Part shown: piece by piece, positions 1 through 64,000 of the stretch
Layout of the letters: every line of letters begins with the position of its first letter
Numbering within the stretch: the stretch's first letter is position 1
Assembly (NCBI GenBank): GCA_021108315.1
Contig: JAIORE010000190.1
Location: 2,736 to 66,735 of the forward strand
DNA: 64,000 bases
Direction of reading: 5' to 3'
From: Candidatus Cloacimonadota bacterium
Lineage (GTDB): Bacteria; Cloacimonadota; Cloacimonadia; Cloacimonadales; TCS61
Notes under the pieces: generated by a model
Databases searched by the model: none
Told to the model about the DNA's origin: nothing
What the model saw: the letters and a program-made list of their open reading frames with translations, nothing else
Position numbers and translations under genes: made by a program

Positions 1-636
1 GAACTAAAAAATCATAAAGAACATTTGAGATTAATAAATCGAATACTTCGGCATGATCTTACAAACGACTTGGCTGTTATCGGAAGCTCAATAAAATTGT
101 ATGATCGTCAGGGAAATAAGCAACATCTGGAAAATGTGACAAAATTTGTTAATAAAAGTGTACAATTAATCAAAAGAATGAATAATTTGGAAAGATTCCT
201 TACTTTACATCAAGGTTTAAAAATCTACGATGCTCGCAACATAATAGATTCTGTAATTGAAAATTATCAGGATATTGACATCGAAGTAGAAGGGAATTGT
301 AAAATTTTGGGTAATGATACATTTTCTTCAATAATTGATAATATTGTCAAAAATGCTATTGTTCATGGTAAAGCTGATAAAATAAAAATAACAATTTTTG
401 ACCATCAAGATAAATGTTTCATCAAAATTTCTGATTTTGGTATAGGTATTCCAGATAAAGTAAAGAGCAAGATATTTGATGAAAACTTTAAGTATGGAGA
501 GACAGGACACACTGGAATTGGACTGTATATTGTAAAAAAATCTCTTGAAAATATTGGGGGAAGAGTATATGTTGAAAATAACAAACCTTGCGGAACTTCA
601 TTCATCTTGAGTTTGAAATTGATGAAAAATAAATAA
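1..636 (+). CDS. Sensor histidine kinase, C-terminal part (5'-partial; H-box plus HATPase_c)
   Basis: Frame is open from base 1 (ELKNHKEHLRLINRILRHD). It has H-box RHD..N, N-box NIVKNAIVHG, G1 DFGIGIP and G2 GHTGIGLY. It is a close paralog of the C-terminus of 8057..9829. Confidence 0.9.
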   Translation, partial: ELKNHKEHLRLINRILRHDLTNDLAVIGSSIKLYDRQGNKQHLENVTKFVNKSVQLIKRMNNLERFLTLHQGLKIYDARNIIDSVIENYQDIDIEVEGNCKILGNDTFSSIIDNIVKNAIVHGKADKIKITIFDHQDKCFIKISDFGIGIPDKVKSKIFDENFKYGETGHTGIGLYIVKKSLENIGGRVYVENNKPCGTSFILSLKLMKNK

Positions 637-852
637 GTAAATAGAAGAAAAGGGAAAAATGTAGAAATGGAGAAACTGAAGAAAAAAAGAAAAATATTTA
701 AATTCGCTATGTAATTTGTTTTCGTAATACGCTTTTCAACATTCCTAAAATAAATTTAGGAACAAACATCATCCCACTCAAAAATAGAATCTTTTATGTA
801 AAAAAACTTAAATCGAAAAGGAAATTGCCAAATTTTGGAGATATGAAAAGTT

Positions 853-1473
853 ATGGATAAAAAAAACAATTATTATCATAATAAATATAATACAGAAAAT
901 TACTATTGGGGTTTAAAACCATCTCCATCATGTTTTGAAGTACTAAAAACTTTACAACCTGAAAAACATTTAAAATTGTTAGACATTGGTTGTGGCGAAG
1001 GTAGAAATGCAATCTTTTTTGCCAGAAATGGATATGATGTAACAGCTTTTGATTTAGAAAAAGATGGTGTAGAAAAAACTAAAAAATTAGCAGATAAAAT
1101 TGGGGTAAAAATAAATGTTTTTCAAGCAGATATAAATAAATTTAGGTTAGAAGAAAATTTTGATATTCTTTTTTCTACCGGAACACTTCACTATATTAAG
1201 TATGAATTACGGAAGGAAATATTTAAAAATTACAAAGATTATACAAATGTAGATGGCATACATATGTTCACAACCTTGATAGAAAAACCTTTCATTCCGG
1301 CAGCTCCGGAAAAAGAAATAAATTCATATAAATGGTTATCAGGAGAATTGTTTAGATTTTATCATGATTGGAAAATTGAGTTATGCAAAGAATACATTGT
1401 TGATTGTATGTCTAGTGGAATTCCCCATAAACATGCAATAAATCGTGTTCTTGCAAAAAAAATTGTTTTTTAA
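853..1473 (+). CDS. Class I SAM-dependent methyltransferase (TehB-like)
   Basis: Motif I LLDIGCGEGRNA followed by VTAFD; RBS-like GGAG upstream. Confidence 0.85.
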   Translation: MDKKNNYYHNKYNTENYYWGLKPSPSCFEVLKTLQPEKHLKLLDIGCGEGRNAIFFARNGYDVTAFDLEKDGVEKTKKLADKIGVKINVFQADINKFRLEENFDILFSTGTLHYIKYELRKEIFKNYKDYTNVDGIHMFTTLIEKPFIPAAPEKEINSYKWLSGELFRFYHDWKIELCKEYIVDCMSSGIPHKHAINRVLAKKIVF

Positions 1474-1624
1474 TCATAAACTTTGTCAATTTCATATACA
1501 AGATTTCTGCTGAAAGTCTGGTTTGTGCTTTTGGTTTGAATTATTAAGATAATACAGCAAACATATTTTTGTACAATATGATATAATTTTAAATTTATGT
1601 GACTAAAACACTAATGGGGAATTC

Positions 1625-2305
1625 ATGAAAAAGGTTTTCTTAACTAAAAATGATTTAGAGAAAATAAAAAATGTTGTACAGGAAACTGAAAAAAAAACAT
1701 CGGGAGAAATAGTAACTGCTTTCATTAAGGAAAGCTATGATTATGCAATCTATGAATTGATCTTTGCAGTCAGTATAGGAATGTTATATTTTTTTATAAT
1801 GACATTTTTTTATCAAAACATTCATAGTTTTATAAATACACTCTTTTGGACTAAAATTGATGCTGGATATTTTGCTGTGATTTTTTATGGTGCCAGCACT
1901 TTTCTAATAATCATAATATTTTATCTAATTGCTAATTCCACCTTCATAGATTGTTTGATCATTCCCTCAAAAGTAAAAAAAACTAAAGTGCACGAGCGAG
2001 CTATTCGACATTTTTTTGAATCAGGTACTCAAAAAACACGAGATAGAACAGGAATATTGATCTTTATTTCTTTTCTTGAAAAAAGAGTTGAACTCTTGGC
2101 AGATCAGGGAATTGCCGAAAAAATTGATCAAAATGAATGGAACAATATTATTGATAATATCGTTTCGGGAATCAAAAAAAATGAAATGACCGACAGCCTT
2201 ATTCAGAGTATCAAAAAATGTGGCAATCTATTGGAAACGCATTTTCCTATCAAAGCGAATGATGAAAATGAATTAAGTGATGAAATAAGAATTTTGGATA
2301 AATAA
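1625..2305 (+). CDS. TPM-domain membrane protein (DUF477 family)
   Basis: TEKKTSGEIV start, two TM segments, and RDRTGILIFISFLEKRVELLADQGI motif. Confidence 0.85.
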   Translation: MKKVFLTKNDLEKIKNVVQETEKKTSGEIVTAFIKESYDYAIYELIFAVSIGMLYFFIMTFFYQNIHSFINTLFWTKIDAGYFAVIFYGASTFLIIIIFYLIANSTFIDCLIIPSKVKKTKVHERAIRHFFESGTQKTRDRTGILIFISFLEKRVELLADQGIAEKIDQNEWNNIIDNIVSGIKKNEMTDSLIQSIKKCGNLLETHFPIKANDENELSDEIRILDK

Positions 2306-3048
2306 TGATAAAAAAAATTATTGTATTTTGCCTCCTGATTCTAAGTGCTGTAAACCTTGTATCAATCGCAATTCCCCAATTAAAAGGTAGAATAAATGAT
2401 TACGCTGGCATTTTAACTAAGCAAGAAGAGAAAAATTTAGAAAATATTCTCTACACAAATGAACTGAAAACATCTTCTGAAATAGCATTACTAATCATTC
2501 CTACTTTAGAGGGTGATAATCTTGAAAGTTTTGCAATGAAAGTTGTAGAGAAATGGAAGCTTGGAAAAGACAAACAAGATAATGGAGCTCTATTACTAAT
2601 CGTGATGGATGATAGGAAAGTTCGTTTAGAAGTTGGAAACGGTTTGGATCCTATTCTTACTGATATTATAAGTGGATTCATTATCAGAGATTATATTGTC
2701 GAAAATTTCAAAAGTGGTGATTATTATACAGGAATAAATTATGGTTTGAAGGCAATTACTGGAATTATTTCTGAGGAATTTACGATTGATCCTGAAGAAT
2801 TGGAAAAATATAGAAAAAGTGTAGAAAAGAATAATAAGAGTAACAGAATTTCTCTTGTTGCATTACTTTTCGTGATTTCACTAATTTTCGGACTTTTCCG
2901 TGGAAGAAGACGAGGTAGCATTATTCCATTCATAATTTTTGGAAGTATGAGAAACAGGTCTGGAAGCGGTTTTTCTGGAGGAGGATTTAGAAGATTCTCC
3001 GGTGGTGGTGGAAGTTTTGGCGGAGGTGGAGCCTCAGGTGGTTGGTAA
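2305..3048 (+). CDS. TPM-domain protein (YgcG-like) with Gly-rich C-terminal tail
   Basis: Signal peptide, RINDYAGIL, DNGALLLI...RKVRLEVG.GL, TM helix, and SGGGGSFGGGGASGGW tail. Confidence 0.9.
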   Translation: MIKKIIVFCLLILSAVNLVSIAIPQLKGRINDYAGILTKQEEKNLENILYTNELKTSSEIALLIIPTLEGDNLESFAMKVVEKWKLGKDKQDNGALLLIVMDDRKVRLEVGNGLDPILTDIISGFIIRDYIVENFKSGDYYTGINYGLKAITGIISEEFTIDPEELEKYRKSVEKNNKSNRISLVALLFVISLIFGLFRGRRRGSIIPFIIFGSMRNRSGSGFSGGGFRRFSGGGGSFGGGGASGGW

Positions 3049-3065
3049 TTGGAAAGGAGTTAAAA

Positions 3066-5462
3066 ATGGCAGAGCAAAATTTGAAAAATGTAGATAATCC
3101 AATTGATAAGGATTCAACAAATGAACTGGTTGTAGTATCTGATATATTACCGGATAAACTAACCATAATCCCCATTTTGCATCGTCCTGTTTTCCCGGGA
3201 ATAATGATTCCACTTACCTTTACAGGAAGAAGTTTTATCAAAATTATTGAGAAAGCATATAAAAATAAAAAACGTATGATAGGAATTGTTTTCATCAAAG
3301 AGCAAAACAAAGGAGATATTTGGGAATCAGAACTTTATTCTATCGGTACGGTGATGAAAATCTTCAAAATTTCTTATATCGAAAATGATGTGATGCACGT
3401 TGTATTGCAAGGATTACAGAGATTTACAAAGGTTCGCACAGCTTGGAAAAAACCAAATCTTACTTGGAAAGTTAAATATCATTACGAAGCAAATCTCAAG
3501 CCTACAGATGAATTAAAAGCGTATACCCTTGCCGTCATGTCATCACTCAAAGAATTGCTTAGTATAAACCAAATTGTACAAGAACAATTAAAGCTTATTT
3601 TCTCACAGATTTCTTATGAAAACCCGGCAATATTACTTGATCTCGCAGCTTCAATGTTGAATTCCGATCCTCATAAATTGCAAAACTTATTAGAAGCTTT
3701 CGATCTTATCAAAAGAAGTGAAAAGTTACTGATATTATTAAAAGAGGAAATAGAACTAAGCTATTTACAAGCAGATATTGAGCAACAAATTGAAGATAAA
3801 ATGTCAAAACAGCAAAAAGAATTTTTCCTCCGTGAACAATTGAAAATCATCAAAAAAGAACTCGGTCTGGAAAAAGATGATAAAACTGCTGAAATCGAAA
3901 AATATCAAAAAAGAATCAAAAAATTTACTCTAACGAAAGAAGCATCTGATGTAATTTCCGATGAAATTGAAAAGTTAAAGATTTTAGAACCGGGTTCCGC
4001 AGAATTCAATGTTACCAGAACCTATCTAAATGTGCTCACTGAACTTCCTTGGGGAATTTATTCCGAGGAAAGAATTGATATTAAAAAGGTGAGAACTATT
4101 TTGAACGAAGATCATTACGGACTTGATGAAGTCAAAAATACAATCTTACAATTCATTAGCACAATTATCAAACGCGGAACAGTTACCGGTTCGATTTTGT
4201 GTCTCGTTGGTCCTCCCGGCGTAGGAAAAACTTCCGTTGGGAGATCAATTGCTCGTGCTTTAAATCGTAAATTCTATAGATTTTCTCTCGGTGGAATGCG
4301 TGATGAAGCAGAGATCAAAGGTCATCGAAGAACTTATATCGGAGCGATGCCCGGAAAAATTTTACAAAGTTTGAAACGCACCGGAACTGCAAATCCAGTC
4401 ATTATGTTAGATGAAATTGATAAAGTTGGGAAAAGCTATAATGGTGATCCGGCTTCGGCATTATTAGAAGTACTAGATCCGGAAGAAAATAGAGATTTTC
4501 TTGATCATTATCTTGATGTGCGGTTTGATCTTTCTAAAATATTGTTCATCACCACTGCGAATCAATTGGATACAATTCCCAGACCTTTATTGGACAGGAT
4601 GGAAATCATCAGAATTTCAGGATATATCCAAAATGAAAAAGTGGAAATCGCCAAACGCTTTCTCATTCCTCGCCAATTGAAACAACACGGTTTACTTAAA
4701 AAAGAGCTGAAAATTAGAGATAAAGCTTTGCAATTAATAACCGACCAATATGCTCGGGAAGCCGGTGTAAGAAATCTTGAAAATCAGTTAAAAAAAATAA
4801 TGAGACAAGTAACTTTAAAAATTGTAGAAGGGAATCAAAAATCTTTTTCGGTGAGTAGCAGAAATCTAAAAGAATTTTTGGGAAATCCGATTTTTACAAC
4901 CGAGAAATTATATCAAAAAGCAATTCCGGGTGTAACTTTGGGCTTAGCTTGGACTTCTCTTGGTGGAACAACTTTGTACATTGAATCTTCGGCGATCAAA
5001 GGAAGAAGTATTGGTTTCAAACAAACAGGGCAACTAGGCAAAGTAATGTTAGAATCATCTGAAATTGCCTTTTCATTTGTACGTTCCTTGTTATGTTGTC
5101 AGGAAAAATATAAAAATTATTTTTCAGAACACTTTATTCATCTTCATGTTCCGGCTGGTGCAACTCCAAAAGACGGTCCTTCCGCAGGAATTACAATGGC
5201 ATTAGCACTTTATTCTCTTGCTACGGAGAAAACCGTAAGAAAAGAGATTGCAATGACTGGCGAACTTACTCTCACCGGAAAAGTACTTCCCATTGGCGGA
5301 TTGAAAGAGAAAACATTGGCAGCACGAAGAGTTGGAGTTTTTGAATTGATCTTTCCACTTGATAATAAATATGATTTTGATGAATTGCCAGACTATTTGA
5401 AAGAGGGAATCAAAGTTCATTTTGTTGATTATTTTAAAGATGTTTTGGATGTTGTTTATTAG
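3066..5462 (+). CDS. lon: ATP-dependent Lon protease
   Basis: LON N-domain, Walker A GPPGVGKT, MLDEIDK, catalytic PKDGPSAG and KEK. Start moved to ATG 3066 after the AAGGAG RBS. Confidence 0.97.
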   Translation: MAEQNLKNVDNPIDKDSTNELVVVSDILPDKLTIIPILHRPVFPGIMIPLTFTGRSFIKIIEKAYKNKKRMIGIVFIKEQNKGDIWESELYSIGTVMKIFKISYIENDVMHVVLQGLQRFTKVRTAWKKPNLTWKVKYHYEANLKPTDELKAYTLAVMSSLKELLSINQIVQEQLKLIFSQISYENPAILLDLAASMLNSDPHKLQNLLEAFDLIKRSEKLLILLKEEIELSYLQADIEQQIEDKMSKQQKEFFLREQLKIIKKELGLEKDDKTAEIEKYQKRIKKFTLTKEASDVISDEIEKLKILEPGSAEFNVTRTYLNVLTELPWGIYSEERIDIKKVRTILNEDHYGLDEVKNTILQFISTIIKRGTVTGSILCLVGPPGVGKTSVGRSIARALNRKFYRFSLGGMRDEAEIKGHRRTYIGAMPGKILQSLKRTGTANPVIMLDEIDKVGKSYNGDPASALLEVLDPEENRDFLDHYLDVRFDLSKILFITTANQLDTIPRPLLDRMEIIRISGYIQNEKVEIAKRFLIPRQLKQHGLLKKELKIRDKALQLITDQYAREAGVRNLENQLKKIMRQVTLKIVEGNQKSFSVSSRNLKEFLGNPIFTTEKLYQKAIPGVTLGLAWTSLGGTTLYIESSAIKGRSIGFKQTGQLGKVMLESSEIAFSFVRSLLCCQEKYKNYFSEHFIHLHVPAGATPKDGPSAGITMALALYSLATEKTVRKEIAMTGELTLTGKVLPIGGLKEKTLAARRVGVFELIFPLDNKYDFDELPDYLKEGIKVHFVDYFKDVLDVVY

Positions 5463-5768
5463 TGAATTGAAGAAAAAAAGATAAAAACATATCTTGCAAA
5501 GACGCTAAGTCGCAAAGTTTTGAATTTAAATAGACTTTTGAAACCACGAATTAACCCGAATTTGCACGAATATTTTTGCAAAGAACAAAATAACAAAAAT
5601 TATTAACCACAGAGCACAACCTTCCGACTGCTTCGCAGCCACCTTCCTTATGAAGGAAGGCTTTGTCTTCCTTTACAAGAGGGAATTAAGGGGGTTTCTT
5701 CAACATTAAATTTCTCGTTTCTTTGCGTGAAATCTTTTTCTTTTTTAGCCTTGGACGAAATAAAATAT

Positions 5769-6749
5769 ATGAAAAAAATAGAAAAAATTAAAGAATTAAC
5801 TGATAAAAAAATTTGGATTGCACCTTTAGCGGGAATCACAGATAATTCTTATCGTACAATTCTCAAAGATTGCGATGCTGATATTCTGGTAAGTGAAATG
5901 GTAAGTGCTGATGGCTTAATCTACAACAAAGAAAGAAGCCTTTCCTATGCGAGATTTGATGATTATCAACGACCATTTGGAATTCAATTATTTGGTTCAG
6001 ATCCACAAATAATAGCAAAAGCTACTGAACTTATCATAACTGAAAAACCGGATTTCATAGACATCAATATGGGATGTCCGGTAAAGAAAGTTGTGAATAG
6101 AAAAGCAGGATCGTATTTGATGAAAGATGAAAAAACCGCCTGTGATATTGTTTGTTCTGTAAAAAATAAATTGCAAAACACTGAAATACTACTTTCGGTA
6201 AAAATACGTTCAGGTTGGGATTTTCAATCTATAAATGCAATTAGTTTTGCAAAAAAAATTGAAGAAGCTGGAGCAGATATTTTAATTATACATCCTCGAA
6301 CTCGTAGCCAAATGTTTTCGGGAAAAAGTGACTGGGGAATAATCAAAAAAATAAAAGAAAATCTCACTATTCCAATCATCGGAAATGGTGATATAACAGC
6401 CGTTCAAGATGCTTTTGAAATATACGAACAAACAAATTGTGATTCCATAATGATAGGTCGTGGAATAATCGGAAAACCATGGTTGATAACTCAAATTAAA
6501 CATTTTTTGTTGACTTCAAAATATTTAGAAATAAATTATCTAAAGAGATTGGAAATTATCAAAAAACATTTTTCTTTATCAATAAAGTATAGAGGAGAAG
6601 ATATCGCCATAAAGGAGATGAGAACCCATTTTTCTCATTACACAAAAGGAATTCGAGGTGGAGCAAAGGTGAGAGACAGAATTAACAAAAGTGGCAGCAA
6701 AGAAGAAATAATAAATCTTATAAGCGAGTTTTTTTATGAACAAAATTGA
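5769..6749 (+). CDS. dusB: tRNA-dihydrouridine synthase (DusB-type)
   Basis: LAPLAGITD, IDINMGCPVKKV, VKIRSGW, IGNGDI and MIGRG motifs. Start taken at ATG 5769. Confidence 0.93.
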   Translation: MKKIEKIKELTDKKIWIAPLAGITDNSYRTILKDCDADILVSEMVSADGLIYNKERSLSYARFDDYQRPFGIQLFGSDPQIIAKATELIITEKPDFIDINMGCPVKKVVNRKAGSYLMKDEKTACDIVCSVKNKLQNTEILLSVKIRSGWDFQSINAISFAKKIEEAGADILIIHPRTRSQMFSGKSDWGIIKKIKENLTIPIIGNGDITAVQDAFEIYEQTNCDSIMIGRGIIGKPWLITQIKHFLLTSKYLEINYLKRLEIIKKHFSLSIKYRGEDIAIKEMRTHFSHYTKGIRGGAKVRDRINKSGSKEEIINLISEFFYEQN

Positions 6750-7614
6750 TAAAATATTAGTACAAGTTCATTATCTCAAAAAAAAAAACTGGTTAGAAGC
6801 AATTGCTTTGTTAAAACAGAATGCAAAAATATATCCAAAATCAGATGAATTGTATTTAGAACTGGCTGAAATATATTCGCAGCACAAAATCCATAGAAAA
6901 TCTATTGAAATGTATTTAAACGCATTGTATTTACGTAAGTCTGATCAAACTTTAATATTTAAAATTGCCAATAATTTTTTAGCCTTAAATGAGTTCAAAC
7001 TTGCTTTGGACTATTATGGAAAAATTAACGATAGATTTCCCGAACTCTTTTACAATAAAGCATACGCCCTTTCAAAAATTGGTAAATCTTCAGAAAGCAT
7101 TGTTCTTTTGGAAGAACTCATCGAGGAATTTAAAACATCAGAGATTCCATATTTGTTTCTTTCTGAACTTTATTTTTCGAGGAAAGAATTTAATAAAGCC
7201 ATAAAATATATAGAAATAGCCGAACGCAAATTTGGACATAAGGGAGCTTTTCATTATTTAAAAGGTGCTGCATTCTCACATTTGGAGCACTGGTTAAATG
7301 CATATACGGAATTCAAGAAAGCTGAGAAATTCAAAAATAATTTTCCGCATTATTATCGTAGCTTTGCAATTAGTGCAGAAAAAATAGGAAGAACAGATGA
7401 AGCAATTAAACTTTTTTTTCAAAACCTGCAAAAAGAGCCACATGATACTTCTACATTTATTGAATTGATCAAGATTTATATTGCCAGAGATGACTTGGAT
7501 AGTGCCTATAAAATTATTAAAGAAGCACAGAATTTAACTTCACCTAATTTTCCTCTCACTCTGTTGTATAATCAAGTAATTAAAAAGATCAAATCTACTA
7601 AGAAAGATATTTAG
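6736..7614 (+). CDS. Tetratricopeptide-repeat protein
   Basis: Repeating ~34-aa helical units with A/G/Y spacing typical of TPR; overlaps the dusB stop. Confidence 0.8.
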   Translation: MNKIDKILVQVHYLKKKNWLEAIALLKQNAKIYPKSDELYLELAEIYSQHKIHRKSIEMYLNALYLRKSDQTLIFKIANNFLALNEFKLALDYYGKINDRFPELFYNKAYALSKIGKSSESIVLLEELIEEFKTSEIPYLFLSELYFSRKEFNKAIKYIEIAERKFGHKGAFHYLKGAAFSHLEHWLNAYTEFKKAEKFKNNFPHYYRSFAISAEKIGRTDEAIKLFFQNLQKEPHDTSTFIELIKIYIARDDLDSAYKIIKEAQNLTSPNFPLTLLYNQVIKKIKSTKKDI

Positions 7615-7621
7615 AGGTTTA

Positions 7622-8035
7622 ATGAAATCCGTAGATCGTATTGATATGAACAAAAGACGAGCAATACCGGCTGGGGCAAAATTATTTCTTTTAGTTGCTG
7701 TGATTTTTGGGATTACTCTAAAAAATTGTTGGCGTAAAAACCAAGATACGAAGATTGTTATCTCAAATATTCACGTTCAGGAATTTACTTCCGTGAGTAT
7801 TGATGTTGCTTTCACGATTGAAAATAAGACATCAATGGAGCTTGAAAAGAACATATTAATCAGGGTGTTTGCTCCAGATAAAAAGGAGATCGCCAGTAGA
7901 ATTGCTAAAATCAGTATATTACCCAATAGCAAACAAAAATATCTAAAAGTTCTACAAAAACTGAACAGACCGATAAAAGATGAAAATACTATTGCCAATA
8001 TTACGGTGGAATTGTATAATCCATCAATATTTTAA
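7622..8035 (+). CDS. Hypothetical protein with N-terminal membrane anchor and beta-rich domain
   Basis: Hydrophobic LFLLVAVIFGITL followed by alternating beta-strand pattern; AGAGG RBS upstream. Confidence 0.65.
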   Translation: MKSVDRIDMNKRRAIPAGAKLFLLVAVIFGITLKNCWRKNQDTKIVISNIHVQEFTSVSIDVAFTIENKTSMELEKNILIRVFAPDKKEIASRIAKISILPNSKQKYLKVLQKLNRPIKDENTIANITVELYNPSIF

Positions 8036-8056
8036 GGATTAAAAAGGTGTTTAAAA

Positions 8057-9829
8057 TTGGAAAATAATTTGATCGAATTACAAAAAAAGTTGAAAGTTTC
8101 TAAAGGAAAAGAACAAGTGATTTGTAGTCTTCAAATCGGTAATTTTTTCACTAAAAAACTTGAATTCTCAGATGCATTAAAATATTATTTGGATGCTTTT
8201 GAACAATCAAAAAAATTAAATATTCGGTTGCTTACTGCAAAATGTTTGATGAGATGTGGAAGTGCTTGTAAGATGTTAAATCTCTATGATCAAGCACTTA
8301 AATATTATATTTTGTCTATTCAGATTTATGAATCTCTAAATTCCGAATTCGAACTATCTCAAGCTTTTCTCAATTGTGGAACTGTTTATTGGAAAATTGG
8401 CAATTATGCCCGATCTTTAGACTTCTATTTTTCCAGTTTAAAAATCAAAAGTAAACTCAATGATAAAATAGGAATTGCAAGTTGTTATAATAATATTGGA
8501 TTAGTTTATTGGAAACTGCAAAATCCTGAGAAAGCATTAGAATTTTTCTTCAAAGCTCTCACACTTAAAAAAGAATTTGCGGGTAAAGTAAGTATAGCGA
8601 TAACATACAATAATCTTGGAAATATTTACTATGACCAAAATGATATTGATAAAGCCGTAAAAAATCATCAAAAATCGTTAGATATTTCTCTTGAAATAGA
8701 TGATAAAGGTGGTGAAGCTTCCTCTTTGAATAATTTAGGAGCAGATTATAAAAAATTAAATAAACTTGAAAAATCTCTAAACTATTACTTCCAATCGTTG
8801 AATTTGAAATTGCAACTCAAAGATATCGAAAGCGTAGCAAATACTTATAAAAATATTGGGAAAATCTACAATTTACAGGAAAAAACAGCAGAGGCATTAG
8901 ATTATTTACAAAAAGCTCTAAATATTGCTGTGGAAAAAAACTCAAAATTGATTAAAAAGGATTGTTACGAGGAATTATCTAAAATATATGAAACAAAAGG
9001 AAATCTAAATTTATCGCTAAAATTCTATAAAAAATATCTTAAATTGATAGAATCTATACATAAAGATATTAATAATAAAAAAATTGCTGATATCGAAGTT
9101 AAAATAAATGTAGAGCATATGCTTCAAAAAGCTGAAATAATTAAACAAAAGAATATTCAACTGGAACATGAGATATCAGAAAGAAAAAAAACTGAGCAAG
9201 AATTGAAAACATACAGGGAACATCTGAGATTGATAAATCGAATTCTTCGACATGATATTGTGAATAAACTCTCTGTTATCAAAAGCTCGGTAAGAATATT
9301 TACGGATTCAAAAGACAGCAAATGGCTTGATGAGATTTCTAAAAATGTTAATACAAGCGTATCATTGATAAAGCGTATGAAAGATTTGGAATCCTACTTA
9401 CTTTCCCATAAAGACTTGAAATTAATTGATTTAGAAAGAGTATTAAAGGAAGTTGTTTCTACTTTCCCGAGAAAGGAAATCGAAATAACCGGAAATGGTA
9501 TGGTTTTTGCCGATGAAGCTCTAAATTCAGTTTTTGAAAATCTGATATTTAACGCTTTTATTCATGGTAAAACAGAAAAAGTTATTATAAAAATTGATTC
9601 CAATAAAGGCTATTGTATTATCTCGGTAATTGATTTTGGAATTGGAATTCCAGATGAACATAAAGATAAAATTTTTGATGAAAGTTTTTTTTATGGAGAA
9701 ACAGGTCAAACAGGACTTGGCTTGTATATTGTAAAACAAACAATCGAACGCTATGGTGGAATAATTAATGTTGAAGATAATGAGCCAAATGGGACAATTT
9801 TTCGGTTCACTTTGAATAGGATAAAGTAG
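8057..9829 (+). CDS. Soluble TPR-repeat sensor histidine kinase
   Basis: Several TPR_12-like repeats (IASCYNNIGLVY, IAITYNNLGNIY), coiled-coil linker, RHD H-box and HATPase boxes. No TM segment seen. Confidence 0.9.
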   Translation: MENNLIELQKKLKVSKGKEQVICSLQIGNFFTKKLEFSDALKYYLDAFEQSKKLNIRLLTAKCLMRCGSACKMLNLYDQALKYYILSIQIYESLNSEFELSQAFLNCGTVYWKIGNYARSLDFYFSSLKIKSKLNDKIGIASCYNNIGLVYWKLQNPEKALEFFFKALTLKKEFAGKVSIAITYNNLGNIYYDQNDIDKAVKNHQKSLDISLEIDDKGGEASSLNNLGADYKKLNKLEKSLNYYFQSLNLKLQLKDIESVANTYKNIGKIYNLQEKTAEALDYLQKALNIAVEKNSKLIKKDCYEELSKIYETKGNLNLSLKFYKKYLKLIESIHKDINNKKIADIEVKINVEHMLQKAEIIKQKNIQLEHEISERKKTEQELKTYREHLRLINRILRHDIVNKLSVIKSSVRIFTDSKDSKWLDEISKNVNTSVSLIKRMKDLESYLLSHKDLKLIDLERVLKEVVSTFPRKEIEITGNGMVFADEALNSVFENLIFNAFIHGKTEKVIIKIDSNKGYCIISVIDFGIGIPDEHKDKIFDESFFYGETGQTGLGLYIVKQTIERYGGIINVEDNEPNGTIFRFTLNRIK

Positions 9830-9892
9830 GTTAGGAATTAGAAGATAGGTTATAAATATTACCATATTGCCTACACCTTTTGTATTATTAGA

Positions 9893-10036
9893 AGTATCAC
9901 AAGATCACGAGTTATCTGGACTATGCCAAAAGATGATAGTATCAATAAATAGTTTTTGCAAGTAAAATCAAGTACTAATTAGTAGATTTTTTTTCTTTTC
10001 TGAAAGCCTTTTCCTTTATGGGAAAAGGCTTTTTTG
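9893..10036 (+). pseudogene. Relic of the 3' end and terminator of a paralog of the S8 gene
   Basis: 9902-9927 is identical over 26 nt to 14020-14045. It translates as SITRSRVIWTMPKDDSINK*FLQVKSSTN* versus SITRSRVIWTMPIDESVQKLFFRVKSSTD*, with a premature TAG at 9950. The terminator hairpin is also homologous. Confidence 0.85.
10003..10036 (+). terminator. Rho-independent terminator
   Basis: AAAGCCTTTTCC-loop-GGAAAAGGCTTT followed by a T run. Confidence 0.85.
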
Positions 10037-10153
10037 TTTTCTTTAAAATATTATATTCATTTTCGCAATGAATCTGCGAAATTTAACTTGCGTTTTCGCA
10101 GAAAATATTTTCGGAAATGAATAAGTGTCATATACAATAACATGATATGAAAC

Positions 10154-10169
10154 TGGCATAACTTATGCA
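10154..10169 (+). promoter_or_regulatory. Putative sigma54 (-24/-12) promoter
   Basis: TGGCATAACTTATGCA gives GG-N10-GC, ~33 nt before ATG 10201. The core GCATAA-C-TTATGC is also a perfect palindrome. Confidence 0.6.
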
Positions 10170-10200
10170 ATTACATTTTGAAAATTGTATTGGAGGAAAA

Positions 10201-13200
10201 ATGAAAAAAACAATTTTATTAGTTATTATCTTTGTGTTTTGTTTCAGTCTTATGGCTAAATCTTCACAGGTATTGTTCAAAATCAAAACTGAGAAATTAA
10301 AAAACCTCTCGGTTCAGCTTAGTAAAAAATGGGAAATCCAATATGCCGAAGTATTAAAGTATGCAGAAGAAAACAAAATACCACTCATTTATGAGGATGA
10401 GAACACTTTTATGAAGCTACATCATATCTCAAATACAGGACTGCCTATTTACTACAAAACAGATAATGCAACTTCTGCAAAAACTATTTCAACTGATCAT
10501 GTTCATCCGAATGGTTTATCTGGACTCTCTTTAACAGGAGCAGGCTTCCTTATCGGTGAATGGGATGGCGGACACGCTCGCATAACTCACCAAGAATTTG
10601 AGAATAGGGTCACTTATGGAGATACCTGTAGTGAACATTATCATTCTACTCACGTTGCCGGAACAATGATTGGAGCAGGAATAGATCCTTCTTCAAAAGG
10701 AATGGCTTATGAAGCAGATTTGGTTTCTTATGACTGGGATCGGGATGAAGAAGAATTATCACTAGAAGTAGCTGATGGAATGATATTATCAAACCATTCT
10801 TACGGACCAGATTTAGGATGGAGATGGGCTGGGACTTGGATCTGGATGGGAGGTCATTGGAGTGAGGAAGACAAATACTTTGGATATTATTCCAGTTCCG
10901 ATGCCGTTTTAGATACAATTGCTTATTTAGCACCCCATTATTTAATGATAAGATCTGCCGGAAACGATAGAAATGATGGTCCCGGAGATAATCCGGATCA
11001 TCAAGATGATGGACCTTGGGACTGCATAAGTCTTTCCAGTTTAGCAAAGAACATATTAACTGTGGGAGCTACTGAAGATATTACAAATGGTTATTCTCAA
11101 CCGAGCGATGTTATTCTTGCCGATTTCAGTAGTTGTGGTCCTATAGATGATGGTAGAGTGAAACCAGATATTGTCGCAAATGGGGTAGACCTTTTTTCTA
11201 CGGATGATGATAGCGATGATGCTTATCAGATTTTGGGTGGTACTTCTATGGCTTCCCCATCTGTAGCAGCTTCATTATTATTGATGCAAGAACATTATGA
11301 AAACTTGCATGGTGATGGCAACTTTATGCTTGCTGCAACCTTAAAAGGGTTGCTTACTCACACAGCGGATGAAGCAGGTCAATTTGACGGACCAGATTAT
11401 GAATTTGGATGGGGATTGATGAACACAGCAAGGATGGCAGATCATATCTCGAAAGACGGAACTTCAAATACCATAGAAGAATTAACTCTGAACAACAGTC
11501 AAATATATCAAACTACTGTAATAGCCACTGGAATAGAACCATTGAAAGCAACAATTTGTTGGACTGATGCACCGGCAATTCCACTTGCACCGAGCCTTGA
11601 TGATCCCACTCCAATGCTCGTTAATGATCTTGACATTCGTATTACTCGTAATTCAGATACTTATTATCCTTGGCGATTAAATGCACTCTATCCTCAAGCA
11701 CCTGCTTCAAAAGATGGCGATAACTATGTAGATAATGTAGAACAAGTTCTGGTTTCAAATCCAGAATCTGCAGAATATACAATTACAGTTTCTCATAAAG
11801 GGACTTTGGTTGATGAAACTTTCTCACCAACTCCTCAAAATTTCTCCTTAATCATCAGTGGATTAGCTGAAGATGATTTGATTTGTCGAATTATTGAACC
11901 TGTTAATGGAGCCGAAATAGAATCAGGATCTTTTGTCTCAATAGAAGTAGATCCTTTAGAGTTCCCGCGCTCAATAGATAGAGTAGAGTTTTTTATCAAT
12001 GATGCAACAGAACCCTTTGAAACCGAATATTCTTACCCCTATTCATGTAATTGGTCAACCTACGATTTGGAAGAAGGGATATATACGATCAAAGCAATAG
12101 CCTATGATAATGCGGATAATTCAACAGAAGATATTATTAGAATTCATTTATATGAAGATGAATATGTAAATCTGCCGTATCAAGAAGATTTTGAGAATAA
12201 CGGTGAGATGCCAGACGGTTGGAGAGAAAGTTTTTTTAACGGAAGTACTCTCTCTTGGCAATTTACTGCCGGTAATGGAGCTAATAACCCTTCAAGTGCA
12301 CATAGTGGTTCATACAATGCCCTATTAAAAGACTCAGATATTTTACCAGATGAAACTGCCTTAATAACTCCAAAGATCAAATTCAGAGAATATACAGTGA
12401 GTGCATCTATGACATTCTGGGTTCATATGGAACAGCGTTCTATCTATAAAGATAAGTTGGAAATATATTATATCGAACCCGGGAGTATTTATTGGTATAG
12501 ACTCGTTGTTATAGAAACAAATACAGATTGGCAAGAAGTAACTATGGAAATTCCGGTAAGCATTAATGGGATTTATCTCGGATTTTTCGGAAATGCAAAG
12601 AATGGATATGGCATTTGCATTGATGATGTAGAAATAAATTCTTTTGAAGCTGAACCCCCTTTTATTAGTTTAAATGAAACTTTCATAGACTATGGTATCA
12701 TTGAAGTAGGCAGTTCATTAACACAATCCTTTGCAATTAGCAATCTCGGACAAATGGAGCTTATAGGTTCCATTACCTTACCATCCGACCAATATTCTAT
12801 TTCCGAAGTAGTTACTGCTCGCAGTTCAAAAAAGAAATCTTCTAATGATAATGACAGGTTTGATATTGCTTTCGTGATTCCCGGTGGGCAATCCGAAACA
12901 TTTGAAGTACTATTTTCTCCGGAAATTACAGGTGTTTTTGAAGGACACATTGAGATCATTTCGAATACTCCTTATAATCCTACCGAAACGATCTATATCT
13001 ATGGTGAAGGTGCTGTTGCTGATATTTCCACAGATTTACCTTATCTCTACCAAACGATGTACAGTGATCAAACTTCAATATTACCATTGACCATTTTAAA
13101 TAACAGCGATGTTAATCTGAATTATCTGGCGATAGTAGAACACGCCGAGAGAACGAGAAATACGATAGATGTTCACCTTCTAAATTCAGACTATAATAGC

Positions 13201-14100
13201 GGAAGTTGTACCACGACTGAGAAAACAGAGACCAGCCTTATCAAGGGTTTTGATGATGAAGATGGTTGGATGAAATTTGACATTAGTAGTATTCCGGCAA
13301 ATGCAACTATCAATTCCGCCACTTTTAACGGTTATGTAAATGATACTTATTATCCTTATTGGAGTATTACTCCTGTAAGTTGTGATCCGATAAGTGAAGA
13401 GGCATCTATTTTGTATGAAGATATTAACTCCGAGCAATTTATTGATTATTATCTTTTTAGTAATGAGGACAATGAATTCTCAACCGGATGGAAAAATTTA
13501 CCTTTAAATAATGATGCTATCTATGATCTTCAACAAGCTATTTCTACTCAAGATTGGTTTGCCATCGGTATCGTGGGTCGCGATGCTGATCCTCAGTATT
13601 TTATCAATTTTGATGGTTGGAATGAACCGAATAAACCTTATCTTACCATTGATTATACGGTTTCTACAACAGATTGGCTAAGTATTAACGGGCAAAATAT
13701 GATTGAAGGATCTATCTTGCCAAATGAAGATTTTGAGATAGAAGTTGGTTTCGATTCAGCAACTTTACCGAATGGAATTTATGAAGCATCCATCAATATT
13801 AGTTCCAATGATCCTGATGAAAATCCTTATGTAATACCAATTACTTTAGAAATTATCGGTGAACTCATTATTCCTGATGAGATAGAAATTTCCTATGAAA
13901 ACGGTAATATTCTATTAAGCTGGCTTGATTCTGGAGCAAATTCCTATAAAGTTTTTTCTGCCCAAGATGCGAACGGTGATTTTAGTGATATAACTGAACA
14001 AGGTAATTTTTCAATAACTAGATCACGAGTTATCTGGACTATGCCGATAGATGAAAGTGTCCAGAAATTATTCTTCCGAGTAAAATCAAGTACCGATTAA
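10201..14100 (+). CDS. Secreted multidomain S8 (subtilisin-like) serine protease with Ig-like, MAM/adhesin-like and ASH-like domains and a shared non-T9SS C-terminal domain
   Basis: Signal peptide and catalytic triad GEWDGG / HSTHVAGT / GGTSMASP, plus GRVKPDIVANG and DYEFGWG. GGAGG RBS precedes ATG 10201. Confidence 0.92.
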   Translation: MKKTILLVIIFVFCFSLMAKSSQVLFKIKTEKLKNLSVQLSKKWEIQYAEVLKYAEENKIPLIYEDENTFMKLHHISNTGLPIYYKTDNATSAKTISTDHVHPNGLSGLSLTGAGFLIGEWDGGHARITHQEFENRVTYGDTCSEHYHSTHVAGTMIGAGIDPSSKGMAYEADLVSYDWDRDEEELSLEVADGMILSNHSYGPDLGWRWAGTWIWMGGHWSEEDKYFGYYSSSDAVLDTIAYLAPHYLMIRSAGNDRNDGPGDNPDHQDDGPWDCISLSSLAKNILTVGATEDITNGYSQPSDVILADFSSCGPIDDGRVKPDIVANGVDLFSTDDDSDDAYQILGGTSMASPSVAASLLLMQEHYENLHGDGNFMLAATLKGLLTHTADEAGQFDGPDYEFGWGLMNTARMADHISKDGTSNTIEELTLNNSQIYQTTVIATGIEPLKATICWTDAPAIPLAPSLDDPTPMLVNDLDIRITRNSDTYYPWRLNALYPQAPASKDGDNYVDNVEQVLVSNPESAEYTITVSHKGTLVDETFSPTPQNFSLIISGLAEDDLICRIIEPVNGAEIESGSFVSIEVDPLEFPRSIDRVEFFINDATEPFETEYSYPYSCNWSTYDLEEGIYTIKAIAYDNADNSTEDIIRIHLYEDEYVNLPYQEDFENNGEMPDGWRESFFNGSTLSWQFTAGNGANNPSSAHSGSYNALLKDSDILPDETALITPKIKFREYTVSASMTFWVHMEQRSIYKDKLEIYYIEPGSIYWYRLVVIETNTDWQEVTMEIPVSINGIYLGFFGNAKNGYGICIDDVEINSFEAEPPFISLNETFIDYGIIEVGSSLTQSFAISNLGQMELIGSITLPSDQYSISEVVTARSSKKKSSNDNDRFDIAFVIPGGQSETFEVLFSPEITGVFEGHIEIISNTPYNPTETIYIYGEGAVADISTDLPYLYQTMYSDQTSILPLTILNNSDVNLNYLAIVEHAERTRNTIDVHLLNSDYNSGSCTTTEKTETSLIKGFDDEDGWMKFDISSIPANATINSATFNGYVNDTYYPYWSITPVSCDPISEEASILYEDINSEQFIDYYLFSNEDNEFSTGWKNLPLNNDAIYDLQQAISTQDWFAIGIVGRDADPQYFINFDGWNEPNKPYLTIDYTVSTTDWLSINGQNMIEGSILPNEDFEIEVGFDSATLPNGIYEASINISSNDPDENPYVIPITLEIIGELIIPDEIEISYENGNILLSWLDSGANSYKVFSAQDANGDFSDITEQGNFSITRSRVIWTMPIDESVQKLFFRVKSSTD

Positions 14101-14121
14101 TTATTAAATTCTCCTCTCCTG

Positions 14122-14157
14122 ATAGCCTTTTCCTTTATTGGAAGGGGCTATTTTTTT
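14122..14157 (+). terminator. Rho-independent terminator of the S8 gene
   Basis: ATAGCCTTTTCC-loop-GGAAGGGGCTAT followed by a T run. Confidence 0.8.
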
Positions 14158-14297
14158 GTATTCACTATTAGTTTGTTTGCTTATCACTATAAGTTATGGA
14201 AGACAACAGGATTTTTATTCAATTTTATAAGTTAAAAAAAATATTATTATTATTTACAAAATAAAATATAATAAGTAATAGATTAGAAAATAATAAT

Positions 14298-14376
14298 TTA
14301 TAAAACTTCAATTTATAAATTATAAAAAATAATATTATTAATTATAAAATTTTAGTTTATAAGTTATAAATTGACA
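14298..14376. promoter_or_regulatory. Duplicated TTATAA-rich operator-like unit abutting a TTGACA hexamer
   Basis: A 28-bp unit repeats at 44-bp period (14298-14325 and 14342-14369), each copy with three TTATAA; TTGACA lies at 14371-14376. Confidence 0.45.
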
Positions 14377-14461
14377 ATATTATAGTGTTATCTTTCTTAA
14401 CATATCAGTATCATTTTTATTAATGATAGGGGAGAAAGGTAGAAATTATTAAGGAGAGTAT

Positions 14462-14851
14462 ATGAGTTTGTTCTATAATATCGTGAAACGATTTAATCCG
14501 GCAAAACCGGCAGAACCCCCTAAGTACCACGCAGTTATCAAAAGTGATGGAATAGTAACTATCAGTGATATAGGAAAGAGGATCACTGCAAGTAGTGCCT
14601 TTACCCGGGCAGATGTAATTGGTTTGATGTATGGCTTGATGGATGTAATCGCAGATGAATTGAAGGATGGCAAGATAGTCCGTATTGATCCGTTGGGAAC
14701 TTTCACTTTGAAAGCAAGAAGTAGAGGAGCAGAAGACCCGAGCAAATTCACATCTCGCCGGATTGATGGAGTGAAGCTGCATTTTTCTCCTCATAAGGAA
14801 TTTCTCGATGAATTGAGAAATGTTCATTGGAAAAAATGGAAGCCTTTTTGA
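14462..14851 (+). CDS. HU-family (Bacteroidota-type, extended) histone-like DNA-binding protein
   Basis: ITASSAFTRADVIGLM...ELKDGKIVRIDPLGTFTLK...VKLHFSP pattern; AAGGAG RBS. Confidence 0.88.
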   Translation: MSLFYNIVKRFNPAKPAEPPKYHAVIKSDGIVTISDIGKRITASSAFTRADVIGLMYGLMDVIADELKDGKIVRIDPLGTFTLKARSRGAEDPSKFTSRRIDGVKLHFSPHKEFLDELRNVHWKKWKPF

Positions 14852-14895
14852 AGATTTGATAAAAAATATTTGCCGATATTATGTGAATTAGGAAT

Positions 14896-14960
14896 TTGGA
14901 TTTAATTTGATTTAATTTGATTTAATTGGATTGGATTGGATTGGATTGGATTGGATTGGA
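14896..14960. repeat. Short tandem repeat: (TTTAATTTGA)2 followed by (TTGGA)7
   Basis: TTGGA occurs seven times at 14926-14960, preceded by 10-bp units in the same 5-bp phase. Confidence 0.95.
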
Positions 14961-14964
14961 TATT

Positions 14965-15099
14965 CAGCACAGTCAATTCGCTATGCTCAAAGACAGTGCT
15001 AATAATCTATAAGCCCTTTGGGCTAAGGAAAAACATTGATTGAGCCTTTCTCCGAAGGAGATAAAGACCACAGCAAAGGGTTGCGTAGTTACCCTTTGC
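14965..15099. repeat. REP/REPIN-like composite palindromic unit (left copy)
   Basis: Hairpins AGCCC-TTT-GGGCT, TCTCC-GAA-GGAGA and GCAAAGGGT-loop-ACCCTTTGC; diverged direct repeat of 15733-15866. Confidence 0.85.
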
Positions 15100-15218
15100 T
15101 TTGCAACGAGGCAACGACGAAATGTTGAAATGACGAAACATTGAAAATAATGAATCAATAACCGTTGCAACGATACAACGATGAATCAATGAAATCATAA
15201 AACAAAAAAGGAAAAAAT

Positions 15219-15674
15219 ATGCCCCAATCATTATCAAAAATATCATTACACATCGTATTTTCCACAAAATATAGATTCGGATTTTTTACAGATAGAGATA
15301 TAAGAAACGATGTTCATTCATATATTGCAGCAATTTTTAACAAAAGAGGAGCAACAGCAATAAAAGTCGGAGGTGTAGCAGACCATATTCATATTTTATG
15401 TTTACAATCAAGAGAGGAATTGATAAGTAAAACAATTGGTGAGGCAAAGCGTTCATCAAATTTGTGGTTGAAAGAAAAGTATGATATATTTTCAAATTTC
15501 AGATGGCAGAAAGGTTATGGAGTTTTTTCAGTAAGTGAATCTCATATCAATAGAGTAACAAAATATATAGAAAATCAGGAAGAGCATCATTATAAAACAT
15601 CATTTAAAAAAGAATATAGAACATTATTGAAAAAATATAAAATTGAATATGATGAAAAATATGTTTGGGATTGA
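15219..15674 (+). mobile_element. tnpA: IS200/IS605-family HUH (Y1) transposase TnpA, RAYT-like; no tnpB
   Basis: MPQSLSKISLHIVFSTKYR, HUH motif DHIHIL, WQKGYGVFSVS and catalytic Tyr in KYIENQEEHH. Flanked by REP-like units. Confidence 0.92.
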
Positions 15675-15732
15675 ATGTTCACCTCTTTCAGAGGAGATTG
15701 TTAAAATTTTATTACTCCCAACGCCCAATCCC

Positions 15733-15866
15733 CAGCACAGCCTATTCGCTGCACTCAAAGACAATGCTGACATTCTATAAGCCCTTTGGGCTAAAGATAA
15801 GACAATGCTGAATCTATTCTCCAAAGGAGATAAAGAATATACAATAGGGTTGCGCAGCTATCCTAT
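15733..15866. repeat. REP/REPIN-like composite palindromic unit (right copy)
   Basis: Same three hairpins as the left copy with changed stem bases (ATAGGGT-loop-ATCCTAT); overlaps the start of the next ORF. Confidence 0.85.
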
Positions 15867-18800
15867 ATGTGTAATCCTCCTCCTATTCCTCCTGATCTCT
15901 ACAATTCTCTTCTCAAAAACAACAAGATTCTCCTCGCCCATCATCAGGCAGCAATCCTTTCACAATGTGGAAGCGGATTCTTCACTATCCCTCATATATC
16001 ATCCGATTATCATAAATTCCGAAACAGTTATATCAGATTCGATTCTATTAAACAAACATATTGATTACAAGATAGATTATCAAAAATTTGAGTTGATTCC
16101 TTTCAAACCATACAAAAACCTCGGAATAGAATATATGATCTATCCACCAGATATACTGAGAGAATTTTCGCTATATGAATATATTGATATCAAAGACACT
16201 TTAAATTTCACACGGAAAACTAAAAGAAAGCAACTTTTTTCCTCAACTACAAAACTAAATATCACTGGTTCAAAAACTATTTCGGTAAGTGTAGCAAATG
16301 ATGCAGATTTCAGCTTGGATCAATCATTATTCCTAAAGATGAGCGGAGAACTCAGCAACAATATGATGATCGAAGCCCAGCTTTCCGACAGCCAATCACC
16401 TATAACCCCAGAAGGTGATACTCGCGAACTCAGCAGTTTGGATAAGATATTTCTCCGTTTGTATGGCAAACAATATGAACTCTCTTTTGGTGATTTGGAG
16501 ATGGAATTTACCGATACATACTTTCTTAATTATACTCCAAAGTTCGAAGGATTGAAAGCAGGTTGGTTCAAACAAAACAAGTTTTATGGTGCTCTGGCAA
16601 TCTCCAAAGGGAAAAAGACATCCGTAACATTCAATGGGATTGATGCAAATCAAGGACCCTATTATTTGCAGGTTGAGAACAATACGGGAGTGAGGGTTAT
16701 TCCCGGTTCGGAAAGCGTATTTTTGGATGGAATATCCTTAGGACGAGGGTCTGATTATGTTATAGATTATGCTGATGGAAGTATCATCTTTGCTAATAAA
16801 CATTTTATCTCCGACAAATCGTTCATTCAGGTTACATTCCAATATTCTGATGATAATTATAAGCAAAATATGTATCTAACTTCTTATGAAATAAAGCTTA
16901 CTGATAAGGTGAAGCTAAATTTTTCACTCATCAATGAACAAGATGATAAGAATAATCCTCTGGAATATGTTTTTACAGATGCTGATCTGGATAGCCTGAA
17001 AAATGCCGGTGATACGGCAACCATCGGGCAAGGAATCTTTGAAGTTGAAGAAGGCATCGGTGCTTATGAACTCTCCGAAACAGGAGATTATTATGTTTAT
17101 ACAGGCTCTGATTCTACCGGAAGTTACAATATCTTCTTTGTATATCAGGGATATCAGCAGGCTGATTATGAAATTTCCGATTTTGGAGATTATTATATTT
17201 ACGTTGGCGATAATGAAGGTTCTTATATCATTGGTAAGAGTTTAAAAGCTCCCCAGAATAAAACGAACCTTGATCTCAAGTTTTCTTTTGAGAATGACTT
17301 GCTAAAAATATACTCAGAAGGTTTTTATTCAAATCTTGATAAAAACACTTTTTCTAGTATTGATGATAAAGATAATAATTCATTTGCGACTTTTTCAGAG
17401 ATTCAAATATCACCTGATCTGGATAAGATCAAGCCTGTTCTCACTTTGAACTACCGAAAGATTACAGATAATATTGCTACTTTTAGCGAGTTTGTTGATC
17501 CTCTTGATAACTTTGAAATGATTCAAATAGCAGATTCCCTTGCCAGTGATGAGGTTGGTGCAAAACTCAGTTTGAACTTTTCAGAAATATATATTCCATC
17601 TTGGAAGGTAAAGCATAAATTAGTAAAAAACTATGCTAAACAGAACTTCTTTGAATGGAAAAACAAGATAAATCAAACACACATTATTCCTGATTTAAAT
17701 TACAGATTATTGAATATAAATCAGAGTTTCTCTGATAAAAATGATAGTTTTATTGTGAAAGAGAGTAATCTTTCCCTGCACGATTTGAAGACATCTTACT
17801 TGATAAAGAAAATAAGGATAGGAACAAATTACAATTATAGTAAGAACAATACATCATACATATATCCTCCTGATTTTGAATTTACAAAAGTACAGCATAA
17901 ATATTTTTTTAAAACTGAGAACATATCCAAGTTTTCCGGAGAATTATTTTATCTCGAAGCAAAAGAAGATTCGCTATATTCTCATGAAGAAAACAAACAC
18001 ACCGAAAAGACAAATACGATCGGTATAAAATCACTTTTGAATACAAAGTCTCACTCCTTCCAGATAGCCTTATCTCATATTGTAATTAACGATACGCTCT
18101 CAAAGTCGTATGATCTAATTGATTTCTCCACTCGAAACTATTTTCTCAAGGAAGCGATCACCATTCGGACAAGCTATGGAATCAAGAATTTACAGTTTTA
18201 TCCAAAGATCAAAGAGTTCATCTATGTTGGAACAGATAATGGCTCTTATTATGCTGATACAACTTATGTGGGATTGGGAGAAGGCAATTATGATTGGGAG
18301 ATTACCGGAACAAATTACAAAGATCCTGAATTATCTGTAGAGGTTAATGCAAATATTCGAACTTTTATCACTCCTAAAATGATAATGGATAACTATCTCA
18401 AGAGATTTCAGTGGGAAACTCACCTTCAAATTATAGAAAATTCAAAAGCTACAGATCGAAGGAAAGTCTATTATTTTCACCCCGATTTCATAATGAATGA
18501 TGAAGAAACATTGCATGGACAACATATTTTCAGAAATATATTCTGGTATGAACTCATTCCGCATAAATTGACTCATAGAACTACTTTTGAGCGAAAGAAA
18601 ACTCTAGATAATCGTTATCAAGATATAGATAAAACTCTTTCAGATGATTGGGAATTTTCCTTAACACTATCTAAATTCTATAAAACAAATTTGGAATTGA
18701 TCTATGAAAATAAAAAGCAGGAAGAGAGCCATTATAATTCTAAAACAAAGACAGATATGATAAATTTGGATATCAGAAACCGTTTATTCAGTGAAACGAG

Positions 18801-19140
18801 CCTTACTTCATCAATTAGATATATTTCAGAGACAGGTAGTAGCCTTTCGAGTTATGGTTCTTATGATTTGAAAAGTATTGAGATTTCTGAGAAAACAAAT
18901 TTCTATTTCTTTAAGAAGTACCGGCTTTTTGGAAAATTTACTTACAAGAAAAATATGCGCTCAGGTGATTTTCTAAGCTCTATAAATGAAAAGAAAAATG
19001 GAAATATTTTCAAATGGTTCTTCACTATTGATTATCGTTTTAATAATTATACAACTGTAAATCTCGAATATTCAGGCAAAAAATATCCGGATGATAAGTC
19101 GCAACATAAAATGGAATTAGAGGTGAAGGCTGAGTTTTAA
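15805..19140 (+). CDS. Large outer-membrane beta-barrel protein with SprA/Sov-like N-terminal segments
   Basis: Signal-peptide-like VILLLFLLISTILFS, ITGSKTISVSV..DQSLFLKMSGELS and GPYYL...GSESVFLDG..GRGSDYVIDY..GSI motifs, amphipathic strands and terminal Phe (VKAEF). True start uncertain (15805 or TTG 15850). Confidence 0.6.
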   Translation: MLNLFSKGDKEYTIGLRSYPICVILLLFLLISTILFSKTTRFSSPIIRQQSFHNVEADSSLSLIYHPIIINSETVISDSILLNKHIDYKIDYQKFELIPFKPYKNLGIEYMIYPPDILREFSLYEYIDIKDTLNFTRKTKRKQLFSSTTKLNITGSKTISVSVANDADFSLDQSLFLKMSGELSNNMMIEAQLSDSQSPITPEGDTRELSSLDKIFLRLYGKQYELSFGDLEMEFTDTYFLNYTPKFEGLKAGWFKQNKFYGALAISKGKKTSVTFNGIDANQGPYYLQVENNTGVRVIPGSESVFLDGISLGRGSDYVIDYADGSIIFANKHFISDKSFIQVTFQYSDDNYKQNMYLTSYEIKLTDKVKLNFSLINEQDDKNNPLEYVFTDADLDSLKNAGDTATIGQGIFEVEEGIGAYELSETGDYYVYTGSDSTGSYNIFFVYQGYQQADYEISDFGDYYIYVGDNEGSYIIGKSLKAPQNKTNLDLKFSFENDLLKIYSEGFYSNLDKNTFSSIDDKDNNSFATFSEIQISPDLDKIKPVLTLNYRKITDNIATFSEFVDPLDNFEMIQIADSLASDEVGAKLSLNFSEIYIPSWKVKHKLVKNYAKQNFFEWKNKINQTHIIPDLNYRLLNINQSFSDKNDSFIVKESNLSLHDLKTSYLIKKIRIGTNYNYSKNNTSYIYPPDFEFTKVQHKYFFKTENISKFSGELFYLEAKEDSLYSHEENKHTEKTNTIGIKSLLNTKSHSFQIALSHIVINDTLSKSYDLIDFSTRNYFLKEAITIRTSYGIKNLQFYPKIKEFIYVGTDNGSYYADTTYVGLGEGNYDWEITGTNYKDPELSVEVNANIRTFITPKMIMDNYLKRFQWETHLQIIENSKATDRRKVYYFHPDFIMNDEETLHGQHIFRNIFWYELIPHKLTHRTTFERKKTLDNRYQDIDKTLSDDWEFSLTLSKFYKTNLELIYENKKQEESHYNSKTKTDMINLDIRNRLFSETSLTSSIRYISETGSSLSSYGSYDLKSIEISEKTNFYFFKKYRLFGKFTYKKNMRSGDFLSSINEKKNGNIFKWFFTIDYRFNNYTTVNLEYSGKKYPDDKSQHKMELEVKAEF

Positions 19141-19259
19141 AAATTTAATTGATATTCTACTTCTCGGTAAAAATTGTTAATATTCATATTTTACCAGAAT
19201 TTATTTTTCATTGACACTAAAAACATCCATTTCATTTTTCTTTATTAATATAGGTGGCT

Positions 19260-31400: not shown

Positions 31401-31555
31401 CAAGTGGAACATTCGATAATAACCGCTGGACAGCTATAGCAACTGAAGAACGTAGATTCTATTATGTAACTGCTTCGACGGATATTGTGGTAAGGAACAG
31501 CGTTATAAAGCAAGGGTTAAGAAACGAGAGGAATCGATTTAATAACAGAAAATAG
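22484..31555 (+). CDS. Giant secreted multidomain protein 1 (LamG, two parallel beta-helices, FN3, HDPPG domain, Ig/BACON-like repeats, shared CTD)
   Basis: AAGGAGG RBS, signal peptide, LamG (LNFDGVDDYV...MDEVRIWN), GGAI-type beta-helix repeats and DIGAYEY/DMGAYEY caps. Confidence 0.85.
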   Translation: MSKKTNLFAVLTILLGMVFLIPTTVFATDIFRGTALNFDGVDDYVEIPDDTSLDFDTSYTLECWIYPGSFDYLAGLITKYHTAQGFTLRLSGSSPYSGIGFDDMETDTGILNAYHWYHIAAVNDNGTRHVYVNGIEKTLSGTPITFTPNNDPVCLGVDYLSSPRYFEGRMDEVRIWNVARTETQINDKMNTFLSGTETGLVSYYQLNEGSGITANDPISSNNGTLTNMTEDDWIPSSAPIGVGGTISTDTVWDAETINVISDITINDGVTLTINPGTTVYFQDYYALNVQGRILAEGTENDPINFTAHPVYHWQGIRFDYTPATNDSTKFKHCNFEYGEGIQNSWNEFNGGAIYTRLFSKILIDHCSFTNNYARYYGGAICLEMAHPTIANCTFDNNTAWKGGAIYGYYSSPDISKCVFENNQAEHIYNNGSGEGGAIYYYENGAMLVSQCLFSGNTAEDKGGAISYNNISLIRFQNCIFQENTSDNQGGAINCNVGTITLYNCTIVENAALNYGGAINIESTSNSEIYNCIIYDNTSAEGQINIMGTGGIQAIEYCNIEGGFAGITGAGSGASFNGIYEDCIDYDPGFTDAANDDYSLLSNSYCINGGDSYYNQNYNGEFDIAGNDRKFNSANGTGNLNDLLSRVDIGAYEYSAESGILPEYSSSLYYDGIVNYDLIILPDFTFTLNSSSNFEFDENAGLYIYGTLEASGSSYNNITFTASNESNGWDGLNFISTEGAGKSSNLEYCYIQFGQGNIYIENYDYLTLTGCTIENGIAENGGGIYSENCQLDMYDNILNNNHADLNGGGIYSNNCQLQMYSCDIDNNHADLNGAGFYSENSDLDIVNCIITNNQADQTGGGLYINNIETRMINLTIADNSAGTQAGAFEITNYSGNQPQIANCIIWNNGSNPIYPTAGSLTNVTYCDVENSYPGSNNQDFDPDFTDEVDDPYMISNHSSCLNRGIQDTTGYSLPDEDFAGNPRIHGHFEPIYDRIDMGAYEYEGTSAPYAFNASDGDNDFPGYVQLQWWYDFDYEPAPQSFWIARYPDILNQLDPGSFSYSDYTAIPGEVYEYMIVAMIDIENEFSASEPNSGYIKPNGIISGTVLSVNNNPVAGVKVSLDPSSGYCLEFDGSSDSLSIDDPEVNMDNDFTIECWFKTTGSDEIILSKGAHNFKVNASGQVEYTDGTNTIVQDSLLANDNEWHHLAVVNDVTGSRTLLYFDEYEVARDSSFTFSGSSSAGFATSDYTGFLDNIKIWTVARDSSDIVDGKDIVTAWDSPGLAGYWALNEGVGNTIFDATNYNHSGSIIGCDWSEFEPGVLMGAFTNEWGEYLISQINYGSSTTFSVIPYKSGHVFQPEQRQITLSESNIAQNDVDFTDNSLIPITGYVKFQGTECPVVGATIMLNGSPFVPITLVDEDGYYVIEVEHGTECIVSVEYQDHIFNRFWNLGEVTYPHTDKNFDDTFKTQFRCNVVGGDDSYPIGEFDVTIQSVNGCYYDEITGANWTTGGIMVPNLPPLDFNVTVDPAGDDPFNLEIDEQFQNLKTALISLTNTDEILDTLQFVWKADLEIEVTWSDTLVSYTFTEYPDNEFYVLQQNEWCAIEISAFEDYSYDAHPNQITYLDDCGLSIRDEVGTQGITETVFQDTTLTTYTFAPYLPNILSGYDRQYQNMMEITVEDTDLNRYATQTDWILTEGVKPLESTYATTSPEIPFLILHDPPGDGSFSSFGQSSSHSIAMSSAVCTDSELDMFAKIHLGPDVTTSIGIFYSVEVDVDVTMDLNMGFTLGTTQTRSQEQELTFTTSTEYSTSDDDQVIGAGSDLFVGGAMNLIWGVTNVISWDEIEQDVIVDTSVMVSPNGFATVYVYTDNQIRNTVIPNLEALGDTASVALWNTYLINNENNKASAVPNPNHPQNLSFNAGAGYSYEEETNTTISQTIEFETTVSNEFGFEIGATVNGVGGEFGFTYRTQMTIGSSSNSEFSTETETHFTLADDDETSDLNELADYFTLDVKVDPVYGTPVFDLVSGGSSCPWEPNTIPREGVALSANTYTASNLLSGEEAAFILTLGNTSQTSEDRRYYLTVLHGSNPGGAIVKINGVPLEERMAFDVIGGETVQAIMTVEQGPFAYEYDDLTLEFYSDCNRGKDGPDGHYFDMFKSFDIYWEAPYSRISINSPEDDWIINKVNDDTLDILLTDYDLTKPDFQSIKLQYKHPQDENWFPAFEIFRDSLLSHPHYIEVSWDVSGISDGFYEIRAATTDSVQADYFTESLSGVIDRTSPELLVDPFPQDEILEPEDEIALIFMEAIDPLSVNPANFSLIITRNGMSIGHDITYFENAVYLNPNIANFWFENETLEAEVSGLKDLYGNEMEVPISWEFYVNSNPVNWNVTKLDVIKPLGETMTLTANLINDGGQHYSYVFTDYADSLYHPELQYHAPDWLSITPTSGQLIPLDSQEISFEISDQIGFGHYETIIYAHTSMGNEAIEIEVDVLSNPPDWSITEFNNFQSSMSIIGELDFEGELSTDTNDIIGAFIQEESEDWVCRGVANIESVPYILGHPYQIFLTIYSDLDDPVRNLGTGKNSRTEDEIRFRVWDNSENKEYYQVDHTVFGGTLMYLANEVYGTPLNPISMTTVADMVQDIPLASGWTWFSTNLDIVPNIINDVLGSLNPVDEDYIKAQTQYAQYLTDSWYGTLTSLSNTAMYKIKMAEAQNLEIIGELRDPFEITISYSTGWNWISYIPHVSMSVNAALSDRTNIAGDFIKNQAGYAFYVDSDIGWIGSLRFMNPDEGFMLYSSGTGSFEYPEYNIRGKDDFPDLTPLVLRDAPDWSFNPQDFEYTASVTIELQINAIPATSGNYMVGAFVGEDCRGSVTSIPVFDTYMYFLTVFSNTQNEDISLKIYDADADEIIDPAHSFTFNNDLILGSPSTPYELEIAGALDIPQNIIIEIIGSEVQLSWDEVAGANSYKIFASDDPNGDFTDATASGTFDNNRWTAIATEERRFYYVTASTDIVVRNSVIKQGLRNERNRFNNRK

Positions 31556-31605
31556 AATAGTTTTTTGTAGGGAATAAGCATACTTGTTCCTTGTCAAACA
31601 ACACA

Positions 31606-31638
31606 AAACTTCGGAAGTTTAACAAACTTCCGAAGTTT
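31606..31638. repeat. Nested perfect palindrome after giant gene 1 (terminator/REP-like)
   Basis: AAACTTCGGAAGTTT-AAC-AAACTTCCGAAGTTT; each arm is itself nearly palindromic. Confidence 0.85.
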
Positions 31639-32298
31639 GATTTTCAATCTCAAATATGATAAAAGAAAGAACCCGACTTAGGATTATTGAATAACATTCC
31701 CCACTTCACTTTTTCTACCTAACTTGATAGAGAAAAGGAAGATATGATTTTATAAAAAACAGATTTAACCAAAACTATGATAACCTAATTTTTACTATTT
31801 GAACTCATCCTGCTGTCCTTCTCTTAAATTCAAGAGAAGGAACATAGAAAAGCAGGAAGAAAAAAAAACAGAAGTCATCCCTCACTTTAGATAAAGAGAG
31901 GGAAAGAGGGAGAGTTTGAAAAATGAAAATCGAAGTGAAAAATGTTAGTTATTGAATAATATTAAAAGCTTATTTACGAATCGTGCAAATTTATCTTGCA
32001 TTTTTTTAGTCATTAATTATTCTTTTCTCATTATTGAAATGTTTCTTTGAATTGGTTTTTTAGACGAAATCAATATTAAAAAAAAGCATTTCTTTGCAAC
32101 CTGTTTCTGTAACTATTTTTCTGGCGTAATTTCTTGTTTTTTATTTTACTTACGAATAAATCGTATCTGAATTCTTGGGGATGGGTAGCAAAAACCAAGA
32201 TACAAAGATATCATTATTCGGTGATGATCTGCAAAATGAAATCGTACCGATAATCAAAAATTGTAGTTGTAAAATTTATTCAAAAATAGGGGGATGTT

Positions 32299-35200
32299 AT
32301 GTCTAAAAAAACTTGTTATCTATTTATTTTAATTCTGATAGCAGTATCAGCTTTTGCCGATTCACCAGGGAATTGTTTGGATTTTGATGGAACTGATGAT
32401 TATGTTAATTGTGGTAACAGTACTGAGTTGAATATTACGACTAACATCACAATAGAAGCCTGGGTATATTACGAAGGTGGAGAAACATTTCCACGAATAA
32501 TAGACAAATATCCTGCTCCAAGTATATATATTGCAGAATCCTCAGATCAGGTTGGATGGTATGGTGAAGTAAATGGTGTGGCTCGTGATTTTATTTTTTC
32601 CGGTGCATTAGTTCCGCGAAACGAATGGACACACGTTGCCGTTACTTATGATGGAAGTGGCATCAAGGCTTACATCAATGGGAGTTTAGAGAGTACAGAA
32701 AACTATAGTGGTCATCTAACTGTCACAACAAACAATTTGCTGATTGGTAATAATACTACTGAAAACAGAACTTTTGGCGGCAAGATTGATGAAGTACGTC
32801 TTTGGGATAGTGCTCGAAGTCAGTCAGAAATATCTAACAATATGAGACAACAACTGTCAGGAACAGAGTCAAATTTAGTATCCTACTGGATGTTTGATGA
32901 GAATAGTGGCACGACTGCTTTTGATACAGCCGGCAGCAGTGATGGAACACTTACTAATATGGACAGTTCTGCTTGGACAAACTCAACAGTTCCCTTTATT
33001 TCGGATACAACAGGTTATACACTGAATTTCGATGGAACAAATGATTATGTGGATTGCGGAAATGATCCGAGTTTGGACATTACAAATTCGATTGCAATTG
33101 AGGCTTGGATAAAAGCAGAAAGTTGGGCACCTTATATATGGGGAGGAACAATATTGAGTAAAGGTGGTTCAGGAAATACGGGATATGTGCTTCGTTGTGG
33201 AGATAACGGTAGTTTAAATTTTGTACTGGGAATGAATACAGGCTGGGTCTATACATCATCATCTGCAATTATGCAAATCGGTGAATGGAATCATATTGCA
33301 GGTGTTTACAACGGCTCATCTTTAAGACTTTATATCAATGGAGAGATTGTTGATGAACAATTTGTTTCCGGCGATATTGGAGTTTCACCAAATAACATAT
33401 ATATCGGAGAAAGTCCGCAATATCCCAACAGATATTTTCAAGGGCAAATTGATGAAGTGCGCATTTGGAATGCTGCTCGAACACAAATTGAGCTAAACCA
33501 TACAATGCATACTTCTCTTACCGGCAATGAAGCCAACCTTGTTTCATACTACCAATTTAATGCAGGAGAAGAGTTAATTGCCTATGACATGGTCTCTGCC
33601 AATAACGGCACTATGACCAATATGACAGAAGACGATTGGGTTCCTTCAGATGTTCCTTTTGGAGTAATTGTAAACGGCACTATTTCCACCGATACAATTT
33701 GGGATGATGAATTAGTAATTGTAACCGGAGATATTACGGTAAATCAGGGAGTTTCTTTAACGGTTAACCCCGGCACAACAGTGTTTTTTACCGGAGAATA
33801 TTCGCTGACTATCAACGGGAAAATGCTTGCAATAGGTACAGAAGCCGAGATGATCTCTTTTACCTCAAGTGAAGGTGTTCATTGGAAAAGTGTTTTATTT
33901 ATACCGGATGACAACCTATGTGTTTTTGAACTTGAATACTGTATTTTTGAAAACGCTTATCTTGATAATAATGAACCCGGAAGGGAAGGTGGTGGGGCTG
34001 TATATATTGAGGCTATTGATGATTATGAAATATCAATTAAAAACTGCCTATTTCAGAACAACAGAGCTGAAAAGGGTGGGGCAATCTATGTAAGAGCCTT
34101 TGACAGTGGTTTCGTAAACAATACCTTCTCAAACAATAATGCTGAATACGGAGGAGCAATTTATTTTGGAGATTACTCTGATTATAATCACGTAATGCAC
34201 TGTGTTTTTAAGGATAATAGTGCTGTCCAAAGCGGTGGTGCAATATACGTTGAATTTGAACAAGCTATAGTAAGTTGTCTGTTTTTTGATAACGAGAGTA
34301 TAAGCGGACCGGGAGGAGCAATTTTTTATGATGGCGGTTTTGGCAGTCTTATCAATTGTACAATTACAGAAAATAGTGCACCGGCAGGAGCAGGAGTAGC
34401 TTTTAATAATGGCTCTCCACAAATTGCAAATTGTATAGTGTATGGTAATGTAGCGAATGATAACTCACAAATAAATATCATTGGAACAAATTGGCAACCC
34501 TCTTTTCTAAATTGCCTTATTGAAGGTGGAAAAGCAGCTTTTTCGGGAGATTCCTTTAACCGTTATTATGGAGATTGTAAAGATTATGATCCTGAATTTA
34601 CTGATCCTGTCAATAACGACTATACTCTCACTTCCGTTTCTCCCTGCATCAATGCCGGTCATATCGAAACATCTTTCTACCTAAATGATTGGATAATTGA
34701 AATAGAACTTGATCCGTTAACAAGGAACATTGATCTGGACGGTAATGACAGATTCTTTGATGAAGTAGATACTCAAAGTGGGGATTTAGATTTATCACTT
34801 GATTGTATTGATATGGGTGCCTATGAATATTCTTATAGTAGTGGAATTATTGGTGCCACTTATTATGAAGGTGGAGGTGATGCTGCTGTTATCCCAATTG
34901 ATATACATATTGCAAAAGGGGTTACCTACGGTATGGGCGGTGAAACCTGGAAATTTCAGAATGGAGCATCTCTTTATATTCATGGTCAGTTAGAAGTGGA
35001 GGAATGGGTCTTGTATGAGTATAGCACTGTTTATAGGACAACGTTTCAACCTTATGACGAATTCTCAGATTTTGGGGGGCTACATTTTGTTTCCACAGAT
35101 CCAACTGCTACATCTCAATTGAAATATTGTATCGTTGATGGTGGTATAGGAAATGCAGGCATAGAGAGTGAATATGGCGGGAATATATCTGTTTACAATT

Positions 35201-38200
35201 ACAACGAAGTAATAATAGAAAACTGCATTATACGTAATGGTTCTGGTCAAAAGGGTGGAGGAATATATTCTAAAAACTCAAGTTTGATACTAAGAAACAC
35301 TGTATTATCTGACAATGAAGCATCTGTTAGCGGTGGTGGACTTTTTTCGGACAACTCGGATGTTAGTATTATAAATTGTACAATCGGAGGAAACAGCTCC
35401 AGCTCAGATGGTAGTGGACTACGTTTTGAATCTATAGGCACACAACCGCAGATAATAAATTCAATTATCTGGGATAATGAAGCAAATCCGATTTATCCAG
35501 TAGGTAGTGCTCTCACAAATGTCACTTATAGCGATATTGATGTTTATTATGCAGGTCAAGGCAATATCTCGGTTGATCCGCAATTTAAAATTACGGGAGA
35601 ACATCCCTATGGCATTGAGGGAGGATCTTATTGTATTAATGCAGGTATTCCGGATACTATCGGTTTGAATTTCCCTGATTATGATATTTACGGGAATTAT
35701 CGTATTTTTGCACATACGACCTCTTCCTACGACAGGATAGATATTGGTGCTTATGAAGTACCCGGAATACTAGCTCCTTCACCTTTTACTGCTTCTGATG
35801 GTAATAATGATTTTCACGGTTATGTACAATTGAATTGGGAATTTAATAATCCCGATCCTAACTGGAATCCTACGCCTATCCAATTCAGGATTCTTAGAAA
35901 TGGTGTTAATATAAACACTATAGATGCTAACACCTTCTTTTATCAGGATGATACAGCTATTCCCGGTGTAATATACAGCTATGTTGTTCAAACCATAGCA
36001 GATGAACAAACAGGAAATTCGGCAGAGAACAGCGGATTTATCAAACCAAATGGTATTATAACTGGAACGGTGCTTACTACAAACAATAATCCTGTAGAGG
36101 ATGTAAAAGTTTATCTCAATCCATCTACCGGTTATTGTCTGGAATTCGATAGTGCAAATTCATCTCAATTTATTACCGAATCACCGGCAGTGGATATGGA
36201 TTTGGACTTTACTATTGAATTATGGGTGAAAACCTTGATGAGTAATATTGTGTTGATGAACAAAGGTGATCATAATTTTAGTGTGAACAGCTCAGGAAAT
36301 CTGGAATATACCGATGGCATGAACACACTGGTGCAAAGCTCTCGTACAAACGTAAATGACGGAGATTGGCATCATATCGCTCTCGTAAGTGATGCAATGA
36401 ATTTAATGAGCACGTTATATCTTGATGAAGTTATCGTTGCATCGAATACAGGATTTGCTTTTAGCGGTTCTTCTGACGAAGGTTTCTCATCATCATTATC
36501 TTTTACAGGATATTTAGACGATCTCAGAATTTGGTCAACTGCACGTGATTCATCTGATATTGTGGATAGAATGGATATTACTGCATCAATTGATAATGAG
36601 GATTTAGCAGGATATTGGGCTTTGAACGAGGGTGTAGGAAATACTGCTTATGATGCTACAGATTATGCTCATCACGGCTCTATAAGTAATTGTGATTGGT
36701 CTGCTAATGAACCCGGAATATTGCTGGGAAGTTTTACAGATAGTTGGGGAGAATATATTATTCGTGATATAGCCTATGGATATGCAACTACTTTTCAGGT
36801 TATTCCATTTAAGTCTGGTCATCTTTTTCAGCCGGAACTTAGGAATGTGACAATCAGTGAGAGTAATATTGCTCAAAACGGTATTGATTTTACCGACAAT
36901 TCTTTGGTTCCTATTTCAGGGCATGTTTTGTATCAAAATACTCTTGTACCTGTTGCAGGAGCTACAATCTTGTTAAATGGACAAACAGCAACTCCACCGA
37001 CATTTACAAATGAAGAAGGCTATTATGTGCTGGAAGTTGAACATGGTACTCAAAGTATTGTTTCCGTGGACTATGAAGATCATATTTTTAACAGGGAGTG
37101 GCATCTTGGGGCAGTTACTTTTCCACAGGTAAATAAAGATTTTGAAGATACTTTTAAAGTTGATTTCAGACTTGATGTTGTAGGAGGTAACGATTCTTAT
37201 CCAATCGGAGATTTTGAAGTTACTCTGCAATCAGTAAACGGTTATTATAATGATTTGATTACAGGAGAAGACTGGAGTTCCGGTGGAATTTTGGTGTCTG
37301 CCCTTCCACCAATTGATTACAATGTTACAGTTGACCCTATTGGACTTGATCCATTCAATCTGGTTTTAGATGAGCAGTTCCAGAATATAAAAACAGATTT
37401 GATTACACTTAGTCAGGTAGATTCCACATTGGATTCACTGCGTTTTGTTTGGAAAGCACCATTGGAAATTTCAGTTGCCTGGTCCGATACACTTAATTTG
37501 TACAGTTTTCCCGAATATCCCGAAAGTGAATTTTATGTACTTGAACAAAACATTTGGGCAGATGTGGCAATTCAAGCTTTTGAAGATTATAGTTATGTTG
37601 ATCATCCTGATCAGGTTACATATCTTGATAATTGCGAGATTGTGATTTCCGACGATGTAGGAACTCAAGGAACAACCGAAACAGCTTTTCAAGATTCAAC
37701 AACATTTACATATACATTCGCCCCGTATTTACCAAATATGCTGTCGGGATATAATCGACAGTATCAGAAACAGATTTCATTTACGATTCAGGATTCAGAT
37801 TTAAATCGGTATTGTTCCCAAATTGATTGGGTGCTAACAGAAGGCGCTAGACCACAAGAAACAACTTATTCATCTACATCGCCTGATATTCCTTTTATGA
37901 TCTTGCACGATCCTCCCGGAGATGGTAGCTATGCAACCTTTGATGAAAGTAGTTACATTTCCTACTCTTTTGATATTGCTGCTTGCACCGATTCGGAACA
38001 TTCACTTTATTCAACACTTCACCTTGGAAATAATTTTACTGCAAGTATAGGTTCTATATTTTTTAGTGTAGAATCCAAAGTAGAAGTTATAGTTGATATG
38101 GATTTAGGGTTTTCGCGTAGGGTTGTACAAAATGATAGCAATCAGTATGAGTATACTATGACTACTACCGAGTCATATTCAACATCTTCCGATGACCAGT

Positions 38201-41200
38201 TAATTGGTAGGAGATCTGATCTGTTTGTTGGCGGAGCGATTAATCTTATATGGGGTACTACACATGATTTAGCTTGGGATAATTTGACTCAAGATGTTAT
38301 TATTGATACAAGTGTAATGGTAACTCCAAATGGTTTTGAAACTGTTTATGTCTATACTGAAAATCAAATAAGAAATACAGTGATTCCTAATTTAGAAACA
38401 ATTGGCGATACTGCTTCTGTTACCCTCTGGCAAGGTTTTCTTGATGCAAATGAGGATAATATTGATTTTGCAGTTTCTAATCCCAATCATCCTGAAAACG
38501 TGTCATTTAATGCCGGAGCAAGTTACTCATACACAGAAACGACTAATAGAGATTATACTGAATCAGTAACGTTTGAAACGATTCTTGATTATGAAGCAGC
38601 TTCTACGATTGGCTTGGTTGTTAATGGGCACGGTGTAGAAGGAGGTTATGCTTTCAGTACAATTATTTCAAATAAACGAAACTATACTGACGGTGAAGGA
38701 ACAAGTACTAAAACTTCTTTTACATTAGCAGATGATGATGAGACCTCAGACTTAAACTTTCTTGCTGATTATTTTACTGTCGATATAAAACAAGATACTG
38801 TCTATGGAACTCCAGTTTTTAATTTACTTTCAGGGGCATCATCGTGTCCATGGGAACCGGAAACATTGCCAAGAGAAGGTGTTTCGTTTACTGCAACTCC
38901 AAGTTCCGTAAACGGATTACTTCCCGGGGAGCAAGCTGTATTTTTGCTATCTCTCGGTAATACAAGCCAAACAAATGAGTACCGCAGATATTATCTGACT
39001 CAAAATATGACAGCTAATCCGGGTGGAGCAGTTATTAGGGTAAATGGATCCATTTTGGGTGGAACAATGACATTTGATGTACCTGCCGGAGAAGTTGCAG
39101 AAGCCATAATGACCGTTTCTCAAGGACCGTTAGCTTACGAATATGAAAACCTAACTCTGGAATTTTATACTACTGGAGATAGAGGTCATGAAGGACCCGA
39201 AGGTCATGATTTCTATGTCTTCAAAGAATTCGATGTATATTGGGAACCACCCTATAGCAGAGTTTCAATAGATTCACCATCTGACAACTGGATATTAAAT
39301 CAGGCAAATGATGATACTTTGGATATTTTTCTTACGGATTATGATTTAACTAAACCAGACTTCGCTTCAATAAAATTGCAATACAAGCATCCACAAGATG
39401 AAAACTGGCTTCCGGCTTTTGAGATATTCCGAGACAGCTTGGAATCATCTCATCCGCATTATATTGAAGTCCCTTGGGATGTTTCAGGAATTTCAGATGG
39501 ACTTTATGAGATCAGAGCAGCAACAACAGACAGTGTACAAGCAGATTATTACACGGAAAGTTTGTCTGGAATTATAGATAGAACTGCACCGATCCTGTTT
39601 AATCAACCGGAACCTCAAGATGAAATTCTGGAACCAGGAGATGAAATTCTTTTAACTTTTGTAGAAACTATAGATCCAGCATCAATCAATCCGTCAAATT
39701 TCTCTCTTGAAGTCATTAGTACTGGAATGCAAATTGGGATAGATATAACCTGCGTCGATAATATGGTTAATCTCACTCCCAATATCGCAAATTTCTGGTT
39801 CGAGAATGAGACTCTCGAAGCGGAAGTTTCCGGACTTCGAGACCTTTATGGCAATACAATGGAAGCCCCAATAACTTGGGAATTCTACGTAAACAGTAAT
39901 CCTGTTAATTGGAATGTAACTAAACTTGATGTGATCAAACCACTTGGGGAATCTATGACTTTGACCGCAAATCTTATTAATGATGGTGGACAATACTATT
40001 CCTATGTGTTCACAGATTATGCAGATTCACTTTATCATCCACTGTTGCAGTACCACACTCCTGATTGGCTCTCTATTACTCCAACTTCTGGTCAGTTGAT
40101 TCCACTTGATTCTCAGGAGATCAGCTTCGAGATCAGTGATCAAATAGGATTTGGGCATTATGAAACAATCATCTACGCTCACACTCCGATGGGAAATGAA
40201 GCTATTGAAATTGAAGTTGATGTGCTTTCCAACCCACCGGATTGGACGATTACGGAATTCAACAACTTCCAAAGTTCAATGAGTATTATCGGAGAGCTCA
40301 ATATCGAAGGAGGTCTTTCAGTCGATACAAATGACATAATCGGTGCATTTATGCAAGAAGAAAGCGGAGATTGGGTTTGCCGCGGAGTTGCCAATATTGA
40401 AGCAATTCCCTATATTCCCACTCATCCGTATCAGGTTTTCCTGACGATCTATAGCGATCTTGACGATCCGGTGCGAACCGAAGATGAGATCATATTCAGG
40501 GTTTGGGACAATTCTGATAACAAGGAATACTATCAGGTCGATCATTCTGTATTTGGTGGAACATTGATGTATCTTGCCAACGAGGTTTATGGAACTCCCC
40601 TGAATCCAATAAGCTTGGCAACTGTTAACGATATGGTTCAGGATATTCCTCTCAATTCGGGTTGGACGTGGTTCAGTACAAATCTGGATCTTGTTCCCAA
40701 TACTATCAATGATGTTCTTGGTTCACTTAGCCCGATAAATGCTGATCTCATCAAAGCTCAAACACAATATTCTCAATACTTAACTGACTCGTGGTTGGGA
40801 ACTTTATCATCACTTAACAATACTTCGATGTATAAGATAAAAATGGCAGAAGCACAGAATTTGGAAATAATAGGTGAATTGCGAGATCCGGTTACTACCA
40901 CTATTTCTTATAGCACAGGCTGGAATTGGATAGGTTACATTCCGCACGTGAGTATGAGTGTGAATGAAGCACTGAGCGATCGTACAAATACAGCCGGAGA
41001 TTTCATAAAGAACCAAGCTGGCTACGCTTTTTATGTTGATTCCGATATTGGTTGGATTGGTTCTTTGCGATTTATGAATCCCGACGAAGGTTTTATGCTT
41101 TATTCGTCAGGAACAGGTTCATTTGAATATCCCGAATATATTATCAGATCGAAAAATGATTATCCAGATTTAACTCCGCTTGTTCTCAGAGATGCACCGG

Positions 41201-49226: not shown

Positions 49227-49856
49227 CTATAATTTTATAGCAATTGTAGCAGGTGATTTCCTACCGATTACTGGTCCGTCAATTACTTCCAATCCTGCTG
49301 ATTCCATATTTCTTCGCACCATTTTTGCACAACTATATGTACTTAATTTTGCTTTTGGTTTCATGATTCGATACATATTTTGAAACACAGATTCAGACCA
49401 CATTTTAGGCTGTTTCTTTGGAGAAAACGGATCAAAGAATATTCTATCGAAATAATTATTTGGTAAAATTTTAATGGATTTCAAAGCATCATCAAGAATA
49501 ATTTTAATTCTATTATTTTGCTTATTACAAATATCGCGAGAATTAGCAATATTGCGAAAACTATCATATTCTTTTTTAATTTCGTCTGGAACTTTTAGAT
49601 TTTTTATCATTTCCAAAATATTAATATCATTTTCCAGTCCAATTATCTCAATATTATTATGATTTTTAAGAGCTAAAATACTATTATAGCCCAACCCAAA
49701 ACAGAAATCCAAAATTTTCATATTGTCTTCAATTCCTAAGGCTTTTACATGCTTTTGCTGTGCTTCCTCAAAAGCTCCTGAGATTGAGTGATAGTGCTCA
49801 TTATAAAGTTGGTTATAAACGGTATATGAACCGTCTTGGGTTAGTTTAAATTCCAA
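49227..49856 (-). CDS. MnmC-N/MnmD-like tRNA methyltransferase
   Basis: TQDGSYT..EHYHSISGAFEEA, FGLGYN, FFDPFSPKKQPKMW and STYSCA motifs. Confidence 0.85.
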   Translation of the reverse strand: MEFKLTQDGSYTVYNQLYNEHYHSISGAFEEAQQKHVKALGIEDNMKILDFCFGLGYNSILALKNHNNIEIIGLENDINILEMIKNLKVPDEIKKEYDSFRNIANSRDICNKQNNRIKIILDDALKSIKILPNNYFDRIFFDPFSPKKQPKMWSESVFQNMYRIMKPKAKLSTYSCAKMVRRNMESAGLEVIDGPVIGRKSPATIAIKL

Positions 49857-50370
49857 TTTGAGAATCCGTTAAAATTTCTACATATAATTCATAACTCTTT
49901 TCACTAAAACAAGTTAAAATTATCTTTTCTAAAGAATCTTCATCTCTAATAAATTTATTAATAGTTTCTAATGCAATTTTTGCTGCTAATTCTTTGGGAA
50001 ATCTGTAAACTCCGGTACTTATTGCCGGAAAAGCAATAGATCTTAATTTGTTCTGAACAGCAATTCGTAAACAATTTTCATAACAACTTCTCAATAATTG
50101 CTCTTCATTATTATTCCCACCTTGCCAAATCGGACCAACTGTGTGAATTACAAATTTTGCAGGAAGATCATAACCTTTTGTGATTTTAGCTTCTCCGGTT
50201 GCACAACCGTTCAAAGAGCGACATTCTGTCAGGAGCATTGATCCAGCTGCTTTATGAATTGCTCCATCAACGCCACCATCACCGAGAAGTAAATTATTGG
50301 CAGCATTAACAATTGCATCTACTTTTAGTGTTGTGATATCTGCTTTTATTATTTCTATTTTTGTTTTCAC
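49846..50370 (-). CDS. Macrodomain protein (O-acetyl-ADP-ribose deacetylase, YmdB-like)
   Basis: DITTLKVDAIVNAAN, VIHTVGP and SIAFPAISTGVY. Confidence 0.92.
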   Translation of the reverse strand: MKTKIEIIKADITTLKVDAIVNAANNLLLGDGGVDGAIHKAAGSMLLTECRSLNGCATGEAKITKGYDLPAKFVIHTVGPIWQGGNNNEEQLLRSCYENCLRIAVQNKLRSIAFPAISTGVYRFPKELAAKIALETINKFIRDEDSLEKIILTCFSEKSYELYVEILTDSQIGI

Positions 50371-50444
50371 TATATTTTTCTCTGCGCTTTTTGCGTCTTA
50401 CCTCATGCGTCTCTGCGTAAACTCTTATTTCTTTTTTTATTTGA

Positions 50445-51662
50445 TTATCCATATTTCAATAATTGATGCATAATTTTTCGATTATTTGCAAAGTTCATAG
50501 CTGTTTCAGGAGTTATCTCAGCAGTTTTGACGAGTCTATAAAGATCTTGCTGCAAAGTAAACATTCCCATGTTTTTCCCTTCGGTAATCATCTGGAAAAT
50601 TTCTGAAATATTGTTATTACGAATTGCAGCTTGAATCGAAGGATTTATCGAAAGAATCCCTTTGGCAAGTGTCAAGCTTCCTCTCCGATTTGGAACAAGT
50701 TTCTGAGAAATAACAACCTTGAGAGTATCAGCGAGACGGAAACGAATTCGCTCTTGTTCATCAGGTGGAAATTCAGCAATTATCCGATGAATACTTTCTA
50801 CGGTAGAGCTAGTATGAAGAGTTGAAAATACTTTATGACCACTGCCGGTAACTTCCAAAACAGTTGAGATGGTTTTTGCATCTCGCATCTCTCCCACAAC
50901 GATAATATCAGGATCCTGCCTGAGGGCTTCAATGGATCCGCTTCCAAAACTTAGCACATCTTCGCCAACTTCACGATGAGTAACCAAACTCTTCTGTGAT
51001 TGATGAATGTATTCAATGGGATTTCCAATAATTATTATGTGAGCATTATTTGTCGTATTATTTAGATTGATTATACTATCAAGTGTCGAACTTTTCCCAG
51101 AGCCGGTTATTCCCGTAATGAGTATTAAACCTGATTTTTCAAATTTCAAATTTACTCTTTTTACAATTGGAGTCGGAAACTGCAAATCTTCCATACTAAA
51201 GAGATCTTGATTTATTAAACGAAAATTTACAGCAAGAGTATTTCTTTCATAAAAGACATCACCTCGAAAGCGAAAGGGAGCTTCATTTTCCTCTAAATAC
51301 ATTGTAATCGAAAAATCTAAATTCTTCTCTTTGAAAAATATCTCCTTCTGTTCAATTGTCAAAATGCTTAATATAATCGCACTAACTTCATCATCTTTAT
51401 ATTTTGGAATATTTTGAGCCGGTGTTTTATCTCCATAAACACGAAACCAAATGTACCCATTAGTTCGAGGTCCACCCAAATCTATATCAGAGGCTTCTTC
51501 ACTGGTCATAATTCTCAGCAGTTTTTTAAGATTGAAATAACACTCCTTTTTCCAATCCGGATTTTCATTTAGCATTGTATTAATTGTTTTTAGACGATAA
51601 GTTCCTATCATCATTTCCGGTAAATTTGCTTGAATATTTTCTATAAAAGACAGATTACTCAT
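50445..51662 (-). CDS. pilT: PilT/PilU-family type IV pilus ATPase
   Basis: Walker A GITGSGKSST, ALRQDPDIIVVGEMRD, GSGHKVFSTLHT and SQKLVP. Confidence 0.85.
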   Translation of the reverse strand: MSNLSFIENIQANLPEMMIGTYRLKTINTMLNENPDWKKECYFNLKKLLRIMTSEEASDIDLGGPRTNGYIWFRVYGDKTPAQNIPKYKDDEVSAIILSILTIEQKEIFFKEKNLDFSITMYLEENEAPFRFRGDVFYERNTLAVNFRLINQDLFSMEDLQFPTPIVKRVNLKFEKSGLILITGITGSGKSSTLDSIINLNNTTNNAHIIIIGNPIEYIHQSQKSLVTHREVGEDVLSFGSGSIEALRQDPDIIVVGEMRDAKTISTVLEVTGSGHKVFSTLHTSSTVESIHRIIAEFPPDEQERIRFRLADTLKVVISQKLVPNRRGSLTLAKGILSINPSIQAAIRNNNISEIFQMITEGKNMGMFTLQQDLYRLVKTAEITPETAMNFANNRKIMHQLLKYG

Positions 51663-51671
51663 AATTCCTCG

Positions 51672-52475
51672 CTATAAATATCTCAAAACATCTTTTCCTT
51701 CTACACCAGCATATAGTTCAATATATTTTTTGACCGGACTACTGGCAATTTTGGGATACAAGACTTCTTCAATTTGAAAAAAACCAACAGATTGGCTCAT
51801 ATCAACGAGTATCTTTATCGGCTTTCTATCACCCTTAATAATATTAACTTTTAGAATCGCCCGAGATGAATATTTATGAATATCACCTACTTGAGGTTTG
51901 GTAGAAAGCAGTGTTGTAATGCGTGCTCTTCCTTTTTCCATATCGCAACCATCTCCAACCAAAACTAATCCGGCTTCCAAAGAATGAATCGTTTGAGTCG
52001 CCATATGCCCAAAAATTCCTTCAATTATCATTGATCTCAAAATTACTTGTTTTTTTAAATTATTTCTATAAAATACTTTTAAAATTCTATTAATTATTGG
52101 TAGTGCAATATCCACACTTAAAAATTCGTGTTTATTACGAGCTACAGTCATTCCCAGATCGTGTAATAAAGTAGCTATCAAAACGACAATCTTACTATCT
52201 TCAAGAGTTCCCAAACTCTCTTTTTCCAAGTTAAATTTAATCTCAGCAAAAGCCAATAATTCGAACATTTTTAGTGCATTCAAAGCTGCAGTTCTCATAT
52301 GAACCGGTCCATGATCATTAAAGCCCAATCTTTTTATAGAAACAACATTTGCATAATCCTGCAAAATTTGTATCTCTTCATCATTAAAAATATATTTTAC
52401 TACTTCAAGGGTCTTTCCTGATAATTTAAGTAAAATTTTTTTTTCTAGCTGTTCTTGCTTTATGGATTTTTTCAT
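51672..52475 (-). CDS. HD-domain phosphohydrolase (COG3294-like)
   Basis: NDHGPVH, LHDLG and DGCDMEKGRAR motifs; start at ATG 52475 after a GGGAG RBS. Confidence 0.85.
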   Translation of the reverse strand: MKKSIKQEQLEKKILLKLSGKTLEVVKYIFNDEEIQILQDYANVVSIKRLGFNDHGPVHMRTAALNALKMFELLAFAEIKFNLEKESLGTLEDSKIVVLIATLLHDLGMTVARNKHEFLSVDIALPIINRILKVFYRNNLKKQVILRSMIIEGIFGHMATQTIHSLEAGLVLVGDGCDMEKGRARITTLLSTKPQVGDIHKYSSRAILKVNIIKGDRKPIKILVDMSQSVGFFQIEEVLYPKIASSPVKKYIELYAGVEGKDVLRYL

Positions 52476-52701
52476 ATATCTCCCATTATGTTTTTTATTA
52501 TTTGATGTTATATTTTTTATAAATCCTTTAATTTTTTCCACCTTTTCTAAAATTATTAAATAAAAAGTTTTAGTAATAATTATTTACTTGGATACCATTT
52601 CTTTTGGAATATCTTTTTTTGCAACAAAATTATTGACACCGAATTCCCCAAAAATAATTTGGCGATCACTTATGATTTAAGTGTATAGAAGTGAATTTTA
52701 T

Positions 52702-52776
52702 GGTCCAGTAACTCAGCGGTAGAGTATCTGCCTTTTAAGCAGAGAGTCGATGGTTCGATCCCATCCTGGATCACCA
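52702..52776 (+). tRNA. tRNA-Lys(TTT)
   Basis: Cloverleaf with acceptor GGTCCAG/CTGGATC, anticodon arm TCTGC-CTTTTAA-GCAGA, GGTTCGATCC T-loop and encoded CCA. Confidence 0.96.
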
Positions 52777-52787
52777 TATTAAGTAGT

Positions 52788-52862
52788 GTCCCGTTCGTCT
52801 AGTGGTTAGGACTCAGGATTTTCATTCCTGCAACAGGAGTTCAATTCTCCTACGGGATACCA
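52788..52862 (+). tRNA. tRNA-Glu(TTC)
   Basis: Acceptor GTCCCGT/ACGGGAT, anticodon arm CAGGA-TTTTCAT-TCCTG, GTTCAATT T-loop and CCA end. Confidence 0.96.
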
Positions 52863-52868
52863 ATCTTT

Positions 52869-52901
52869 AAAGCCATTCATTTATTTGAATGGCTTTTTTT
52901 T
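52869..52901. terminator. Terminator between the convergent tRNA pair and polA
   Basis: AAAGCCATTCA-loop-TGAATGGCTTT followed by a T run. Confidence 0.85.
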
Positions 52902-52986
52902 ATTTAGAAAATATTTATCTTTTTTTCTTAGTCTGTGAAAGTCTGTGGCAAAAAATCTTCTTTAGATCTTCTGAACTTCGCAGTTA

Positions 52987-55701
52987 TCAGTGAGCTTCAA
53001 ACCAATTTGCTCCAACTCCAACATCAACTTTTAATTTTACTAAATCGGTTAAATCTTGACCTAAAACAGATTCCATTTCAGTAGTTATCAAAGCTTTTGC
53101 ATCATCCAAAACAGATTTATGTACTTCAAAAACCAATTCATCGTGCACTTGACTTATCATTTTGATCTTATCATTATTTTTGATTTTCCGGTGAATAGTT
53201 ATCATCGCAATTTTAATAATATCGGCAGCACTTCCTTGAATCGGCATATTCACGGCAACTCTTTCGGATTCTTTGATTTTCATTTTGTTAGAACCTGATA
53301 AATGCGGTAAAAACAGCCTACGTCCAAAAATAGTTTCAGCAAATCCATTTACTTTTGCTTTTTCTATACTTTCAGCGATATAATTCTTAATTGTTGGGAA
53401 ATTAGCGAAGTAGTTTTCTATAAATTCTTTTGCTTCTGAACGAGTAATATCAAGTTCCTTAGATATCCGAAAAGATCCCATTCCATAAATCAAACCAAAA
53501 TTTATTATCTTAGAATATCGTCTTTGTTCAGAACTGATCTGCTCAATCGGTAAGTCAAAAATTACGCTCGCAGTTTGACTATGAATATCTCCATTTTCGC
53601 GGAAAGTTTTGATCATTTTTTCATCTTTTGATAAAATAGCCAGTAGACGTAATTCAATTTGGGAATAATCAGCAGCAATGATCAGGTAATCATCATCTTT
53701 TGCCGAAAAAGCTTTACGAATTTCTCTTCCTGCTGCTGTGCGAATAGGAATATTTTGTAAATTGGGATTTGAACTGGATAATCTTCCAGTAGAAGCTACA
53801 GTCTGATTGAATGATGAATTTATTCTATTTGATATTGGATTTATTAATTTGGGAAGTGCTTTCACATAAGTGGATTCCAATTTTGAAATCTGACGATATT
53901 CGATAAGATATTCAGCAATTTTATGTTCTTTTGCTAAAATTTCCAGAACAGATACATCTGTCGAAAATCCTGTTTTAGTTTTCTTGATCGGAGTAATTCC
54001 CATCTCTTCAAAAAATAATTTTCCTAATTGTTGAGTTGAATTTAAATTAAATTGATAGCCTGCAATTTCATAAATTTTATGAGTAAGTTTACCCAGCTTT
54101 CTTTGATTTTTATGAGAAATTTCAATTAAAATATTCTCATCAATGTTTACTCCGTTTTTCTCCATTTTTGCAATAACTTTTAGAAGAGGAAGTTCGATAT
54201 TATTATACAGATTCCACAGTTCATTTTGAATAAGCTGATCTTTAAATTTTTCATATAGAATAAAAGTACACCAAGCATCTTCGGCAGCATAAAACGAAGC
54301 AGTTTTCACATCAACCAGATCAAATGTTATCTGTTTTTTCCCTTTTCCAATTAATTGCGAAATTGGCATCATCTCATATCCAAATTCATTTTTTGCACAG
54401 TTTTCTAATGAATGTCTTTCGGAAGGATGCAAAAGATAATGAGAGATAATTGTATCAAAAAAATTATTTCTAATTTTCCAACCAGCTCGCTCAAGTACAA
54501 TGTAATCATACTTTAAATTATGTCCGACAATTTCCTGAGATTCCAGAATTTTTGATAATTCCGTCAGAACTGTATCTTTATTTAGATTTTTTGCCATTTG
54601 ATGAGCGATAGGAATATAATAAGCCTTTTCATTATCTGCACAGATGGAAATTCCGACAAGATCAGCTCGAAACGGATTTATTGAAGTCGTTTCAGTATCA
54701 AGTGCTACAATCTTTTTAGTTTGAAGATATTGTAAAAGTTCAGCAAATTTTTCCTCCGAATCTACCACAATAGTTTCAAATTTTTGTTCAGGTTTACCAT
54801 TTTTCGGATAAAAATCAAATTCCAATTCAGATGAGCGTGGATCATATAAATTCAGCTTTTTGATTACGGAATCAAGTTCATATTCTTTTAGAAAAAAGAA
54901 AGCGTTTTGAAAGTTATTCTTTGAAAAATTAAATTCATAATTATCTGAAATCTTTAATGGTACTTCTGTGACAATTGTAGCTAATTTTTGTGAAAGAAAC
55001 GCATCTTCTTGTGAAGTTTCCAACTTATTGACAATATTTTTTGATTTGATATTCGAGATATTTTCATAAATATTTTTAAGTGAACCGAATTCATTTAATA
55101 ATTTTTCAGCCCCTTTTTTACCAATACCTTTTACTCCGGGAATATTATCGGCATTATCACCACAAATTGCCAGATAATCTATAAATTGAGAAGGAGATAC
55201 ACCAAATCTCTCAACAACATCATCAACCCGAATATCCTTGTCTTTGCTCGGGTCATAAAGTGAAATATCATCATCTACTAATTGAGCAAAATCTTTATCG
55301 CCACTCACAATTATTATTTTAAACTTATTTTTGAATTTTTCTGCTAAAGTAGCTAATGTATCATCTGCTTCGTAGCCTGCCACCGAAATTTCAGGAATTC
55401 CAATTTTATCAAAAAAGCTTTTTATAGGCTCAATCTGCTGAATCAATTCATCTGGTGTTGGCGGACGATTTGCCTTGTAAGTATCTGTGATCTTATGCCG
55501 AAATGTTTTCTCCTTTCTATCGAAAGAGATAGCGATATGATTTGTCTGAAATTTGTTAATCAATTTTGTAAATATATTTATAGTTCCGAATATTGCACTT
55601 GTGTTCATTCCCGTGCTATTAAAAAGTGGATTTCTGATAAAAGCAAAATGTGATCGGTAAATCAGAGCGGTTCCGTCAATTAAGAGAAGTGTTTCTTTCA
55701 T
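52987..55701 (-). CDS. polA: DNA polymerase I
   Basis: 5'-3' exonuclease (LIDGTALIYRS, GYEADD, SGDKD), 3'-5' exonuclease (LDTETT) and polymerase motifs ADYSQIELR, KIINFGLIYG, QVHDELVFE. Confidence 0.98.
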   Translation of the reverse strand: MKETLLLIDGTALIYRSHFAFIRNPLFNSTGMNTSAIFGTINIFTKLINKFQTNHIAISFDRKEKTFRHKITDTYKANRPPTPDELIQQIEPIKSFFDKIGIPEISVAGYEADDTLATLAEKFKNKFKIIIVSGDKDFAQLVDDDISLYDPSKDKDIRVDDVVERFGVSPSQFIDYLAICGDNADNIPGVKGIGKKGAEKLLNEFGSLKNIYENISNIKSKNIVNKLETSQEDAFLSQKLATIVTEVPLKISDNYEFNFSKNNFQNAFFFLKEYELDSVIKKLNLYDPRSSELEFDFYPKNGKPEQKFETIVVDSEEKFAELLQYLQTKKIVALDTETTSINPFRADLVGISICADNEKAYYIPIAHQMAKNLNKDTVLTELSKILESQEIVGHNLKYDYIVLERAGWKIRNNFFDTIISHYLLHPSERHSLENCAKNEFGYEMMPISQLIGKGKKQITFDLVDVKTASFYAAEDAWCTFILYEKFKDQLIQNELWNLYNNIELPLLKVIAKMEKNGVNIDENILIEISHKNQRKLGKLTHKIYEIAGYQFNLNSTQQLGKLFFEEMGITPIKKTKTGFSTDVSVLEILAKEHKIAEYLIEYRQISKLESTYVKALPKLINPISNRINSSFNQTVASTGRLSSSNPNLQNIPIRTAAGREIRKAFSAKDDDYLIIAADYSQIELRLLAILSKDEKMIKTFRENGDIHSQTASVIFDLPIEQISSEQRRYSKIINFGLIYGMGSFRISKELDITRSEAKEFIENYFANFPTIKNYIAESIEKAKVNGFAETIFGRRLFLPHLSGSNKMKIKESERVAVNMPIQGSAADIIKIAMITIHRKIKNNDKIKMISQVHDELVFEVHKSVLDDAKALITTEMESVLGQDLTDLVKLKVDVGVGANWFEAH

Positions 55702-55775
55702 ATTTCCCTCGTAGAGCAATATTCCAATGTTGCAAAAAGCATTTTTGGAAAATTGCCCTACAACTATTTTACAAA

Positions 55776-56072
55776 TTAACTTATACTTTTGAATCCAATG
55801 TCTTTTTCACCTGATTTTCCAAAAAGTTTAATCTCTCCGAATTGGTCTTCAAATTTATCAACATTCTTTTTTAAAAGATCCAAAAGTTGTTTTGCTTGTT
55901 GAGGTGTAGTAATTATTCTGCTTAATATTTTTGCATTTGGAAGTCCCGGAGCGATTCTTCCGCAATCAATTACGAATTCATTTGGTGAATTTGAGATCAT
56001 AAAGAAGTTTGCATAAACTCCTTCTCCAATTTTTTCATCAATTTTAATGTTCAGTTTGTTTTTGGGTTGCAT
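55776..56072 (-). CDS. DUF3467-family protein
   Basis: GVYANFFMIS.SPNEFVID...SRIITTPQQAK pattern. Confidence 0.8.
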   Translation of the reverse strand: MQPKNKLNIKIDEKIGEGVYANFFMISNSPNEFVIDCGRIAPGLPNAKILSRIITTPQQAKQLLDLLKKNVDKFEDQFGEIKLFGKSGEKDIGFKSIS

Positions 56073-56179
56073 TTTATTTTCTCCTTAATTTAAAATTTTT
56101 TTTGCCACGGACAAGACACAGACTAAAAAAATTATAAATTTTAAATTATATTTTTTTTGCGTTCTTAGCGTCTTTACGG

Positions 56180-56668
56180 CTAAATTTTCTTATATTTCAT
56201 TTTTTTTATTAATGCTTCTTCTACACAATCAGGAATCAAATCTTTTATACTTCCACCTAATTTTATCACTTGCCGAACCATTGTTGAACTAAGATACAAA
56301 TATTTATTATCCGGAACAAAAAATATAGTTTCTATTTTTTCATAGAGCTTTTTGTTCATTAATGCTTGTGACAATTCATATTCAAAATCAGATATTGCAC
56401 GTAAACCACGAATCATTGTAACTGCACCCATCTTTTTTGCAAATTCCACAACAAGACCATCAAATTTCATTATTTTGATTCCTTTAATACTACTTGTCAC
56501 TACTTTGCAAATTTCTTCACGTTCATCTAACGAAAAAATTGTGTCTTTCCCTGTTTCGGAAGCAACAGCTAAAATTACTTCATCAAAAATTTTGGTAGCT
56601 TTCTTTAAAATATCTATATGACCATTTGTGATAGGATCAAAAGTTCCAGGATAAATAGCTATTTTCAT
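56180..56668 (-). CDS. coaD: Phosphopantetheine adenylyltransferase
   Basis: IYPGTFDPITNGHIDI, IRGLRAISDFEYE and LSSTMVR. Confidence 0.97.
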   Translation of the reverse strand: MKIAIYPGTFDPITNGHIDILKKATKIFDEVILAVASETGKDTIFSLDEREEICKVVTSSIKGIKIMKFDGLVVEFAKKMGAVTMIRGLRAISDFEYELSQALMNKKLYEKIETIFFVPDNKYLYLSSTMVRQVIKLGGSIKDLIPDCVEEALIKKMKYKKI

Positions 56669-56676
56669 ATTTGTTC

Positions 56677-57900
56677 TCATTTTGCACATAATTTTTCTAA
56701 TTCTTCGATTTCTTTGGGAATATTTTCCGATAAAATTTTGAATCCTGTTTTAGTTACCAGAATATCATCTTCAATTCTCACACCTATTTTTTCTTCCGGA
56801 ATGTAAATCCCCGGTTCAACTGTGATCACATTTCCGGGCTTCAAAGTAATATTTCGATCACCGACATCGTGAGTATCCAATCCTAAAAAATGTCCAAAAC
56901 CGTGCATATAATATTTAGTTCTCTCTTTTTTATCTTTGATTAAGCCAAGTTCAAATAAGGCTTTTGTAATAAGTTCATTTGTTTTTTTATTTAGTTCTTC
57001 AAAACTTATTCCCGGCTTGATCATTTCAATTATATTTTTTTGAATACTTAGTACTTGTTCATAAACTTCTTTCTGACGAGCAGTGAATTTACCATTTACA
57101 GGAAAAGTTCTAGAAATATCCGCACTATAATTATTACAAGCAGCTCCCACATCCAAAAGCACAAGAGAATTTTCTTGAATTTTAGAATTATTCTCTTCAT
57201 AATGCAAAGTTGTAGCATTTACTTCGGAAGCAATAATTGATTTAAAACCAACGTGACGCAAACCAGAACCTATTATCTCTTTATACAAGATCGCTTCCAA
57301 TTCATATTCATTCATTCCACTTTTGGCGTTTTTATATATTTCAATTATTCCTTTTCCAGTAACATCTATTGCTCTTTGAAGTTGCGATATTTCATATTCG
57401 TCTTTTATGCTTCTGGGCAGTGAGATTATATTATTTAAATCCTTTATTTGAAGCGAAGGCATGCTTCTAATTGCTTTCTGAATAAATTCTTGAGAACGGT
57501 TGATTAGCGATGAAAATGGAGTAATAGCTTTATTTACATATAAAGTATTGATCGAAAATAAAAAGTTATTTATATTAAAATCGAATTCATCCAAATATTT
57601 TACTGTGTCAATACCTGTTAGCTTTTTTGCTTTCTCAGGTTCAATTTTTTTCCCTTCCCAAACAATTCGCTCAGGAATATTTCTCTCAATAAAAAGAGTA
57701 ATGACTGTTTTTTTTTTTCGCTTACAAATAGTTAGTATTGCATCAGGAATTTCCAAACCTGTGAGATAATAGAAATTTTTATCCTGCAAAAAATATCGCG
57801 GATAGCTAGATCTGGAAGCTGCAAAAATTATTGCAGTTTGATCTAATTTCATAGCTTTAATTAATTTTTTCCTTCTACTTTCAAATATTGCTTTTTCCAT
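56677..57900 (-). CDS. pepP: Xaa-Pro aminopeptidase (M24B)
   Basis: QDKNFYYLTG, LLDVGA...ADISRTFP, HGFGHFLGLDTHD, TVEPGIY and VRIEDD. Confidence 0.92.
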   Translation of the reverse strand: MEKAIFESRRKKLIKAMKLDQTAIIFAASRSSYPRYFLQDKNFYYLTGLEIPDAILTICKRKKKTVITLFIERNIPERIVWEGKKIEPEKAKKLTGIDTVKYLDEFDFNINNFLFSINTLYVNKAITPFSSLINRSQEFIQKAIRSMPSLQIKDLNNIISLPRSIKDEYEISQLQRAIDVTGKGIIEIYKNAKSGMNEYELEAILYKEIIGSGLRHVGFKSIIASEVNATTLHYEENNSKIQENSLVLLDVGAACNNYSADISRTFPVNGKFTARQKEVYEQVLSIQKNIIEMIKPGISFEELNKKTNELITKALFELGLIKDKKERTKYYMHGFGHFLGLDTHDVGDRNITLKPGNVITVEPGIYIPEEKIGVRIEDDILVTKTGFKILSENIPKEIEELEKLCAK

Positions 57901-59129
57901 TATTCGTTACCTCCGATAATTAGATTTCCATAAATTCCATCGTATCCGGGTGGTTCAAAAAAGAAATTTCTCTTCTGAACTGCTAAAATGGAATTGATCG
58001 TTTTTGGGAGAACTCTTTTGTCAAGCAGTTCCTTTACATCTTCCGAAAACCATAATTGAATTTCCGAATCATATATTTGCATTATTTCAAAAAAAATAGC
58101 CCTCACTTTTTGCGAATTCAACGTCTTTATTCCTAATGAGTTGGCAATCACTTCTATCAATGGAATCAAATGAATAAATTTTCTTTCTTTTGGTTTGATC
58201 GTATTATCTTTTAGCTGATTGCAACGCTGTTTTACACCTAACAACATCTTTTTATTGCAAACAGGACATATTAAATCTTTCGGAACTTCATCAGAATAAA
58301 TAATCGGTTCAGTATGGTGAGGACGATTATTGCGATGTCCGGTAAGATAATATCTTCCTTCGGCTGGATTGAATTCTACAGTAGCAATTACATTATTTTT
58401 TCGTAATGCTTCAATGATGGAAAGATAATCAATTTTTGTTACATTAATAAAAGTAAATTCTCTTCCGATTCTGTTCAAGGCAGCACTATGGCAATCACTA
58501 TTTGAGATCATCGTTAATTCTGCAAAGTCTGGAATCATTGCCAGCATTTCCGGATCAGCACTTAATCCGGTTTCAATACAATGTATATTCCCTGTAAAAT
58601 TTCCATAAAATTCTATAATGGATTTCAAATTGTTTTTACTGCCCATAATTCCATCAGGAGTCATTACGTGAGCAGGTAAAATTTCAATCAATGGATCAAT
58701 GGCTTGGATTGAATAAAGTTGATATTCAAGTTCTTTTTGGTTATTACTAACGATAAATGGACGACCAATTGTATTTTTCATCTGCCATTTCTCCATCAAT
58801 AAACTAAGTTTATCTATTGAAGCAAAATCAGGGAAAAATATCAAGTGATGAGCGATTGTTTTATTTTTATAACCTTTTAACCGAGTGGAAAAAATAACTT
58901 CTGTTTGTAAAAGAAATTTTTTATTATCATTGGGAAGTGAAAATAAGCCTGTTGTGACTTCCTTTAAGGATTTTTTTAGCTCTTCTGTTCGAGGAGGAAA
59001 AAGGCAATCACCAGTACCAAAAACATCAATTCCTTTGAGTTTCATAGTTCGAGAAACATCTTCTAACGATATTTGTCCAACTCCGCCTGCATATCCGGAA
59101 TGTGAATGTAGATCAACAGCAATTTTCAT
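57900..59129 (-). CDS. PHP-fold endonuclease Q-family protein
   Basis: DLHSHS, PAHVMTP, ETGLSADP, SNSDCHS...IGRE, CPVC and PPGYDGIYG. Confidence 0.8.
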   Translation of the reverse strand: MKIAVDLHSHSGYAGGVGQISLEDVSRTMKLKGIDVFGTGDCLFPPRTEELKKSLKEVTTGLFSLPNDNKKFLLQTEVIFSTRLKGYKNKTIAHHLIFFPDFASIDKLSLLMEKWQMKNTIGRPFIVSNNQKELEYQLYSIQAIDPLIEILPAHVMTPDGIMGSKNNLKSIIEFYGNFTGNIHCIETGLSADPEMLAMIPDFAELTMISNSDCHSAALNRIGREFTFINVTKIDYLSIIEALRKNNVIATVEFNPAEGRYYLTGHRNNRPHHTEPIIYSDEVPKDLICPVCNKKMLLGVKQRCNQLKDNTIKPKERKFIHLIPLIEVIANSLGIKTLNSQKVRAIFFEIMQIYDSEIQLWFSEDVKELLDKRVLPKTINSILAVQKRNFFFEPPGYDGIYGNLIIGGNE

Positions 59130-59186
59130 TCTTTTATATTTATTTGCATAGTCATTGTGTGCTCTAAATCTCTAGTTTCAAATCAA

Positions 59187-59263
59187 GTATCACAAACCAA
59201 TCCTGTTTGTATTTTTTGCATAAACAGGATGAGCTTACGTAGGTTTTCGGCTGTTTGTGATAC
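59187..59263. ncRNA. Candidate structured RNA/DNA element (three-way junction)
   Basis: Perfect 11-bp outer stem GTATCACAAAC/GTTTGTGATAC encloses a perfect 9-bp stem ATCCTGTTT/AAACAGGAT and a short AGC/GCT stem. No family recognised. Confidence 0.4.
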
Positions 59264-59470
59264 ATTCTGGTATTCGTCATTTGATTTACAACTACAAAAC
59301 CTCATCCTAACCTTCTCCTTGAAAAAAGGAGAAGGAACAATACGGAATAAACCAAATTAACAAAATCATACTTGACATAACACGAATATGAAATTCTTCA
59401 TCGTCACATATATTAACATTCAGAAAGCATACAGACAGTAAGAATGATTATTAAATTATAGCTTTAAAAC

Positions 59471-64000: not shown

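What the first reader, a model, noticed from the sequence alone, without database searches (positions are those of the whole stretch)
13860..14100. Shared ~75-aa C-terminal domain that is not a T9SS type A/B CTD: candidate new sorting or anchoring signal
Three otherwise different or diverged proteins end in the same pattern, P..I.I......LSW....GANSYK(V/I)(F/Y)...D..G.F.D....G.F...W......(F/Y)(F/Y).V..ST(D/E). They are S8 (13860-14100), giant 1 (~31260-31485) and giant 2 (~41520-41889); the relic at 9893 also matches. It occupies the position where T9SS cargo carries its CTD, and the C25 in the same cluster carries the classical PNPFNP/FlgD CTD instead. It may simply be an FN3-like cap.
Basis: partly seen in the sequence, partly recalled or inferred. 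Interest (0 to 1): 0.75.

Follow-up and report, generated by a model that had tools for sequence, protein, structure and literature searches.

The report
Truncated FN3 tail replacing T9SS signal
About 80 exported proteins of this Cloacimonadota bacterium, including most of its giant surface proteins, end in one shortened fibronectin-III-like domain that sits where other proteins carry the type IX secretion signal, so it may be an undescribed export or anchoring tag, though this is not proven.

Summary
The S8 protease, both giant proteins and the relic at 9893 share a ~75-aa tail. It belongs to the fibronectin type III (FN3) superfamily, so the fold is not new. The chain stops 2-3 residues after strand F, so strand G is missing.

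In this 4.7-Mb genome about 80 ORFs end in this module, almost always as a single copy. About 90% have signal-peptide-like N-termini. None also carries a T9SS type A CTD, which 246 other ORFs have. Paralogues, and the closest S8 homologues elsewhere, swap tail for CTD at the same junction. Of 34 exported proteins of at least 1500 aa, 22 end in the tail, 7 in a CTD and 5 in neither.

The module occurs in 107 of 151 Cloacimonadota genomes sampled and in some Delongbacteria. Every carrier tested also has T9SS cargo.

It is not a type A or B CTD by sequence. It is not strictly C-terminal, because an N-terminal copy exists in FGE-like proteins. No dedicated partner gene was found.

My best reading, at about 45%, is an alternative C-terminal envelope-sorting or anchoring module, probably T9SS-linked. 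The main rival is a plain FN3 cap.

The parts
10201..14100 (+). S8 subtilase gene (1299 aa from MKKTILL; an upstream ATG lies at 10165). Order of parts: signal peptide, Peptidase_S8, Big_7, choice-of-anchor J and D domains, Ig-like domains, FN3 tail.
13864..14097 (+). S8 FN3-type tail (78 aa). The chain ends 3 residues after strand F (FFRVKSSTD*).
14123..14157 (+). Terminator-like hairpin plus T-run after the S8 gene. It is shared with the relic.
9893..9982 (+). Relic of the last ~29 codons of an S8-type FN3 tail, with an internal TAG. A copy of the terminator hairpin follows (about 10003-10035). DNA is 84% identical to 14010-14175.
22454..31555 (+). Giant 1 (3033 aa) with LamG, beta-helix (PMP repeats) and Ig-like domains. 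It has a signal peptide.
31265..31483 (+). Giant 1 FN3-type tail (73 aa).
31484..31552 (+). Giant 1 basic C-terminal extension IVVRNSVIKQGLRNERNRFNNRK. This is the K/R-rich extension class.
32299..41889 (+). Giant 2 (3196 aa), a paralogue of giant 1 (58% identity).
41530..41886 (+). Giant 2 FN3-type tail (119 aa) with a 46-aa polar/basic insertion in the C'-E loop. It ends ...FYYVVASTE*.
47030..47284 (+). Classical T9SS type A CTD (YPNPFNP...KKMLMMK*) of the neighbouring C25 peptidase gene (42143-47284). It serves as the in-window contrast.

Best explanation
The tail is a lineage-specific branch of the fibronectin type III fold. It is a six-stranded beta-sandwich (A, B, C, C', E, F) whose chain stops just after strand F, so the usual edge strand G is missing.

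Cloacimonadota use it as a single terminal module on Sec-exported, mostly large surface-type proteins: proteases, nucleases, beta-helix, LamG and Ig giants. It sits at the junction where other proteins of the same genome carry the T9SS type A CTD.

My reading is that it is an alternative C-terminal envelope-sorting module. It marks these proteins for passage across, or retention on, the outer membrane. The route is most likely the T9SS, the only system present that is known to move Sec-exported proteins of 300-400 kDa. The exposed F-strand edge, and in about half of the proteins a K/R-rich extension, would serve to dock on an envelope partner or on anionic surface polymer.

Shown here: fold family, truncation, terminal position, numbers, signal peptides, exclusivity and swapping with the CTD, phyletic spread. 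Inferred: the role in sorting or anchoring, the T9SS route and the docking mode.
For: - **Fold.** A profile of 49 tails hits the solved Fn3-like protein 3mpc at E=5.5e-10. AlphaFold2 with that alignment gives pLDDT 90 and six strands, the last ending at the C-terminus. The top global hits are PF00041 tandem arrays.
- **Truncation.** Against the genome's own canonical FN3 repeats, the tails end at model position 72-74 of 99, before the 'GESxPSNxVxV' G strand. In 29 proteins only 2-3 residues follow strand F.
- **Position and number.** There are 97 domains in 91 ORFs; 80 lie within 50 aa of the stop and 56 within 5 aa.
- **Export.** 65 of 74 have signal-peptide-like N-termini by a first heuristic, and 58 of 64 by a stricter one, against 31% of other ORFs.
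- **Relation to the CTD.** No tail protein is among the 246 type A CTD proteins. 59 of 80 passengers have CTD-bearing paralogues, and several are homologous right up to the junction. The closest full-length S8 homologues align to residue 1218, just before the tail, and then carry a type A CTD. S8 also contains 'choice-of-anchor' J and D domains.
- **Giants.** Of signal-peptide ORFs of at least 1500 aa, 22 end in the tail, 7 in a CTD and 5 in neither.
- **Conservation.** The module is in 107 of 151 Cloacimonadota genomes and 39 of 53 genera, and is terminal again in other families and in Delongbacteria.
- **T9SS context.** PorU-, PorV- and SprA-like genes are present. All five outside carriers tested have type A CTDs. 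The T9SS-cargo-free family f12 has no terminal tails.
- **Precedent.** The Fibrobacter BTD/Fpm-1 module was later proposed to be a T9SS CTD (PMC6851124).
Against: - There is no experimental or proteomic evidence of localisation or processing.
- The module is not strictly C-terminal. 4 of 20 top matches in other families, and one or two ORFs here, are signal peptide-FN3-FGE-like proteins with the module at the N-terminus.
- The sequence after strand F varies from 2 to 47 residues. In 216 of 246 type A CTDs the match runs to the last residue.
- There is no sequence relation to type A or B CTDs, and no PorP/SprF-type adaptor was detected in the genome.
- Family f7 has 52 to more than 150 type A CTDs but no tails, so the T9SS does not need the module.
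- No co-varying or syntenic partner was found.
- Five secretin genes offer other export routes for the smaller carriers.
- FN3 domains are common inert spacers.
Confidence: 0.45

Rival explanations
1. The tail is a plain FN3 cap or spacer. It is a structural end-domain spread by paralogy and domain shuffling, with no role in targeting. Export and localisation are decided by other parts of the proteins.
For: The domain is FN3 by sequence and fold. FN3 domains are frequent linkers in bacterial surface proteins. The same subfamily occurs at the N-terminus of FGE-like proteins. No partner gene was found. The end after strand F is variable. Family f7 does without it.
Against: A neutral cap would not be expected to be single-copy and terminal in 80 of 97 cases, or to be cut at the same strand in unrelated passengers and across 39 genera. 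It would also not be expected never to co-occur with the CTD, when 6 of 17 internal FN3 hits do sit in CTD proteins. Nor would it be expected to end 22 of the 34 giant exported proteins. The genome's canonical FN3 repeats are internal, tandem and keep strand G.
Confidence: 0.3
2. The tail is a surface-docking or ligand-binding module only. It binds a cell-envelope component or an external substrate, through the free F-strand edge or the basic extension, after export by some other signal or route. It works at either end of a protein.
For: It occurs at both N- and C-termini. The extensions are K/R-rich, 25.5% against 11.4% background. The missing edge strand could accept a strand in trans. Secretins are present.
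Against: This leaves 22 giant Sec-exported proteins with no recognisable outer-membrane export signal. No donor-strand candidate or chaperone/usher-like genes were seen; the SxNYxL motif is confined to three small proteins. Thirty-six percent of tails have no extension at all.
Confidence: 0.15
3. The tail is a decayed architecture. It is what remains of an 'FN3 + type A CTD' end after the CTD was lost, so the proteins are released, mislocalised or on the way to becoming pseudogenes.
For: S8 homologues end in an FN3-like domain followed by a type A CTD. Some proteins in this genome have an internal FN3 followed by a CTD. A relic tail lies at 9893.
Against: The FN3-like domain before the CTD in P0158 and P0156 is a different sequence type and keeps its G strand. 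The tails are intact ORFs with the same end point in about 80 genes and in 107 of 151 genomes. They are under clear conservation: W, GAxSYKVY and KFYYVxA.
Confidence: 0.05

Closest known systems
Fibronectin type III domain (Pfam PF00041; e.g. Fn3-like protein 3mpc)
   Same: There is sequence-profile homology (E=5.5e-10 to 3mpc). The conserved Trp in strand B, the GAxxY motif in strand C and the aromatic YYV strand F are present. The predicted fold is a beta-sandwich.
   Different: Strand G is missing. Most copies fall below the Pfam threshold. Copies are single and terminal rather than internal and tandem. There is a subfamily-specific motif, SSxDPxxxFxEDxxGxFxxxSW.
T9SS type A C-terminal domain (TIGR04183 / PF18962)
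   Same: It is a ~75-aa beta-sandwich at the extreme C-terminus of Sec-exported proteins in a T9SS-bearing FCB bacterium. It occupies the same junction and is interchangeable between paralogues and homologues.
   Different: No HMM or profile-profile similarity was found. It has six strands, not seven. The C-terminal end is variable. It is sometimes N-terminal. Secretion dependence is untested.
T9SS type B CTD with PorP/SprF-type adaptors (TIGR04131; e.g. SprB-SprF)
   Same: It is a second C-terminal class used by giant adhesin-like cargo alongside type A.
   Different: There is no sequence match. No PorP/SprF family gene was detected in the genome, and no adaptor gene is conserved next to the cargo genes.
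Fibrobacter succinogenes basic terminal domain (BTD / Fpm-1)
   Same: It is a lineage-specific, basic, paralogous C-terminal module on many exported enzymes of an FCB bacterium. It was long of unknown role and later proposed to be a T9SS signal (PMC3079729, PMC6851124).
   Different: The BTD overlaps TIGR04183 and the present tail does not. Sequence relatedness was not tested here.
Donor-strand-complemented pilins (chaperone-usher and type V pili)
   Same: It is an Ig-like fold lacking a terminal strand, which leaves an edge or groove that could take a strand in trans.
   Different: No chaperone, usher, or donor-strand motif was found. The missing strand is an edge strand, so the domain may be stable alone.

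Membership tests
Fibronectin type III superfamily (PF00041) | Sequence-profile similarity to FN3 domains | tested here: met
   A profile of 49 tails hits 3mpc at E=5.5e-10 and 5g56 at 4e-8. The top global hits are PF00041 arrays. Only 12 of 49 tails hit PF00041 on their own, best E=3.7e-5, below the gathering score.
Fibronectin type III superfamily (PF00041) | Seven-stranded sandwich ABE / C'CFG | tested here: not met
   The AF2 model (pLDDT 90) has six strands and the chain ends after F. Tails end at position 72-74 of a 99-position model of the genome's canonical repeats, before strand G.
Fibronectin type III superfamily (PF00041) | Conserved core residues (Trp in B, Tyr in C, aromatic or Tyr corner in F) | tested here: met
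   W30 is invariant, and Y38, A35, P14 and F80 are at least 90% conserved in 49 tails.
T9SS type A CTD (TIGR04183 / PF18962) | Match to the family model | tested here: not met
   There is no hit at E<=1-10 on the tails. hhalign against 120 of the genome's own CTDs gives 0.5% probability.
T9SS type A CTD (TIGR04183 / PF18962) | Extreme C-terminal position on signal-peptide proteins in a genome with T9SS machinery | tested here: met
   Position and signal peptides. Machinery: PorU-like 410 bits, PorV-like 155 bits, SprA 442 bits. Exceptions are the N-terminal copies.
T9SS type A CTD (TIGR04183 / PF18962) | T9SS-dependent secretion and removal by PorU | not testable with these tools
   This needs genetics or proteomics.
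T9SS type B CTD (TIGR04131 / PF13585) | Match to the family model | tested here: not met
   There is no NCBIfam or Pfam hit on the tails.
T9SS type B CTD (TIGR04131 / PF13585) | Cognate PorP/SprF-like outer-membrane protein, usually adjacent | tested here: not met
   TIGR03519 gave no match in the genome, though the control genomes also gave none. The one PorV/FadL-like neighbour, on C72, is a core gene with non-conserved synteny.
Donor-strand-complemented Ig-like subunits | Incomplete Ig-like fold lacking a terminal strand | tested here: met
Donor-strand-complemented Ig-like subunits | Identifiable donor strand and assembly machinery | tested here: inconclusive
   No candidate was found. The SxNYxL motif occurs only in three small proteins. 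No multimer modelling was possible.
Fibrobacter BTD / Fpm-1 | Sequence similarity to the BTD module | not tested
   No BTD model or sequence was at hand. The comparison rests on the literature only.

The most novel reading that the evidence does not exclude
The G-strand-less FN3 tail is a third class of type IX secretion C-terminal signal or anchor. Cloacimonadota and Delongbacteria use it preferentially for giant surface proteins. A shuttle or anchor protein recognises it through its open F-strand edge, possibly by strand complementation.
Probability: 0.3. Interest if true: 0.8.

Novelty: new variant of a known kind. Interest (0 to 1): 0.6.

Why it matters
If the tail is a sorting or anchoring signal, it would define a new cargo class for outer-membrane export in an uncultured phylum that is abundant in anaerobic digesters and anoxic sediments.

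Genome-based predictions of the secretome and adhesins would change. Here about 80 proteins, including two thirds of the giant exported ones, are invisible to current T9SS predictors.

It would also give a compact ~75-aa tag to test for surface display.

Even under the modest reading, it is a clear case of an FN3 domain specialised as a truncated terminal module. It also offers a natural 'choice-of-anchor' series for studying how C-terminal modules are exchanged.

Tried and rejected
- **Single-sequence AlphaFold2** of the S8 end gave pLDDT 42 and was unusable.
- **Foldseek of the good model against the PDB** gave only weak Ig and FN3 matches (TM 0.5-0.6, best E=7e-3), so fold assignment rests on the profile search.
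- **The 1111-aa outer-membrane protein in the window (15805-19140) as a dedicated translocon.** It is single-copy and present in 57 of 60 family genomes, including those without strong tail matches. Its similarity to SprA is only a 24-bit local hit. Rejected.
- **The PorV/FadL-like gene upstream of two tail genes on contig C72 as a cognate shuttle.** It is a core gene, found in 143 of 151 genomes. In 12 orthologous loci no downstream gene has a tail. Rejected.
- **A PorP/SprF adaptor.** None was found.
- **The SxNYxL repeats of the small tail proteins as general donor strands.** The motif is confined to three ORFs.
- **DNA-level conservation of the tail as a recombination cassette.** S8 and the giants share only about 43% amino-acid identity. 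Only the relic is similar at the DNA level.
- **The search for related loci with the broad alignment** failed because no stretch was conserved enough. It was repeated with a tighter one.
- **Literature searches** found no description of this module.

Full report
**What is in the window.** The S8 subtilase (10201-14100), giant 1 (22454-31555) and giant 2 (32299-41889) all end in one module of about 75 aa. The module lies at 13864-14097 in S8, 31265-31483 in giant 1 and 41530-41886 in giant 2. Giant 1 adds a 23-aa basic extension, IVVRNSVIKQGLRNERNRFNNRK. Giant 2 carries a 46-aa polar insertion in one loop.

S8 and the giants resemble each other only in this tail: 43% identity over 88 aa, E=9e-12. 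The two giants are paralogues with 58% identity over about 3000 aa. The window therefore holds two independent carriers, not three.

The relic at 9893-9982 is a copy of the last ~29 codons of an S8-type tail, broken by a TAG. Together with the terminator hairpin that follows, its DNA is 84% identical to the S8 3' end. The neighbouring C25 peptidase ends in a textbook type A CTD.

**What the domain is.** Pfam and NCBIfam give nothing above threshold on the tails. A profile of 49 tails from this genome matches the solved Fn3-like protein 3mpc at E=5.5e-10, as well as other FN3 structures. Twelve of the 49 tails hit PF00041 weakly.

A search of 1.8 billion representative proteins with the three-tail profile gave 10,396 hits. 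The top hits are proteins with up to 43 tandem matches. The ones I scanned are PF00041 arrays, with E-values down to 3e-77.

AlphaFold2 with the 49-sequence alignment gives pLDDT 90. The model is a six-stranded sandwich whose last strand runs to the C-terminus. Foldseek against the PDB returns only weak FN3 and Ig matches.

I built a model from 13 canonical internal FN3 repeats of a CTD-bearing giant in the same genome. Their consensus is ...TYEYFVTAIYEEGESEPSNVVEVEV. The tails align to that model only up to position 72-74 of 99, and the protein ends 1-2 residues later. The G strand, 'GESxPSNxVxV', is absent. In 29 proteins just 2-3 residues follow strand F, as in KFYYVKAVN*. The others have 4-47 further residues that are K/R-rich: 25.5% against 11.4% background.

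So the fold family is known (FN3). The variant is a strand-G-less terminal form.

**How it is used in this genome.** The genome is 4.7 Mb in 456 contigs and about 95% complete. The refined profile finds 97 domains in 91 ORFs. Eighty lie within 50 aa of the stop codon and 56 within 5 aa. All but a few proteins have a single copy.

An iterated profile seeded from the window's C25 CTD finds 246 ORFs with a type A CTD. In 216 of them the match runs to the last residue. The terminal-tail set and the CTD set do not overlap. By contrast, 6 of the 17 internal FN3 hits sit inside CTD proteins.

Tail proteins have classical signal-peptide-like N-termini. The count is 65 of 74 by a first heuristic, and 58 of 64 by a stricter one, against 31% of other ORFs.

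Fifty-nine of 80 tail passengers have a CTD-bearing paralogue at E<1e-10. One example is 47% identity over 1553 aa between a 1889-aa tail protein and a 1910-aa CTD protein. In several pairs homology runs right up to the junction and then one protein continues with the tail and the other with the CTD.

The closest full-length homologues of the S8 protease elsewhere are P0156 and P0158, at 38-40% identity over 94% of the length. They align to S8 residue 1218, directly before the tail. They then carry a different FN3-like domain plus a PNPFNP-type CTD. S8 also contains NCBIfam 'choice-of-anchor' J and D domains.

Among complete ORFs of at least 1500 aa with a signal peptide, 22 end in the tail, 7 in a CTD and 5 in neither. 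Median length is 1002 aa for tail proteins against 692 aa for CTD proteins.

**Where else it occurs.** A pattern scan of one genome per species returned 43 loci. Nearly all are labelled Cloacimonadota, with a few Delongbacteria, one Margulisbacteria-labelled MAG and two Bacteroidia-labelled MAGs. Again most proteins end ...KKFYYVKAVN* or similar. A deltaproteobacterial hit shows the ordinary tandem form that continues '...AVNAAGESAGS...'.

In a spread sample of the window's phylum, a tight profile (E<=1e-10) matched in 107 of 151 genomes and 39 of 53 genera, with 1 to more than 37 copies per genome. In complete genomes of other families, 16 of 20 top matches are terminal. The other four are signal peptide-FN3-FGE-like proteins with the module at the N-terminus.

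Family f7 has 52 to more than 150 type A CTDs but no tails. Family f12, with 1.6-Mb genomes, has neither type A CTDs nor terminal tails, only giant tandem FN3 arrays. All five carriers labelled outside the phylum have type A CTDs. Every tail-bearing genome I tested therefore also has T9SS cargo, but T9SS-bearing genomes can lack the tail.

**Machinery.** The genome has a PorU-like gene (410 bits), PorV-like genes and SprA. It has no detectable PorP/SprF family. It has five secretins.

Two leads to a dedicated partner failed. The 1111-aa outer-membrane protein in the window is a single-copy core gene of the family. The PorV/FadL-like gene upstream of two tail genes on contig C72 is a core gene of the phylum, and its synteny with tail genes is not conserved. 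hhalign finds no relation between the tail profile and the genome's CTD profile, at 0.5% probability.

**Interpretation.** The subfamily behaves like a C-terminal sorting or anchoring module. It is terminal and single-copy. It sits on exported proteins of unrelated architecture. It is cut at the same strand, never co-occurs with the CTD, is swapped with it, and is the majority ending of the giant exported proteins.

Sec-exported proteins of 300-400 kDa have no other plausible way across the outer membrane here. I saw no autotransporter barrels on them, and T1SS substrates lack Sec signal peptides (established knowledge). I therefore commit to an alternative envelope-sorting module, most likely T9SS-linked, at about 45%.

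Several points count against this reading:
- the N-terminal copies in FGE-like proteins
- the variable end after strand F
- the lack of any partner gene
- the tail-free T9SS lineages
- the absence of any experimental evidence.

The main rival is an inert FN3 cap (about 30%). A docking-only module (about 15%) and a decayed FN3+CTD end (about 5%) follow.

**Novelty.** Full-text searches found no description of such a module in Cloacimonadota or in the T9SS literature. The nearest precedent is the Fibrobacter BTD/Fpm-1 module, later proposed to be a T9SS CTD. I rate this a new variant of a known kind.

An earlier first-stage note of this scan (e1-2100395) recorded the same module on another piece of this genome. 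I confirmed those genes among the 80: contig C1 ORFs of 2566, 3696 and 107 aa.

Noticed in passing
window 9893-10035: This is a relic of an S8-type tail with an internal TAG, plus a copy of the terminator hairpin, directly after the histidine-kinase gene. Its DNA is 84% identical to the S8 3' end. It looks like the remnant of a lost or rearranged tail gene.
   Followed up: yes
window 15805-19140: This 1111-aa predicted outer-membrane protein ends ...VKAEF and has no Pfam, NCBIfam or PDB hit. It shows only a 24-bit local match to SprA. It is single-copy and conserved in 57 of 60 genomes of the family.
   Followed up: partly
own genome C1:7023-18323, C144:2448-9287, C162:4514-8888: A three-gene cluster recurs here. 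It comprises a ~1500-aa beta-helix repeat protein with the FN3 tail and a 470-830-aa protein with a conserved C-terminal 'LIDHPxDPANKYLxHSxVESPDMMNVYNG' domain that has no Pfam hit. The third gene encodes a 157-167-aa protein with three SxNYxL repeats plus the FN3 tail. The small protein also occurs in other Cloacimonadota (L036, L037, L039, L041).
   Followed up: partly
L090, L092, L096, L099; own genome C220 (219-aa ORF): These proteins have a signal peptide, then an N-terminal copy of the same FN3 subfamily, then an FGE/sulfatase-modifying-factor-like domain. They are the main exception to the terminal rule.
   Followed up: partly
window 41700-41840 (giant 2 tail) and four or more other tails in the genome: A polar, basic insertion of 25-46 aa sits at one fixed site, the C'-E loop of the tail. 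The inserts show no similarity between copies.
   Followed up: no
own genome, about 8 ORFs (e.g. C246, C104, C247, C38): In one subclass of tails, strand F is followed by '(I/V)GFDGTxxELxxFIExN...'. This looks like an amphipathic helix rather than a basic tail.
   Followed up: no
window 14462-14851 and 15219-15674: An HU-HIG DNA-binding protein gene and an IS200-like (Y1 transposase) gene lie between the S8 gene and the outer-membrane protein gene.
   Followed up: no
genomes G002, G005 (family f12 of the phylum): These complete 1.6-Mb genomes have no type A CTD proteins. They have open frames of 3,300-11,000 aa carrying many tandem FN3-like repeats; 120 matches were found in G002.
   Followed up: no
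own genome C72:5214-11216: A PorV/FadL-like outer-membrane protein gene is followed by two tail proteins. One has a lamin-tail domain and the other an endonuclease/exonuclease/phosphatase domain plus a lamin-tail domain. The arrangement is not conserved in other genomes.
   Followed up: yes

Follow-up and report, generated by a model that had tools for sequence, protein, structure and literature searches.

The cleavage biochemistry of the TnpA proteins of IS608 and ISDra2, and of E. coli TnpA-REP, is established. Within the TnpA-Y1 enzymes, subclass 1.2 is recognised by the motifs DH[IV]H, WQ and YIKNQKEHH and a median length of 148 aa (Quentin et al. 2018, BMC Genomics 19:475, PMC6006769). 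Its members occur at 1.7 copies per genome with 36% identity, mostly in Cyanobacteria and Bacteroidetes, and the subclass is listed as 'REP: no' and as generally devoid of the terminal structures of IS200 (PMC6006769). [quoted passage not shown] 2017, PMC5581495), is in our reading probably the same clade. Acido-Lenti-1 (RF01687), a motif described from Acidobacteria and Lentisphaerae and in some cases near group II introns (Weinberg et al. 2010, PMC2864571), is catalogued in Rfam as an sRNA of unknown function.

The locus examined here lies in a window of 64,000 nt from a Candidatus Cloacimonadota bacterium (assembly GCA_021108315.1, contig JAIORE010000190.1). The source assembly is a metagenome-assembled genome of 4.7 Mb (31.5% G+C) in 456 contigs, 95% complete, in which some repeat copies can go unseen. 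A preliminary description made from the sequence alone had pointed to a lone IS200-type TnpA between two repeats of about 135 bp, and this arrangement was confirmed, with a single-copy gene for a 151-aa protein and with four small hairpins, here termed X, C, B and A, that form separately in each repeat when it is folded as single-stranded DNA. The positions of all features are given in Table 1. Taken together, the findings below make it likely that subclass-1.2 transposases and cognate hairpin modules form a widespread, undescribed pairing of which this locus is a worn, single-copy member.

Table 1. Features of the tnpA locus (window coordinates).
Feature	Position	Strand	Details
Left repeat, 136 bp	14965-15100	+	Hairpins X, C, B, A; direct repeat with 15733-15866; modules assigned by alignment to orthologue flanks
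Hairpin X, left copy	14966-15000	+	Stem AGCACAGTC/GACAGTGCT, one A.A mismatch; ssDNA fold
Hairpin C, left copy	15012-15024	-	AGCCC-TTT-GGGCT; minus strand AGCCC-AAA-GGGCT, then TATAGA
Hairpin B, left copy	15049-15067	+	TCTCC-GAA-GGAGA and TAAAGA tail; points toward tnpA
Hairpin A, left copy	15072-15100	+	AGCAAAGGGT / 9-nt loop / ACCCTTTGCT; ssDNA fold
A-rich spacer, 118 nt	15101-15218	+	CAACGA units; internal tandem duplication of ~64 nt; 10-bp palindrome CGTTGCAACG
tnpA ORF	15219-15674	+	151 aa; Y1/HUH transposase, TnpA-Y1 subclass 1.2
Inner B' hairpin	15675-15694 (stem-loop 15682-15694)	-	Directly after tnpA stop; plus strand CCTCT-TTC-AGAGG
Right repeat, 134 bp	15733-15866	+	Hairpins X, C, B, A; direct repeat with 14965-15100
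Right-copy hairpins	X 15734-15768, C 15780-15792, B 15818-15836, A 15844-15866	+	Same order as left
Likely TTG start of outer-membrane gene (1111 aa)	15850-15852	+	Inside hairpin A of right repeat; from orthologue N-termini

The class of TnpA was assigned from motifs, HMMs and PDB matches. The product matched Pfam Y1_Tnp (E 1.9e-23) and also the IS200/IS605 model of NCBIfam, transpos_IS200, at 58.8 bits, just above the cut-off of 55. Its HuH motif, D55-H56-I57-H58, fits the DH[IV]H of subclass 1.2, residues W96-Q97 correspond to the WQ motif, and Y116-IEN-Q120-EE-H123-H124 (YIENQEEHH), with Y116 as the catalytic tyrosine, has the Y---Q--HH form expected of the subclass; the length of 151 aa, the low copy number and the lack of a near-identical duplicate agree with the published description as well. 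The nearest solved structures were those of ISDra2 (2fyx, 2xm3; E about 6e-5) and IS608 (2a6m), all of them IS200/IS605 TnpAs, and E. coli TnpA-REP was not matched in the PDB comparison even at E <= 10. On these comparisons, TnpA therefore belongs to the IS200 class, in subclass 1.2, and is not a classical RAYT. Three to four subclass-1.2 paralogues with 35-41% identity to the focal TnpA are present in the genome, including C79, C1 and C20, in addition to a classic IS200 (subclass 1.1) on C250 and several weaker Y1 matches. The gene is under purifying selection, with a dN/dS of 0.145 at a dS of 0.57 in the pairwise comparison with its closest orthologue, L044, which has 85% amino-acid identity.

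These results bear on whether the locus is a classical class-2 RAYT with REP or REPIN sequences. The presence of a lone Y1 gene with palindromic repeats on either side would fit such a system, and some homologues are labelled 'REP element-mobilizing transposase RayT' by JGI, which is the general COG name for Y1 transposases. However, the placement of the enzyme between RAYT and IS200 clades, which the preliminary description had left to be settled, fell to the IS200 class; the Y---NP motif of class-2 RAYTs is absent, with YIENQ in its place, and E. coli TnpA-REP is unmatched, as above. None of the hairpins X, C, B and A has GTAG or GTGG at its foot, the A hairpins of the family being preceded by TAG or CAG. 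The 135-bp unit was also considered as a REPIN, and this was rejected since the unit folds as four separate hairpins, not as one long REPIN hairpin, and has no dispersed population. Refuted already by the tests of motif and dispersal, a RAYT identity is now extremely improbable.

The left and right repeats are 84% identical over their first 68 nt and 78% identical over 132 nt (E 3e-23 against the whole genome). Hairpin X has a conserved loop of 17 nt, ATTCGCTATGCTCAAA, and in the right copy its stem is degraded to 4 of 7 pairs, as read by eye from the alignment. Hairpin C is of the outer-B type found throughout the family (see below) but points left, while hairpin B is the outer B hairpin of the family with its GAA loop and is unchanged in both the right copy and L044. 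The 5' arm of hairpin A aligns with AGCACAGGGTTGCGC of orthologues with 63-67% identity. Together C and B constitute the inverted doublet with TAxAGA tails that had been proposed, with 27-nt arms that are 70% complementary; X and A are mutually non-complementary. The CAACGA periodicity noted earlier upstream of tnpA is real and belongs to the tandemly duplicated spacer at 15101-15218, which has no second copy anywhere in the genome and stands where the family has an inner B hairpin. A CCTCT-TTC-AGAGG hairpin that had been reported past the stop codon was likewise found; on the minus strand it reads CCTCT-GAA-AGAGG followed by TGAACAT, the canonical family form.

Alignment to the orthologues with 63-67% identity (L045, L048 and L050) identified the right flank of tnpA as canonical, with the inner B' stem-loop followed by A', which is hairpin X of the right repeat, and by the outer B', which is its hairpin C. 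On the left flank, the same alignments identify B as the outer B hairpin and A as the A hairpin, and the inner left B is missing. Each repeat accordingly consists of A', outer B', outer B and A in that order, a right-flank module (R) joined to a left-flank module (L), and the locus therefore reads R.L - tnpA - R.L, in which the right repeat contributes, through its hairpins B and A, an additional left-flank module that is displaced. Three distant homologues, L064 (192 nt, 98%), L051 and L053, have this layout too. The second left module of L075 includes the first 10 codons of tnpA, a sign of head-to-tail (tandem) duplication; by analogy with L075, we infer a tandem origin for the junction repeats, and the focal locus would then resemble a piece from a head-to-tail tandem array or from a BIME-like alternation.

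The pairing of the stems was assessed in an alignment of four sequences, comprising the left copy, the right copy, L044 and a partial third copy at C31. The helices of the four hairpins were paired at 85.9%, versus 30-44% with slid partners. The earlier claim that the stems covary, and that this indicates selection on structure, did not hold up at the locus itself: only three pairs change on both sides among the four sequences, 76 of 500 shuffles do as well, and the covariation is not significant. In the C31 copy the loop of X is kept and its stem is compensated (CCAGCC/GGCTGG). Judged by sequence comparison, persuasive stem covariation is found in the wider family and not in the two focal copies. 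L044 lies on a 929-bp metagenome contig next to a different neighbouring gene and has in common with the focal locus the order C, B and A, spacer, tnpA and B. It is without right-flank modules after the stop codon, yet its gene is intact; the enzyme may be able to do without its own flanks. Between the focal locus and L044, identity is 78.6% in the C-B-A modules and approximately 60% at synonymous sites; given this excess and the low dN/dS, both the protein and the modules appear to be constrained.

The repeats could alternatively be the scar of a local segmental duplication that was followed by deletion, with the hairpins as functionless relics. The duplicated left flank of L075 with its first 10 tnpA codons is what such a history would leave, and the absence of significant local covariation and the degraded right-copy X stem are consistent with it. 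Relics would not be expected, however, to keep an arrangement in common with the 85% orthologue across a dS of 0.57, to be better conserved than synonymous sites, to have B and C identical or nearly so in all copies, or to recur, up to 98% identical, in the same junction layout in distant lineages, and we regard this explanation as improbable. Hairpin modules that belong with the enzyme are the preferred reading of the repeats.

Whole-genome BLAST and a mismatch-tolerant motif search identified the two flanking copies of the focal repeat and one partial copy of 61 nt, at C31:6243-6303, which contains X and C. The sub-motifs had no further site at up to 2 mismatches in the whole assembly, and no dispersed REP-like population of the repeat was found in the 95%-complete, 456-contig assembly. 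The genome-wide count of REP copies proposed in the preliminary description therefore came to two and one partial, which goes against a REP system; the multicopy insertions with standard ends that it had named as the mark of an ordinary IS200 are not present either, tnpA being single-copy with no near-identical second copy in the assembly. One site that nearly matches the inner B hairpin, C8:26952, resembles coding sequence and is probably a chance similarity. An exact-pattern scan of JGI metagenomes for the B hairpin with its tail returned 16 matches, all of them coincidences in coding sequence or ribosome binding sites and none near a tnpA.

Sister systems have a different history. The paralogue C79 has at least 6 gene-less derivatives on other contigs of the focal genome, and all of these have one internal deletion and keep the last 7 codons of tnpA, from which it follows that one deletion derivative was amplified. 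The Pyrinomonadaceae genome that holds L099 (G042) has 26 RF01687 matches, many of them convergently paired at a spacing of 100-150 nt; for six such pairs, alignment to the tnpA locus shows that precisely the ORF is absent, and their flanks are unrelated. Gene-less mobile derivatives of sister elements are thus identifiable from their sequences. The MITE-like amplification by C79, together with the transpos_IS200 score just over its cut-off and closest solved structures that are IS200/IS605 TnpAs, would be in keeping with an ordinary active IS200 insertion sequence whose repeats are its left and right ends. Such an element is very unlikely at the focal locus, where the gene is a single copy without a near-identical copy in the genome, the motifs are WQ and Y---Q--HH where W[TS] and Y---Q would be expected, direct repeats of 135 bp and of junction type take the place of a left-end/right-end pair, and the inner left hairpin is absent; the true subclass-1.1 IS200 of this genome, on C250, is quite different.

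The focal locus looks sedentary because its inner left hairpin has been replaced by the A-rich spacer, its module types have diverged and its repeat has not spread. We read it as a sedentary, partly decayed member of the family with a predicted enzyme that is probably still functional. The term REPtron-like, used in the preliminary description, holds for the layout and fails for the rest, there being no class-2 RAYT enzyme, no GT[AG]G foot and no dispersed REP population; in this genome the unit is sedentary and not a REP system.

For the wider family, the 350 nt upstream of each homologous gene were compared with the 350 nt downstream, with shifted windows at the same loci as controls. Flank-to-flank repeats (E < 1e-3) were present at 55 of 74 homologous loci from many phyla versus 0 of 76 shifted control windows, and most homologues in Cloacimonadota relatives also show them. 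Read toward the gene, the family module consists of an outer B hairpin, an A hairpin, a spacer and an inner B hairpin, and it is mirrored on both sides of the gene across phyla. The outer B hairpin, with a stem of 4-5 bp, a GAA loop and a GAAATA-like tail, is typically GCCC-TGAAA-GGGC followed by GAAATA, and a few bases separate the inner B hairpin from the start or stop codon. The B stems vary by lineage (GCCCT/AGGGC, TCCCT/AGGGA, GCTCT/AGAGC, GTCCC/GGGAC, GGGCT/AGCCC and, at the focal locus, CCTCT/AGAGG) while the GAA loop and the tail do not change. Within 70 nt of a gene end, 59 of 164 flanks have a perfect 5-bp GAA hairpin, against a chance estimate of about 0.001 per flank. The literature searched holds no description of such repeats for the subclass-1.2 enzyme branch or for Cloacimonadota, in line with the earlier suggestion that the architecture may be undescribed in this lineage.

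An Rfam search of positions 14700-16100 returned chance matches only, and the focal modules had no match to RF01687 at E <= 10. At homologues, RF01687 corresponds to the A and outer-B module on the strand that points away from the gene. It flanks tnpA on both sides in L108 (56.3 and 38.1 bits) and in L099 (44.7 and 41.7 bits), above the covariance-model threshold of 37 bits, and it is matched twice at L064 at 31.1 bits. In the focal genome, a match of 41.7 bits was found at C318:144-189, and matches of 23-31 bits at the paralogue C79 and its derivatives. RF01687 occurs in 10 of 41 Cloacimonadota genomes, with up to 55 and 50 copies. A subclass-1.2 tnpA is present in 8 of the 10 genomes with RF01687 versus 10 of the 31 without it, a difference (Fisher p = 0.012) that is indicative only, as related genomes are not independent. 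The literature search returned no paper linking Acido-Lenti-1 to a Y1 transposase.

Downstream of tnpA is a conserved outer-membrane gene of 1111 aa that is single-copy in 39 of 41 relatives. An alternative to its likely TTG start is the ATG at 15805, also within the right repeat; the gene call of the record, at 1057 aa, implies a GTG start at 15967 and loses the signal peptide. Since both TTG 15850 and ATG 15805 lie in the right repeat, the displaced left-end module would supply the start region of this gene. A search for an empty site among relatives, in 39 of 41 of which the gene is conserved, found none with either the HU gene or tnpA upstream of it, and synteny therefore gives no pre-insertion state.

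The position of the repeats relative to both genes raises the alternative that they act as RNA, either as a 5' leader common to tnpA and the outer-membrane gene, or an Acido-Lenti-1-like small RNA, that controls the translation of both, or as terminators or insulators, and are not transposase substrates. Each copy lies just upstream of a plus-strand gene start, hairpin B contains AAGGAG, hairpin A includes the TTG at which the next gene probably starts, and Rfam files related modules as sRNA. The inner B hairpin of the family is located 7-13 nt before the ATG, much like the stem that occludes the ribosome binding site of IS200 (PMC4513863). An RNA function leaves no role, however, for modules that are mirrored 3' of the gene, and it does not account for gene-less doublets in unrelated contexts and both orientations or for the partial copy at C31, which runs opposite in direction to the adjoining genes; moreover, a scan for sigma-70 promoters and intrinsic terminators stayed at chance level, with none above shuffled expectation. 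The likelihood that the repeats work solely in this way is small. The hairpins may have a secondary regulatory role as RNA, for instance by occluding the start region in the manner of IS200, but this would be insufficient, because the mirrored 3' modules and the gene-less doublets would be left unexplained.

Under the favoured pairing of enzyme and modules, TnpA, with its HUH motif and Tyr116, would bind the B and A hairpins when they are folded in single-stranded DNA at replication forks. By analogy with the TnpAs of IS608 and ISDra2, which act at subterminal hairpins, and with E. coli TnpA-REP, which acts at REPs, the most likely course is that it recognises these hairpins and then cuts and rejoins the DNA beside them, and such cleavage and rejoining could move either the cassette or its gene-less derivatives. 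A more far-reaching proposal, to be taken as one joint claim, seems to us evenly balanced: that Acido-Lenti-1 is the single-stranded DNA hairpin partner of subclass 1.2 and not an RNA gene, that it constitutes a third phylum-spanning REP/RAYT-like system, inside the IS200 class, that the R.L repeats are records of head-to-tail or circle-junction intermediates, and that the outer-membrane gene takes its start codon from the displaced left-end module.

If the pairing is true, a function would be assigned to an abundant Rfam family that has lacked an explanation since 2010, and the published picture of the subclass as lacking cognate repeats would be corrected. A REP/RAYT-like lifestyle, with a single-copy gene and scattered gene-less doublets, would then have arisen in the IS200 class too, and the domestication of such systems could be compared directly between two independent lineages. 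The focal locus would represent a decayed end-state, with a protein under selection, worn ends, a repeat that has not spread, and one module incorporated into the beginning of a conserved host gene.

Among known systems, the IS200/IS605 elements (IS608, ISDra2 and IS200) have in common with the focal family the HUH/Y1 core and subterminal hairpins that are recognised as single-stranded DNA, and in the wider family, as in IS200, a hairpin adjoins the start codon. The focal gene differs from them in that it is not multicopy, has no tnpB, has end hairpins that are mirrored and not on the same strand, and encodes an additional C-terminal HH domain. RF01687 resembles the family modules in its A hairpin, its linker with UAU and its small hairpin with a UUC loop (GAA on the other strand), and it flanks subclass-1.2 genes in L108, L099, L064 and the paralogue C79. 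The focal modules depart from it in their A loops (9 and 17 nt, against 4 in the model) and in their shorter linkers, and the catalogue entry, as an sRNA, is without any link to a transposase.

The REPtrons of E. coli and Pseudomonas (Nunvar 2010, PMC2817692; Bertels & Rainey 2011, PMC3116915), as detailed in PMC6006769, are like the focal locus in having a single-copy Y1 gene with gene-specific, alternately oriented palindromic modules, and the sister systems are REPtron-like in having gene-less doublets scattered in the genome. The R.L arrangement is also reminiscent of E. coli tnpA-REP, which is surrounded by alternating pairs of REPs (PMC6006769). Unlike in REPtrons, the enzyme is of class 1 and not class 2, each module comprises two or three small GAA-loop hairpins that lack a GT[AG]G foot, the focal repeat has not spread, and the gene is flanked by direct, junction-type repeats. 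To subclass 1.2 itself (PMC6006769) the focal TnpA conforms in its motifs, its length of about 150 aa, its conserved C-terminal tail, its low copy number and its paralogues near 36% identity. In contrast to the published subclass, listed as 'REP: no' and generally without terminal structures, the focal gene and 55 of the 74 homologous loci have hairpin modules, and the focal host belongs to the Cloacimonadota. The hairpin modules thus depart from the published description of the subclass and not from its protein family.

Besides the focal tnpA, which lies between direct repeats, the genome to which the window belongs encodes further Y1 transposases, listed below with their derivatives and with two features near the focal gene. 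The tnpA on contig C79 has canonical mirrored flanks, in which an A hairpin stands between outer and inner B hairpins on either side of the gene. At least six gene-less derivatives of this locus were found in the same genome, all having one internal deletion in common and keeping the last 7 codons, and they constitute a MITE-like family amplified within this genome.

Features of the window and of other contigs of its genome
Feature	Location	Remark
Compound microsatellite: (ATTTG/ATTTA)n, followed by (GATTG)n	window 14886-14964	immediately adjoins left end of left repeat
Perfect 10-bp palindrome CGTTGCAACG	window 15162-15171	in CAACGA-rich spacer upstream of tnpA
Second subclass-1.2 tnpA	C79:15512-15973	41% identical to focal tnpA
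Gene-less derivatives of C79	C75:4560-5060, C81:3230-3660, C249:3600-4030, C395:1330-1680, C1:18900-19430, C56:640-1050	
Subclass-1.2 paralogue	C1:77852-78301	
Classic IS200, subclass 1.1	C250:3816-4268	DHVH, WT, YVKNQ

The paralogue on C1, which is situated between direct repeats of ~240 nt with 81-82% identity, has an otherwise open frame and reads D-H-I-Y at the HuH motif, with tyrosine in place of the second histidine; catalysis may be altered in this copy. A 65-nt segment downstream of the C250 IS200 matches dozens of contigs, frequently at contig ends, which suggests that the element is multicopy and breaks up the assembly.

Repeated units were also seen in other genomes. In a Chryseobacterium MAG, a truncated second copy of tnpA lies in tandem with the first: behind the second unit that joins right-flank to left-flank module downstream of tnpA come the gene's first 10 codons (MGQSLVKNYI; L075:2177-2210), after which the sequence is unrelated. 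A complete Cloacimonadota genome (G027:C1) holds 55 matches resembling Acido-Lenti-1 (Rfam RF01687), several of which form tandem arrays with an 87-88-nt period (e.g. 1477480-1477699 and 1247004-1247752).

At the focal locus, the palindrome upstream of tnpA may serve as an operator or belong to the promoter region. The right repeat contains the start of a conserved 1111-aa SprA-like outer-membrane gene, whose candidate starts span window 15805-15967. Orthologues begin with M, 3-6 residues, a hydrophobic stretch and YFSPII, N-termini that fit a start at TTG 15850, within hairpin A, or at ATG 15805. The 1057-aa call in the record implies GTG 15967, with which the signal peptide would be lost. 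In a relative (L132, G008:C13), the SprA-like orthologue is likewise preceded by ~250 nt crowded with small hairpins (CACCACAATTCATTGTGGTG, CACCCGATTAAAATCGGGTG), which are similar to those beside the C1 paralogue of the window's genome.
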